Assembly (NCBI RefSeq): GCF_006345805.1
Contig: NC_043020.1
Coordinates: 9,300,001-9,364,000, forward strand
Reading direction: 5' to 3'
Source: Octopus sinensis
Taxonomy: Eukaryota
DNA length: 64,000 bases
How positions within the stretch are numbered: position 1 is the stretch's first letter; each line of letters begins with the position of its first letter. Made by a program: the position numbers and the translations under genes. Of the stretch, positions 1-64,000 are shown piece by piece. The notes beneath the pieces are model-generated. The model searched no databases. It was not told where the DNA came from and worked only from the letters and a program-made list of their open reading frames with translations.

Positions 1-19
1 GCATCCAGCCATAGAAACC

Positions 20-245
20 TATTTCTTTACTACCCACAAGGGGCTAAACACAGAGGGGATAAACAAGGACAGACAAACGGATTAAGTCAATTATATCGAC
101 CCCAGAGCGTAACTGGTACTTATTTAATCGACCCCGAAAGGATGAATGGCAAAGTCGACCTTGGCAGAATTTGAACCCAGAACATAGTAGCAGACGAAAT
201 ACCACTAAGCATTTCGCCCGGCGTGCTAGCGATTCTGCCAGCTCA
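20..245 (-). mobile_element. SINE family B (tRNA-like head, Meta-domain-like body)
   Basis: Reverse complement of the copies at 13918 and 31211. Flanked by a 14-bp TSD cagccatagaaacc (6-19 and 246-259). Confidence 0.85.
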
Positions 246-450
246 CAGCCATAGAAACCATACCAAATCAGACTGGAATCTGGTACAGGTCTCTGGTTTA
301 GCAGTTCCAGTCAAACCATCCAACCATTGCCAGAATGGAAAGCAGTTGCTAAATGATGACGACTACCTACCAAATTCATCCGCAAAGCTTTGGTTGGCGC
401 AGCGCTATCATAGAGGACACTTGACCAATGTGTCACATTTTTTTTTCTAA

Positions 451-735
451 TCATCATCATCATCATCGCTTAACGTCCGTTCTCCATGCTAGCATGGGTG
501 GGACGGTTCGACCGGGGATCTGAGAAGCCAGAAGGCTGCACCAAGCTCCAGTCTTATCTGGCAGTGTTTCTACAGCTGGATGCCCTTCCTAATGCCAACC
601 ACTCCGTGAGTGTAGTGGGTGCTTTTACATGCCACCTGCACAGGTGCCAGGCGAGGCTGGCAACGGCCACGGTCGGATTGGTGTATTTTATGTGCCACCG
701 GCACGGAAGCCAGTCAAGGCGGCGCTGGCATCGGC
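451..735 (-). mobile_element. SINE-like family D with (ATG)n 3' tail
   Basis: (cat)n followed by cgcttaacgtccgttctccatgctagcatggg...ctggatgcccttcctaatgccaacc. Homologous pieces occur at 1-19/260-330, 15815-16010 and 37180-37285. Confidence 0.65.
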
Positions 736-811
736 AATATTAATTTTAATTGCTTTTCTTTTAATTAAACCAACTAATGAATCTGTACCTCTTTGTCTTG
801 TTCTTCTGCAG

Positions 812-914
812 AGTCCTCGATGACGACAACATGGAGGTGTCTGATGCAGACATCAATGTGTTCAGTGACCGATGTATGGCGCCAGAATGTAAATCATCAA
901 ATTGTACATTATGG
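812..914 (+). CDS. TTLL15: Internal coding exon (third-to-last) of a TTLL15-like tubulin-tyrosine ligase family gene
   Basis: Polypyrimidine tract plus CAG acceptor (809-811) and GTGAGT donor (915). The frame from 813 is open: VLDDDNMEVSDADINVFSDRCMAPECKSSNCTLW. It joins the next exon in phase 0. The family call rests on my recollection of the Cys-rich C-terminus of invertebrate TTLL15 proteins and needs BLASTP confirmation. Confidence 0.7.
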
Positions 915-1120
915 GTGAGTAAATAAACCTTATCACGCCCCCCCCAAACACTCAATTATAAATCTGAGTCTGGTTGATGGAAACTGTTCAGAAGCCTGCT
1001 TTGTATATAACTAATGACTCTTACTGACTCATGATTCAATACTAAAAAACAAAAGATGTGGCCATGTGGACACAAGTTTGCTTTCCAACCACAAGTGTCC
1101 AGGTTCAGTCCTACTGAGTA

Positions 1121-1510
1121 AGGGAGGAAGCACTCCGTCGGTTACGACGACGAGGGTTCCGGTTGATCCGAATCAACGGAATAGCCTGCTCGTGAAATTA
1201 ACGTGTAAGTGGCTGAGCACTCCACAGACACATGCACCCTTAACGTAGTTCTCGGGGATATTCAGCGTGACACAGAGAGTGACAAGGCCGGCCCTTTGAA
1301 ATACAGGTACAACAGAAACAGGAAGTAAGAGTGAGAGAAAGTTGTGGTGAAAGAGTACAGCAGGGATCACCACCATCCCCTGCCGGAGCCTCGTGGAGCT
1401 TTAGGAGTTTTCGCTCAATAAACACTCACAACGCCCGGTCTGGGAATCGAAACCGCAATCCTATGACCGCGAGTCCGCTGCCCTAACCACTGGGCCATTG
1501 TGCCTCCACC
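1121..1510 (-). mobile_element. SINE family C (tRNA-derived head) inserted into the B-box of a family A SINE
   Basis: Head with A-box (tggcccagtgg) and B-box (gtttcgattcc). 12-bp TSD tcctactgagta (1109-1120 and 1511-1522). The family A sequence resumes after the insertion. Confidence 0.9.
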
Positions 1511-2009
1511 TCCTACTGAGTAGCACTTTGAGCAATTGTCTTCTATTATAATCCTGGCCTGACCAAAGCCTTGGGAGTGGATTTAGTAGAAAGAAACTTG
1601 CTGTGTGTCTGTGTGTGTCTCACCACAACCACCACCACCACCACCACCACCACCACCACCACCACCAATACCACCACCACCACTTGATAACTAGTGTTGA
1701 TTTGTCTATGTCCTTGTAAATTAGCAATTCAGCATAAAAGATCAACAAAAAATAAATCCTGGGGCAAATTCATTCAACTAAAACCTTTCAAGGTGGTGCT
1801 CCAGCATGGCTGTAGTCCAATGACTAAAACAAGTAAAAGATGAAAGACAAAAGATTAACAGGATCTGAACTCAGAACATAAAGGGTCGAAAGTAAACATC
1901 ACTCACCATTTTGTCTGCCATTCCATGTACTCTGTGTAAAACATTTGATAAAGCTAATTAAAACCAGCAACATCTGTAATTGTGGCTTCTGTTTCTTGTT
2001 TGATACCAG

Positions 2010-2123
2010 AAATGTCGGCTGTGTAATTATTGTATGACACCCAGAGAGAAACTCATTGCTAAAATGGCCTACTTGGAACATATTAACCGAGGAAATACAA
2101 GACGAATCCTTCCCCCCGTGGCT
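2010..2123 (+). CDS. TTLL15: Penultimate coding exon of TTLL15-like gene
   Basis: CCAG acceptor (2006-2009) and GTAAGT donor (2124). 114 nt, phase 0/0, open: KCRLCNYCMTPREKLIAKMAYLEHINRGNTRRILPPVA. AYLEHxNRGxxRRIxP resembles the E..R.G...RIFP motif C-terminal to TTL domains. Confidence 0.75.
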
Positions 2124-2170
2124 GTAAGTCTTTAGAATTAATTCTTTACTTTTATTGTATTATTATATTT

Positions 2171-2420
2171 ATGTCAAAGTATAGAAGCCATCTTATCATG
2201 GCTAACCACATTGGGGAGGGAGTGTTACTGTAGCTTTATAGCCCCAAGAGATCTTCGTCTCTAGCTGGCTTTAGACACAATATCAGTGTACAAGCTCCAA
2301 GGACACTGATATTGTGTCTAAAGCCAGCTAGAGACGAAGATCTCTTGGGGCTATAAAGCTACAGTAACACCCCCTCCCCAATGTGGTTAGCCATGATAAG
2401 ATGGCTTCTATACTTTACAT
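2171..2420. repeat. Near-perfect palindrome with 114-bp arms and 13-nt loop
   Basis: 2176-2289 is the reverse complement of 2303-2416 at 113/114 positions. The single mismatch is A2221/C2371. Confidence 0.95.
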
Positions 2421-3038
2421 TATCGAGCGATTACTGTTTCAATCTCATTCTGAGATTTAATTATGCCTATATTTATGCCATAAATAGGAAAACAGAGGTG
2501 AATGAGACAAACAGACTTTGTTAAATATTAATATTGTAGGTTAAGTTATTATTCTTCAGACTCCAAATGTGAGTTATGAGGATAGTATCAGAGTGACTTT
2601 GTAAACATCTGAAAGTGTGACTATGCTGGTTGTATCTTTGTTTAAATGGATTTGTTATTAAGCTGTTGTAATTATATGTTATTCCAAATAACATTGGATT
2701 TTATCAAGGTTCAATTATGAGTGGATTTTTTGAGACAGTTATCATTAACCAAATTTATCAATAAACGGTATTTACATTTTATGATGTTATTATTTAAGTT
2801 CTGGTAATTCTTATTAGTTATTATTTTCTTTGTGGATGTCCAAGTTCTTTAGTGTTACCTATCTAATTTTGAGTGAATCTGGGTTAAGCATTTTTCAATC
2901 TCCTGTAGGTGAAAAACTGTTTTACCAAGAGAAGTGCTTACAACATTTAAATAATGTTGATTATATCATGTGGTATATTCTCTTATATTCTCTCTCTTAT
3001 TTAACTTTGTTGTATATGATGTTTAAAGGTTTGTTTAA

Positions 3039-3247
3039 CCCTTTAGTATTTAAACCGGCCAAAATAGTTAATCTGTTTTATGTTCAAACTGACCAGATCC
3101 AGGCTCTCACACCTACCCCACAATGTTATTCTACGTTAAGTAATTACACCATCAAGATCTTGAAGATATGAGATAATGCATGATTAATTCAAATCAATGG
3201 GAATCAATAGGCATTATGTTTGATTGAATAATCTGAACACTAAAGGG
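3039..3247. mobile_element. piggyBac-type MITE
   Basis: TTAA|CCCTTTAG...CTAAAGGG|TTAA: TTAA TSDs at 3035-3038 and 3248-3251 with CCC/GGG termini. Confidence 0.8.
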
Positions 3248-3435
3248 TTAAAAGTGCTGGATATCAGTTGATTATTAGGGATTTGCTTTTCTTTGAATGC
3301 CGATTCATGATATGCAAGCATGGCTGTGTGGGTAAGAAGCTTGCTTCCCAACTATACAGTTTCAGGTTCAGTCCCTCTGCATGGCACCTTGGGCAACAAT
3401 CTTCCACTACAGCCTCAGATCAACTAATACATTGT

Positions 3436-3821
3436 GGTGGAAGCACTCCGTCGGTTACGACGACGAGGGTTCCGGTTGATCCGAATCAACAGAACAGCCT
3501 GCTCGTGAAATTAACGTGTAAGTGGCTGAGCACTCCACAGACACGTGTACCCTTAACGTAGTTCTCGGGGATATTCAGCGTGACACAGAGAGTGACAAGG
3601 CCGGCCCTTTTAAATACAGGTACAACAGAAACAGGAAGTAAGAGTGAGAGAAAGTTGTGGTGAAAGAGTACAGCAGGGATCACCACCATCCCCTGCAGGA
3701 GCCTCGTGGAGCTTTTAGGTGTTTTCGCTCAATAAACACTCACAACGCCCGGTCTGGGAATCGAAACCGCAAACCTATGACCGCGAGTCCGCTGCCCTAA
3801 CCACTGGGCCATTGCGCCTCC
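3436..3821 (-). mobile_element. SINE family C, full length
   Basis: High identity to the copy at 1121-1510. 13-bp TSD actaatacattgt (3423-3435 and 3822-3834). Confidence 0.9.
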
Positions 3822-4164
3822 ACTAATACATTGTACAGTACACAGGATAAAAACACAAAAAGATAGGGAAAAAAGAAGACAATAAAAGAGCCACAGAGAA
3901 GAAAGGGTGTACGTGTGTGTCAAGAGTAGTGTCGATGAATTCCAGGAAGCATGGAATTGTTGAAGGATAGTGTGTGCTGACAGCTAACAGCTATGTCGGT
4001 ACTTCATTCCATGCTTTGGCAATTTTGAGCTTGAAAAAAAATGTTTCCAAAACTCATGGGTGTTGTGCTGTTTTTTTGATTTTATAAGCATGTTCACAGA
4101 TAATAGAAATACTGAAGATAAAATGGTGGCCAAAGTTGTGGGATAATCTTGTGGGATTGATTAA

Positions 4165-4551
4165 CCGTTTAGCATTTAGATTATCCACTTAAAGCTAAAG
4201 CTTATTTCCTTACGTTATTTTAAATCAATCAAGCATTATCTTGTAGGTGTAAGATGTGAAGGATGTGACTGCTTATTTTTAGAATGACATTGTAGGATAG
4301 GTATGATAGGTCTGATCTGACTGGTTTGGACATAAAACAGGTAGAATATTTGGACCGGATAATGCATGTTTATTTGTATCATTTTGAATTAATAATGAAT
4401 TATCTTATAACTTTGAGATTTCATTGATGCGATTGCTTATTTTGAGAATGACATTGTAGGGTAGGTGTGAGAGGCTGGATCTGGCTGGTTTGAACATAAA
4501 ACAAAGTAGAGTATTATGGACCAGATTTAGTTAGTTTAAATGCCAAAGGAC
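4165..4551. mobile_element. Degenerate inverted copy of the 3039-3247 MITE with an internal duplication
   Basis: Starts TTAA|CCGTTTAG. 4447-4500 is the reverse complement of about 3075-3130. The segment agaatgacattgtagg...cataaaaca occurs twice. Confidence 0.65.
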
Positions 4552-4737
4552 TAAGTATAACTATGAATGTTTTAAATTGAAATTTTTTCACTTATTTCAA
4601 AGAACTCAAGATGGATTTGTCCCAGAAGTGTTTTTCTTTTTAATATTTGCTTTTTTGTTAAATATTTCTTTTGAGATTTAAGAAAAATATTTGTATTTGA
4701 AATTATTTTTATTTAAAAAATTTGTTTTTTTTTGCAG

Positions 4738-4860
4738 GACACGGCTGAAGAATTGGCCATTTTGACCCAAACTCAAATCTCTCAAGAGAGCGAAGAGAAT
4801 AAATTTATGTCATTATGGTTCCTTGGACAGTGCCAAAGAGATGCAACTTGGTGCCATTAG
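4738..4860 (+). CDS. TTLL15: Terminal coding exon of TTLL15-like gene (stop TAG 4858-4860)
   Basis: T-rich tract plus GCAG acceptor (4734-4737). Only frame 0 is open, matching the previous exon: DTAEELAILTQTQISQESEENKFMSLWFLGQCQRDATWCH*. The NxxMxxWFxGxCxxDxxWC end matches what I recall for TTLL15. Confidence 0.7.
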   Translation, partial: DTAEELAILTQTQISQESEENKFMSLWFLGQCQRDATWCH

Positions 4861-4920
4861 CATAAAACCATTTATTCATCCCAAACATGATGCTGCTTAT
4901 GTCTTAAGATGTCCTCGGAA

Positions 4921-5900
4921 TATTACCAACAAGAAACCCACATACACTCATAAGGTACCTCTCTGTTTTATGAGGTACCTATAGATGCTCAATATTGCCT
5001 ATAGGAAACTTATATGTTCTTAAGGTACCATACATACCCAATATGAGTCTCTGGGTATTACAAAAGAAACAATAAACTCTCAGTATCTCATAAGATGTCT
5101 TGAGATACCCTGAATGATCTATGAAAAACCTAATGTATTTATAACGTACATATGTTCTATAAGGTACCCAGAGGAACTAAATGTGAGTCACAAATCTATA
5201 AGGTACCTATAAGATATCGAGAGATACTCAGGGTAACTGGATATTACTTACAAACAACTATATTACCAACAAGATATATCATTCTTCCATAAGGTACCTA
5301 TAAGCACAGAAAATATTGTTGCTTGTGCAGAATCAATCTGTACAAAGAGGTACTCAACAACACATACTGGAAATCTACATGTACCAATAAGGTACCACTG
5401 TTCTTGAAATACAGTGAGTATTCCTAGAGATACTCCCTGTGAGATCTTGGATATTACCTGCAAAATGCTTATACATACCTATTATATAAGGTACCTTGGC
5501 TACTTAATGTGAGCCCTTGGATATGATCTACAGATAACAAGACTATATGCATCTTAAGGTACCTCAGCTCCACAGGGTACCTATAGCAACTGCATATCAC
5601 TTAATAATAGCTATATGTACCTACATGATAATAAGGTGCATATAATGCTTCTTTATTTCCCATGGAAACTCCTATGTACATATATGGTACCTGTGTTTTA
5701 TAAGGTACTTATAGGTGCTAAGTGTGAATGCTTGGACATTTATTTATAGACAACAAACCTATGTGCACCCGCAAGGTACACCTCTGTTGTATATGTTACC
5801 CATGGGTACTCAATATGACCTATAACAAATCTGTAATCACCAGTCAAGTACCCTTGTTCCACCAAACAGTACCTCAAAGTACTTAATGTTGCCTCTTGGC
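4921..5900. repeat. Old degenerate minisatellite with a recurrent (A)AGGTACC(T) core
   Basis: 11 exact GGTACC sites (4954, 4974, 5024, 5163, 5202, 5293, 5391, 5490, 5558, 5576, 5686) plus near-matches, in repeated context such as tattaccaacaaga...cataaggtacct. Confidence 0.7.
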
Positions 5901-5905
5901 TCCTC

Positions 5906-6387
5906 GTCAATCACCAAATGTGAGACTGCTCATCAATCACATGCATAACTGACCTCAGGTCACTCACCACACACTCACACCTAAGTGACTTCAGGTTATT
6001 CACTCGCACCATTCAGTCACACATATAACTGGCCTCTGGTCACTCATCAATCATATGCATAAATGGTCCCTAGTCACACATTAGTCACGTACTTGATTGA
6101 CTTCAGGTCACTCATCAATCGCACACATAACTCACCTTAGCTTATTGTCAATCACCAAATGTGAGACTGCTCATCAATCACATGCATAACTGACCTCAGG
6201 TCACTCACCACCCACTCACACCTAAGTGACTTCAGGTTATTCACATGCACCATTCAGTCACACATATAACTGGCCTCTGGTCACTCATCAATCATATGCA
6301 TAAATGGTCCCTAGTCACACATCAGTCATGTACTTGATTGACTTCAGGTCACTCATCAATCGCACACATAACTCACCTTAGCTTATT
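5906..6387. repeat. Two-copy 241-bp tandem duplication built from ~40-bp subrepeats
   Basis: gtcaatcaccaaatg...cttagcttatt at 5906-6146 and 6147-6387, near identical. Confidence 0.9.
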
Positions 6388-6985
6388 ATTTCATTTAGCA
6401 TTACAACCTATGGGTAAAGAAGTGTGTGTGTGTGTGCATGTGTATGTATGTGCGTGCATGCATGTGTGTGTACATGTGTAGTGCATATGTGTGTGTGTGT
6501 GTTGTGTGTGTGTGCGTATTAGGAAATAAGATGTTATTGGCAGGATTCACACTTAATATATACGTCCCTCTGCCGAGGTGGACTTTGCCTTTCATAAGTA
6601 CCAGTTAAGTACTTGAGTCATTGTAATTGCCTTACCCCCACCCCCAAATTGCTGGCCTTGTGCCAAAATTTGAAACCATTACACATCTCTCTCTCTCTCT
6701 CTTTCTCTCCATCAGTTTTTCTCTCTTTCACTCACTCTGTCTGTCTGTTTGTCCTGCCGTCTCTCCCTGTGCTTATCTGTCCCTTTTCTCTTTTTCTTTC
6801 TTTCTCTGTCTGTGTGTCTATTTTCCTCTTTCTCCCCCTCTGGTCATATCTCCATCCTCCTCTCTCTCTCTCTACTTTTCCTCTTCCCACATATTCCCCA
6901 CAATACTCCACAAATCTTCAACCCAAACCCCACTTCATTTCCCCCTTTTTTTTTGTCCCAGAATGCACCAAGTGTCCTGCCATTT

Positions 6986-7363
6986 GTGGAAGCACTCCGT
7001 CGGTTACGACGATGAGGGTTCCGGTTGATCCGAATGAATGGAACAGCCTGCTCGTGAAATTAAAGTGTAAGTGGCTGAGCACTCCACAGACACGTGTACC
7101 CTTAACGTAGTTCTCGGGGATATTCAGCGTGACACAGAGAGTGACAAGGCCGGCCCTTTGAAATACAGGTACAACAGAAACAGGAAGTAAAAGTGAGAGA
7201 AAGTTGAGGCGAAAGAGTAAAACAGGGGTCGCCACCACCCCCTGCCAGAGCCTCGTGGAGCTTTAGGTGTTTTCGCTCAATAAACACACACAACGGCCAG
7301 TCTGGGAATCGAAACTGCGATCCTCCGACCGCGAGTCTGCTGCCCTAACCACTGGGCCATTGC
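6986..7363 (-). mobile_element. SINE family C
   Basis: Homologous to the other family C copies. 10-bp TSD cctgccattt (6976-6985 and 7364-7373). Confidence 0.9.
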
Positions 7364-9608
7364 CCTGCCATTTATAACCCTCTAGGGCAGCCATTTTCAA
7401 AAAGTGGGCCCACATGAGACATGGCTCATCCCCCCCAGTGGGTTGCACTAGTTCAAAAAAATTCAAGCTGACTTTTCATTTAAGCATGAAAGTCCCAAGG
7501 GGCCACAGTTTGCCTTATGACTAATTTAAAATGACTGCCAGGCCCCTTGTCCCTTGTTATGGCCCCTTTGAATGAATATTTAATAAATTAAAACACCTTG
7601 ACATGTCTCAGGGATGAAATATGGAAACAGAAAAATTTCCACAGAAAATGCAAATCTGTAAATAATAATTTAACTTTCAAAATGCTGTTGTTGTTATTGT
7701 TGCTGTCATTATTGTTGTTATTTTATTATTTTTGTTTTTGTTGTCATTGCTATTTTTGCTGTTGTTTTTGTTGTTGTTTAACCCCAGGTAGTCCTGATTG
7801 AGCTGTCCTATGATCAAATGCATTCCAGCCATGACCATCGTGTCTTTTCTCCATCACAGTCCATCCAGAACCTATTATTCGATGTGTCCTTCCTTCTTTA
7901 AGGCAATGTGGTTTTGAGTTAGATTTGTCTGCTATTTCTAGCAGATCAAATCCAGATCAGGAAGACCTACGAATTAAAAGTATCCCAGCAAAAAAGACAA
8001 CCCTGTCAATGTTCCTTTGCATCTCAGTGGTGGTGGTCATGGGGAGGTTTTAGTTGTGCAAAATTCTTTCAATATCGAAGACGTTGTGCAGTGTTTGGCA
8101 TCATGCAGCAAAACCTGCACATTTATTGCAACAAACCTGTGCAGCATTTAGTTGCACAGGAACCAACAACAGATGCATTTAGTTCTTGTGCAATTTGTGC
8201 AGTGGTTGGACAATGTGTGCATCATGTATACTGATGCACATTCATACAATCATATACATGCACATTCATACAATCATACACACACACATGCACACATATG
8301 CACAAAGTTATACACACGTTCACACACATACAATCATTTACATATACACGTACACTCCAGTTATGCATATGTACGCACAGGTGCACATAATTGCACACAC
8401 ATGCAATATACATGGTCACACATGCAGATGCTTATAGTTGCGCAGACACCTGCAAATATAACCAGGTATGACCAGCAACTTCAGGGGAGGGGGTAAGTCG
8501 ATTACTTGACCTAGTGCGCAGCTGGTACTTATTTTATCCACCCCAGAAGGATAAAAGGAAAAAAAAAATGTTTGCATATGCATAAGTATATTTACATTAC
8601 ATGCACATACAGGCACAGGCTGTGTGGTAAGAAGCTTGCTTCCCAACCACATGGTTCTGGGTTCAGTCCCACTGCATAGCATCTTGGGCAAGTATCTTCT
8701 GATATAGCCTCAAGCTGACCAAAGCCTTGCGGGTGGATTTGGTAGGTGGATACTGAAAGAAGTCCATCGTATATATACATATATATGTCTGTGGTTGTCC
8801 ATCCATCATCGCTTGGCAACCAAAAGAGACTGATAGAATGAGGACTAGGCTTACAAAGAATAAGTCCTCATGTGGATTTGCTTGACTAAAGGCAGTGCTC
8901 CAGCATGGCCACAGTCAAATGACAATTAAAAGAAAAAAGGATACACACATACACATATTGCGTAGACGAAGCCCTTGGCAACAGTTTGCATTTTGTGTTT
9001 ATCACCAAATCCGTTTCTTTAGAAAACCAAAGACAATCAGAACCCCTTTTTTTTTGGTGCCAGCCATTTCCTCATCTGCAATGTTTTACCTTTAACTTGT
9101 CCTTAAGACCCAAGAATGCAAACTTGACAAGTGTTCCCTGTTCCCAGTGATAAAAGAAAAATTATGACTTATTAGTTTCAAATTTTGGCACAAGGCCAGC
9201 AATTTTGAGGGAATTGGTTAAGTTGATTACATCGACCCCAGTATTCAACTGGTACTTATTTTGTCAATCCAGAAAGGTTGAAAGGCAAAGTTGAGCCCAC
9301 CAAAATTTGAACTCAGAACATAGTGATGGGCAAAATTCTATTAAACAGTTTACGCAATGTGCTAATCAATCTTCCAACTAATCAATCTGCCTTATCATTT
9401 ATTAATAAATTATAAATGAAGTTTATAATTATTTTTTAAAACTTCGTTAAGGATAACAATAGAATATTTAGACATTTATTGTAAAATTAATATTGACTGG
9501 AACATTGCTGTAAAATATTAGTAACATTTAGCAGACTCACTTGCATAGCAAGTGACCTGATCTGGGGCCATGAGTTGAAACAAAAACAGTTGCAGCATGG
9601 AAGATGTT

Positions 9609-9838
9609 TGTAAGCTATTTAAAAAAACACAAAAACCGTCAGATTCCCTTCAACATTTAAATTTCATTGGTGTCAAAATATTTTCATCTCTTCGAAACCA
9701 CATCCTGTTCACTGACAGCACAAAATTTTGTCTGTGAACAGGTTATGGTTTTAAAGTGATGGAAATATTTTGACACAAATGAAATTTAAATGTTGAAGTG
9801 AATCTAACGGTTTTTGTGTGTTTTTTAAATGGATTACA
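9609..9838. mobile_element. Foldback/MITE-like palindrome (diverged arms)
   Basis: The left arm tgtaagctatttaaaaaaacacaaaaaccgtcagattc... is the imperfect reverse complement of the right arm ...gaatctaacggtttttgtgtgttttttaaatggattaca, centred near 9722-9729. Confidence 0.8.
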
Positions 9839-10020
9839 GGCAGCTGCAATTGTATAATTAACATTTTTTAGTGAAAATTTGTAATAAAAAAAATTAATTT
9901 ACTTGACAGAATTATGGATAAATAAAAATCTAAATTATGAATTTAAATTATACAAAACCATTATTTGCACTGCATACAAAAAGATCCCAAATGGTTATTT
10001 CCAAGTTTATTCTTGATACA

Positions 10021-10191
10021 GGCGCAGGAGTGGCTGTGTGGTAAGTAGCTTGTTTACCAACCACATGGTTCCGGGTTCAATCCCACTGCATGGCACCTTG
10101 GGCAAGTGTCTTCTACTATAGCCTCAGGCCGACCAGAGCCTTGTGAGTGGATTTGGTAGATGGAAACTGAAAGAAGCCTGTCGTATATATG

Positions 10192-10233
<42 letters not shown>

Positions 10234-10448
10234 TGTGTGTGTGTTTGTGTGTCTGTGTTTGTCCCCCCTAGCATTGATTGACAACTGATGTTGGTGTGTT
10301 TATGTCCCCGTCACTTAGCAGTTCGGCAAAACAGACCGATAGAATAAGTACTGGGCTTGCAAAGAATAAGTCCCGGGGTCGAGTTGCTCGATTAAAGGCG
10401 GTGCTCCAGCATGGCTGCAGTCAAAATGACTGAAACAAGTAAAAAGAG
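10021..10448 (+). mobile_element. SINE family A, full length (tRNA head, CORE-like segment, internal microsatellite)
   Basis: A-box tggctgtgtgg, B-box ggttcaatccc, CORE-like ccttgggcaagt, internal (TA)n(TG)n, and a tail ending gactgaaacaagtaaaaagag. More than 20 related copies or fragments lie in the window. Confidence 0.9.
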
Positions 10449-10934
10449 AAAAAAAAAGAGATACTTTCTAGCAGAGCAACGTGGAGAGCAGGCAGAATGA
10501 TTAGCATGCAGGGTGTAATGCTTAGTGGCATTTTGTCTGTCCTAATGTTCTGGGTTCTAATTCTGCTGAGGTTGATTTAAAAAAAATTTTTTTTTTTTCC
10601 TTTTATCCTTCTGGGGTGGATAAAATAAGTACCAGCTGCGCACTGGGTCAAGTAATCGACTTACCCCCTCCCCCGAAGTTGCTGGCATTGGGACAAAATT
10701 TGATGGAATTATTCATAAAATTCTCAATAAATTTATTCATAAATTTAAAACGATTAATTACTGACAATGCTCATTAGTCTCTGGCAAAGAAATAAACACA
10801 CAAACAATACATAAATAAAAAAATAAAACCAGAGAAAAACGAAGTCATGTGACCACTGAAGTTTTAAAGATTTTTTTTTTTTGCTTTTTGCTTTCTTCTC
10901 AACCTTTTTTCTTTGTTACTTTTCTCATGTTTTT

Positions 10935-10968
10935 CTTCTGATGAAAGACTAATGTCCGAAATGTCAAG
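10935..10968 (+). ncRNA. Degenerate minimal type I hammerhead ribozyme-like motif
   Basis: ctt-CTGATGA-a-agac-taat-gtcc-GAAA-t-GTC-aag: core, short stem II, GUC triplet and a pairing stem I. Two stem positions are mutated. AATAAA lies about 30 nt downstream. Confidence 0.45.
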
Positions 10969-11090
10969 GTGTTTTACTCCTCTTTTAATCATTAAGCTAA
11001 TAAAATGTTTGTATTTTCTTTGTTGTTGGTTTCTTATTGTTCATTACAATTACAATATATATATAATATATATTATATATAATATATATA

Positions 11091-11292
11091 TATAAAAATA
11101 GGGTAAAGTCAAATAATTTACTTTACCACACACCGAGCTTTTTAGAAATAGCAGCCAAAAATTTGGCTATTTCTTCTACTGCAAGAAAGAAAAACACAAC
11201 AGTAGAAGAAAAAAAGCCAAATTTTTGGCTGCTATTTCTAAAAAGCTCGGTGTGTGGTAAAGTAAATTATTTTACTTTACCCTATTTTTATA
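11091..11292. repeat. Long palindrome with ~91-bp arms and 18-nt loop
   Basis: 11091-11181 is the reverse complement of 11200-11292 apart from one substitution and one T-run difference. Confidence 0.9.
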
Positions 11293-11434
11293 AAGTAATA
11301 TTTCAAATATACCGTAAATAGTCATTTTACATACCGAACACTGCTCGGTCGAATTAATTAATAATCAATTAATTCTACCCTTTTTTATTGACAATATAAT
11401 ATATATATATATATATATACATATTTTCTGTGTA

Positions 11435-11473
11435 TCTTTCTGTCGAAGAGTGTAGGCTCGAAACGTAAAAGAC
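11435..11473 (+). ncRNA. Minimal type I hammerhead-like motif with a variant core (CUGUCGA)
   Basis: tcttt-CTGTCGA-a-gagt-gtag-gctc-GAAAC-GTA-aaaga. Stem I (tcttt/aaaga), stem II and a GUA triplet are present. Core position 6 is U rather than A. Confidence 0.4.
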
Positions 11474-11581
11474 TTGTTCTATTTCTATTCCTGAGTGCCA
11501 TACTAACACATTTGTTTGTTTGTACTCCACCTGCCTTCATCTTTTGTTTATTTTCTTAAACCTTCCCGTTACATATATATA

Positions 11582-11636
<55 letters not shown>

Positions 11637-12823
11637 ACAAATTAATAAATAAAACATATGATATATACATACATATATGTACGTACCTACATCTACATGT
11701 ATATATACATGCCATATATGGGTACAGGACACAAAAAAACGTTGTGAACACAATGAGAAACGAAAACATGAACACAAAACCAAGGAAATGGACATTTTTC
11801 TTAAACAATGAAAAAATAGAGTACAGGACATACAACACAAGGAAAATTCCCCTTCTTCAGTCGCCTCTGTTTCATTTACTCCGCGTTTCGAAGGTAAAGG
11901 CGAGACACGACTTCGTTGAAACAATCCTTCCCGCAAAAGGCAAATTAAATAAAATTTGAGATTTTTTTGCAGAGGGGTAAAAATGGTAACAAAAACAGGA
12001 CAGTAAAGACAGTACAAAATATAAACAGTAAAAGACAGGACAAGGAGAATAACAGTAACACAGACATTGAGGGCTGTTATGCCAAACGAGAGAAAATATT
12101 ACGAACGCTTTTTTAGAACGGCAGAGAGAGACACAGGAAAGCCGTTTACACTCGAGAAAGACGGTAGTTTTCTCGTCGCTAGTCAGCGACGGGACAGAGG
12201 AGGAGGAGTAAGAGAAAGGGAGAGAAAAAAGGGAATGGTTGTAGAGAAAACCAGAAAGAATGAAGAATGAGAGAGAGAGAGGGAGAGACAGTAAGGTAGA
12301 AGAAAAGGAAACCAGAAAGAATGACAGCTGAGAAAGGGATGGGGACAGAAAGGATAAGAGTGCGCATCATTATTAATATTAAGAACAAACTTAGAAATGG
12401 ATGCGTGCGTTCCTTCATATAATAACAAATTAATAAATAAAACATATGCATATATACATACCTATATGTACAGGGGCGGGCGTGGCTGTGTGGTAAGAAG
12501 CTTGCTTCCCAACCACATTGTTCTGGGTTCAGTCCCACTGCATGGCGCCCTGGGTAAGTGTCTTCTACTATATCCTTGGGTTATAGCTTCGTGAGTGGAT
12601 TTGGTAGACAGAAACTTAAACAAGCCCATCGTATATAAACATATATGTGTATATTTCTGTGTGTATCTGTGTTTATCCCCCATCATCACCTGACAGCTGA
12701 TGTTTATGTCCTTGTAACTTAGGAGTTTAGCAAAAGAGACTGATAGAATAAGTACTAGGCTTACAAAGGTGGTGCTCCAGCATGGCTTCAGTCAAATGAC
12801 TAAAACAAATAAAAAAATAAAAG

Positions 12824-14632
12824 TGTGCCCATCTCGTCTCTTTCGAACTTGAGCCCCAGCACAGTGCCTCCTTCTATGGCTTCTGGCAGTTTAACAGTCA
12901 GCCCAAGTTTCTTCAGATGATCTACGACTTCCTCTGCTGTCGCCACACTTCATCTACAAGGATGTCGTTGATATACAAATTAGTCGCTTGCTCCACCTCA
13001 GCCACCTTATCCAAGACCGTCTTTAGGACCTTTGCCATAACTTTTGGTGCCAAACTCAAGCCAAACCTTAACCAAGTCAAGCAGTAAGTTCTACCCTTGT
13101 GCCTCACCAACTGGCACTTCCACAGTTTCTTGGACACATGGAGTTGCAGATAGGCCGACTTCAGGTTGACGACTGTGGATGCTTCTGTCATGCACCTCCA
13201 AACCCGGAAAGTTTCCCTGCAGGTATCTGCTGCTTCACCACCCATATGGCATGACATGTGCTCATTCAGTTCACAGAAATCAAGTACAGGTTTAACCTTG
13301 TTCTTCATGGGCTGGACCACAGCCATTAAGGGCAACACACCATTTTTCTCTTCTCCTTCCCATGGCCTCAGATCCACCTCCCTCTTGAATTCACTCCTGA
13401 CTCCTCCTTTGAGAGTGTGTTCTTAACAGCTCACCCTCCCAGAAGTATTCACCTGTCCATCGTGTGCCATCGAATTTAGCCTGGAAGTCCTTCCTCGTCT
13501 CCAATGTCACATCCATTGGCCCCTCTTTCTACAAGAGTTCCGTCGCTCTCACAACCTCCCCCCATACTTATAGCACCATACTTATAGCACATCAGTTGCA
13601 GAATTCCACTCGCTTCTCGCCTACCGTCACGCCACCCAACCGGGCAATCACGTCCATTCCCACCACTTCGTCGACAACAATCGCCTGAACCTTCAGTGCC
13701 GACTTTTGCACTATCAATTGTATTCCACTCTCGCCTCTGCAACTCACTTTCCTGCCATCTACAGTGCTCAGACATGGGTTACCGCTCCAGCTAGTCACCA
13801 TGGTTGTAGTGCAACCAGTATCCACAACTGCACAGACCTCTCTCGACCCCGCCCCACTCGAACGTTTGTTATTGGCAGTGACCGCGAGTGCGCCTCTAAT
13901 CGGTTGACGGGGTAGCTGGCAGAATCGTTAGCACGCCGGGCGAAATGCTCAGCGGTATTTCGTCTGCCGCTACGTTCTGAGTTCAAATTCCGCTGAGGTC
14001 GACTTTGCCTTTCATCCTTTCGGGGTCGATTAAATAAGTACCAGTTACGCACTGGGGTCGAAAAAATCGACTTAATCAGTTTGTCCTCTCTGTGTTTAAT
14101 CCCTTGTGGGTAGTAAAGAAATAGGTTGACGGGGTAGCTACCGGCGCAGTTGCTCCCCTCCATCCGTTTTCCTGTTTACATTGGTTAGCAATGTGTCCAG
14201 GCTGGTCACACCGGTAGCACACCACTTCTGGTTTCGGTGCCTTGCAAGTCTCTGACGATACGAGAACCCCGACACCTGAAACATGAGCCCTTCGTCATTT
14301 GCCCAGCTTCTCTTGCCTCATTCTTCTTCCCGTTAGCTTCGATTTGCCTCTACGTCTCCGTCACCATACAAACCACATTGCGTGTTGTTCTGAGGCATGA
14401 CGAGAGAACGCTCTATCAACTCACTCACCGGCATAGTGTGGATACCCGGTAACTGCTACAAACTTATTGAAATGTGATGAGGAAATCCAGTCACAAAGGC
14501 CAACCTCACAACACCCTCCATCGCCTCGCCGGAAATCCCTGCTAAAGCCACCAATCTCTTAATCTCACTTGCATAGTCATCGACCTGTTCTCCGGTCCAC
14601 CTCACGCTTCCGAGCTGAGAGATTTTTGCGCA
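12824..14632 (-). mobile_element. Degenerate Ty3/gypsy-like LTR retrotransposon internal fragment (gag-PR-RT)
   Basis: gag-like WTGEQVDDYASEIKRLVALAG (~14550-14630); zinc knuckle CYRCDQPGHIANQC (~14170-14215); protease AVVDTGCTTT (~13800-13830); RT NLKSAYLQL...FGLSLAP...LYINDILV (ORF 12922-13377). It has frameshifts and no LTR is visible. Confidence 0.85.
13918..14123 (+). mobile_element. SINE family B inserted into the gypsy remnant
   Basis: Perfect 16-bp TSD ggttgacggggtagct (13902-13917 and 14124-14139). The body gcctttcatcctttcggggtcgat...aagtaccag resembles the Meta domain of MetaSINEs as I recall it. Confidence 0.9.
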
Positions 14633-14805
14633 TATTCTTTACCAAATTCCAATCTTGAGATTTTGGTCTCTGGGCCTTATTTTACCCAATGTATAATACA
14701 AGGTGTCCCTAAAATTCCTTTACAATTTGAAAAACAAAATGGAAAATAGATCAATCAAGGCAACCCACGTTGAAGTGTTCAATTTTTTTCTGATAAACCT
14801 TTATT

Positions 14806-15186
14806 TGTTTACTCTTTACTCTCTCTTTTACTTGTTTCAGTCATTCACCGCCTTTTAATCGAGCAACTCGACCCCAGGACTCATTCTTTTGTAAGCCCAG
14901 TACTTATTCTATCGGTCTCTTTTGCCGAACCGCTAAGTAACGGGGACATAAACAAACCAGCATCGGTTGTCAAGCAATGCTAGGGGGACAAACACAGATA
15001 CACAAACACACACACACATATATATATATATATACATAAATACGACGGGCTTCTTTCAGTTTCCGTCGTTTGGTCGGTCCGAGGCTATAGCAGAAGACAC
15101 TTGCCCAAGGTGCCACGCAGTGGGACTGAACCCAGAACCATGTGGTTCGTAAGCAAGCTACTTACCACACAGCCACTCCTGCGCCT
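14806..15186 (-). mobile_element. SINE family A with small internal deletions
   Basis: Reverse complement of the family A consensus, from tail to head. Confidence 0.85.
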
Positions 15187-15836
15187 ATGTTTGTCTATGT
15201 TTTCCAATAAACTCTGTTGAGTTATCCTTATTTTTCGTTTTTCTGGTTGTAAAGGTAATTTATGGACACCCTGTACCATGGAGTTGAATGAAGAACCAAA
15301 TGTTTCTTACGCAAACTTCATAACCACACACGTAATATCTGTACCACATTCCGCACAGACATCCCTCCATATTTCCCCCCCCCTCCAATACACACACACA
15401 TTTAGGTCCGATGATAGTATTTAAATCTCAGTTCGAATCATTTTTGAGTTCCAAGTTCATTTTCAACATTTTACAGGGAAATAACTCTAAATTCAAATTA
15501 TCCCCCTTGTACTATACATGGCTTTAAAGATTATTAGTGTGTGTGTGTGTGTGTGTATAGGTAGACGTGATTGTGTGTGTGTGTGTATGCGTCTGTTTGT
15601 AGCTAGGTATGTCTGTGAATAATTGTGCACTTAAGCATATGTATATATTTGTCTAGAGAAAGAAAGACGGTGACACTGAGAGAGGGAGAGAAAGAGCGAG
15701 AGAAAGAGGGAGAGAGAGAGGAAGAGGGGAGAGAGAGAAAGAGGGAGAGAGAGAGAGAGGGGGAGAGAGAACTGTACATTTGTATGTTGATGGAAAGTAA
15801 TAGTTCTGCATACGTCATCATCATCATCATCTTCCT

Positions 15837-15959
15837 CATCGCTATCTTGCCCGCCTGAGTTGGATGGTTCGACAAGATCTGGCGAGCCAGAGGACAGCAT
15901 CGCTATCTTGCCCGCCTGAGTTTGATGGTTCGACAAGATCTGGCGAGCCAGAGGACAGC
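15837..15959. repeat. 61-bp tandem duplication inside a family D element
   Basis: catcgctatcttgcccgcctgag...gaggacagc occurs twice (15837-15897 and 15898-15959). Confidence 0.9.
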
Positions 15960-16119
15960 GTTTAGTTCCATTGTCTGCTTTGGCAGGGTTTCTACAGTTC
16001 GTTACCTTCCTGTTGAACTATACATTTGTTTGGATAGGAGAGACAGATAGATCGGTAGATGGATGGATAAAGAGACAGACAAATAGATAGGTAGATAGAC
16101 ATACATACATACATATATA

Positions 16120-16156
<37 letters not shown>

Positions 16157-16359
16157 CGGGAAGCTTTATGAAAATAGACAAAAGACGAAGGCAGGTTTAC
16201 GGAAATAAACAATATATATATACATATATATTTCTTTACTACCCACAAGGGGCTACACACAGAGGGGACAAACAAGGACAAAGAGATTAAGTCGATTACA
16301 TCGACCCCAGTGTGTAACAGGTACTTAATTTATCGACCCCGAAAGGATGAAAGGCAAAG

Positions 16360-16420
<61 letters not shown>

Positions 16421-16891
16421 GGAGATGGATAGTGAGACAAACAGACAGATAGATACAGAGAGAGAGGGAGAGAGGAGGAGATGGAGAGACAGAAAATGTG
16501 TGTGGTTGCTGATGGAGTGTGTGTATAGCTTAGATGGTCAAACATCCAGCTGTTGACCAGTCTACCTTTTAGCTGATGACCACTTGAGTCAGACATCAAT
16601 TTATCCTCCTTATTGATTATTTATCTAAATATGTGAATAAATTTCTTTAGACATAAGCTCAGGTATGGCTGTGTGGTAAGAAGTTGGCTTTCCAATCACG
16701 TGGTTCTGGGTTCAGTACCACTGTGGGGGATTCCTATTATTGCCTTGGGCCAACTAAAGCCTTGTGAGTGGATTTGGTAGACGGAAACTGAAAGAAGCCC
16801 ATTGTATATATATATATATATATGGAAAATAGATAAATAAATAAACAAAATTGTTCAATTTGATATTTATTACAAAAAAATTCAACCATTA

Positions 16892-16896
<5 letters not shown>

Positions 16897-16924
<28 letters not shown>

Positions 16925-16978
16925 AATAATAATGATAATAATAATGATAATATAATAATAATAATAATAATGAATGCG

Positions 16979-17025
<47 letters not shown>

Positions 17026-17072
17026 TAATAATATGAATAATAATGATAATAATAATAATAATAATAATAATA
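16897..17072. repeat. (AAT)n microsatellite
   Basis: Directly visible. Confidence 0.95.
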
Positions 17073-17559
17073 GTTTATAACAACAACAAAACAACATCAA
17101 CACAGAAAATGAGGAGACAACATTCGATGACGATGACGACAACAGTTTGTTTTGTTTCTTGTCTTTTTTTTTTTTGTTTTGTTATTTTATTTTATTTTTT
17201 GCCAACATCACCCATCACCATCACCATCGCCGTCATCACCACTGCTTTCTCCTCCTCCATCAACGACATCAACGTGATCCCCCACCCCCCGTCTTACCCC
17301 TCACCCCTCACCCACACCGAAATTGGTGGACGACAATAGCAACAACAACAACATCAGCAACATTTAGTTGTGTCTTTTTAATGACAATTACATTTTTTTT
17401 TTTCAGATAATTAGCACCGAGTCTCTTAATTAGGTTGTAAGAAAAAATTCAAAAATGGAATCTCATTTAGGTCATTTTAATTAATAAAGACTTCTTTCTA
17501 TTCTCATTATTAGTATTATCATTATACTTTTGTATTTTACATTCAAACATGGTGGTATA

Positions 17560-17588
17560 TATATATACATACTATAATATATATATAT

Positions 17589-17633
<45 letters not shown>

Positions 17634-18030
17634 ATATATTATAGTATCATATATTATATATACATACATATTATATATATAATACATCTATCCATATATA
17701 TATATACATATATATATATATAACATACATATATATATTATATATATATATATACATATCTAATTTATATACACATATATATATATATTACATACATACA
17801 TCAATATATATATATATATACATACATATATATATATATACGTACATATATATATATATATACATACATATATATATATACAATATATATATATACATAT
17901 ATATATATATACATACATATATATATACATATATATATATATACATCATATATAATATAGACATATTATATATAACATACATACATAATATATATCTATA
18001 TTATATATATTATATATATAATATAGTATA

Positions 18031-18067
<37 letters not shown>

Positions 18068-18070
18068 ACT
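17560..18070. repeat. Complex (AT)n/(ATAC)n microsatellite
   Basis: Directly visible. Confidence 0.95.
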
Positions 18071-18520
18071 TTTGTGGTATTAAGGCTACCACTGGTTCAT
18101 GCTTAAGAAAATCTTTAGCAATCTTCAAACCAGTCATATAAGATGAATACCAACTTCTCTATGTGATTGGCTTGAAGAATTGTTAAGATATTTTTCTTAA
18201 TAGGAAACCAATGGTAGCCTTAATACACAAATAAAGAATTTTTATCCACCAATATGCTGTTGAGCACTCATTCTCATTGTTTGACATTTACATATACATA
18301 TACATATACATACATATATATATATATATATACACACACACATATACACATACATTTTTGGTACACTTGTTCATATATATATATATACATTTCTTTTTCT
18401 ACATACACAGAAACATGTAGTTATCATTACAGGTATGTATATATTATTTATACACATGTATACACTGCAAAGATTTTTTTTGGGGAAAATGGGGACAGGT
18501 CAGTTGGACTGAATCAACCA

Positions 18521-18890
18521 CAGTATATTACTGGTATTCGTTTCAACTAGACACAATGCCAACCTTTTTAGGAAGAATATGAAGTAACTGATTCAGCCAG
18601 AGTATATTACAGGTACTTATTTTAACAAGACATGGGGCCAATCTTTGTATCAAGGGTATATGAGAATAAAATTCGATTTACCAACACATATTACAGGTAC
18701 CCTTTTTAATAAGACATGGAGCCAATCTCTGAAAAGTAGGATTATATCAAGAGTGTATAAGAATCAACTGAACTGCCCCAAATATATTACAGGTACTAGT
18801 TTCAAAAAAACCCAAGAGGCCAATCTTTGTATCAGGGGTATATGAAAATCAACAGATCTGACACAGTATATTACAGGTACTCATTTAATG
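18521..18890. repeat. Degenerate minisatellite, about 5 units of 80-95 bp
   Basis: tatattacaggtac(t) recurs at ~18523, 18603, 18688, 18783 and 18867, followed by similar aagacatgg-gccaatct motifs. Confidence 0.8.
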
Positions 18891-18938
18891 CAGCTTAAAT
18901 ATCTTAGGAAATGGAAAGTGGTGTGTAGAGATGATTAC

Positions 18939-19038
18939 NNNNNNNNNNNNNNNNNNNNNNNNNNNNNNNNNNNNNNNNNNNNNNNNNNNNNNNNNNNNNN
19001 NNNNNNNNNNNNNNNNNNNNNNNNNNNNNNNNNNNNNN
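18939..19038. other. Assembly gap (100 N)
   Basis: Run of N. Confidence 1.
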
Positions 19039-19330
19039 GCAGTAGGTAGCCGCAGCAGCAGCAGCAGCGCCGCTCTCATACAATAAACTATGGCTCTTTT
19101 ATTATAATAAATGATGGTGTTGTATTTGTTGTAGTATTTAATAATAATAATGTGGAGCTCGCAGTAGTTGTGTCAGTTTAAAGCCAGACATTGCTTTTGT
19201 TCCCTTATAGTTTTTCTTCCCCCCCCTTTGCGAAATTCAAGAAACCAGACGACATCAAAACCAATGCTCCCCCTGCGGCAGTCAGCCACACTATCACTCA
19301 ATCCCCTTCTCTTTCTCTCCTGAACTCCCC

Positions 19331-19681
19331 CCTCACTATTAACTTTTACTCTCTCTTTCTCTCCTTCACTCCACCTCACTATTAACTTTTACTCTCTCTT
19401 TCTCTCCTTCACTCCCCCCTCGCTATTAACTTTTACTCTCTCTTTCTCTCCTTCACTCCACCTCACTATTAACTTTTACTCTCTCTTCCTCTCCTTCACT
19501 CCACCTCACTATTAACTTTTACTCTCTCTTTCTCTCCTTCACTCCACCTCACTATTAACTTTTACTCTCTCTCTCCTTCTCGCTTCTCTTCACTCCATCA
19601 CTAACTTCTATTCTCTCACCTCTCTAAAGTCCCTCACTAAGTTTTACTCCCTCACTAATCTCACTCCTTCACTGACTTTTA

Positions 19682-19712
<31 letters not shown>

Positions 19713-20620
19713 TTCCTTTCACACCCTCACTAACATCTACTTTCTCACTTCTTTCTCTTTTCTTTATTCCCTCACACCTTCTCTAACTCCTACTCTCTCT
19801 TTCTTCTCACTCCCTCACTTCTCAATAACCCCCCCTCAATAACATCTATCCGTTTACTTCTCCCTACTCTTTTCGCTTTTCTTTTTTTCCTCACTCCGTC
19901 ACTAACTTTTACTCTCTCACTTGTCTTCTTTACTCCCTCAATGACTTTTACTCACTCACTTCTCTTCATTCCGTCATTAATTTCACTCCCTCTTCTTTTT
20001 CACACACCCCTTTACTAACTTCTACCCCTTCACTTCACTTTTCTCTTTACTCTTTCACTAACTTCAACTCCCTCACTTCGCTCACTACTCTTCGCTCCCT
20101 CACTAATTTCTCCTCCTTTACGTCTTTTTCTTCTCCTCACTCCCTCACTAACTTCTACCCTCTCACTTCTCTTCCCTCTCTCACTAACCGCTACTCACCC
20201 ATTTCTCTTCACTCAGTTATTCTCTTTACTCCCTCCCTCACTAATTCCAGTACGTTCCCTCACTTATTCTCTAACTTCCACCCACTTCTCCCTCCCTCAT
20301 TTCCACAATAAATCTCTCACCCTCCCTCCTTCCCTTTCCTTCATTCCTTCACTACTCTTCGCTCCCTCACTAATTTCTACTCCTTTACGTCTTTTTCTTC
20401 TCCTCACTCCCTCACTAACTTCTACTCTCTCACTTCTCTTCCCTCTCTCACTAACCGCTACTCACCCATTTCTCTTCACTCAGTTATTCTCTTTACTCCC
20501 TCCCTCACTAATTTCAGTACGTTCCCTCACTTATTCTCTAACTTCCACCCACTTCTCCCTCCCTCATTTCCACAACAAATCTCTCACCCTCCCTCCTTCC
20601 CTTTCCTTCATTCCTTCACT
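19331..20620. repeat. Pyrimidine-rich minisatellite: 43-bp units decaying into a degenerate array with a 267-bp duplication
   Basis: cctcactattaacttttactctctctttctctccttcactcca repeats about 5.5 times from 19331. 20083-20349 and 20350-20617 are near-identical. Confidence 0.9.
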
Positions 20621-21036
20621 CTCACTCTCACTCTCTTACTGCACTTCATAGCTTCATCAATTCCTACTCACCAACATCCTCTTCTCTCGCCAACAAACCC
20701 CCGTTTCACTTTGGCAAAGGAGAAATACCTCACCATAACATTCTCCTCACTAAACACAACACATGCGATACAACCTCGCATTTGTAACATATTTGAGTTG
20801 GAAAAAACTGCTATAAAATCACATTACCTATGCAATTTGTAGAGAAGAGCTCCCGGGTTCAGTCCCACTGCGTGGCACTTTTGGTGAGCGTCGACCAAAA
20901 GCCTTCTGAGTTGATTTGTTGACGGAAACTGAAAGATTGTGGGGCGAGGGCGAGGGCTAGTCGATTACATCGATCCAGTGTTTCACTGGTACTTAATTTA
21001 TCGACCCCGAAAGGATGAAAGGCAAAGTCGACCTCG

Positions 21037-21069
<33 letters not shown>

Positions 21070-22596
21070 AGTTCACAGATTAGATCCAGAGATTCCCACT
21101 AGTGCTCAAAAGATTTAAACTTAGACTCCACAAGGTAAAGAATGGTTATAAGAGGGATCAAGTTGAGCGGGTATAGAGGCAATTATGCGGATAAGCAAAT
21201 TAGATTTATTAAATATATTAGATATAACAGTTTGGGTAAGAAATACAAAATATGTGTATATGTATTACATGCAAAATGAAGGAGAGCAAAAGGGGGAGAC
21301 TTTCAGATGATGAATTTATAAGTATAAATATATAGATATAAATAGGTCCAACTTACACAGAGTACAAACGACAGAGAATATTAAAGGGGTGGGAAAAGGG
21401 TATTACAAGTCCAACGGCTGTTTCTGGGAGCTCAGAGATCCATCATAATGTTGGTAGATGTAGTTCATCACAATATGCAATTAACATTGGGTACATCAGT
21501 ATGTAGGTGTGTGTGTCTTAGTGTGTATTTGCATTTCACCACTGCTTGGCAACCGGTAGTGATGTGTAGCTTAGCGGTTCGGCAAAATTGACCGATAGAA
21601 TAAGTACCAGGCTTTTTTAAAGAAAAAAGAAAAATAAATATTAAGACCGGGGTCGATTCACCCGGCTAAAAATTCTTCAAGGTGTTGCCCCAACATGGCC
21701 GCAGTCTAATGACTAATCAGGGGAGACACATTCAATAAAATCTGCTGAATACATTTTTTGGAAAATAAAGGCAATGCAGACGACAGCAGATCCAGTCTTT
21801 AAAATATCAGGCACGTTTTCAATCTTTTTAGACCTTCTCAGCAAAACATTTTCTACTCGGTTGAGCAATGCTTTTGTTTTTATTATTATTATTTATCTTT
21901 TTGAGGCCTTCTTCACCATTTTCTATCTGTCTCTCTCTCCCCTCTTTCTCTTTTCTCTCTCCCTCTCGCTGCTCACACGTGACCGCCGTCCATCTTTCTT
22001 TCCTTCAGGCAACCTTTCTTTTCCTGCACGGACGTTTAAGCGAACGGACGTGTTTTTTTTTTTCTCTCTCTCTCTCTTCCATCTTTTCTCTTTTCAAAAA
22101 CAATGTTTCTCCTAGCATTCACTATTTTCCTCTCCTTCTGTTCGAACGACATTCCATGTTTGTTTTCGTTCGGCTTCCTTGTATGTGTCCACTGTCATTT
22201 TTTTGTTCCCAACTTTGACCCTCCATAAATCCTAAATTTTAGTTTAGAATTTATGGCAGCAACTGCCTTTAAAGACTCATATTACAGTTGAGTGCTCGAA
22301 ATGAGGAGTAGATAAACAGCCGACAACTGATGAAGGATCCTTTCTCTGTGTTAACTTGTCCTGTTTTCCATTTTTTTATCGTGTTTACGTATTTCATGTT
22401 ATTTGCATCGTTGGTGATGTCCTGTACCCGTATATGTATATGTGTGGTGTGTGTGTGTGTGTGTGTGTGGTGTGTGTGTATAAGAAGAAAAGAAAATAGG
22501 GATTAGGAAGTTAATTGTTTAATATTCAAAAATTTAATTACAAATATGTGAAATGAATTAACAAGCCCACATATAACATCAGAAGATACCTCTTTT

Positions 22597-22695
22597 TTCC
22601 TCTGATGAAATTATTATTCATGTCATATAAATGTAAATTTAATGTACAAATTTTTAATTAAATTATTGAGTATTGATTGAAACGGCTGTAAGAAG
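22597..22695 (+). ncRNA. Type I hammerhead-like motif with a long stem II insert, within a dispersed repeat
   Basis: ttcct-CTGATGA(22602-22608)-aatta...tgatt-GAAAC(22679-22683)-ggct-GTA-agaag. A second copy lies at 63597-63685 on the minus strand. Confidence 0.5.
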
Positions 22696-22837
22696 CGAAG
22701 ATGACCAATTTGTTTTTAGAAATAAACAATTATTAACTTCCTTATCTCCATTTTCTTTTCTTCTTTCAAATGGATATAAATGATATGCTTTAATATACAC
22801 CTATTGTTTTAAAGGAGTTTCATTCCTCAAAAATACT

Positions 22838-23246
22838 AGGAATGGCTGTGTGGTAAATAGCTTGTTTACCAACCACATGGTTCCGGGTTCAGTCCTACTG
22901 CGTGGCATCTTGGGCAAGTGTCTTCTGCTATAGCCCCGGGCCGACCAATGCCTTGTGAGTGGATTTGGTAGACGGAAACTGAAAGAAGCCTGTCGTATAT
23001 ATATATATATGTTGTGGTGTGTGTGTTTGTGTGTCTGTGTTGTCCCCCTAGCATTGCTTGACAACCGATGCTGTGTGGTTTACGCGTCCCGTAACTTAGC
23101 GATTCGGCAAAAGAGACCGATAGAATAAGTACTGGGCTTACAAAGAATAAGTCCGGGGTCGATTTGCTCGACTAAAGGCGGTGCTCCAGCATGGCCGCAG
23201 TCAAATGACTGAAACAAGTAAAAGAGTAAAAGAGTAAAGAGTAAGA
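22838..23246 (+). mobile_element. SINE family A, full length
   Basis: Head, CORE-like segment, internal (TA)/(TG) run and a (gagtaaaa)n tail. Confidence 0.9.
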
Positions 23247-23554
23247 GTATCGAACCAGTGTTTCCTTGGATGCAACCATCCCTTCACGAGGTTAACATAT
23301 CCTCTAATTAAATTTATATGTGTGTGTGTGTGTGTATGTTCTTTTATACTTTTACTTGTTTCAGTCATTTTGACCGTGGCCATGCTGGAGCACCGCCTTT
23401 TACTCGAAGAAGTTGACCCCTGGACTTATTCTTTGTAAGCCTGGTACTTACTCAATCGGTCTCTTTTGCCGAACCGCTAAGATACGGGGACGTAAACACA
23501 GCAAGATCGGTTTCAAGCAGTGGGGGGGGGGAACACAGATACAAACACACAAAT

Positions 23555-23604
<50 letters not shown>

Positions 23605-23766
23605 CGACAGGCATACATACACACACATACATGCATGCATACACACACATTCATGCATACATACACACACATACATATTTACATACATTCACACGCATAC
23701 ATATATGGGTATCATTCTACCTATCAACCGCCGACATTCGTATCAGTCTACGAATCAATGTCTATG

Positions 23767-23800
<34 letters not shown>

Positions 23801-24225
23801 ACGAGTCCCCCCCCACCTCTCTCTCTATCTTTCTTTCTTTCAATCTCTCAGTCTCTAAATTTTTACTTATCTCGTCTCCATCTTTGCTTTGATCTCCCGC
23901 TGTGTTTGTGTCTGCTGCCTTTAACAACAAGCGATGATATCTTGATCGACAACGGCTCCATAAATAACGGTTCCTTGCAAACAATAGCCTGAAGAAGGGG
24001 GGAAATTTGCTGATTTTGCAACCCTTTCCATACCGACTCACCTGAAGTCTCCCCCACACACCCACTAATTCTATTATTCAAACTTTCAGCTTGAAATGAT
24101 CTAAATTAAAGCCTTCCTTCAGAAAATCTCCTTGATTTACGTTTCAAACACCATCTTGATAATTATGAAGTTACTATCTGACTCTGTGTCGTCAAAAACG
24201 ACGGCTAAATGTAGTATTTTATATA

Positions 24226-24791
24226 TTGGCTTGTCCGGAAAGTTCTTGCCGATTTATAGTAGCTTACCTTTCGACTTATCTTAGAACATGGTTGAGTCCA
24301 TAAAATAGGATTTAACTACACTTCCATTTAGAGCACAGTTTAAGCTATCTTTTCGTGGAAGAAGGTTTATGTTCCTATAACCTGTGTTAATTATGTAACC
24401 CTTTAAAATGGAAGATAAGAAAGTTCATTTTCGGCACTTGATGCTTTGTAAACCAGACAAAAATTGCTGCAGTTCGGCTGGGATGTGTTGCTCCACCCTC
24501 CATATTCACCAGATATTGCTCCTTCGGATTTCCACTTATTCAGGTCTCTGCAGAATAGTCTTAATGGTAAAAATTTCAATTCCTTGGATGATGTAAAAAG
24601 ATACTTTGATGAATTCTTTGCCATAAAACCACCTCAATTCTGGGAAGAGGGTAATTTCAAGTTAAAGGAAAGATGGAGACGCATTGGGCAACAAAATGGT
24701 TCATATTTGGTTGATTAAAAATGTAATGGCAAGTATTTATTGACCTTTTTCTTTCCTTTAAAAATCGGCACGAACTTTCCGGACAACCCAA
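24226..24791 (+). mobile_element. Internally deleted mariner (Tc1/mariner) element
   Basis: ~30-bp TIRs ttggcttgtccggaaagttcttgccgattt / aaaatcggcacgaactttccggacaacccaa with TA TSDs (24224-24225 and 24792-24793). The transposase N-terminus MEDKKVHFRHLML is fused to the C-terminus HPPYSPDIAPSDFHLFRSLQN. Confidence 0.92.
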
Positions 24792-25794
24792 TATAAATAT
24801 GGTTGGTAAATCAAATTAATACGCTTGCCAATATTAACATACATTCATTTACTTTTCGTGTACACGCACACACATATACTCACACTGAGTTAAAACGCTG
24901 TTTAAGTTTTCTTTTCAGCATTGAATGTTCACCATCCCACCAGTTTGCCATCACCCCTTCCTTCTTTGGGCCTTTTATCAAAATTTCATGTTAATTTATG
25001 TTCTAAAAACCAACTTAATGATGGCAAATTTTTTGTAAACTTCATTATTTTAAAAATGAATTGAAACTAAGACACTGTAATTCAACGGATATATGGCAGC
25101 AAAAGGACTATAGAAACTTGAAACCTTCGCCAGGCATAGCACCGTAGAGATATAAAGTAACATAGTAATTCTTGATTAACTGAAGCCTGCTAATAACATG
25201 CGTTCATAATGAAGGAAGCAGACGATAGGCTCATATTTAGCTCACGGATCAAGTCTTTTGATACGACAAACGTGCGAGCAAGAAAGAGCAAGCCGTGACT
25301 GTTTCGAAGTTTTACTTGACATAGAATATCTGCGACTATCTTATGTAATGTGTTCTTCGCTTTCTTTAAAGGTATTAGGGGAATTGTGATTTTAGGCGGA
25401 GGAGAAATGGCTGCTATTTATAACAGGCAAAATCGACCGCGGCAGGATTTGAACTCAGAATACCGAGAGCCGGAACGAATAACACAAAGAATTCTTACCC
25501 GGCGCTCTATCGGTTTTGCTAACTTGCTTCTTTCATTATGTTGTGTGATAATATTGTTGAACCCTAGAAACGTTCCATTCGTGACCATCTCATCTTTTAT
25601 TACGGTACTAGTCGTACAGGCCTGGCTGTATGGTTAAGAAGCTCGCTTTCCGACCGGGTGGTTTCGGATTCAGTCCCACTGCGCGGCATTTTTTGGCAAG
25701 TGTCTTCTATGACCCCCGGGCCGATCAATTCCTTGCGAGTAAATTTTATAGATGGAAACTGTGTGGAAGCCTGTTGTATATTATATATATATTA

Positions 25795-25829
<35 letters not shown>

Positions 25830-25840
<11 letters not shown>

Positions 25841-26332
25841 AAACTGAGAATGTGTGTCTTTCTGTCTGTCTGTCTGTCTGTTTCCCTAAAACGTGAGAAC
25901 TACACAACCAATTTCATTCAAATTTTACACATGCCTTACTTAAGGTCCGGAGAGTGTCATCGGCAAAAAAAATTTTTACTTTTTCCTTAGGGCGACCCCA
26001 CAGCAATATCATATCTTCTCCACTATTTCAGTATTACGTGTTAAAAGTGAAACAAAAACATCTCTCTTTTGTAATGCAGACACTTTCACTTTAATACTGA
26101 AACTATTAAAGTGAAAGTATTATATAACAGGGATGAACCATTAACAATGGAGCATTGTTTACAACGAGGTGTTATAATCTCAACACCCAGGAGGTATATA
26201 TATGATCCCCCTTTTTTTTTTAACAAACTTCATGTATTTCCATGAATTTATATTAATATACATATGTGTGTGTGTATCCATATATATATATAACAGAAAA
26301 GTCTAATTCTTCAATTGAATGTAACCGGGCAA
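25830..26332 (+). mobile_element. Non-autonomous Helitron-like element truncated at its 3' hairpin
   Basis: (gtct)n near the 5' end. The body matches 59472-59700. The 3' part aaaagtctaattcttcaattgaatgtaaccgggcaacg matches the CTAG-terminated end at 29180-29232. Confidence 0.7.
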
Positions 26333-26344
26333 CGGTTACATTCA

Positions 26345-27505
26345 ATTGCTCCTACATTATTTGGCATCTTCTCGCTGCTGCTGTCACATGCCTTTGAGAC
26401 ATCAGATGATAGAGTGTTTCTGCACAGTAGAAGTGATGGGAAACTGTTCAATCTCTCGCGTCTGCGTACCAAGACCAAAATCAGAAGCGTACTGATCAAG
26501 GAGATGCTATTTGATGATGATGCCACTCTGGTATCACACACAGAAGAAGCCCTACAAAGGCTCATCAACTATTTTGAGCAAGCATGTATCAACTTTGGCT
26601 TAGTTATCAGCCTCAAGAAGACCAACATCATGGGTCAGGCTACATCGGACATCCCAAACATATATATTGGAGACCACAGACTACAGGAGGAGGAGAAGTT
26701 TACCTATCTTGGCTCTACCGTCACCTACAACCTATCCCTTGATACTGAGCTCAATATACGCATTGGCAAGGCAGCTGCTGTGATGGCCCAACTCTCCAAA
26801 CGGGCATGGGACAACAATAAGCTGACCAAGACCACAAAACTGAAGATTTACCAGGCATGTGTACTTAGCACTCTACTGTATGGAAGTGAGACTTGGACGC
26901 CATACACACGCCAAGAGCGTCGCCTAAATAGCTTTCACCTGCGCTGCCTCCGGAAAATCCTTCGCATCAAATGGCAGAATCATGTCTCCAACAAAGATGT
27001 CCTCAAGCAAGCAGAAATACCAAGCATGTTTGCACTCCTCACACAAAGACGTCTGAGATGGCTTGGACATATTAGCCGTATGGAAGATGGCAGAATCCCA
27101 AAGGAGAGCTTGCTAGGGGCACTAGATCTGTGGGAAGACCGTTCTTGCGATACAAGGATGTTTGCAAAAGGGACATGAATGCCTGCAACATCAATATTAC
27201 CAACTGGGAAGCAGTTGCCAGCAACCGTGGAGATTGGCAACGTACCGTAAAAGAGGGAACACAAAGGAGTGACATAGAGAGAGAGGAGAAATGGAACGAC
27301 AAGAAAAGACGTCAACAAGAAACTATGACATTACAACCAGCCAGGCAAAGTATTCGCTACATTTGCGGCACCTGCCAGAGGGAGTGTTTGTCCAGGATAG
27401 GACTACACAGCCACAGCAGATGTATTAGGACATGAAATGTAAAAGCCTGACTAGATTATTTTATGCGCAACTCCATTGTCTCCCGAGACAAAAAGGATGC
27501 CATCA
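26345..27505 (+). mobile_element. 5'-truncated RTE (BovB-like) LINE, RT C-terminal half to 3' end
   Basis: ORF 26315-27178 encodes APTLFGIF...EMLFDDDATL...FTYLGS...YQACVLSTLLYGSETW...LRWLGHISRM. After a frameshift it continues RYKDVCKRDM...CGTCQRECLSRIGLHSH*. The 3' end is RTE-type (tccattgtctcccgagaca..ggatgcc). The YADD-equivalent motif is mutated to FDDD. Confidence 0.92.
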
Positions 27506-27809
27506 AAAATATATATGGATTTCGTAGACAGGAACTGAAACAAATCAATCATATATATATGTATGTATATATGTAAGTCTATGTGTGTGTCTTTGTGTTT
27601 CTCTCTCATCACTGCTGTTCATTTATTTACATCCACATAACTTACTAATTTCGCAAGAAGAAACTAATAGAATAAGTACCAGGCTTATCAACATAAAAAA
27701 AGCACTAGGCTGTGTCTCATAATTTTGTTTGCCCATTCATTTGTATCTATCAATTTATCTTTGTATGTGTGTGTATATATATCTCTATCTATATCTATCT
27801 ATCTATATG

Positions 27810-27840
<31 letters not shown>

Positions 27841-27868
27841 ATCTCTATATATACATATATATATAGAT

Positions 27869-27917
<49 letters not shown>

Positions 27918-27919
27918 TA

Positions 27920-29232
27920 TATAGAACACCCTAATGGGAGCCTTAACTCCCAAATTTTAGTCATTTCTTTTATAATCCAAAACTAATCGAAAGTACTGAA
28001 TGGATCTTTATGAAATTTGGAAATTATATTCTATGCATAAGGGCCATATCCCCCATGACAATTCATATATTTTTGCTGTTGATGAAATTTTAACCATAGA
28101 TATTAGACACAAATGAAGTGATATTTATAAAATTTCATCTTCTTACAAGTTAGAAAGACCCCGCCATGGGGACTTAACACCTACAATTTTGTCATTTTAT
28201 CTAAGCAAAAACGAATACAGTTGTGCTCTTGGAAGCTGTAGAGTTACCCGAGCATAAAAGTTGAGCATTATTTCTAATTCAATGGTACAACAGTTTGCTT
28301 TGACATGCACTTATGTGGTGATTTCTGTAATGTGGTGCATAAATTGTCGAGTAAATGAGAGGCATCTTTGCCTCCACTGATTCAGTTGCAAAGTGTTGAG
28401 TAAAGTTATTTGATTGCAGACCTCCTTTCAGTCTTTTTATTATCACTGGGTCACACATAGTCTCCAGATGGTAACATTGATTTCAAGGCCTTTCCAGATG
28501 AGTGACTGCTTATTCAAAGACATTTATAGATTGTAAATTTATTCTGTCCAGTTACGTATCAGTATAGTGGTCATTTGCAAACTCCAGTGGTGACACCTTC
28601 ATTTCTCCTTAGCTCTCACGTCACCCAGTTGTTAATGTTGATTTCAGTTGGGTCATGCCCTTCCAATTGCTATACATTCGTAATGCATCTTACGGCTATG
28701 CCTGTCACCTGGATGGTGAGGAATCCTACATTAGGAGTGGTGCCGACTAGGGTAGGGTAACTGACTGCTTATTGTGATCATTCGTCTTTTGGTTTCCTGT
28801 AGCTTTGCTCTCTTTTACAAACCCAGTGAACATATATTTCCTATTTCAAAGAAATTGAAACAATAGATATAAGACGCAAGTTAAAAAGATTCTCAACAAT
28901 TCAACTTCTCTGGTTGACATTAAGATGCCCACCCCCAACAGGGGCCTTAACTCTCACATTTTAGAGCTCCATGACCTTCATTTTCCAGGAGCAAAATCTT
29001 TTTAACAGGTTCAATAAGACTGGAATTTTGGAATATGCGCATAAAAATCAGTAGTATGGGATACATGTGACACGATTACAATTTTGTTTGGGTGTATTAA
29101 GAGGGAAATAACCCTCATCTGCAATTTTGATGAAATTCGAAACATAGATATTCCAGTTCATTACAAAAAATATAACGGAAAAGTCTAATTCTTCAATTGA
29201 ATGTAACCGGGCAACGCCGGGTGTCTTTGCTA
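27920..29232 (+). mobile_element. Probable Helitron-like element with internal repeats; 5' boundary uncertain
   Basis: Ends in a hairpin ccgggcaacgccggg followed by CTAG|T (29229-29233). An internal motif (ggg-gccttaactc-ca-atttt) recurs at ~27930, 28160 and 28940. Confidence 0.5.
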
Positions 29233-29317
<85 letters not shown>

Positions 29318-29588
29318 CTTGTTTTAGTCATTTGATTGCGGCTATGATGGAGCACCACATTGAAGAGTTTTAGTTTAACAATTCGATTCCAAGACTTATT
29401 TTTTAAGCTTAGTACTTATTCTATCGGGCTCTTTCGCCAAACCACTAACTTACAGGAACGAAACACACGAAACGATACAAAGACACACACACACACACAT
29501 TTATATATAATATATAAATTAGTATTAAACTTTTCCCTGTAAGTTTGGAGTTTACTCCCTAATATTATTATTATTGTTATTATATATA

Positions 29589-29621
<33 letters not shown>

Positions 29622-29832
29622 ATGTATGTATGTATGTGTGTTTGTCTGTCTGTTCCCCACCATTGCTTGACAACCGATGTTGGTGTTTACGTCCCCGTAA
29701 ATTAGCGGTTCGGCAAAAAAAAACGATAGAATAAGTACTAGGCTTGGAAAAAATAAGTCCTGGGGTCGATTTGTTCGATTATAGGTAGTACTCCAGCATG
29801 GATGAAGTAAAATGACTGAAACAAATAAAAGA

Positions 29833-29893
<61 letters not shown>

Positions 29894-30687
29894 CGACGGG
29901 CTTCTTTCAGTTTCCGTCTACCAATCCACTCACAGTGGGACTGAACCCCGAACCATGTGGTTGGGAATCAAGTTTCTTACCACACAGTCATATATATATA
30001 TTTTGTGTGTGTATCCACCGCTTGACAACCGGCGTTTGTTTGTTAACATTCTCGTAACATAGCGGTTCAGCAAAACAGACTGTCAGGATATGTACCAAAC
30101 TGAATAAATAACAAAAAAAAGTCTTGAATCGATTCGTTGGACTAAAACTCTTCAAGGTGGTGCTCCAGTATGGCCAAGAGTCAATGGCCGAAATAAGTAA
30201 AGGAGAAAAGATAAAGTATATTCCAGTGGATCTGTGAATAAGAGACAATACAGTTGTGGCCATCCTATGTCAATGTCCTATGGGTGACTTTTCAAGGACG
30301 GAAACTGGACGACAAGATTCCCCAACACCACTTTGCCTTCTCTCGCTTCGTTTCCGCCTTGAATTTTTTCTTTCTTTCTCTCTCTCTTTCAGTACCACTT
30401 CCTCTAGGGAATTCCAGTGGGATGATATTTTGGAGAAGAAGGATTAGGTGGAGTGTTTAGTGTGAAAGGGAAGCGGGGAGGAGATCATGAGCAGAGGAAG
30501 GGTTGGACTATGTCTGTCTGTATGTATGTATGCTTGAATATGTTTCAATATGTGTACGTGCCTCACCAGCCACCTCCGGTCTCACAGCAGCAATTTCACC
30601 AAATGATGTCAATGGTCATCTTCGAACCCGAAGGACGAACATTCATTCATTCATGTATGTGTGTATGCAAATATGAGTGTATGTATG

Positions 30688-30990
30688 TGTTGTATAGTGA
30701 AACAGTATACTCCTCCAGGTAAAAAGTGGTTATAAATAGCCATTACAGACCAGTAGTCGGTCATCGAGAGAGGATCGAAAGCCGAAGAGTTGAGTGTCGA
30801 CAATTCTAGTCGGTGTCTTGTGGAGCTATCAGCGATAGTTAAGACAGGAGTTAGTGTATTACTATTCCGGTACGAAAAGATACAACGGTAGCTGATGACT
30901 AGGAACTGTTTTGGCTACTAGTGTAAAACAGCAACTACAGTACAACGGCAGTCACACATCACACCAGCGGGAGGAACCCATTTTACAACA
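30688..30990 (+). mobile_element. Solo LTR (303 bp)
   Basis: TGTTGTA...TACAACA inverted termini, a perfect 5-bp TSD GTATG (30683-30687 and 30991-30995), and a TATAAATA box at ~30731. Strand is inferred only from the TATA box. Confidence 0.85.
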
Positions 30991-31210
30991 GTATGGTGTG
31001 TACATTTACGTTTCTTTCAAGCAATGGTGGCACGGGTACACATACACATGCATACACACAGTATTTCCGCTACAAAAGTAGAGTATCCTAGCTACAACAT
31101 CATGTCTCATCGGTGATATCTTCGGTGTTAACTCCAGAAAGTCTGCATCGGTTGTCACATTTTACTGTTTTTCCAGCATCTCTGTCTCTTTTGCACATCA
31201 GGTATATGAA

Positions 31211-31440
31211 GGCGGCGAGCTGGCAGAAACGTTAGCACGCCGGGCAAAATGCTTAGCGGTATTTCGTCTGTCGTTACGTTCTGAGTTCAAATTCCGCCGA
31301 GGTTGACTTTGCCTTTCATCCTTTCGGGGTCGATAAATTAAGTACCAGTTACGCACTGGGGTCGATGTAATCGACTTAATACCTATGTCTGTCCTTGTTT
31401 GTCCCCTCTATGTTTAGCCCCTTGTGGGCAGTAAAGAAAT
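31211..31440 (+). mobile_element. SINE family B, full length
   Basis: Runs ggcggcgagctggcag...aaagaaat. It splits the R4-like reading frame with a short ggtat duplication. Confidence 0.9.
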
Positions 31441-31668
31441 GGGTATTTGGTTGATATTTCCGGTTCCTGGATTGCAAACGCATACCTTTCAAAGTGGGAG
31501 ATTATTGGTCCACGATAGACTACTTAGATGATCAATGTTACTATCATCTCGGAGGTTTCTACTAACATATCCATGTATAGTCTTCTGCTCATACAGGCTC
31601 ATCCTTTCATGTAATGATACGCTACGATAGAGTCATGCGACTTCTTTGGGCATGTATTCTAGGTTCGT

Positions 31669-32052
31669 GGAGGCGCAATGGCCCAGTGGTTAGGGCAGCG
31701 GATTCGCGGTCATAGGACCGCGGTTTCGATTCCCAGACCGGGCGTTGTGAGTGTTTATTGAGCGAAAACACCTAAAAGCTCCACGAGGCTCCGGCAGGGG
31801 ATGGTGGTGATCCCTGCTGTACTCTTTCACCACAACTTTCTCTCTCTCTTACTTCCTATTTCTGTTGTACTTGCATTTCAAGGGGCCGGCCTTGTCACTC
31901 TCTGTGTCACGCTGAATATCCCAGAGAACTACGTTAAGGGTACAAGTGTCTGTGGAGTGCTCAGCCACTTACACGTTAATTTCACGAGCAGGCTGTTCCG
32001 TTGATTCGGATCAACCGGAACCCTCATCGTCGTAACCGACGGAGTGCTTCCA
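31669..32052 (+). mobile_element. SINE family C, full length
   Basis: Runs ggaggcgcaatggcccagtggttagggcagcg...cggagtgcttcc. Confidence 0.9.
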
Positions 32053-33552
32053 AGATTCTAGATTATCAGACAAGGAATGTTGCTCAAGGAGCTGCCTTCC
32101 AAGTCTTGTGATGTTTTCAGCCTCATGTATGTAAACTTGGTCAAGGGATGCACGTCGACACTTGATGGTTAAAAGATGTTGCCGAAGGGATATGATAAGA
32201 TATTCAATGGCATTTTGGATCGCTGTTAAGCTTCTGTCACCTTCGTTTTAGGTAGAAGCGGTCTATGTCACTGTTGATGTGGAAATTATGTGCGCTTGTT
32301 AGTATTTTTCGGGTTTTCACATCAATGGCTCAGATCTCATCAAGCAGCCCAAATGTTGGTATGAGGACTGGCATTGCAAACACATTGTGGGCCACTGTTT
32401 TATTGAATGCGGGGAGTTCTGAGGTCCAGATTTTCATCATTTGGCTGTGATATTCTTTAGTGACACGTGTTTTATATGTATGTATGTACGTGCGTGCATG
32501 CACGCACGTACGTACTTATGTACGTACGTACATAATGTATTTAAAAAGGTACTGATAGAAAAAGTATCAGGCTTTACAACAGACAATAAGTCCTGGGGTC
32601 GATTCGTTCGACTAAAAATTCTTCAAGGCGGTGCCCCAGCATGGCCGCAGTCTAATGACTGAATCAAGCAAAAAGATATAAGAAAAAGAAGATAAAAAAA
32701 CTAGCGTATTTCATGGCATATAAAACGCACTTTTTTCCGACCCCAGGAAAATATCTCCCTCCTCCCCCCAACCCCGTCATTTGCGCAAAACCTGGGGTTG
32801 TATTACGTGATGCACACTAAAATCCTAGCGCGTCGGACAAAATGCCGCTAAGCATTTACGTTCTGAGTTCAAATTCTGCCGAGGTCGACTTTGCCTTTCA
32901 TCTTTTCAGGGTCGATGAAATAAACACCAGTGAAACTCTGGGGTCGATATCATAGACTAGCCCCTGCTCCCGCCCAATTCCAGACCTTGTGCCTACAGTA
33001 GAAAAGATTATTATTATTATTATTGATTTGACTCAGGTTCGTTCTTATTCCTGGTAGCAGGTCACCACCCGTAACCCTAGGTATCCATCCACAAGCTTTC
33101 AATAGTCTTTTGAGGGCTTAAAAACTTCCTCATAATCTTTCCTGTCTCTTACAGGTAAACTTTTCGTAGAAGCTCCATCACCACCACCACACTACTGCTG
33201 CTGCTGCTACTACTACTAGTACTTATTTATTTATTTATTGTTGCCCCTGAAAAGGCGCTCCAGAAATCGGGGTTGTCTACATATACGCGTGCGTCTTTTT
33301 ATGCCATCAAAATACAGAAACCATTTTGTTGCTCCACTTTTTCTGGACTATTTGTTTCTAAGGCGATACGAGTCGTCTCCCTTGCAACTTCGGGCTTTAA
33401 GCGACATCACTGGAATGGTTTACTATGAAGCAGCGATCTTCTGGAAAACATTTTCAACAGCAAAAACGCAAAAAGAAAGGAAAGAAATTTCTTTCTTCTC
33501 TTATAGAATTCCATTCACAGTGAAAATGAGATAGTATAAGGATATTGATCTA

Positions 33553-33745
33553 CGCAGGAGTGGCTGTGTGGTAAGTAGCTTGCTTATCAACCACCTGGTT
33601 CTGGGTTCAGTCCCACTGTGTGGCACCTTGGGCAAGTGTCTTCTACCATAGCCTCGGGCCGACCAAAGCCTTGTGAGTGGATTTGGTAGACGGAAACTGA
33701 AAGAAGCCTGTCGTGTATATGTATATATATATATATGTGTGTGTA

Positions 33746-33782
<37 letters not shown>

Positions 33783-34005
33783 ATATGTATATATATGTAT
33801 GTGTGTATCTGTCTTTGTCCCCCTAGCATTGCTTGACAACCGATGCTGGTGTGTTTATGTCCCCGTTAACTAGCGGTTCGGCAAAAAAGACCGATAGAAT
33901 AAGTACTGGGCTTACAAAGAATAAGTCCCGGGGTCGATTTGCTCGACTAAAAAGGTGGTGCTCCAGCATGGCCGCAGTCAAATGACTGAAACAAGTAAAA
34001 GAGAG
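33553..34005 (+). mobile_element. SINE family A, full length
   Basis: Complete head, body and tail with an internal (TA)n(TG)n. Confidence 0.9.
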
Positions 34006-34763
34006 TATATAACTATGCAATGTAGGCGACGGAGTTTGGCGCAGTCATTAGAACGCCGGACATAAAGGCCTTGTAGTATTTAGTTCCTCTCTCTGCGCTC
34101 TTGAGTTCAAGATTCTGCAGGCGGAGGCGCATGCCTGTGTGATCAAGAAGCTTGCTTTACAACCACGAAATTTCGAGTTCAGTCCCACTGCACGGCATCT
34201 TGGGTAAGGTCCGTCCAATTCTTGGCGAGTGAAAATGAATTTGGTGGACGGAGACTGTGTGGAAGCCCGTCATATATAAGTGTAGCTCCCATCCTCCAAT
34301 TTGTGTCGATTTATTTACATCTCCATAACTTAGCGGTTCACCAAAGAAACCGACAGGGTAAGTACCAGACTTAAAAAGAAATAAAGACTGAGTACTACTA
34401 CATTCACGCACAAGGAATTGGTCGGCCGACCCAGGACTATTGTAGAAGAGATATTTGTCCAATGTGCTGTGCAGTGGAACTGAACCCGAAGCTTAGCGAT
34501 TGCAAACACAAGCTCCATAACATCACAGCCAAGTCTGCTCCAGCGACGTAGCGAATGAAGCAGCAAGGGGAACAACCGCGCTCTCCCAAACACATTTTTC
34601 AAAATTGGCGCCTTTTCGACTTTTGCTTCTTAAACTCTTTTAGTTACTTGGATCAGTTGTTAAGTTTTCTACATAATGACATTGTTACTGAAATACGAAA
34701 TTGATAAATATGGAATACAATTACGTATAACTAATGAAATATTTTGGTGTAATATGACAGAAA

Positions 34764-35172
34764 TCTTTATATATAAAAGTCAAGTTGTGTGTCAGTCTCC
34801 TACGATTTAGATTCCTAACTACTCCCACATTTTGCGATGCAGTTTAACCAAATTCGGGTATCTTATAGTCGTGATTCATATCGAGCCCTTCTGGGTATTA
34901 GAGCGCGTCTACGATGAGTCTACGATTTTAAAAATAATTTACCATCATTTTTTTCCATTTTTTTCCATTTTAATGCATTTTTTTCGCTAATTATATAAAG
35001 GAAATAAGTCTCTAAAAATGTCTACGATGTGTCAACGATTTAAAAAAAATTTACCATAATTTTTTTTCCATTTTTAATGCATTTTTTTTGCTATTTTTTG
35101 GCTGTAACTCTCTAAAAATGCTTTATAGTTATTTCCCTTACAAACCCGAGCAACGCCGGGCGATACTGCTAG
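34764..35172 (+). mobile_element. Non-autonomous Helitron (family H1)
   Basis: A|TC 5' end, subterminal hairpin cccgagcaacgccggg, CTAG|T 3' end, no TSD, and internal ~100-bp subrepeats. Confidence 0.85.
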
Positions 35173-35207
35173 TAAGTTTTAAAATATTTGGTATGTGTCA
35201 CAGCGCC

Positions 35208-35373
<166 letters not shown>

Positions 35374-36212
35374 CTCTCTGTCACTAACTTCAAAACCTGG
35401 CTACGCTTCTGGTCTTCAACCAATATAAATGGAATTAAAAAAAAACTAGAATACAAACAGCATCACACAGAAAATAGAATGATGACGTCATTGCTGTCTC
35501 TTTTAGAGATTACGAAAAGAAAGAACACAGGAGAAGCTATAGTTAAATATTTTAAGAAAGTTCAAGTCATTGTTTCACACTTGTGGACAGATTTTCTTGG
35601 TCTTCTCCACATTTCGTAGTAGTTTTCTGTTTTGGTCCATATACTGTGGGAAAAAAAGAATGGAATAGGAGAATGAAAATGGCAACAGCATAGAGATTAG
35701 CATTTCACAATACTCTTTTTACTCTTTTACTTGTTTCAGTCATTTGACTGCGGCCATGCTGGAGCACCGCCTTTAGTCGAGCAAATCGACCCCGGGATTT
35801 ATTCTTTTGTAAGCCCAGTACTTATTCTATCGGTCACTTTTTGCCGAACCGCTAAGTGACGGGGACGTAAACACACCAGCATCGGTTGTCAAGCAATGCT
35901 AGGGGGACAAACAAACACACACACATACACATATATATATATATACATATATACGACAGGCTTCTTTCAGTTTCCGTCTACCAAATCCACTCACGAGGCA
36001 TTGGTCGGCCCGGGGCTATAGCAGAAGACCCTTGCCCAAGATGCCACGCAGTGGGACTGAACCCGGAACCATGTGCATTTTTTTTACTTGTGTATGATTT
36101 GCACCCCTAATTTCGTCTTAAATCTTGAAACAATTTTCCCCCTTCAAAATGTTAGCTTTGATCCGTATAAGTCGTAGCATTCCCGTTTAAAATTTTTTTT
36201 TTTCAGTTGTAA

Positions 36213-36591
36213 TCTTTATATATAAAAGTCAAGTTGTGTGTCTGTCTCCTATGATTTAGATTCCTAACTACTCCCACATTTTGCGGTGCAGTTTAACCAA
36301 AACCGGGTATCTTATAGTCGTGATTCATATCGAGCCCTTCTGGGTATTAGCGCGCGTCTACGATGAGTCTATGATTTAAAAAAAAATTTACCATCATTTT
36401 TTTCGCTATTATATAAGGGAAGTAACTCTCTAAAAATGTCTACGATGAGTCAACGATTTAAAAAAAAATTTACCATTATTTTTTTTCCATTTTTAATGCA
36501 TTTTTTTGCTATTTTTTGGCTATAACTCTCTAAAAATGCTTATATAGTTATTTCCCTTACAAACCCGAGCAACGCCGGGCGATACTGCTAG
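36213..36591 (+). mobile_element. Non-autonomous Helitron (family H1)
   Basis: A|TCTTTATATATAAAAG...hairpin...CTAG|T. Confidence 0.88.
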
Positions 36592-36859
36592 TTAAATATA
36601 AAATACTATAAGTAAATGCATTCTCTGTACCAATTGTCAATTACACGCACACACAACAACAACAACAACAAAAGCAAGTCCCCCTTCGGTCACAAATGAC
36701 CATGGGATTGCACCTTAGATGTTCCCCCTCCGAGGCACAATTTTGGGTATGGTTATTTGTGGAAGATCAGCAGTTGTCCATGCATACCAGCCTCTCCTCT
36801 CAACACCACCAGTGTTATCCAAGGGGAAGGCAAAGGCTATGATACAACTTGGTGCCATC

Positions 36860-36935
36860 GATTAAGGGTATGAAGCCAGGAAAAGCCCCCTGGTCCATCA
36901 GGAATCACTGCTGAGATGCTTAAAACATCTGGTGG
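36860..36935 (+). mobile_element. Tiny RTE-like RT fragment
   Basis: Encodes KGMKPGKA(P)-GPSGITAEMLKTSG, matching the KAxGPxGIxAEMLK segment upstream of LINE RT domains. Confidence 0.5.
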
Positions 36936-37286
36936 TTTAAGTGGGCCACCTGAGTGGGCCACAAGATGAGCTGAATGAAAAGTAAAACGAAAGAAAAGGG
37001 AGATGAAGAGAAGGAGGAGGAGGAGAAGAAGAAGAAGAAGAAGAAGAAGAAGAAGAAGGTGGAGGAGGAGATGATGAATGATAACAACGATGATGATGAT
37101 GATGATAGTTTCAAACTTTTCCACAGGGGCAGCCATTTTAGGAGAGGGAATCAGTCAATTACAATCATCCCCAATCTTCATCATCATCATCATCATCATC
37201 ATCGTTTAACGTCCGTTTTCCATGCTAGCATGGGTTGGGCGGTTCGACCTGGGAAGCCAAGAGGCTGCACCAGGCTCCAGTCTAAC

Positions 37287-37704
37287 CAGTTTAACCAAAA
37301 CCGGGTATCTTATAGTCGTGATTCATATCAAGCCCTTCTGGGTATTAGCGCGTGTCTACGATGAGTCTAGGATTTTAAAAATAATTTACCATCATTTTTT
37401 TTCCATTTTTAATGCATATTTTTTAAATATAAGGGAAGTAACTCTCTAAAAATGTCTATGATGAGTCAACGATTTAAAAAAAAATTTAACAATTTTTTTT
37501 CCATTTTCATGCATATTTTTTAAATATAAGGGAAGTAACTCTCTAAAAATGTCTATGATGAGTCAACAATTTAAAAAAAAATTTAACATAATTTTTTCCC
37601 ATTTTTAATGCATTTTTTGCTATTTTTTTTGGCTATAACTCTCTAAAAATGCTTATATAGTTATTTCCCTTACAAACCCGAGCAACGCCGGGCGATACTG
37701 CTAG
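37287..37704 (+). mobile_element. 5'-truncated H1 Helitron with extra internal subrepeats
   Basis: The H1 body is fused to a family D fragment and ends in hairpin plus CTAG. Confidence 0.8.
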
Positions 37705-38076
37705 TCTCTCTATATATAAACGGCAGTTTGTCTGTGTGTGTTTCTGTGTGTCTGTTAGGTTGTACCCTCACCCTGACCACGGCTTTCAACCGATTCTGAT
37801 GAAACTTGATACACACATAGCCCAATGTCATAATTCAAAACTAACTCTGCGAAAATTTTGAAAAGTTCCCCCAGTTCTGAAAAAAATCGATAAATTCGAC
37901 ATGGGATCGAGAATCAGAAACACAAACCACAGACTGTCTAGGGGACGCAACTCGACCGTTTTAACTAAAAAAAAATTTACCATCATTTTTTTCCCATTTT
38001 TTGGCTATAACTCTCTAAAAATGCTTTATAGTTATTTCCCTTACAAACCCGAGCAACGCCGGGCGATAACTGCTAG
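37705..38076 (+). mobile_element. Chimeric Helitron: different 5' body with an H1-type 3' end, tandem to the previous copy
   Basis: Begins TC(TC)TATATATAAA directly after the preceding CTAG, has a unique body, then the H1 3' ~110 bp, hairpin and CTAG|T. Confidence 0.75.
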
Positions 38077-38904
38077 TAGAAAATAAAAACCAAGTTGCAT
38101 TCATTAAACGACCCCTTCCGAACGTTCCTACCTCCTTCTTTGCAGGCTCCATCGAAGAAGTATTCAGCACTGTTGGTCGACAGTTGGCTCCTTTCTTTCT
38201 TCGACACTGGCTGGATACTTCTGAATACTCTAGAGAAAGAGTCCTGTTTAAACGAGAACGGTCATAGATTGAATCACTTTACTTCCAAATCAAGCAGATA
38301 CATTATCAATTTGTGGCCTTCCAGTTGTGGCCATCACATCATTTTATTTCTACATATAGACGTGAGCACGGGGGCGAGTTCAGTCCTATAGTGCAACGAC
38401 ACTTTGGGCAAGTGGCTTCTATTATAGCCCCAAGGCAACCAATGAGTTGTGAGTGAATTCTGTTGATAGAAACTGTGTGGAAGCCCATCGTATATAAACA
38501 TATATATATATATATACACACACATATACATATATATATATATACATACATACAGCTTGCTTCTGAGTTCAGTCCCACTGCGTGGCACCTTGAGAAAGAG
38601 TCTTCTACTATAGCCTCGGGCCGACCAAAGCCTTGTGAGTGGATTTGGTAGACGGAAACTGTAAGAAGCCTGTCGTATGTATATGTGTGTGTGTGTGTGT
38701 GCGTGCATGCGTGTGCATGTGTGTGTGTATATGTATGTATGTGTATATATACATATATATATATATGTATGTATGTATGTATATGCATACATATATATAT
38801 ATGTGTATATATACATATATATATATGTATGCATATACATACATACATACATATATATATATATGTATATATACACATACATACATATACACACACACAT
38901 GCAC

Positions 38905-38934
<30 letters not shown>

Positions 38935-38937
<3 letters not shown>

Positions 38938-39132
38938 TTCTTTTATTCTTTCAATCATTTGACTGCGGCCATGCTGGAGTACCGCCTATAGTCGAGCAAA
39001 TCGACCCCAGCACTTATTCTTTGTAATCCTAGTACTTATTCTATTGGTTGCTTTTTGTTGAACCACTAGATAATGGAGACATAAACACACCAGCATCGGT
39101 TGTGAAGCGATGGTGGGGGTACAAACACGCAT

Positions 39133-39185
<53 letters not shown>

Positions 39186-39736
39186 TACGACAGGCTTCTT
39201 ACGGTTTCCGTCTACCAAATCCACTCACAAGGCTTTGGTCGGCCCGAGGCTATAGTAGAAGACTCTTTCTCAAGGTGCCACTCAGAAGCAAGCTACTTAC
39301 CACACAGCCACACCTGCACCTATATACTCTTTTACTCTTTTACTTGTTTCAGTCATTTGACTGCGGCCATGCTGGAGCACCGCCTTTAATCGAGCAAATC
39401 GACCCCGGGACTTATTCTTTGTAAGCCCAGTACTTATTCTATCGGTCTCTTTTTGCCGAACCGCTAAGTGACGGGGACGTAAACACACCAGCATCGGTTG
39501 TCAAGCAATGCTAGGGGGACAAACACAGACACACAAACACACACACATACATATACATATATATACATATATACGACAGGCTTCTTTTAGTTTCCGTCTA
39601 CCAAATCCACTCACAAGGCATTGGTCGGCCCGGGGCTATAGCAGAAGACACTTGCCCAAAATGCCACGCAGTGGAACTGAACCCTGAACCATGTTGTTGG
39701 TAGACAAGCTACTTACCACACAGCCACTCCTGCACC
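38935..39736 (-). mobile_element. Two tandem family A SINEs (38935-39320 and 39326-39736)
   Basis: Two consecutive reverse-complement family A copies. Plus-strand family A heads lie just upstream at ~38370-38690. Confidence 0.85.
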
Positions 39737-39874
39737 TATATATATATATATATATATAAATGTGCACATGCATGAGTGTGTGTATGTGTTTCTCAGTTTG
39801 TTTGGCCCCACACCATTTGACAGCCAGTGTTGGTTTCTTTACATCCCTTTAACTTAGGGTCTGATAGAATAAGT

Positions 39875-40196
39875 AGCACTTCGTCAGTTGCGACGATGAG
39901 CATTCCAGTATATCTGATTCAATGGAACAGCCTGATCATGAAATTAGCATGCAAGTGACTGAGTATTCCACAGACACGATGCATTCTCCTAACATAGTTC
40001 TCAGGGAGATTCAGCATGACACAGAAAGTGACAAGGCTGGACCCTTTGAAATACATGGACAACTCATTTTTACCAGCTGAGTGAATTGGGGCAACGTGAA
40101 ATAAAGGGTTTTGCTCAAGGACACGATTCGCCAGGAATTGAACCCACGACTTTATGATTGTGAGTCGAATGCTCTAACCACAAAGCCACGTGCCTT
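39875..40196 (-). mobile_element. SINE with a CORE-like head and the family C 3' domain
   Basis: The 3' half is homologous to the family C tail. The 5' half has a different tRNA head plus gtgtccttgagcaaaaccc (CORE-like). Confidence 0.65.
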
Positions 40197-41054
40197 CACT
40201 GATAGAATAAATACTAGACTTAAAATAAGGGTTAGGGTTTAGGGTTAGGGTCGATTCATTAAACTAAACCTTTAAACAAGCAAAAGGTAAATGATGTGTG
40301 TATGTGTGTGTGTTTGTGCGTGTGTGAGTGAGTGTCTGTTGAAGTTTTATGGGGGAGGGGACCAGTGGATTACATCGATCCCAGTGATTCAGTGGTACTT
40401 AATTTATCGACCCTGAAAGGATGAAAGGCAAAATTGACCTTGATGGAATTAGAACTCAGGACGTAGTGACGGGCGAAATACTCAGCATTTTGTCCGGCGT
40501 GCTAACGATTCTGCCAACTCGCTGCCTTGAAATATTGAAATATTAAATATATGAAATTATTTGTATACCGGAATAATAGCAGAATATCAGGACATAAGAA
40601 TGTTCAAAAATTTTGGAATATCCGAAAGAAGGGATGGCACTGACCTGTGGAACATTGTGTACTTGAGGATTTTGGGTTAATCGACCAAAACACGGCAGAA
40701 AGAAACACATGGCATCAATTTGATTCTGACCACTGGTTCCTGAAAAGATTGGCTAAAAACAGAAGATATAGATTTAGAAGGGCGGAGTAGAAGAGGGATA
40801 GTGTGAGGATGGGGAGAGTTGTTTAGAGAGAATGAAGGGGGAGGGAAGGAAGGAAGGAAGGAGGGAGGGGAAGATAAAAAGAAGATGTGTAGAGAGAAAG
40901 ATTGTGATTCATGCAAGACAATCTTTCGCTAAAAGTCTGTGACGTCATGAGTCAATGTGTGTCACTGTGTCCATCTGTTCGACGGAGCTGAACTGTCAAA
41001 TACACACTCACACACACACACACTCACTCACAATTGACATCATATACTAATACC

Positions 41055-41275
41055 TATTTCTTTACTACCCACAAGGGGCTAAACACAGAGGGAACAAACA
41101 AGGACAGACAAAGAGGTTAAGTCGATTACATCGACCGCAGTTCGTAACTGGTACTTAATTTATCGACCCCGAAAGGATGAAAGGCAAAGTCGACCTCGAC
41201 GCAATTTGAACTCACAACGTAACGCAGACGAAATACCGCTAAGCATTTCGACCGGCGTGCTAACGTTTCTGCCAG
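41055..41275 (-). mobile_element. SINE family B
   Basis: Family B sequence with a 6-bp TSD aatacc (41049-41054 and 41276-41281). Confidence 0.88.
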
Positions 41276-42151
41276 AATACCGAAACATTACCATATTAAC
41301 TACATTTTACTATAGACACACCACTGATGGTCCGGAACCTCTTATAATCCATACTAATCCACTTTAATGCATTGATACCCTTAGTTTATTAAATTATTTT
41401 AAGTGAATTTAATTTTTGTTTAATTTAGAGAGTGTCGACCGAGGTGACCTTCCCTTGTTTGGAAAAATCAGTTATATGGAAAGGCTTCGGCAAGAAAGGT
41501 TCTGGAAAAATCGATGTTGTACCTTTAATATCAAGGTGGCGAGGTGGCAGAATCATTAGCACGCTGAGCAAAATGCTGAGTGGCATTTCGTCTGTCTTTA
41601 CGTTCTGAGTTCAAATCCCGCCGAGGTATAATTTTCCTTTCATCCTATCAGAATCGCTAAATTGGTGAAGGTAAAGCACGTGCACACCACCATTCAGACG
41701 AAAGTGAAACATCTGGGGCTTTTTAGCTTTTTGAGGTGCTGGGTGGGCGACGGGGGGAGGAAGGGGCCTTGAGTGTTTCTTCAAGAAAAATTAAAATTTA
41801 AAAAAAAAATCCAATTCGTAGTCTCTGCATTTTTATATGTAGATTAAAAAAAAAATTCTTTCCCTTCCTCAGTACAGAATAACTCTTCAGTTGAGATGGC
41901 GCTGCTAAACACCCACCCGTTCGAAAATATAATTTTCTAAATGATTCACAATCACTGATCTGATAATATAGAAACATTGTTCTTCCTAAATCTCTCAATG
42001 AAAGATATTCAGCAGCAGTACTTTAAAGTGATGATTATGTGGCAGTCCGAGGAGCCCCAGGAGAAATTGGGAAATTGGTGTGTGTGTGTGAAATTCAAAT
42101 TTTAAAAACGTGATTTTGGGGCAAAATTATATTCTCTTATATTAAAAACAT

Positions 42152-42446
42152 ATGGAGGCGCAATGGCCTAGTGGTTAGGGCAGCGGACTCGCGGTCGCAG
42201 GATCGCGGTTTCGATTCCCAGACCAGGCGTTGTGAGTGTTTATTGAGCGAAAACACCTAAAAGCTCCGTGAGGCTCCGGCAGGTGGGGTGGTGATCCCTG
42301 CTGTACTCTTTCACCACTCTTTCTTCTGTTGGCCTGCTCGCTTAGCCAGCGGGGTGGCGTCATTCGAAGGCTAAAACAATGCGAACGCATTGTGACCAGC
42401 GATGTGTAACTACATCTGATGGTCTGGTCGGTCACGTGATCACGTG
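42152..42446 (+). mobile_element. SINE with the family C head but a different 3' tail ending in (cacgtgat)2
   Basis: 13-bp TSD atattaaaaacat (42139-42151 and 42447-42459). The first ~165 nt match family C, then the sequence diverges. Confidence 0.88.
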
Positions 42447-42689
42447 ATATTAAAAACATTAAATTTGGAGAAAATTTTGGAAATAAAAAAAACATTGGAA
42501 ATGGATGGTGTGCACGCATTTTACTTTCGCCACTAAATTAAGGACCATTTGAGCATTGGGGGTGGGGGTGAGGTAATTGACCAGCCCCCACTCCACCAAA
42601 ATCTGTGGCCTTGTGCTGACAGAAGAAAGGATTATTAAGGTGCCAAAATAGTAGAGTCATTGGTGCGTTACATAAAATGTATTTATTCT

Positions 42690-43913
42690 TTTGTTCTTTT
42701 ACTAATTTCAGTCATTTTGACTGTGGCCATGCTGGAGCACAGCCTTGAAGAGATTTTAGCCGAACAAGTCGACTCCAGGGCTTATTCTTTGTAAGCCTAG
42801 TACTTATTCTATCGGTCTCTTTTGTCGAACTGCTATGTTACCAAGCTGTAAACACACCAGCACCAGTTGTCAAGTGGTGGTGGGAGAAAAATGCAGACAC
42901 AAAGACACATACACACACACACACATACATACATACATATATACACACACACACACACATACATACATACATACATACATACATACATACATACATACAC
43001 ACATACATACACACACACACATACATACATACACACACACATACATACATACACACACACACACATACATACATACATACATACATACATACATACATAC
43101 ACACACACATACATACACACACACATACATACATACACACACACATACATACATACACACACATACATACATACACACACACATACATACATACATACAT
43201 ACATACATACATACATACATACATACACACACACATACATACACACACACATACATACACACACACATACATACATACACACACACATACATACATTCAT
43301 ACATACATACATACATACATACACACACATACATACACACACACACATACATACATACACACACACATACATACACACACACACATACATACATACACAC
43401 ACACATACATACATACACACACACATACATACACACACACACATACATACATTCATACATACATATACATACATACATACACACACACACATACATACAC
43501 ACATACATACATACACACACACATACATACATACATACATACATACACACACACGCACATACATACATACATACATACATACATACATACACACACACAT
43601 ACATACACACACACATACATACATACACACACACATACATACATACATTTATACATACATATACATACATACATACACACACACACATACATACACACAT
43701 ACATACATACACACACACATACATACATACACACACACACATACATACATACACACACACATCCATACATACATACATACATACATACATACACACACAC
43801 ATACATACACACATACATACATACACACACACATACACACACACACATACATACACACCACACATACATATACATACACACACACACATACATACACACA
43901 TACATACATACAT

Positions 43914-43946
<33 letters not shown>

Positions 43947-44222
43947 TACATACATACACACACACACATACATACATACATACATACACACACACACATA
44001 CATACATACATACATACAGAATAATATATGTATGATGATGATGATGATGATATATATTCGATAGGCTTCTTTCAGTTTCCGTCTACCAAATCCACTCACA
44101 AGGCTTTGGTTGGCCTGATGGTATAGTAGAAGACACTTGCCCAAGGTGCCATGCAGTGGGACTGAACTCGGAACCATGTAGTTGGAAAGCAAACTTCTTA
44201 CCACACAGCCACGCCTGCGCCT
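42690..44222 (-). mobile_element. Family A SINE inflated by a ~1.1-kb internal (TACA/CA)n expansion
   Basis: The tail (42690-42900) and head (44055-44222) of one element enclose the microsatellite at the family's usual internal repeat position. Confidence 0.85.
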
Positions 44223-44804
44223 GTGGAAATTTTGTCCTGAGTTCAAATACAGTTGAGGTCAATGTTGCCTTTCCTCCTTTCGGGGGGTTGATAAAATAAG
44301 TACCAGTTGCTCATTCCAATCAGATTTCTCCTCCTCCCCCACCTCCCCCCAAATTTCAGGCCTTGTGCTAAAATTAGAAAGGAAGCAGTTGCTGGCAGGG
44401 CAAGAAGGCGAAAGGTGTCCTCAAAGTAGCAAGGAACAATTGCAACAGAACGGACTCAATTAGATGCAATGAAGGTGTGAGAGAGAGAGAGCGAGAGAAA
44501 GAGAAAGCAAGAGAGAGAGAGAGAGAAACAAAGAGGGAGAGAGAGAAAAGTAGATTTATATATATATATATATACAGATTCAGATAAATATGGTACTTAA
44601 GTTAAAGGCACCAGAATTTGGTATGGTATTATCCATATCAATCAAATGGGGTGATTATAATCAAAATAAGCAACAAGGATATCCAAGGTAGTGTAGTACA
44701 ATCGTTTCATGCTACTTCATTTAATTAAACAATTTAAGTATTACATCAGTTTTAAAATGTAGAGCACTCTTCAGCCGCATATGGAATTTTAAAAAAATTA
44801 AATA

Positions 44805-45142
44805 GGCGCAGGAGTGGCTGTGTGGTAAGTAGCTTGCTTACCAGCCACATGGTTCCGGGTTCAGTCCCACTGCGTGGCATCTTGGGCAAGTGTCTTCTGC
44901 TATAGCCTCGGGCCGACCAATGCCTTGTGAGTGAATTTGGTAGACGGAAACTGAAAGAAGCCTGTCGTATATATGTATATATTTATATATATATATATAT
45001 GTATATGTTTGTGTGTGTGTGTTTGTCCCCCTAGCATTGCTTGACAACCGATGCTGGTCCCCGTCACTTAGCGGTTCGGCAAAAAGAGACCGATAGAATA
45101 AGTACTGGGCTTACAAAGAATAAGTCCCGGGGTCGATTTGCT
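44805..45142 (+). mobile_element. SINE family A, 3'-truncated
   Basis: Head through ggggtcgatttgct. Confidence 0.85.
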
Positions 45143-45184
45143 TGTACAAGCAAAGTAGTGGTTCGTTGTTCATTATATTTTGAA

Positions 45185-45563
45185 CTAGCAGTATCGCCCG
45201 GCATTGCTTGGGTTTTTTTTAAGGCAAATAACTATATAAGCATTTTTAGAGAGTTATAGCCAAAAAATGGAAAAAAAATGATGGTAAATTTTTTTTTAAA
45301 TCGTTGACTCATCGTAGTCATTTTTAGAGAGTTACTTCCCTTATATAATAGCGAAAAAAATGCATTAAAATGGAAAAAAATTATGGTAAATTGTAGACTC
45401 ATCGTAGACTCATCGTAGACGCGCGCTAATACCCAGAAGGGCTCGATATGAATCACAACTATAAGATACCCGGTTTTGGTTAAACTGCACCGCAAAATGT
45501 GGGAGTAGTTAGGAATCAAAATCGTAGGAGACAGACACACAACTTCACTTTTATATATAAAGA
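45185..45563 (-). mobile_element. Non-autonomous Helitron (family H1)
   Basis: Reverse complement of H1 with intact TC and CTAG ends, inserted between A and T. Confidence 0.88.
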
Positions 45564-45639
45564 TTACATATTTATGAATGCATCACCATCTTTCAAGAGC
45601 TTAGGACCTCTATGGGTCTTAATCCAGCCCTGACCACAT

Positions 45640-46145
45640 TATTGAAGAAATGGATTATAATCCTAACACGGAGGAAGTTAAAATTGCTATTAAACAAATC
45701 AACTCGGGAAAAAACTCAGAAGCTGATAATATAGCAGGAGATGGGATTAAGTTTTGATGGGATTACAATGGCTAATCTTGTAATCACACTAATTATAAAG
45801 GTATGGAATTGTTCACCGGTTCTACAGGATTGTAGAGATGCTTGACTGGTTTCATTGTAAAATGAAAAAGTCCAAATCTGGTATTAATCGCGGTATTTCT
45901 TTACTTATAGAGTTAGTTGTTGGTAAAATATTCATTAGACTTTTAATTAATCAGTTGCTGATACGCTCCATCGTTGTTCATTTAGATATGGTTGAGACAC
46001 CACAGGTATGGTCTTTAGCCTCAAATAATTTCAGAAGTGTATTAAGTAGAACCTCCATCTTTACCAAGTTTTCATTGATCTTAAAGAAAGCATGGACAAC
46101 CTTGGTAAAGTTGGGGTGTCCACCTAAGTTTGGTGATATGTTTGT
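45640..46145 (+). mobile_element. Old degraded RTE-like RT fragment
   Basis: Broken frames give PNTEEVKIAIKQINSGK, RGISLL...GKIFIRLLINQL and LVKLGCPPKF. Confidence 0.7.
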
Positions 46146-46231
46146 CCATTTACTTAAATAATTCTCTGTTGGAACCGATTTCAGGAGACAACAGCAGAAT
46201 ATACTTGTGCTAATTTTGTTTTCCAAATATA

Positions 46232-46313
46232 TACGCATATGCTGAGAGAGGAACAAACCTGCTATGATCGAATCGGTCAGGTGGAGCTTTGCTCCTCTCT
46301 CAGCATATGTGTA
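46232..46313. other. 82-nt hairpin (21-bp outer stem): mini-MITE or pre-miRNA-like
   Basis: tacgcatatgctgagagagga (46232-46252) pairs with tcctctctcagcatatgtgta (46293-46313) with one G:U. TA dinucleotides sit at both ends. Confidence 0.75.
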
Positions 46314-46857
46314 GACATTTGTGCTCTTCCTATGGCATAAGGAGTATTTTTCTCAACTTTCTAGTTATATACATATATATACCTTCGAAAAGCGGAGTAG
46401 ATAAAATAGGGGACAACTGATGAAGGGAATGTTCTTTATTTAATGGAGAATTAGGCCTTGATAATAAATGTTCCCAGCATGAACTGAAAAAAAGATTTTA
46501 TGGCGTCTTCTGCGCCGCTTGGTAGGTCTTTCATTACAGATGGATCCCTATAAATTCAGAGATGGGTGCAATAGTAAAGATTTACCCGATAGCTGAGGGG
46601 ATAGGTAGTGACCATGTGGTAGACTGGGTGGGCTGAAGGTAGCGGTGGGGAGTATTGTACCCTCAGTCGTTTATACATCACGGAAACGCTGGGATTAGTT
46701 TAGGGTTGAGGAGGGGCTTAGGGGATTAGATTAGGGTCGAAGTTTGAGACAGACTTAATCATACACGCAAGCGTACGCACACGGTAACACACAAACACAC
46801 ACACTTGCAAATATATGTGTGTGTGTATGTTATATACATACAGATGGATATATGTAG

Positions 46858-46868
46858 ACAGATACATT

Positions 46869-46936
<68 letters not shown>

Positions 46937-46962
46937 TGAAAGAGAGAGATAGACAGACAGAC

Positions 46963-47014
<52 letters not shown>

Positions 47015-47044
47015 TGATTGATAGATAGATAGATAGATAGATAC

Positions 47045-47081
<37 letters not shown>

Positions 47082-47152
47082 CACATAGATAGATAGATAG
47101 ATAGATACATACATACATACATACATAGATAGATAGATAGACACATAGACAC

Positions 47153-47189
<37 letters not shown>

Positions 47190-47190
47190 C

Positions 47191-47225
<35 letters not shown>
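46858..47225. repeat. Complex (GATA)n array, target of the Tx1 insertions
   Basis: (gata)n with variant units gacacata, gattgata and gaca. The same variants reappear at 50369-50474. Confidence 0.95.
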
Positions 47226-47227
<2 letters not shown>

Positions 47228-50020
47228 TGTTTCTTTATTAGCCACATAGGGCTGCACACAGATAGAACAAATTACAAGGTAGAGCTTTTCTTTTGAAGGT
47301 TTAAAAAAAAAAAAAAAAAAAAAAGGAAGGGGGAGTTTCGATCAAAAGGGATCGTAAAAGGAGAGAAAGAGGACAAAAAAAAGGGGGGTTAAAAAAAAAA
47401 AAAAAAAGGGGGGGGGGAGAGGAAAAAAAAAAATTGATCAATAGGGATCGTTATCACAGAAATGTCAATATGAAGTGTAAAGGGGAGGACAGGTGAGGTT
47501 TACCCGTGGAAAGAAAAGCCTGCGGAAAAGACCACGGTAACCTCGGTCAATGAAGTCACATTATATTTCTTTTTTTTTTTTTTTTTTTTTGCAAATAAGC
47601 AACTCTCTGTTTTCGATTTCTGGTTCATAGGACTATGCTCAAGGTGGCTTCGTCATTCATACGTGCCATTCTTGCTACATTCACCCATCTTTTTTTAAAA
47701 CATTCGCTAGACAAAACTTGCCTCTCTACTCTCACTTTCCTTTTCATGGTACTTGAAGAAGTTGATGAGAGATTGACCAGAGAGGAAAGTGTTTGTCTCC
47801 AATCCTTTCAGACGCGTCCACCAGATACATTCTTTCGCCATAGCCACAAGGATGATGAAAATAGCTCTTCCTTCCCGTTTGAAGGAAGGAGGCGTGACAA
47901 TATTGACGATAGACTCAGCTGATAAACCGACTCGTCCCACACGTGACAGCAGTTGTTCGACATAAGCCACAGGTCGGAAATTGTTGGACACTGAACGAGT
48001 GCGTGCAGAACGGTTTCGTCGCTCTGACCGCATCTCGGGCAGGTCGGCCCCGTGTTTCTCGAGCCGTGTCTGTAGAGCTTATCCCGAACGGGTAGCGCTT
48101 CTCGGTAGCACTGCCAGGCCAGGGATCTCTGGAAGTTGTCCATGGGCCCTGGCCCGAAAGTCGTCCCGAACAGGCGGGTCAGGTACTCCTCGTCGACGTC
48201 CAGGTTCGCCCCGAGCTCGTCGTCGTACCTCCCCTCCACTAAACCCCTATAGAATGCTTTGGTTGTGTTGAAGTCACTTAAGGTCGCCCAGGACGGCAGA
48301 GTTGCTTGAGAGCAACGCGACACTCGCGGTGCCATTCGCCCTTCCTCGGCCTCTTTTGATCCACGACTGCAGTTCGGTCATGGAGACGAGCTGCGGGAAA
48401 GCGTGCCTCACAAACGGCGACCACACCTGTTCACCGTCGTCTACATAGAGCCAGAGATGTCGCAGTCTCAGCGCGTGTCTGCGCATCATCAACCACGGCA
48501 TGCCCAGCCCTCCTTTTAACGGGTGTTGACAGCAAATGGATCGCCTGACCATCGGGACGCATCCTTTCCACAAGAAGCGAAAGAGGATGCGTTGTAGTTT
48601 TGGTTTGGTAGGGTCGGGACAAGGTACGACGGTCAGGCGGTAGTAGATGACGGACGCGATGTACGTGTTCGCCACCCTCCGCTCGACCTTTTAGGGACAG
48701 TTTCCTCTCGGCCCATTGCCGGCGAGAGTGACCACCCTACTCGTTATCTCGTTCCAGTTCTTCTCCACTTGGAGGTCCGGACCAAACCAGACCCCGAGCA
48801 AATCAACCGGGCCGTCGGTCCAGCGTCCCACGACGGAGGCGCTGGTGGACGGCATGGGCTTGCTTCTCCAGGTGCCTAGTCGCAAGCCCACTGACTTTTC
48901 CCGGTTGATTTTCGCTCTCCTGTCACCGCTTCGTAGTTTTTCAGTGTCTCGCCGACCAGCTCGATGTGCTCGTGGCTAGACACTATGACGGTGACGTCGT
49001 CCGCGTATGCAGACACGCTCGTCCCGCATCCCAATTCTCGCGGGATGCCCCTTAGAGTCGCCAGCTTCCGCAGTAGTGGCTCAGAGTCAATACGTATAGA
49101 AGCGCCGAGAGGGGGCATCCCTGACGGACCGAACGTGCAATGTCGAAAGGTCTCGATAGATGTCCATTTACGCGAATTACCGAACGGATGCCTCTGTACA
49201 AGGCAGCTATCCAGCCGCGGAAGACGGGACCGAAACCAGCCGTTCTCAGGACTGCCTCCAAGTATCGATGGTCTACCCTATCAAAGGCTTTTGATTGATC
49301 CAAGTTGATCAGGGCCCCACCCATGCCAGGTTCGTTAACTACCCGTCTATGATGTAGCGCATCAGATGGAGGTTGTCATGGATGGTCCCCTGGCACGGCG
49401 CATGTTTGCGCCTTGTCGACCAGTTTCTCGATGACAAGCGCCAACCTCTTGGCTAGCACCTTGGCAAAATTTTCAAGTCTGCATTAAGCAGAGTGATGGG
49501 CCTAAAGTTATCTATTACATTTCCCTTGTTTAGATCTTTCTTCAGCAGTGTTACGGCTCCTCGGCTCACAAAACCAGGAATGCTCCGTTTTGCTGCCAGT
49601 TGCAGTACACCGCCGCCAAGAGATCTCCAAACAAGTCTGGCATACAATTGTAAAGCTCGTAGGGTAGACCATCCAAACCCGGTGATTTGTCCCTCGAGCA
49701 TTCTGCCATCGCTTCCCGCACTTCGCCGCCGTGATGGCACCTTCGCAGCACCCTGCCTTTCTTGTCGAGAGTCGTGGTAGGCTATGTAGGTAGGCACTGA
49801 AGTCCACCCTACGTTCTTGCCTCCACTCGTTACAACAGTCGGGCAAAATGCTGCTGAAAGGCCTCACACATTTTACTTGGCTCGAGCAATTCGCGCCCCT
49901 GTTCATCTACTGTGACCGAATGGTGGCTTTGTTGCCCTGTTGCGCCTCTGCCACCCGGGCCTCTCTCGCGGCTCCAACACCTTCGTTCCTTAGAGCACGC
50001 ATCCTAGCTCTGACAGCACA
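47226..50020 (-). mobile_element. Tx1-clade LINE copy 1, 5'-truncated and frameshifted
   Basis: 3' UTR plus ORF2 fragments (FRPITLLNADLK, LDQSKAFDRVDH, VRQGCPLS, AYADDV, zf-RVT CPRC...H...C). Highly similar to copy 3. Confidence 0.92.
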
Positions 50021-50024
50021 TAGA

Positions 50025-50368
50025 TATGTTCTTTATTAGCCACACAGGCTGCACACAGACAGGACAAATTACAAGGTAGAGCTTTTCTTTTGGGGGTAAA
50101 AAAAGAAGGGGGTTGGTTTTCGATCAAAAGGGATCGTAAATGGAAAGAAAGAGGACAAAAAAAAAGGGGGGATAAAATAAAATTTTTAAAAAAAGGGGGG
50201 GGTGAGGAAAAAAAAGGGAAAGAAAAAAAATTGATCAATAGGGATCATTATCACAGAAATGTCAATATGAAGTGTAAAGGGGAGGACAGGTGAGGTTTAC
50301 CCGTGGAAAGAAAAGCCTACGGAAAAGACCACGGTAACCTCGGTCAATGAAGTCACATGTTATATTTC
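50025..50368 (-). mobile_element. Tx1-clade LINE copy 2 (3' UTR only)
   Basis: Same 3' terminus as copies 1 and 3. It is truncated at the internal A/T run and flanked by TAGA units on both sides. Confidence 0.9.
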
Positions 50369-50408
50369 TAGATAGATAGACACATAGATAGAGAGAGAGA
50401 AAGAGATT

Positions 50409-50476
<68 letters not shown>

Positions 50477-50843
50477 TGTTTCTTTATTAGCCACACAGGG
50501 CTGCACACAGACAGGACAAATTACAAGGTAGAACTTTTCTTTTGGGGGTAAAAAAAAAGGGGGTTTGGTTTTCGATCAAAAGGGATCGTAAAAGGAAAGA
50601 AAGAGGACAAAAGGGGGGGGGGGTAAAATTTTTTTTAAATAAATAAAAGGGGGGGGGGAATTGATCAATAGGGATCGTTATCACAGAAATGTTAATATGA
50701 AGTGTAAAGGGGAGGATAGGTGAGGTTTACCCGTGGAAAGAAAAGCCTACGAAAAAGACCACGGTAACCTCGGTCAATGAAGTCACATGTTATATTTCTT
50801 TTTTTTTTGCAAATAAGAAACTCTCTGTATTAATTTTTACGGT

Positions 50844-53800
50844 TCATAGAATCATAGTCAAGGTGGCTTCGTCATTCATACGTGCCATCCTTGCTACATT
50901 CACCCATCTTTTTTTAAAACATTCACTAGACAAAACTTGCCTCTCTACTCTCACTTTCCTCTTCAAGTAATACTTGAAGAAGTTGATGAGAGATTGACCA
51001 GAGAGGAAAGTGTTTGTCTCTAATCCTTTCAGGCGCGTCCACCAATACATTCTTTGGGTGATAAAAATAGCTCTTCCTTCCCGCTTGAAGGAAGGAGGCG
51101 TGACGATATTAACGATAGACTCGGCTGATAAACCGACACGTCCCACACGTGACAGCAGTCGTTCGACATAAGCCCACAGGTCGGAGATTGTTGGACACTG
51201 CACGATTGCGTGCAGAGTGGTTTCGTCGCTCTGCCCGCATCTCGGGCAGGTCGGCCCCGTGTTTCTCGAGCCATGCCTATAGAGTTTATCCCGAACGGGT
51301 AGCGCTTCTCGGTAGCACCGCCAGGCCAGGGATCTCTGGAAGTTGTCCATAGGTCCCGGCCCGAATGTCGTTTCAAACAGGCGGGTCAGGTATTCCTCGT
51401 CGACGCCCAGGTTTGCCCCAAGATCGTCGTCGTACCTCCCCTCCACTAATCCCCTATAGAATGCTTTGGTTGTGTTGAAGTCACTCAAGGTCGACCCGGG
51501 ACGGCAGAGTTGCTTGAGAGCAACGCGACACTCGCGGTGCCATTCGCCCTTCCTCGGCCTCTTTTTGATCCACGACTGCAGTTCGGTCATGGAGACGAGC
51601 TGCGGGAACGCGTGCCTCACAAACGGCGACCACACCTGTTCACCGTCGTCTACATAGAGCCGGAGATGTCGCAGTCTCAGCGCGTGTCTGCGCATCATCA
51701 ACCATGGCATGCCCAGCCCTCCTTTTAACGGGTGTTGACAGCAAATGGATCGCCTGACCATCGGGACGCATCCTTTCCACAAGAAGCGGAAGAGAATGCG
51801 TTCTAGTTTGGTGATGGTAGGGTCGGGACAAGGTACGACGGTCAGGCGGTAGTAGATGATGGACGCGATGTACGTGTTCGCCACCTCCGCCCGACCTTTT
51901 AGGGACAGTTTCCTCTCGGCCCATTGCCGGGCGAGAGTGACTACCCTACTCGTTATCTCGTTCCAGTTCTTCTCCATTTGGAGGTCCGGACCGAACCAGA
52001 CCCCGAGCAACTCAACCGGGCCGTCTGTCCAGCGTCCCACGACGGAGGTACTGGTGGACGGCATGGGCTTGCTTCTCCAGGTGCCGAGCCGCAAGCCTAC
52101 TGACATTTCCCGGTTGATTTTTCCTCCTGTCACCGCTTCGTAGTCTTTCAGTGTCTCGCCGACCAGCTCGATGTGCTCGTGGCTTGACACTATGACGGTG
52201 ACGTCGTCCGCGTATGCAGACACGCTCGTCCCGCATCCCAATTCTCGCGGGATGCCCCTCAGAGTCGCCAGCTTCCGCAGTAGTGGCTCTAGAGTCAATA
52301 CGTATAGAAGCGCCGAGAGGGGGCATCTCTGACGGACCGAACGTGCAATGTCGAAAGGTCTCGATAAATGTCCATTTACGTGAATTACCTAACGGATGCC
52401 TCTGTACAAGGCAGCTATCCAGCCGTGGAAGACGGGACCGAAACCAGCCGCTCTCAGGACTGCCTCCAAGTATCGATGGTCTATCCTATCGAAGGCTTTC
52501 GATTGATCCAAGTTGATCAGGGCCCCACCCATGCCAGGTTCCTTAACTACTCTGTCTATGATATAGCGCATCAGATGGAGGTTGTCATGGATGCTCCGGC
52601 CCGGCACGGCGCACGTTTGTGCGTTGTCGACCAGTTTCTCGATGACAAGCGCCAACCTCTTGGCTAACACCTTTGTCAAAATTTTCAGGTCTGCATTGAG
52701 CAGAGTGATTGGTCTAAAGTTATCTATAATGTTCCCCTTGTTTGGATCTTTCTTCAGCAGCGTTACGGATCCTCGACTCACAAAACCGGGTATGCTCCCG
52801 TTTTGCTGTCAGTTGCAGTATACCGCTGCCAAGACGTCTCCAAACAAGTCTGGCATGCAATTGTAAAACTCGTAGGGCAGACCATCCAAACCCGGCGATT
52901 TGTCTCTCGAGCATTCTGCCATCGCGTCCCGCACATCCGCCGCCGTGATGGCACCTTCGCAGCACTCTGCCTCTCTTGCCGAGAGTCGTGGTAGGCTGTG
53001 CAGGTAGGCACTGAAGTCCACCCTGCGTTCACGCTCGCCACTCGTCCCGTACAGTCGGGCAAAGTGCCGCTGAAATGTCTCGCACATCTTGCTGGGCTCG
53101 AGCAATTCGCGCCCTTGTTCGTCTACCAGAGACCGAATGGTGGCTTTGTTGCCCTGCTGCGCCTCCGCCACCCGGGCCTCCCTCGCGGCTCCAACACCTT
53201 CCATCCTTAGAGCCCGCATCCTAGCCCTGACAGCACACACTTCGTGTTTGGCGTTGAAGTGCTGGTCAAGGGCCAACCTCGCCGCTAAAACGTCGGATGT
53301 GATGCCGCTTCTTATTGCCTCTTCTAACTTCTTAACTAACTCACCCTCCACTCTATTTCTATCTACGGCTAGTGCCTTGCTATATCTAATTGCTTCCGCT
53401 TTTACTGCTCTCTTGAGGGCGAACCACCATTTGTTGTTGACAATAGCTCCCGTTAAAGCCCTTTTTACTAACGTGTTGATTCTGTCTCTGAAAACCTGCC
53501 TGGACGGGAAAGATGCGTTCAGTTTCCAGTAACCAGGACCCTGTCTATGTGCCTTATCTAAGTCTAGCGTACACGTCACGAATTTGTGATCCGTGTAGCT
53601 GACTGTGTGGAATTGTGGACATCCTAAGTTATCCCTGTCTACTGTCCTACACAGTATCCTATCTAGATAAGATCTCGACGACCCACTGCGGTTGCTCCAT
53701 GTCCACGTTGGTGCATTTGGGTGGTCGAGTCGGTACCTGTCAGACAGTTGGAATCGTCTGAGCAGGTCTCTGAGGCATTTGCATCCCCTTCTGTTTTTGT

Positions 53801-54266
53801 CTCTCCCCACATAGTCTAGATGCGTGTCCAAGGTAGCATTCCAATCCCCCACTAAAAGTAAAGGACGAGACGTTCCCAGGAATACTTCTAGACGTCGAAA
53901 GAAATCCGGCCGACCTGTTAAAGGCGGTGCGTAGACTGATACGAGTCGAAAAGCGCACCCATTGCTGCCATCGACATCCAGAACGACCAGTCTACCCTCC
54001 GGGTCTACGAATATCGTCTTGACTTCGAGATCCAGGCTCTTGTGAAAAAGTACCGCGGTGCCACTACCGCCCATCCTCGGCAGACAGGGAGCAAAATAAA
54101 TGTTAAACTGTCCGCCAAACATGGACTTTAGGGCCCGTGGCTCGTGGAGTCTGGTCTTACTTATGGCTATGATTCCCAAATCGTGTGACTTGATGTCATT
54201 TAGGAGGTATCCTTGTTTCCAAGGAGACCCCAAGCCACGCGCATTCACACAACCGATCTTGACCAT
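50844..54266 (-). pseudogene. Tx1 ORF2 (APE endonuclease, reverse transcriptase, zf-RVT), 1140 codons with two premature stops
   Basis: ORFs 52809-54266, 52389-52781 and 50844-52298 are all in one frame. APE motifs: GCVNARGL, VSVYAP, GDWNA, SYLDRI, TDHK. RT motifs: RPITLLN, LDQSKAFD, YADD. The stops are TGA (52809-52811; TGG in copy 1) and TAG (52389-52391; TCG in copy 1). Confidence 0.92.
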
Positions 54267-54316
54267 GTTTCTATTGGGGTGTGTGCTTTAAAACACAAAA
54301 AGGAAAGTACAGAGAG

Positions 54317-54601
54317 TTACTTACTTGTGTCGAAAGTTTTGGCTTCCTCGTCCTTTGATGTGTCTTGGAGGAGGTTTTTATAGAGTTTTTGTGAAAGGTA
54401 TTTTTGGAACACCCCAACCGCATTTGGAAAGAGGGCTTTGAGTGTGTGGTGTTGTGTTTGTGTGATGTGTAGTATTTTGATGTGTTTGGGTGGTGTAGTG
54501 TGTGGATGGTTGTTAGTTTTGAAGTCATCTTCACAGATGTTTGTGTGGGCTGTGATGTACTCCATGAGTTTGGAGTCTTTGGTGTCTATCGCTGATAGCA
54601 T
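54317..54601 (-). CDS. 94-codon ORF upstream of Tx1 ORF2, probably the C-terminal remnant of ORF1
   Basis: Same strand as ORF2 and ending 50 nt before the ORF2 ATG. The start lies 5 nt from the 5' (GATA)n flank. No recognisable domain. Confidence 0.45.
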   Translation of the reverse strand: MLSAIDTKDSKLMEYITAHTNICEDDFKTNNHPHTTPPKHIKILHITQTQHHTLKALFPNAVGVFQKYLSQKLYKNLLQDTSKDEEAKTFDTSK

Positions 54602-54606
54602 TGTGT

Positions 54607-54663
<57 letters not shown>

Positions 54664-54879
54664 ACAGACGATCACACAGATAAACAGTCAGACAAACAGG
54701 CGGGCGGGCAGACAGACAGACAGGTAGATAAATAGGTGTGTGTGTTTATGTGTATGTGTAACTATATGTGTGTCTTAAAGAGAGAGTGAGAGAGAGAGAG
54801 AGAGAGTGGGGTGGAGTAGAGAGAGGGTATTTGAAAAAGTAAGATGGTGATACAATATATCGTAAAATAAAAACAAGGG

Positions 54880-55204
54880 GACGGGAAAATAAAAACTGTA
54901 AAACTTTTAACTCACTGATTATCGAGATTGCCCAGACTCCTCCCGCCAAATATATTTAAATATATCTATATATACATATACACACGCATATATATATGCG
55001 TACGTGTGTTGTTTTTTTTTTTTTTGTATGTTCAAATGTATGATTTTAAAGAAATCTATATAGTATGTACATATAAATTAATGCAGTCTTTTGACCATGC
55101 ACCGCCAAATATTCTTCGCTTTAGTGGTCTTTAATGGTCTTCCTTGCCAGACTTTCGGACAGCAAAACCAAAATTTTAGTTCAAACCAACACACGCGCGC
55201 GAAA
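54880..55204. promoter_or_regulatory. Cluster of E2F-like motifs (putative)
   Basis: gacgggaaaa (54880), tcccgccaaa (54941), caccgccaaa (55100) and cgcgcgcgaaa (55194) in non-repeat sequence. Confidence 0.3.
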
Positions 55205-55837
55205 CCGTTTTGTCTGCCTTCACAGACGCCTCCGATGTTTCTAGGCTTTTTTTCTTTTTTTTTCAAATTTTTTAGTGTTTTTTGTCTTATTTCGTTTTTC
55301 TCATAAAATCATGCAACACCACACTTATGTACGCACACACACACACATACATACACATAGATACACATACACACACGTACGCATATACATAAACATACAC
55401 ACATGTACATACACACACGCACGCACACACAAACATACACAGATACACATACACACACATATGCACATACACACACATATACACATACATACACACACAT
55501 ACGCACATACATTAACACACACACACACACATACACAACGCACACACATGTACATTCACACATGACTGTATGCGTACACGCACACATACAGTTTATATAT
55601 ATATATATATATAATCTTTTACTTGTTTTAGTCATTGGACTGCGGTCATGCTGGGGCACTGCCTTAAAAGGTTTTAGTTGAACAAATCGACTCAGAGAAT
55701 AATTAACTTATTGTATCGTCACATTTGCCGAACCGCTGAGTTATGGAGTCGTAAACAAACCAATGCCGGTTGTCAAATGTCGGGGCGGATGCGCACACAC
55801 ACATATACACAAACACACACTATTCTTAAGCAAGAAT

Positions 55838-56270
55838 AGGCGCAGGAGTGGCTGTGTGGTAAGTAGCTTGCTTACGAACCACATGGTTCCGGGTTCAGTC
55901 CCACTGCGTGGCACCTTAGGCAAGTGTCTGCTACTATAGCCTGGGGCCGACCAAATCCTTGAGTGGATTTGTAAGCCTAGTACTTATTCTATTGGTCTTT
56001 TACGCCGAACCGGTAAGTTACGGGGACGTAAGCACACCAACATCGGTTGTCAAGCGATGATGGGGGCAAACACAGACACAGAAACATACACACACACACA
56101 CACACACATATACGACGGTCTTCTTTCAGTTTCCGTCAACTAAATCCACTCATAAGGCTTTGGTTGGTCTGAGGCTGTAGTAGAAGACACTTGTCCAAGG
56201 TGCTATGCAGTGGGACTGAACCCGGAACCATGCAGTTGGTAAGCAAGCTACCTACCACACACACATAACC
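55838..56270. mobile_element. Convergent fusion of two partial family A SINEs
   Basis: A plus-strand head (55838-55970) is joined at ttt/gt to a minus-strand copy lacking its tail (55968-56270). Confidence 0.75.
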
Positions 56271-56556
56271 GATAGCTGATACTTTGTCTTATCGATTCCA
56301 GCAGGATGTAAAAACAAAGATGATTTCCATTAGTGTTTCAACCATTCCACACATCTGTTGTTAAAACACAACGAGGCTGTATTTATTTGCCATTCCTATT
56401 AATCAAAACAAAACAACGTGAACTTCGTCGTCCGTTGAGGTCCTTCGACTCAATAACACAGTAACAGATTAACTAGAGTAGGATTTGCAGTCATTCCCTC
56501 CCCAGGGACCACAATCGACCCTTTAATATGCTCGCTTTTTATTTAAATCGTTTTAA

Positions 56557-56978
56557 GGCAATCTTTCGTCTCTAGTAGACCTTTCCGTCGATTTCCGTAA
56601 AATTTTTTTTTTTTAACATATGAGCTTGCGGGAACTTTTGAAGTAATGCGAGCGAAAGAGACTAAGAGAAAGCGATTGTATGACGAGGGAAGTTCTTTTG
56701 AAGTTACCGTCCAGGGGAAGCATTGATGTACATGTGTGTGTGTGTGTTTGATGGGGTGTGGGAGACAGACAGTATGTTGTGTAAGTGAAGTGCTTCTGTT
56801 AGTGTGTGTGAAGAGACAGAGAGAGTAATGTGTGAAAGAGAGAGATAACTGAAAATTTTTACTCGGTGTATGTGTATATGTATGTATATTACTTCAAAAG
56901 TTCCCGCAAGCCCATATGTAAAAAAAAAAATTTTTTACGGAAATCAACGGAAAGGTCTACTAGAGACGAAAGATCGCC
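56557..56978. mobile_element. MITE with ~91-bp TIRs and an 8-bp TSD
   Basis: TIRs at 56557-56647 and 56888-56978 (GGC(A/G)ATCTTTCGTCTCTAGTAGACC...). TSD CGTTTTAA at 56549-56556 and 56979-56986. Confidence 0.9.
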
Positions 56979-57423
56979 CGTTTTAAAGCTGGTAACTAAC
57001 TAGTTCTGAGCATTCCTACACAACTGTCCTCTTCCCACAGACTTTGTTTCCTCATAACTTACAGAAAAATGGGTATTTTTAAATGAAATTTTCTATACAT
57101 ACGCTGCAGATTGTGTAAATTCCGAATTTATTGGAATTTGTGGCGAAAAGAGTTTTCCGGGTGGGATGAGGAGTTTCGGAAAATTCACACGTGTGGGTTT
57201 TTTCCTCATAACTTTCAGTAAAATGGGTAATTTTTAAAAATGAAATTGTCTACAAATATCTTTCAGAGTGTGTAGATTACGATTACATTAGAACATGATA
57301 TGAAAGAAAAATTGGTGGACTCGTATACATACATACTGTTACACGTCTGTTAATAACTACAAAACGAAACTTAGAATTTTGAAAACAAAATGTGTTGCGT
57401 CAGTATGTATGTGTGTGTGTGCT

Positions 57424-57830
57424 CTCTTTACTCTTTTACTTGTTTCAGTCACTTGACTGCGGCCATGCTGGAGCACCGCCTTTAGTCGAGTAAATCGACC
57501 CCGGGACTTATTCTTTGTAAGCCCAGTACTTATTCTATCGGTCTCTTTTTGGCGAACCGCTAAGTGACGAGGACGTAAACACACCAGCATCGGTTGTCAA
57601 GCAATGCTAGGGGGACAAACACAGACACACAAACACATACACACACACTTATATATATATATATGTACGACAGGCCTCTTTCAGTTTCCGTCCACCAAAT
57701 CCACTCAGAAGGCATTGGTCGGCCCGAGGCTATAGCAGAGGACACTTGCCTAAGATGCCACGCAGTGGGACTGAACCCAGAACCATGTGGTTGGTAAGCA
57801 AGCTACTTACCACACAGCCACTCCTGCGCC
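57424..57830 (-). mobile_element. SINE family A, full length
   Basis: Complete reverse-complement copy. Confidence 0.9.
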
Positions 57831-58184
57831 TTTTTAAAATTTTTTTTCTTTTATTAAATTCTGATATAATCGTAATTTGCACCATCTGAAATTTATTCGT
57901 AGAAAATTTCATTTACAAATACTTATTTTGCTGGAAGTTATGTGGAAATAAAGTCAGTGGCGGGATGAGGGTGGGCACTCGTGTAGGTATGCCCAATTTT
58001 GTCCCATCTTCCGTCATTTCCTTCAGCCAGTTTTCGCTTCCAAAACACCCGTCTTCCCCATATATAAGCTCTAATTCTTAATTAACCATATTCATCCCTT
58101 CCACAAAACACTGACACTTTATAAATATTCTCCTGCTGCCGTCTGCTCCTGTTTTGGTTATATTTCCTTCTTCCTTTTCGGTCA

Positions 58185-58500
58185 CATCATCATCATCATT
58201 GTTCGACCGTGGTCGAGACAATGGAATTTACCATGCTACGCCAGACTTCACGATCCATCATGGCATTACGGAGGTCCTGTTGCTGGATGCCTGTATCCCT
58301 GGAGATTACATCAGGGTAGGAGAGTGTGCGTCCTCTGGTATTGCGAACAGATGGCTTCCAAAGGAGAAGAGCAGAAATTACCTCGTTTTCAGCTCTACAA
58401 CAATGTCCAGCAAACTGGACTCTTCTACCTTTCACAAGAGATGACACAGGTGGTAGTTTCCCATATATTTGCATTTTGGTTGGATGGCGCTTCCACGAGA
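58185..58500 (-). mobile_element. 3' end of an RTE/RTEX-like LINE with a (TGA)n tail
   Basis: Encodes SWKRHPTKMQIYGKLP...RRVQFAGHCCR...LLLWKP...RGRTLSYPDVISRDTG...AMMDREVWR...STTVEQ*, followed by tgatgatgatg. Confidence 0.85.
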
Positions 58501-58838
58501 TAGAGGTGGGATGAGAAGAGGAGGGGGAGAGACAATCATTGAGAACCACAAAGAGAGAGGCAGCGAAAGAAAGATAGAAAGAGAAAAGGAGAAAGAAAGT
58601 GAGACAGAGACAGTAAGAAAGAGAAAGACAGAGAGAAAGAGAGCAAGTAAGAAAGAGCAAATGTGAAAGAGAGATATAGCAAGAACAAAAGAGAGTGACA
58701 GACAGACAAGAAGAGCAAAAGAGAGAGAGAGAGACAATAAGAGCGAAAGAGAGGAGACAGCAAGATTGAAAGAGACAGATAAATAAGGAAAGATAACGAG
58801 AAAGAAAGAAAGAAAGAAAGACGGACAAATAGACAAAC

Positions 58839-59156
58839 ACAGAGAGAAAAGAACAGCGAGAAAGAGAGATACAGACACCGAGAAAAAGAGCGAGGAAGAA
58901 AAGAGAGAGAGAAAGACAGAGAGAAAAGAACAGCGAGAAAGAGACAGACACCGAGAAAAAGAGCGAGGAAGAAAAGAGAGAGAGAAAGACAGAGAGAAAA
59001 GAACAGCGAGAAAGAGACAGAAAGAGAAATACAGACACCGAGAAAAAGAGCGAGGAAGAAAAGAGAGAGAGTAAGACAGAGAGAAAAGAACAGCGAGAAA
59101 GAGACAGAAAGAGAAATACAGACACCGAGAAAAAGAGCGAGGAAGAAAAGAGTGAG
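58839..59156. repeat. Purine-rich minisatellite, about 4 units of 70-85 bp, within a GA-rich tract
   Basis: gacagagagaaaagaacagcgagaaagaga...cagacaccgagaaaaagagcgaggaagaaaagag repeats. Confidence 0.9.
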
Positions 59157-59471
59157 AGAGAGAAAGAGAGAGAATATGATACAAAAGGGAGACAACTCCA
59201 AACACTCCCCACTCACGCCCTCTTGTTATGAAGCGCTCTCATCTCTTTTCTCTGTTTTTCTAACATTTTTCTTCACAAACTATGGGACTCTGTTGCTGTT
59301 TTCTACGGAAAGACGACCACGAAGATGAAACCAATTTAAACCCTGACCCGGTCAGTGCAACCTTTTTTTAAATCTTTCTCTGTGTGTATTTACTATATGT
59401 CAAGTATTGTTGTCAGGTCGGGCTGTCAGATTTCCCTGTCTGTGTCTATGCTTTCTCTCTTTCGTTTTATA

Positions 59472-59700
59472 TCTATTTATATAAAACTTGAGAAACTACA
59501 CAAACAATTTCATTCAAATTTTACACCTGCCTTACTTAGGGGTCCATGTAGTTTCATGGGCAAAAAAAAAAAATGTTCAACTTCTTGCCTAGGGCGAGCC
59601 CATAGCAATATCATATCTTCTCCTCTATTTCAGTATTACGTGTTAAAAGTGAAGCAAAAGCATTTCTCTATTTTATGTCAGATACTTTCACTATATATAT
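59472..59700 (+). mobile_element. 5' part of the Helitron-like family seen at 25830
   Basis: A|TCTATTTATATAAAA start and a body homologous to 25890-26090. Confidence 0.65.
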
Positions 59701-61122
59701 TTAAGCGAATGTTTCTTTTTCCTTCCATGACTATCTCTTTCTCTCACTATGTCCGTCTAATCTCTCTCTCTCTCCACATATCTCCATCTTATGCCTTTCC
59801 TCTTTCACTCTACATCTCTCTCTCTCTCTCTTACTGTGACTGGACTATTGTTGTTTGGCTCAAATGTTTTTTTCAAAACAAATACCCCTCCCCCCACCTC
59901 TTTATTAACAAAAACAAACAAACAGAGTTCGTATTCATGTCGAAAATTCTTTCTTGTCCTTGCAATGCCTGTTGGGACAAATTTTCAAAAATTTAGAATG
60001 TTATTAAGCAAGGTAAGAAAAAAAAACCCCACTGCAGCCCCACCACCAATATTTAACCCCAGTTAATCCTAGTCGAACAGACCTGGGATAGAGAATATCC
60101 CAACCGTGACCATTCCATTTTTTTTTAGAGATTTGTAGGAAGGGGGTCCCGCCTCAAATACAGCAGGATGCGTTTTGAGGAAGATTTAGACTGCTATTTC
60201 TGCCACGTATATTATCTATCACTTATTGGTTCCCTCCTCTAAACACATAGATACACACACACACATATACGTATGTTTGTAATCTCTCTTCCTATCCCGG
60301 AGATTAGTCCTCACCTCTTCCCTAAATAAATCTCTTTTATACTCCAGCGTCTGTGGCGGTGTCTCTATTGATATGTTCCTATTTAACAATGTTCCTATCT
60401 CAGCTCTGTGTTTACTTGTTATTATTATGGTAGAGGCTCTGCTCTTCCTATTTCATTATCTCGTTATAGATAGATATGTAAAAATTGTATCGCTTCAAAA
60501 CTGTTATAATTAAGACTCGATTCGTCTACGAATATTTTTATCTTCTTCATAGTGTAGGATGGATTGATTTGTGCTTAGAAAGTAGCCACATGCCGTTTTG
60601 ACTTGTCTCCATGTCTAGAGTAAAGGGTTGTCTCAGACGAAAGGGTTAACACAGGCCACAAGACCAGGGTGTGCGTATTTGTAGAGAGAGAGAGCAGGTC
60701 AGTTGGGATAATACTGTCCAGGCGTTTACTGTTGGAAGCACTTCTACGGACAGCGGTTATCTGGAAACTGGAAGGGGAAATCCCACATGAAAACTGCTGT
60801 CCCAATAGATAGAAAACTGCACAAATTACTTAGTCGCCATAGAGTGTAAATAGTAAACATTAAAGGGTTCGCCATATTGCATGTCTATATATATCTCTAT
60901 GTATTTAACAATTAAGGATAACTTCTTAATAAGGAATCTTAACAAGAAATTATCAGGTAGTTAGCGTGAAAAACCTCATAAGAGAACTAAATTCATTTTT
61001 TAAATGTCTTGCTTTTGAAATTGCATTAGGTACGATTAGTGAAATTTTGGTAGTAATGACTTATGTCCCTCTTAGTGTGAGGCATTTATGTGTAATAATG
61101 CCCTCTATACAATATAAATATA

Positions 61123-61489
61123 TCTCTATGTATATAAAGCTGAAGTTGTCTGTGTATGGCAGGTTTGGTAGCCTTCAACTAACACTATCTCCTCCGAGAC
61201 CCTGCGACGCTATTTGACCAAAATTGAGAGTATGATAGAAGAAGGCTTGCTCTTCCTTCCGTAGAAGAAAAAATTCAAATCGAACCATGTTAACACCAAA
61301 AATTATTTACATCAAAAACGTGCTTTTTTTTCTATGAAGAACCCTATTTTTCACAATTTTTTGACTGCTGTGTCGCCTATGTTCACTTAAAGAGAATAAC
61401 AAGCTATATAATGCAAATTTATTACTTTTCAAAAATTCCAATTCTAGAGGGTTGAAACAAACCCTAGCAACGCCGGGCGATACTGCTAG
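61123..61489 (+). mobile_element. Non-autonomous Helitron, third body type with an H1-like end
   Basis: A|TCTCTATGTATATAAAG...caaaccctagcaacgccgggcgatactgCTAG|T. Confidence 0.8.
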
Positions 61490-61495
61490 TATATA

Positions 61496-61701
61496 TTTAC
61501 TCTTTTACTCTTTACTCTTTTACTTGTTTCAGTCATTTGACTGCGGCCATGCTGGAGCACCGCCTTTAGTCGAGCAAATCGACCCCGGGACTTATTCTTT
61601 GTAAGCCCAGTACTTATTCTATCGGTCTCTTTTGCCGAACCGCTAAGTGACGGGGACGTAAACACACCAGCATCGGTTGTCAAGCAATGCTAGGGGGACA
61701 A

Positions 61702-61760
<59 letters not shown>

Positions 61761-61923
61761 CGACAGGCTTCTTTCAGTTTCCGTCTACCAAATCCACTCA
61801 CAAGGCATTGGTCGGCCCGGGGCTATAGCAGAAAACACTTGCCCAAGATGCCACGCAGTGGGACTGAACCCGGAACCATGTGGTTGGTTAGCAAGCTACT
61901 TACCACACAGCCACTCCTACGCC
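61496..61923 (-). mobile_element. SINE family A, full length
   Basis: Complete reverse-complement copy. Confidence 0.9.
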
Positions 61924-62286
61924 TATATATAGAGAGATGAGAGAGAGACTTGCAAGATTAATTGCTTATTGCTCTCTCTTTCGCAGTTCTTCTAAAAATA
62001 TGTTCGCTTTATGCATTAAGTATATCGCCCTGAATTGTTTTTCTCTCTCGGAATATAACATTGATAATATATGGCGAAAGTAAAGAGTACGTACACCTGG
62101 TGTTTAGGGTTTCGATTTGGGGTTAGGGTTTTTGTTACACCGAAAACGGGTGGTGTACGTATTCTTTACCTCCGTCATTATATATATATTACGTATTATA
62201 TAACGTAAATAGGTGGCCTATGCGTATAATAATTGTAATGAGCTTATGTATACAGAACTCAATTGCACTTGGTCTGTTTAATACCT

Positions 62287-62515
62287 ATTTCTTTATTACC
62301 CACAAGGGACTAAACACAGAGCGGACAAACAAGGACAGACATAGGTATTAAGTCGATTACATCGACCCCAGTGCGTAACTGGTACTTAATTTATCGACCC
62401 CGAAAGGATGAAAGGCAAAGTCGACCTCGGCGGAATTTGAACTCACAACGTAACGCAGACGAAATACCGCTAAGCATTTCGCCTGGCGTGCTAACGTTTC
62501 TGCCAGCTCTCCGCC
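62287..62515 (-). mobile_element. SINE family B, full length
   Basis: 17-bp TSD tggtctgtttaatacct (62270-62286 and 62516-62532). Confidence 0.92.
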
Positions 62516-63351
62516 TGGTCTGTTTAATACCTGCAATGATCTGTGTCTCTGTGTGACCTCGCCTTTTCTCTTCACCCCAGGTCGGCTCTGACTGTGTAGA
62601 CTTATAATCCAAGACGTCCCAACCATAACCATTCCGCCTCTTTTTTTTTTTTTCAAGATGGTGAAGTCTGGTTTGGTGGGAGAACAGCTACTATTTCTAA
62701 CAATCCAAATGACCACGTAGGGGCTCCTTTTGCTCACTAATTATTAGAAATTCTCTCTGAATACGACTGTGTAAAATAGTGTGTGTGTGTTTTTAAACAT
62801 CATAATTTACGTTGCTTGTTCTGAATTCTATAGAAAATCTGTAGAGATAAGCTTATCTAAACATTTCTAATATACGATAGAATGAACAGGATTTAATCAC
62901 AACAATTGTTTCTGTGCGTTGATAACAATTGTCAGTCGCTGGTGAATGGCATCGAGAGTACTGCTGGATCACATCTAGCTTCCCATTGTTTTATACTCAT
63001 TTATATATATATATATAAGTAGTTGAATGAATTATCCTAGTATGGATAATTCTGTTAACCGATACCCGGGTAGCAAATTCACGTCAGAAAAACACGGTTG
63101 AAGCCAAGGGTAGAGATCTCGTGCTTTCGTGTGGAAATTTGTGTTTTTTTTTTATACAAATAAATGAAAAAATGGAGTTGAACGACGATTTAACAAAATT
63201 CCTTTATTCTCAACATATGTTTCGAAGACTGCATATTCCTAATTTCGAAGGAATAAGGGGTGCATTATGCCGCCTTCTCATCAGGAAAGACAAGGAACTT
63301 ATGTCAGCATCATGACGAACAAAAACTTTTAGATGACTGCCCACACGGAGT

Positions 63352-63409
<58 letters not shown>

Positions 63410-63596
63410 TTAATTAGAGGATGTTAATCTCGTGTAGGGATCTGGTTCAATACCTAATATTTTTGAGGAATGAAATTCCCGTAAAACAATTGGTATATAT
63501 TAAGTATATAATTTATATCCATTTAAAAGAAGAAAAGAAAATGGAGATAAGGAAGTTAATAATTGTTTATTTCTAAAAACAAATTGGTCATCTTCA

Positions 63597-63685
63597 CTTC
63601 TTACAGCTGTTTCAATTAATTTAAGTATAAATTTCTACATTAAATTTACATTTATATGACATGAATAATAATTTCATTAGAGAAA
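63597..63685 (-). ncRNA. Second copy of the long-stem-II hammerhead-like motif (core G5 mutated to A)
   Basis: Minus strand: tttct-CTAATGA-aatta...taatt-GAAAC-agct-GTA-agaag. All three stems pair and loop III (AGCT) is palindromic. Confidence 0.45.
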
Positions 63686-63734
63686 AAGAAAGATGTAAAT
63701 TTAATATACTTATTTGTAATAAAATTATTGAGTA

Positions 63735-64000
63735 CTAGCAGTATCGCCGGCGTTGCTCGGATTTGTAAGGGAAATAACTATATAAGCATTTTTAGAGAGT
63801 TATAGCCAAAAAATGCATTAAAAAAGGGAAAAAAATGATGTTAAATTTTTTTTAAAACACGTTGACTCATCGTAGACATTTTTAGAGAGTTACTTCCCTT
63901 TATATAATAGCGAAAAATGCATTAAAATAGAAAAAAATTATGGTAAATTATTTTTTAAATCGTAGACTCATCGTAGACGCACGCTAATACCCAGAAGGGC
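63735..64000 (-). mobile_element. Non-autonomous Helitron (family H1), running off the window
   Basis: Reverse-complement CTAG end, hairpin and H1 subrepeats. Confidence 0.85.

What the first reader, a model, noticed from the sequence alone, without database searches (positions are those of the whole stretch)
50475..50540. The abundant family B (Meta-like) SINE carries the 3' end of this Tx1 LINE: candidate SINE-Tx1 partnership
Seen in the sequence (plus-strand orientation): the Tx1 end tatgtttctttattagccacacagggctgcacacagacaggacaaattacaagg aligns with the family B end tatttctttattacccacaagggactaaacacagagcggacaaacaagg (62286 onward; also 20, 16231, 41055). By eye about three quarters of ~55 nt match, and the termini coincide. 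Neither has a poly-A tail, and both can form a small terminal hairpin (agcc-ctgtgt-ggct versus ccc-cttgt-ggg). Established: SINEs take their 3' ends from partner LINEs (usually L2, CR1 or RTE), while mammalian L1 uses relaxed poly-A recognition. Inference: an L1-superfamily Tx1 element acts as a stringent-type partner for one of the most numerous SINEs here.
Basis: partly seen in the sequence, partly recalled or inferred. Interest (0 to 1): 0.85.

Follow-up and report, generated by a model that had tools for sequence, protein, structure and literature searches.

The report
SINE tail shared with Tx1-like LINE
A common short retrotransposon (SINE) here ends in about 50 bases clearly borrowed from the 3' end of an L1/Tx1-like LINE that sits in GATA repeats, an ordinary kind of SINE-LINE link in an unusual LINE group, but their insertion sites differ, so this LINE is not shown to copy the SINE.

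Summary
The last ~50 nt of SINE family B match the last ~50 nt of the LINE at 50477-50528 (about 80% identity, both at the element terminus). None of 20,000 dinucleotide shuffles reach the score. In the whole window, the only non-SINE matches to the SINE tail are the three 3' ends of this LINE.

The LINE has one ORF (APE endonuclease, RT, zf-RVT, two in-frame stops). Its best solved relative is human L1 ORF2p. It sits head-to-tail three times in the only (GATA)n tracts of the window, so it is a site-specific, Tx1-like member of the L1 superfamily. No named Tx1 reference could be used.

The partnership claim is only partly supported:
- SINE B copies are dispersed, with TSDs of up to 16 bp. Five of six begin with GGT, and none is in or ends with (GATA)n, so the insertion signatures do not agree.
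- Tail identity is only about 80%.
- The proposed hairpins are no better than in shuffled sequence.

Most likely SINE B took its tail from a LINE of this lineage and is, or was, mobilised by a member of it. The copies here are probably relatives of the driver.

SINE links to Tx1 (crocodilian SINEU) and stringent L1-clade pairs (maize, Chlamydomonas) are already published. This is a new member of a known kind, of moderate interest.

The parts
50477..54606 (-). LINE copy C, apparently full length: 340-nt 5' leader, one ORF, ~370-nt 3' UTR, no poly-A
   Evidence: Both ends abut (GATA)n tracts.
50847..54266 (-). ORF2-like reading frame of copy C (~1140 codons in one frame, two in-frame stops at 52809-52811 and 52389-52391): APE endonuclease, RT, zf-RVT
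   Evidence: Frame analysis. Pfam Exo_endo_phos, RVT_1 and zf-RVT. Best PDB hit is human L1 ORF2p, E = 2e-58.
50477..50528 (-). 3'-terminal ~50 nt of LINE copy C shared with SINE B (the finding)
   Evidence: Alignment and shuffles, window-wide rank, blastn.
50369..50476 (.). (TAGA)n/(TATC)n microsatellite between the 3' end of LINE copy C and the 5' end of copy B
   Evidence: TRF, sequence.
50027..50369 (-). LINE copy B: heavily 5'-truncated, 3' UTR only, with the same tail at 50027-50076. Followed by TATCT (50026-50022) and then copy A.
   Evidence: 85.5% identical to copy C. Tail score 38.
47228..50021 (-). LINE copy A: 5'-truncated inside the ORF, 90.6% identical to copy C, with the same tail at 47228-47279
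   Evidence: Tail score 40.
46855..47227 (.). Long (TAGA)n-rich microsatellite directly after the 3' end of LINE copy A
54607..54662 (.). (GATA)14 directly at the 5' end of LINE copy C, showing the LINE lies inside a GATA tract rather than only carrying one as a tail
62286..62518 (-). SINE B copy, full length. LINE-like tail at 62286-62337. 16-bp TSD GGTATTAAACAGACCA.
20..250 (-). SINE B copy with 14-bp TSD GGTTTCTATGGCTG
13914..14123 (+). SINE B copy with TSD GGTTGACGGGGT(AGCT)
16229..16360 (-). SINE B copy, 5'-truncated, in TA-rich DNA (TSD ambiguous)
31210..31440 (+). SINE B copy with a short TSD starting GGTAT
41055..41275 (-). SINE B copy with TSD GGTATT

Best explanation
SINE family B is a composite retroposon of about 231 nt. 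It has a tRNA-like head and a body that other SINE families in the window share. Its last ~50 nt were taken from the 3' end of a LINE of an L1-superfamily, Tx1-like, site-specific lineage.

Shown here: the tail is homologous to the 3' end of the LINE at 47228-54606, and both are terminal.

Inferred: the SINE RNA is recognised through this tail by the ORF2 protein of a LINE of that lineage. It is then copied into nicked DNA by target-primed reverse transcription (stringent-type trans-mobilisation).

The three LINE copies in the window belong to a (GATA)n-inserting family. They are most likely relatives of the true driver rather than the driver itself, because their insertion signature and about 20% of tail positions differ from those of the SINE.
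For: - Tail homology: score 45, with 0 of 20,000 shuffles reaching it. The three LINE ends are the only non-SINE matches in 64 kb. The alignment stops 2-4 nt from both termini.
- The tail is an integral feature of the LINE family. All three copies (85-91% identical to each other) carry the same variant.
- The direction LINE to SINE is favoured. The same SINE head and body occur with a different tail in at least eight other copies. The end type 'stem, then A(A)ATAAAG, no poly-A' recurs in a LINE relative with 42% amino-acid identity, whose 8-bp stem has z = -3 and a G-C to A-T compensatory change.
- LINE class: Pfam domains, L1 ORF2p as best solved relative, and site-specific head-to-tail arrays.
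- In an NJ tree of the RT region it falls with a 5S-rDNA-specific family rather than with human L1, at 59% bootstrap. RT-only scores are 171-182 bits against 123 for human L1.
- The longer SINE TSDs (14-16 bp) resemble the 12-13 bp TSD of the related site-specific LINE family.
- Divergence within SINE B (pairwise 88-96%) and between LINE copies (86-91%) is of the same order.
- The literature reports recently active L1-Tx1 families in Octopus vulgaris (PMC13282606).
Against: - The insertion signatures differ. None of six SINE B copies lies in or ends with (GATA)n. Five of six TSDs start with GGT (P about 1.5e-9 from the trinucleotide frequency). All LINE ends abut (GATA)n.
- Tail identity is about 80%, lower than expected for a currently active pair (my own knowledge of published pairs).
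- The hairpins in the window's LINE and SINE tails are not better than in shuffles.
- Only six SINE copies and one LINE locus were available.
- The LINE copy here has two in-frame stops.
- No named Tx1 reference was available, and the tree support is weak.
Confidence: 0.6

Rival explanations
1. This very (GATA)n-associated LINE family is the driver of SINE B. Target choice is set mainly by base pairing between the nicked target and the RNA just downstream of the recognised tail. For the LINE that is (UAUC)n. For the Pol III read-through SINE transcript it is GGUWU from the parental TSD. One enzyme would then give two insertion signatures.
For: The tails are shared and co-terminal. The LINE continues as ...GAAACA(TATC)n and the SINE as ...GAAATA|GGTWT, which is a strong, heritable junction signature. 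Published work on RTE elements suggests that 3' microsatellites of the template can steer integration sites (PMC6007223).
Against: In studied site-specific LINEs the endonuclease mainly sets the target (cited in PMC4494074 and PMC6007223). Crocodilian SINEU shares its target with Tx1-Mar (PMC4494074), whereas none of six SINE B copies is in (GATA)n. Tail identity is about 80%. There is no direct test.
Confidence: 0.22
2. The shared tail is a relic. SINE B took it from a Tx1-like LINE long ago, but its recent amplification depends on another LINE clade or on a different recognition element.
For: The insertion signatures are discordant. About 20% of tail positions differ. The literature reports recently active RTE, CR1 and Dong-R4 LINEs in Octopus vulgaris (PMC13282606), and other LINE fragments lie in the window.
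Against: No other LINE 3' end in the window resembles the SINE B tail (background scores 26 or less). The SINE tail is well conserved among copies. TSDs of 14-16 bp fit L1-type integration better than CR1/L2-type integration (established knowledge).
Confidence: 0.12
3. The transfer went the other way: the LINE family picked up its terminal ~50 nt from a SINE B transcript by template switching.
For: Direction cannot be read from a two-family comparison. The similarity stops abruptly upstream of CCTTGT.
Against: The same SINE body occurs with other tails. Distant LINE relatives have the same type of end: a stem, then AAATAAAG, and no poly-A.
Confidence: 0.05
4. The resemblance is a chance or low-complexity match.
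For: Both tails are T/G-rich and contain the common AATAAA-like motif.
Against: None of 20,000 dinucleotide shuffles reaches the score, z = 10-12. The three LINE ends rank directly after the SINE copies in the whole window. The matches are at the termini.
Confidence: 0.01

Closest known systems
UnaL2 / UnaSINE1 of eel and other stringent-type LINE-SINE pairs (Kajikawa and Okada 2002, as cited in PMC4494074 and PMC4824008)
   Same: The SINE carries the terminal few tens of nt of a LINE 3' UTR, and recognition of that tail by the LINE protein explains trans-mobilisation.
   Different: Those pairs are L2, CR1 or RTE clade, their tails end in short tandem repeats, and mobilisation was shown by experiment. 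Here the LINE is L1/Tx1-like, the SINE has no repeat tail, and nothing has been tested.
SINEU mobilised by Tx1-Mar LINEs in crocodilians (Kojima 2015, PMC4494074)
   Same: A SINE is linked to LINEs of the site-specific Tx1 group.
   Different: That link rests on a shared target (Mariner-N4_AMi) and shared U1/U2 heads, and all SINEU have poly-A tails. Here the link is a shared unique 3' tail, and the target is not shared.
Stringent-type L1-clade pairs: maize/sorghum SINEs with LINE1-1_ZM, and Chlamydomonas SINEX-3_CR with L1-1_CR (Ohshima 2012, PMC3472496)
   Same: An L1-clade LINE has a specific conserved 3' end that a SINE also carries.
   Different: Those are in plants and a green alga and end in poly-A, and the maize/sorghum stem-loop is supported by compensatory changes. 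Here it is an animal, with no poly-A and no statistical support for the stem in the window's own sequences.
Microsatellite-specific Tx1-group LINEs: Kibi (TC)n, Koshi (TTC)n, and crocodilian Tx1 families in (TTCC)n/(TTTC)n (PMC4494074)
   Same: An APE-type LINE of the L1/Tx1 group is found inside one type of microsatellite, in tandem.
   Different: The repeat unit here is GATA/TATC. Only one locus (three insertions) was seen, so specificity is inferred rather than counted genome-wide.

Membership tests
LINE-SINE pair with a shared 3' tail (stringent type) | Significant sequence similarity confined to the 3' ends of both elements | tested here: met
   Score 45, with 0 of 20,000 shuffles reaching it. 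The LINE ends are the only non-SINE hits in the window. There is no similarity upstream of CCTTGT.
LINE-SINE pair with a shared 3' tail (stringent type) | SINE and LINE show the same insertion signature (TSD pattern or target) | tested here: not met
   The LINE lies in (GATA)n tracts in head-to-tail arrays. The SINE is dispersed, five of six TSDs start with GGT, and none is in (GATA)n. The sample is small.
LINE-SINE pair with a shared 3' tail (stringent type) | Conserved stem-loop in the shared tail, supported by compensatory changes | tested here: inconclusive
   The window's LINE and SINE stems (4-5 bp) are no better than in shuffles. An 8-bp stem with a compensatory change is supported only in a relative with 42% amino-acid identity.
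LINE-SINE pair with a shared 3' tail (stringent type) | Overlapping periods of activity | tested here: inconclusive
   SINE copies are 88-96% identical pairwise and LINE copies 86-91%. There are too few copies for an age profile.
LINE-SINE pair with a shared 3' tail (stringent type) | Trans-mobilisation of the SINE tail by the LINE protein | not testable with these tools
   This needs a retrotransposition assay.
L1 superfamily, Tx1 group | N-terminal APE-type endonuclease, RT, and a C-terminal Cys/His motif in one ORF2-type protein, with L1 ORF2p as the nearest characterised relative | tested here: met
   Pfam Exo_endo_phos, RVT_1 and zf-RVT. Human L1 ORF2p at E = 2e-58 over residues 4-857, against 1e-16 for R2.
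L1 superfamily, Tx1 group | Site-specific insertion. Among APE-type clades only Tx1 and R1 hold site-specific LINEs (PMC6007223). | tested here: met
   Three independent insertions lie in the only (GATA)n tracts of the window, and copy C is flanked by them on both sides. This is one locus only. The family at 42% identity has a fixed target and tandem arrays, and the 38% family appears to be in tandem.
L1 superfamily, Tx1 group | RT phylogeny places the element with Tx1 references rather than with L1 proper | tested here: inconclusive
   In an NJ tree of 389 RT columns it groups with a 5S-rDNA-specific (Mutsu-like by target) family and others, apart from human L1, but at only 59% bootstrap. No named Tx1 sequence was available.
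   No reference sequence of the domain was available. I showed only that the central region is shared with other SINE families in the window. Published RepeatMasker-based surveys describe tRNA-Core and tRNA-Deu as the main octopus SINE types (PMC8967140).
tRNA-derived SINE | Head recognisably derived from a tRNA, with A and B boxes | tested here: inconclusive
   ARAGORN found no tRNA in the window. The Rfam search of one copy gave no tRNA match. A B-box-like GAGTTCAAATTCC is visible by eye in the consensus.

The most novel reading that the evidence does not exclude
One Tx1-like enzyme serves both elements, and its target is chosen by the RNA rather than by the endonuclease alone. The LINE RNA continues after the recognised tail as (UAUC)n and so lands in (GATA)n tracts. 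The Pol III read-through SINE RNA continues as GGUWU, inherited from the parental target-site duplication, and so lands at GGTWT sites across the genome. A site-specific LINE would thereby spread a dispersed, high-copy SINE.
Probability: 0.2. Interest if true: 0.65.

Novelty: new member of a known kind. Interest (0 to 1): 0.4.

Why it matters
SINEs make up a large share of octopus-type genomes, but the surveys I read leave most of them unclassified and name no LINE partner (PMC13282606, PMC8967140). A tail derived from a Tx1-like LINE names a candidate driver lineage for one abundant family. It would also add an animal case to the few L1-clade LINEs that recognise a specific 3' end rather than poly-A (PMC3472496).

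The mismatch between a microsatellite-bound LINE and a dispersed SINE with the same tail offers a concrete way to ask how much of a site-specific LINE's targeting comes from the protein and how much from the RNA 3' end.

Tried and rejected
- Exact-pattern scan of the JGI metagenome contigs for the shared tail, to find better-matching LINE subfamilies: 0 hits.
- Names for the homologous proteins, to classify the LINE: none were informative.
- A literature look-up of the assembly that holds the closest relative (69% identity, P0001): nothing found. That contig stops before the 3' end.
- tRNA origin of the SINE head: no ARAGORN hit and no Rfam tRNA hit.
- The hairpin claim was rejected as evidence. 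Folding z-scores are mostly near 0, and short stems next to AATAAAG are common in shuffles.
- By eye the window LINE tail resembled the tail of the 42%-identity family, but the match is not significant (991 of 10,000 shuffles), so I did not use it as sequence homology.
- SINE B tail against that family: weak (172 of 10,000).
- Other LINE fragments in the window (26315-27500 on the plus strand, 58196 onward on the minus strand): their ends do not match the SINE B tail.
- ORF1 in the window's LINE: no homologue of the relatives' ORF1 was found.
- The 3' boundary of the L006 family could not be fixed, because the contig end repeats its start.

Full report
**What is at the coordinates.** The stretch 50475-50540 is the 3' end of a LINE on the minus strand. 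Copy C runs from 54606 to 50477. It has a 340-nt leader and a single reading frame from 54266 to 50847, about 1140 codons with two in-frame stops. A ~370-nt 3' UTR follows, rich in homopolymer runs, and there is no poly-A.

The frame encodes an APE-type endonuclease, a reverse transcriptase and a zf-RVT Cys/His domain. No homologue of the relatives' ORF1 is present.

Two more copies lie head-to-tail downstream on the same strand:
- Copy B (50369->50027) is only the 3' UTR and is 85.5% identical to C.
- Copy A (50021->47228) is 5'-truncated inside the ORF and 90.6% identical to C.
- B and A are separated by just TATCT.

All three LINE copies end in ...CCTTGTAATTTGTCCTGTCTGTGTGCAGCCCTGTGTGGCTAATAAAGAA(A)CA. 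Six copies of SINE family B end in ...CCTTGTTTGTCCCCTCTGTGTTTAGCCCCTTGTGGGTAGTAAAGAAATA. They lie at 20-250, 13914-14123, 16229-16360, 31210-31440, 41055-41275 and 62286-62518.

The best local alignment covers 47 SINE and 50 LINE nt with 38 identities and one 3-nt gap, and it stops 2-4 nt from both termini. It scores 45. Dinucleotide shuffles of either partner never exceed 35 in 20,000 trials each.

When the SINE tail is slid over both strands of the 64 kb, the six SINE copies come first (75-105). The three LINE ends come next (45, 40, 38), and everything else is at 26 or below. So the similarity is homology. It is also a property of the LINE family, not of one copy.

- First, copies C and A run straight into (TATC)n on their own strand (50476-50369 and 47227-46855), and copy B is followed by TATCT. 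The 5' end of copy C also abuts (GATA)14 at 54607-54662. These three tracts are the only GATA-type microsatellites in the window.
- Second, the small hairpins (AGCC-CTGTGT-GGCT and GCCC-CTTGT-GGGT) are not better than chance. Folding z-scores are between -0.05 and -0.56 for four of five tails. A 4-5 bp stem next to the AATAAAG is found in 8-32% of shuffles.

**What the LINE is.**
- Its best solved relative is human L1 ORF2p, E = 2e-58 and collinear from the endonuclease to past the RT. R2 proteins reach only 1e-16.
- Three insertions in one microsatellite type, in tandem, without poly-A, is the behaviour of site-specific LINEs. Among APE-type clades such elements are reported only in Tx1 and R1 (PMC6007223). 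Microsatellite-specific Tx1 families are already known: Kibi, Koshi and crocodilian families (PMC4494074).
- Relatives found in the protein collection behave the same way. A family with 42% identity (loci L002, L004, L005) has an ORF1 with a zinc knuckle. It has a fixed target with a 12-13 bp TSD, forms tandem arrays and has no poly-A.
- A family with about 26% identity (L007) interrupts a 5S rRNA gene, as published for the Tx1-clade element Mutsu.
- In a neighbour-joining tree of 389 RT columns, the window's LINE forms a 100% clade with the 69%, 42% and 38% relatives. That clade falls with the 5S-specific family and others, apart from human L1, but at only 59% bootstrap.

I therefore call it an L1-superfamily, Tx1-like, site-specific LINE. 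Formal placement with named Tx1 references could not be done.

**Does it drive SINE B?** The tail homology says that SINE B took its 3' module from a LINE of this lineage. Two observations favour that direction:
- The same SINE head and body occur in the window with a different tail.
- The 42% relative also ends in a stem followed directly by AAATAAAG with no poly-A. Its 8-bp stem has z about -3 and a G-C to A-T compensatory change between copies.

The accepted indirect proof of a partnership is a shared insertion signature (PMC6007223, PMC4494074), and that is absent here. SINE B copies are dispersed and have TSDs of up to 16 bp (14-16 bp in three copies). None lies in or ends with (GATA)n. 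Five of six TSDs begin with GGT, mostly GGTAT or GGTTN, which is far from chance (P about 1.5e-9).

The tails also differ at about one position in five, while copies within each family differ by 4-15%.

My reading is that SINE B depends, or depended, on a member of this LINE lineage, and that the (GATA)n-bound copies in the window are relatives of the driver (confidence about 0.6).

A minority reading (about 0.2) is that this very family is the driver. In that case the target would be chosen by pairing with the RNA just after the tail: (UAUC)n for the LINE, and GGUWU from the parental TSD for the SINE. That reading would be the more interesting one, and it is testable.

**Comparison with the literature.**
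- SINE-LINE tail sharing is textbook for L2, CR1 and RTE.
- For the L1 clade it has been described in maize/sorghum and in Chlamydomonas (PMC3472496).
- For the Tx1 group, crocodilian SINEU were linked to Tx1-Mar by a shared target and shared heads, with poly-A tails (PMC4494074).
- In the papers I could search, I found no SINE with a unique 3' tail shared with a Tx1-type LINE, and no LINE partner named for octopus-type SINEs. Repbase could not be consulted.
- Surveys of bivalve SINE partners mention Nimb, CR1-Zenon and I, not Tx1.

This is therefore a new member of a known kind. It is of moderate interest and needs a genome-wide census to settle.

**Limits.**
- There was one 64-kb window, with six SINE copies and one LINE locus.
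- The source genome is not in the searchable collections. The best protein hit is 69% identical, and there was no DNA pattern hit.
- The 'Meta-like' label and the tRNA origin of the head were not confirmed.

Noticed in passing
window 46855-54662: Three copies of the same LINE lie head-to-tail inside the only (GATA)n/(TATC)n tracts of the window. This points to a GATA-microsatellite-specific Tx1-like LINE, a repeat unit not among those named in the papers I read: (TC)n, (TTC)n, (TTCC)n and (TTTC)n.
   Followed up: partly
window: 5' junctions of the SINE B copies at 250, 13914, 31210, 41275 and 62518: Five of six SINE B target-site duplications start with GGT (GGTAT or GGTTN). This is a strong junction signature, P about 1.5e-9, not seen at the LINE ends.
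   Followed up: partly
window 6569-6681, 8494-8562, 9176-9322, 10483-10700, 20959-21036, 32856-33010, 40364-40527, 44238-44380: Other SINE copies share head and body with family B but carry other tails, several of the form CCCCNCCCCCAAATTGCTGGCCTTGTGCCAAAATTTGAAAC. That form resembles the 3' UTR of the distant Tx1-like LINE family in L002/L004/L005 (CCCCTCCCCAAAAACTTCAAGGCCTTGTGCC). The local score is 26, reached by 18 of 10,000 shuffles, so it is suggestive only and was noticed post hoc.
   Followed up: partly
window 57430-57834 (minus strand); related copies at 55835-55960, 55999-56261 and 57546-57816: A different tRNA-like SINE family (head GGCGCAGGAGTGGCTGTGTGGTAAG...) occurs in several direct and inverted copies next to an RTE/CR1-like LINE C-terminus that ends at 58196.
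   Followed up: no
window 26315-27500 (plus strand): A fragment of another LINE: a weak match to the end of the RT domain (below Pfam's cut-off) plus an RRLRWLGH-type C-terminus. Its 3' end does not resemble the SINE B tail.
   Followed up: partly
window 54267-54606 (minus strand): The 340-nt leader of LINE copy C holds only an open frame of about 94 codons starting 5 nt from the element's 5' end. No homologue of the relatives' ORF1 is present, whereas ORF1-sized frames of 478-782 aa lie upstream of ORF2 in the relatives (a zinc knuckle was found in the 642-aa one).
   Followed up: partly
L007 1545-1590 and 7186-7914: A relative with about 26% identity, from a JGI metagenome, interrupts a 5S rRNA gene near position 45 (Mutsu-like). 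Its 3' UTR holds two copies of a sequence that looks tRNA-like by eye, but ARAGORN does not call it.
   Followed up: partly
L004 2700-2760 and 9140-9200; L005 2700-2760 and 9130-9190; L002 5715-5740 and 10140-10180: The 42%-identity LINE family sits in tandem arrays at one fixed target (TSD GAAGACTAGAAGG) inside a repeated host sequence of unknown nature. Its terminal 8-bp hairpin shows a compensatory G-C to A-T change between copies.
   Followed up: partly
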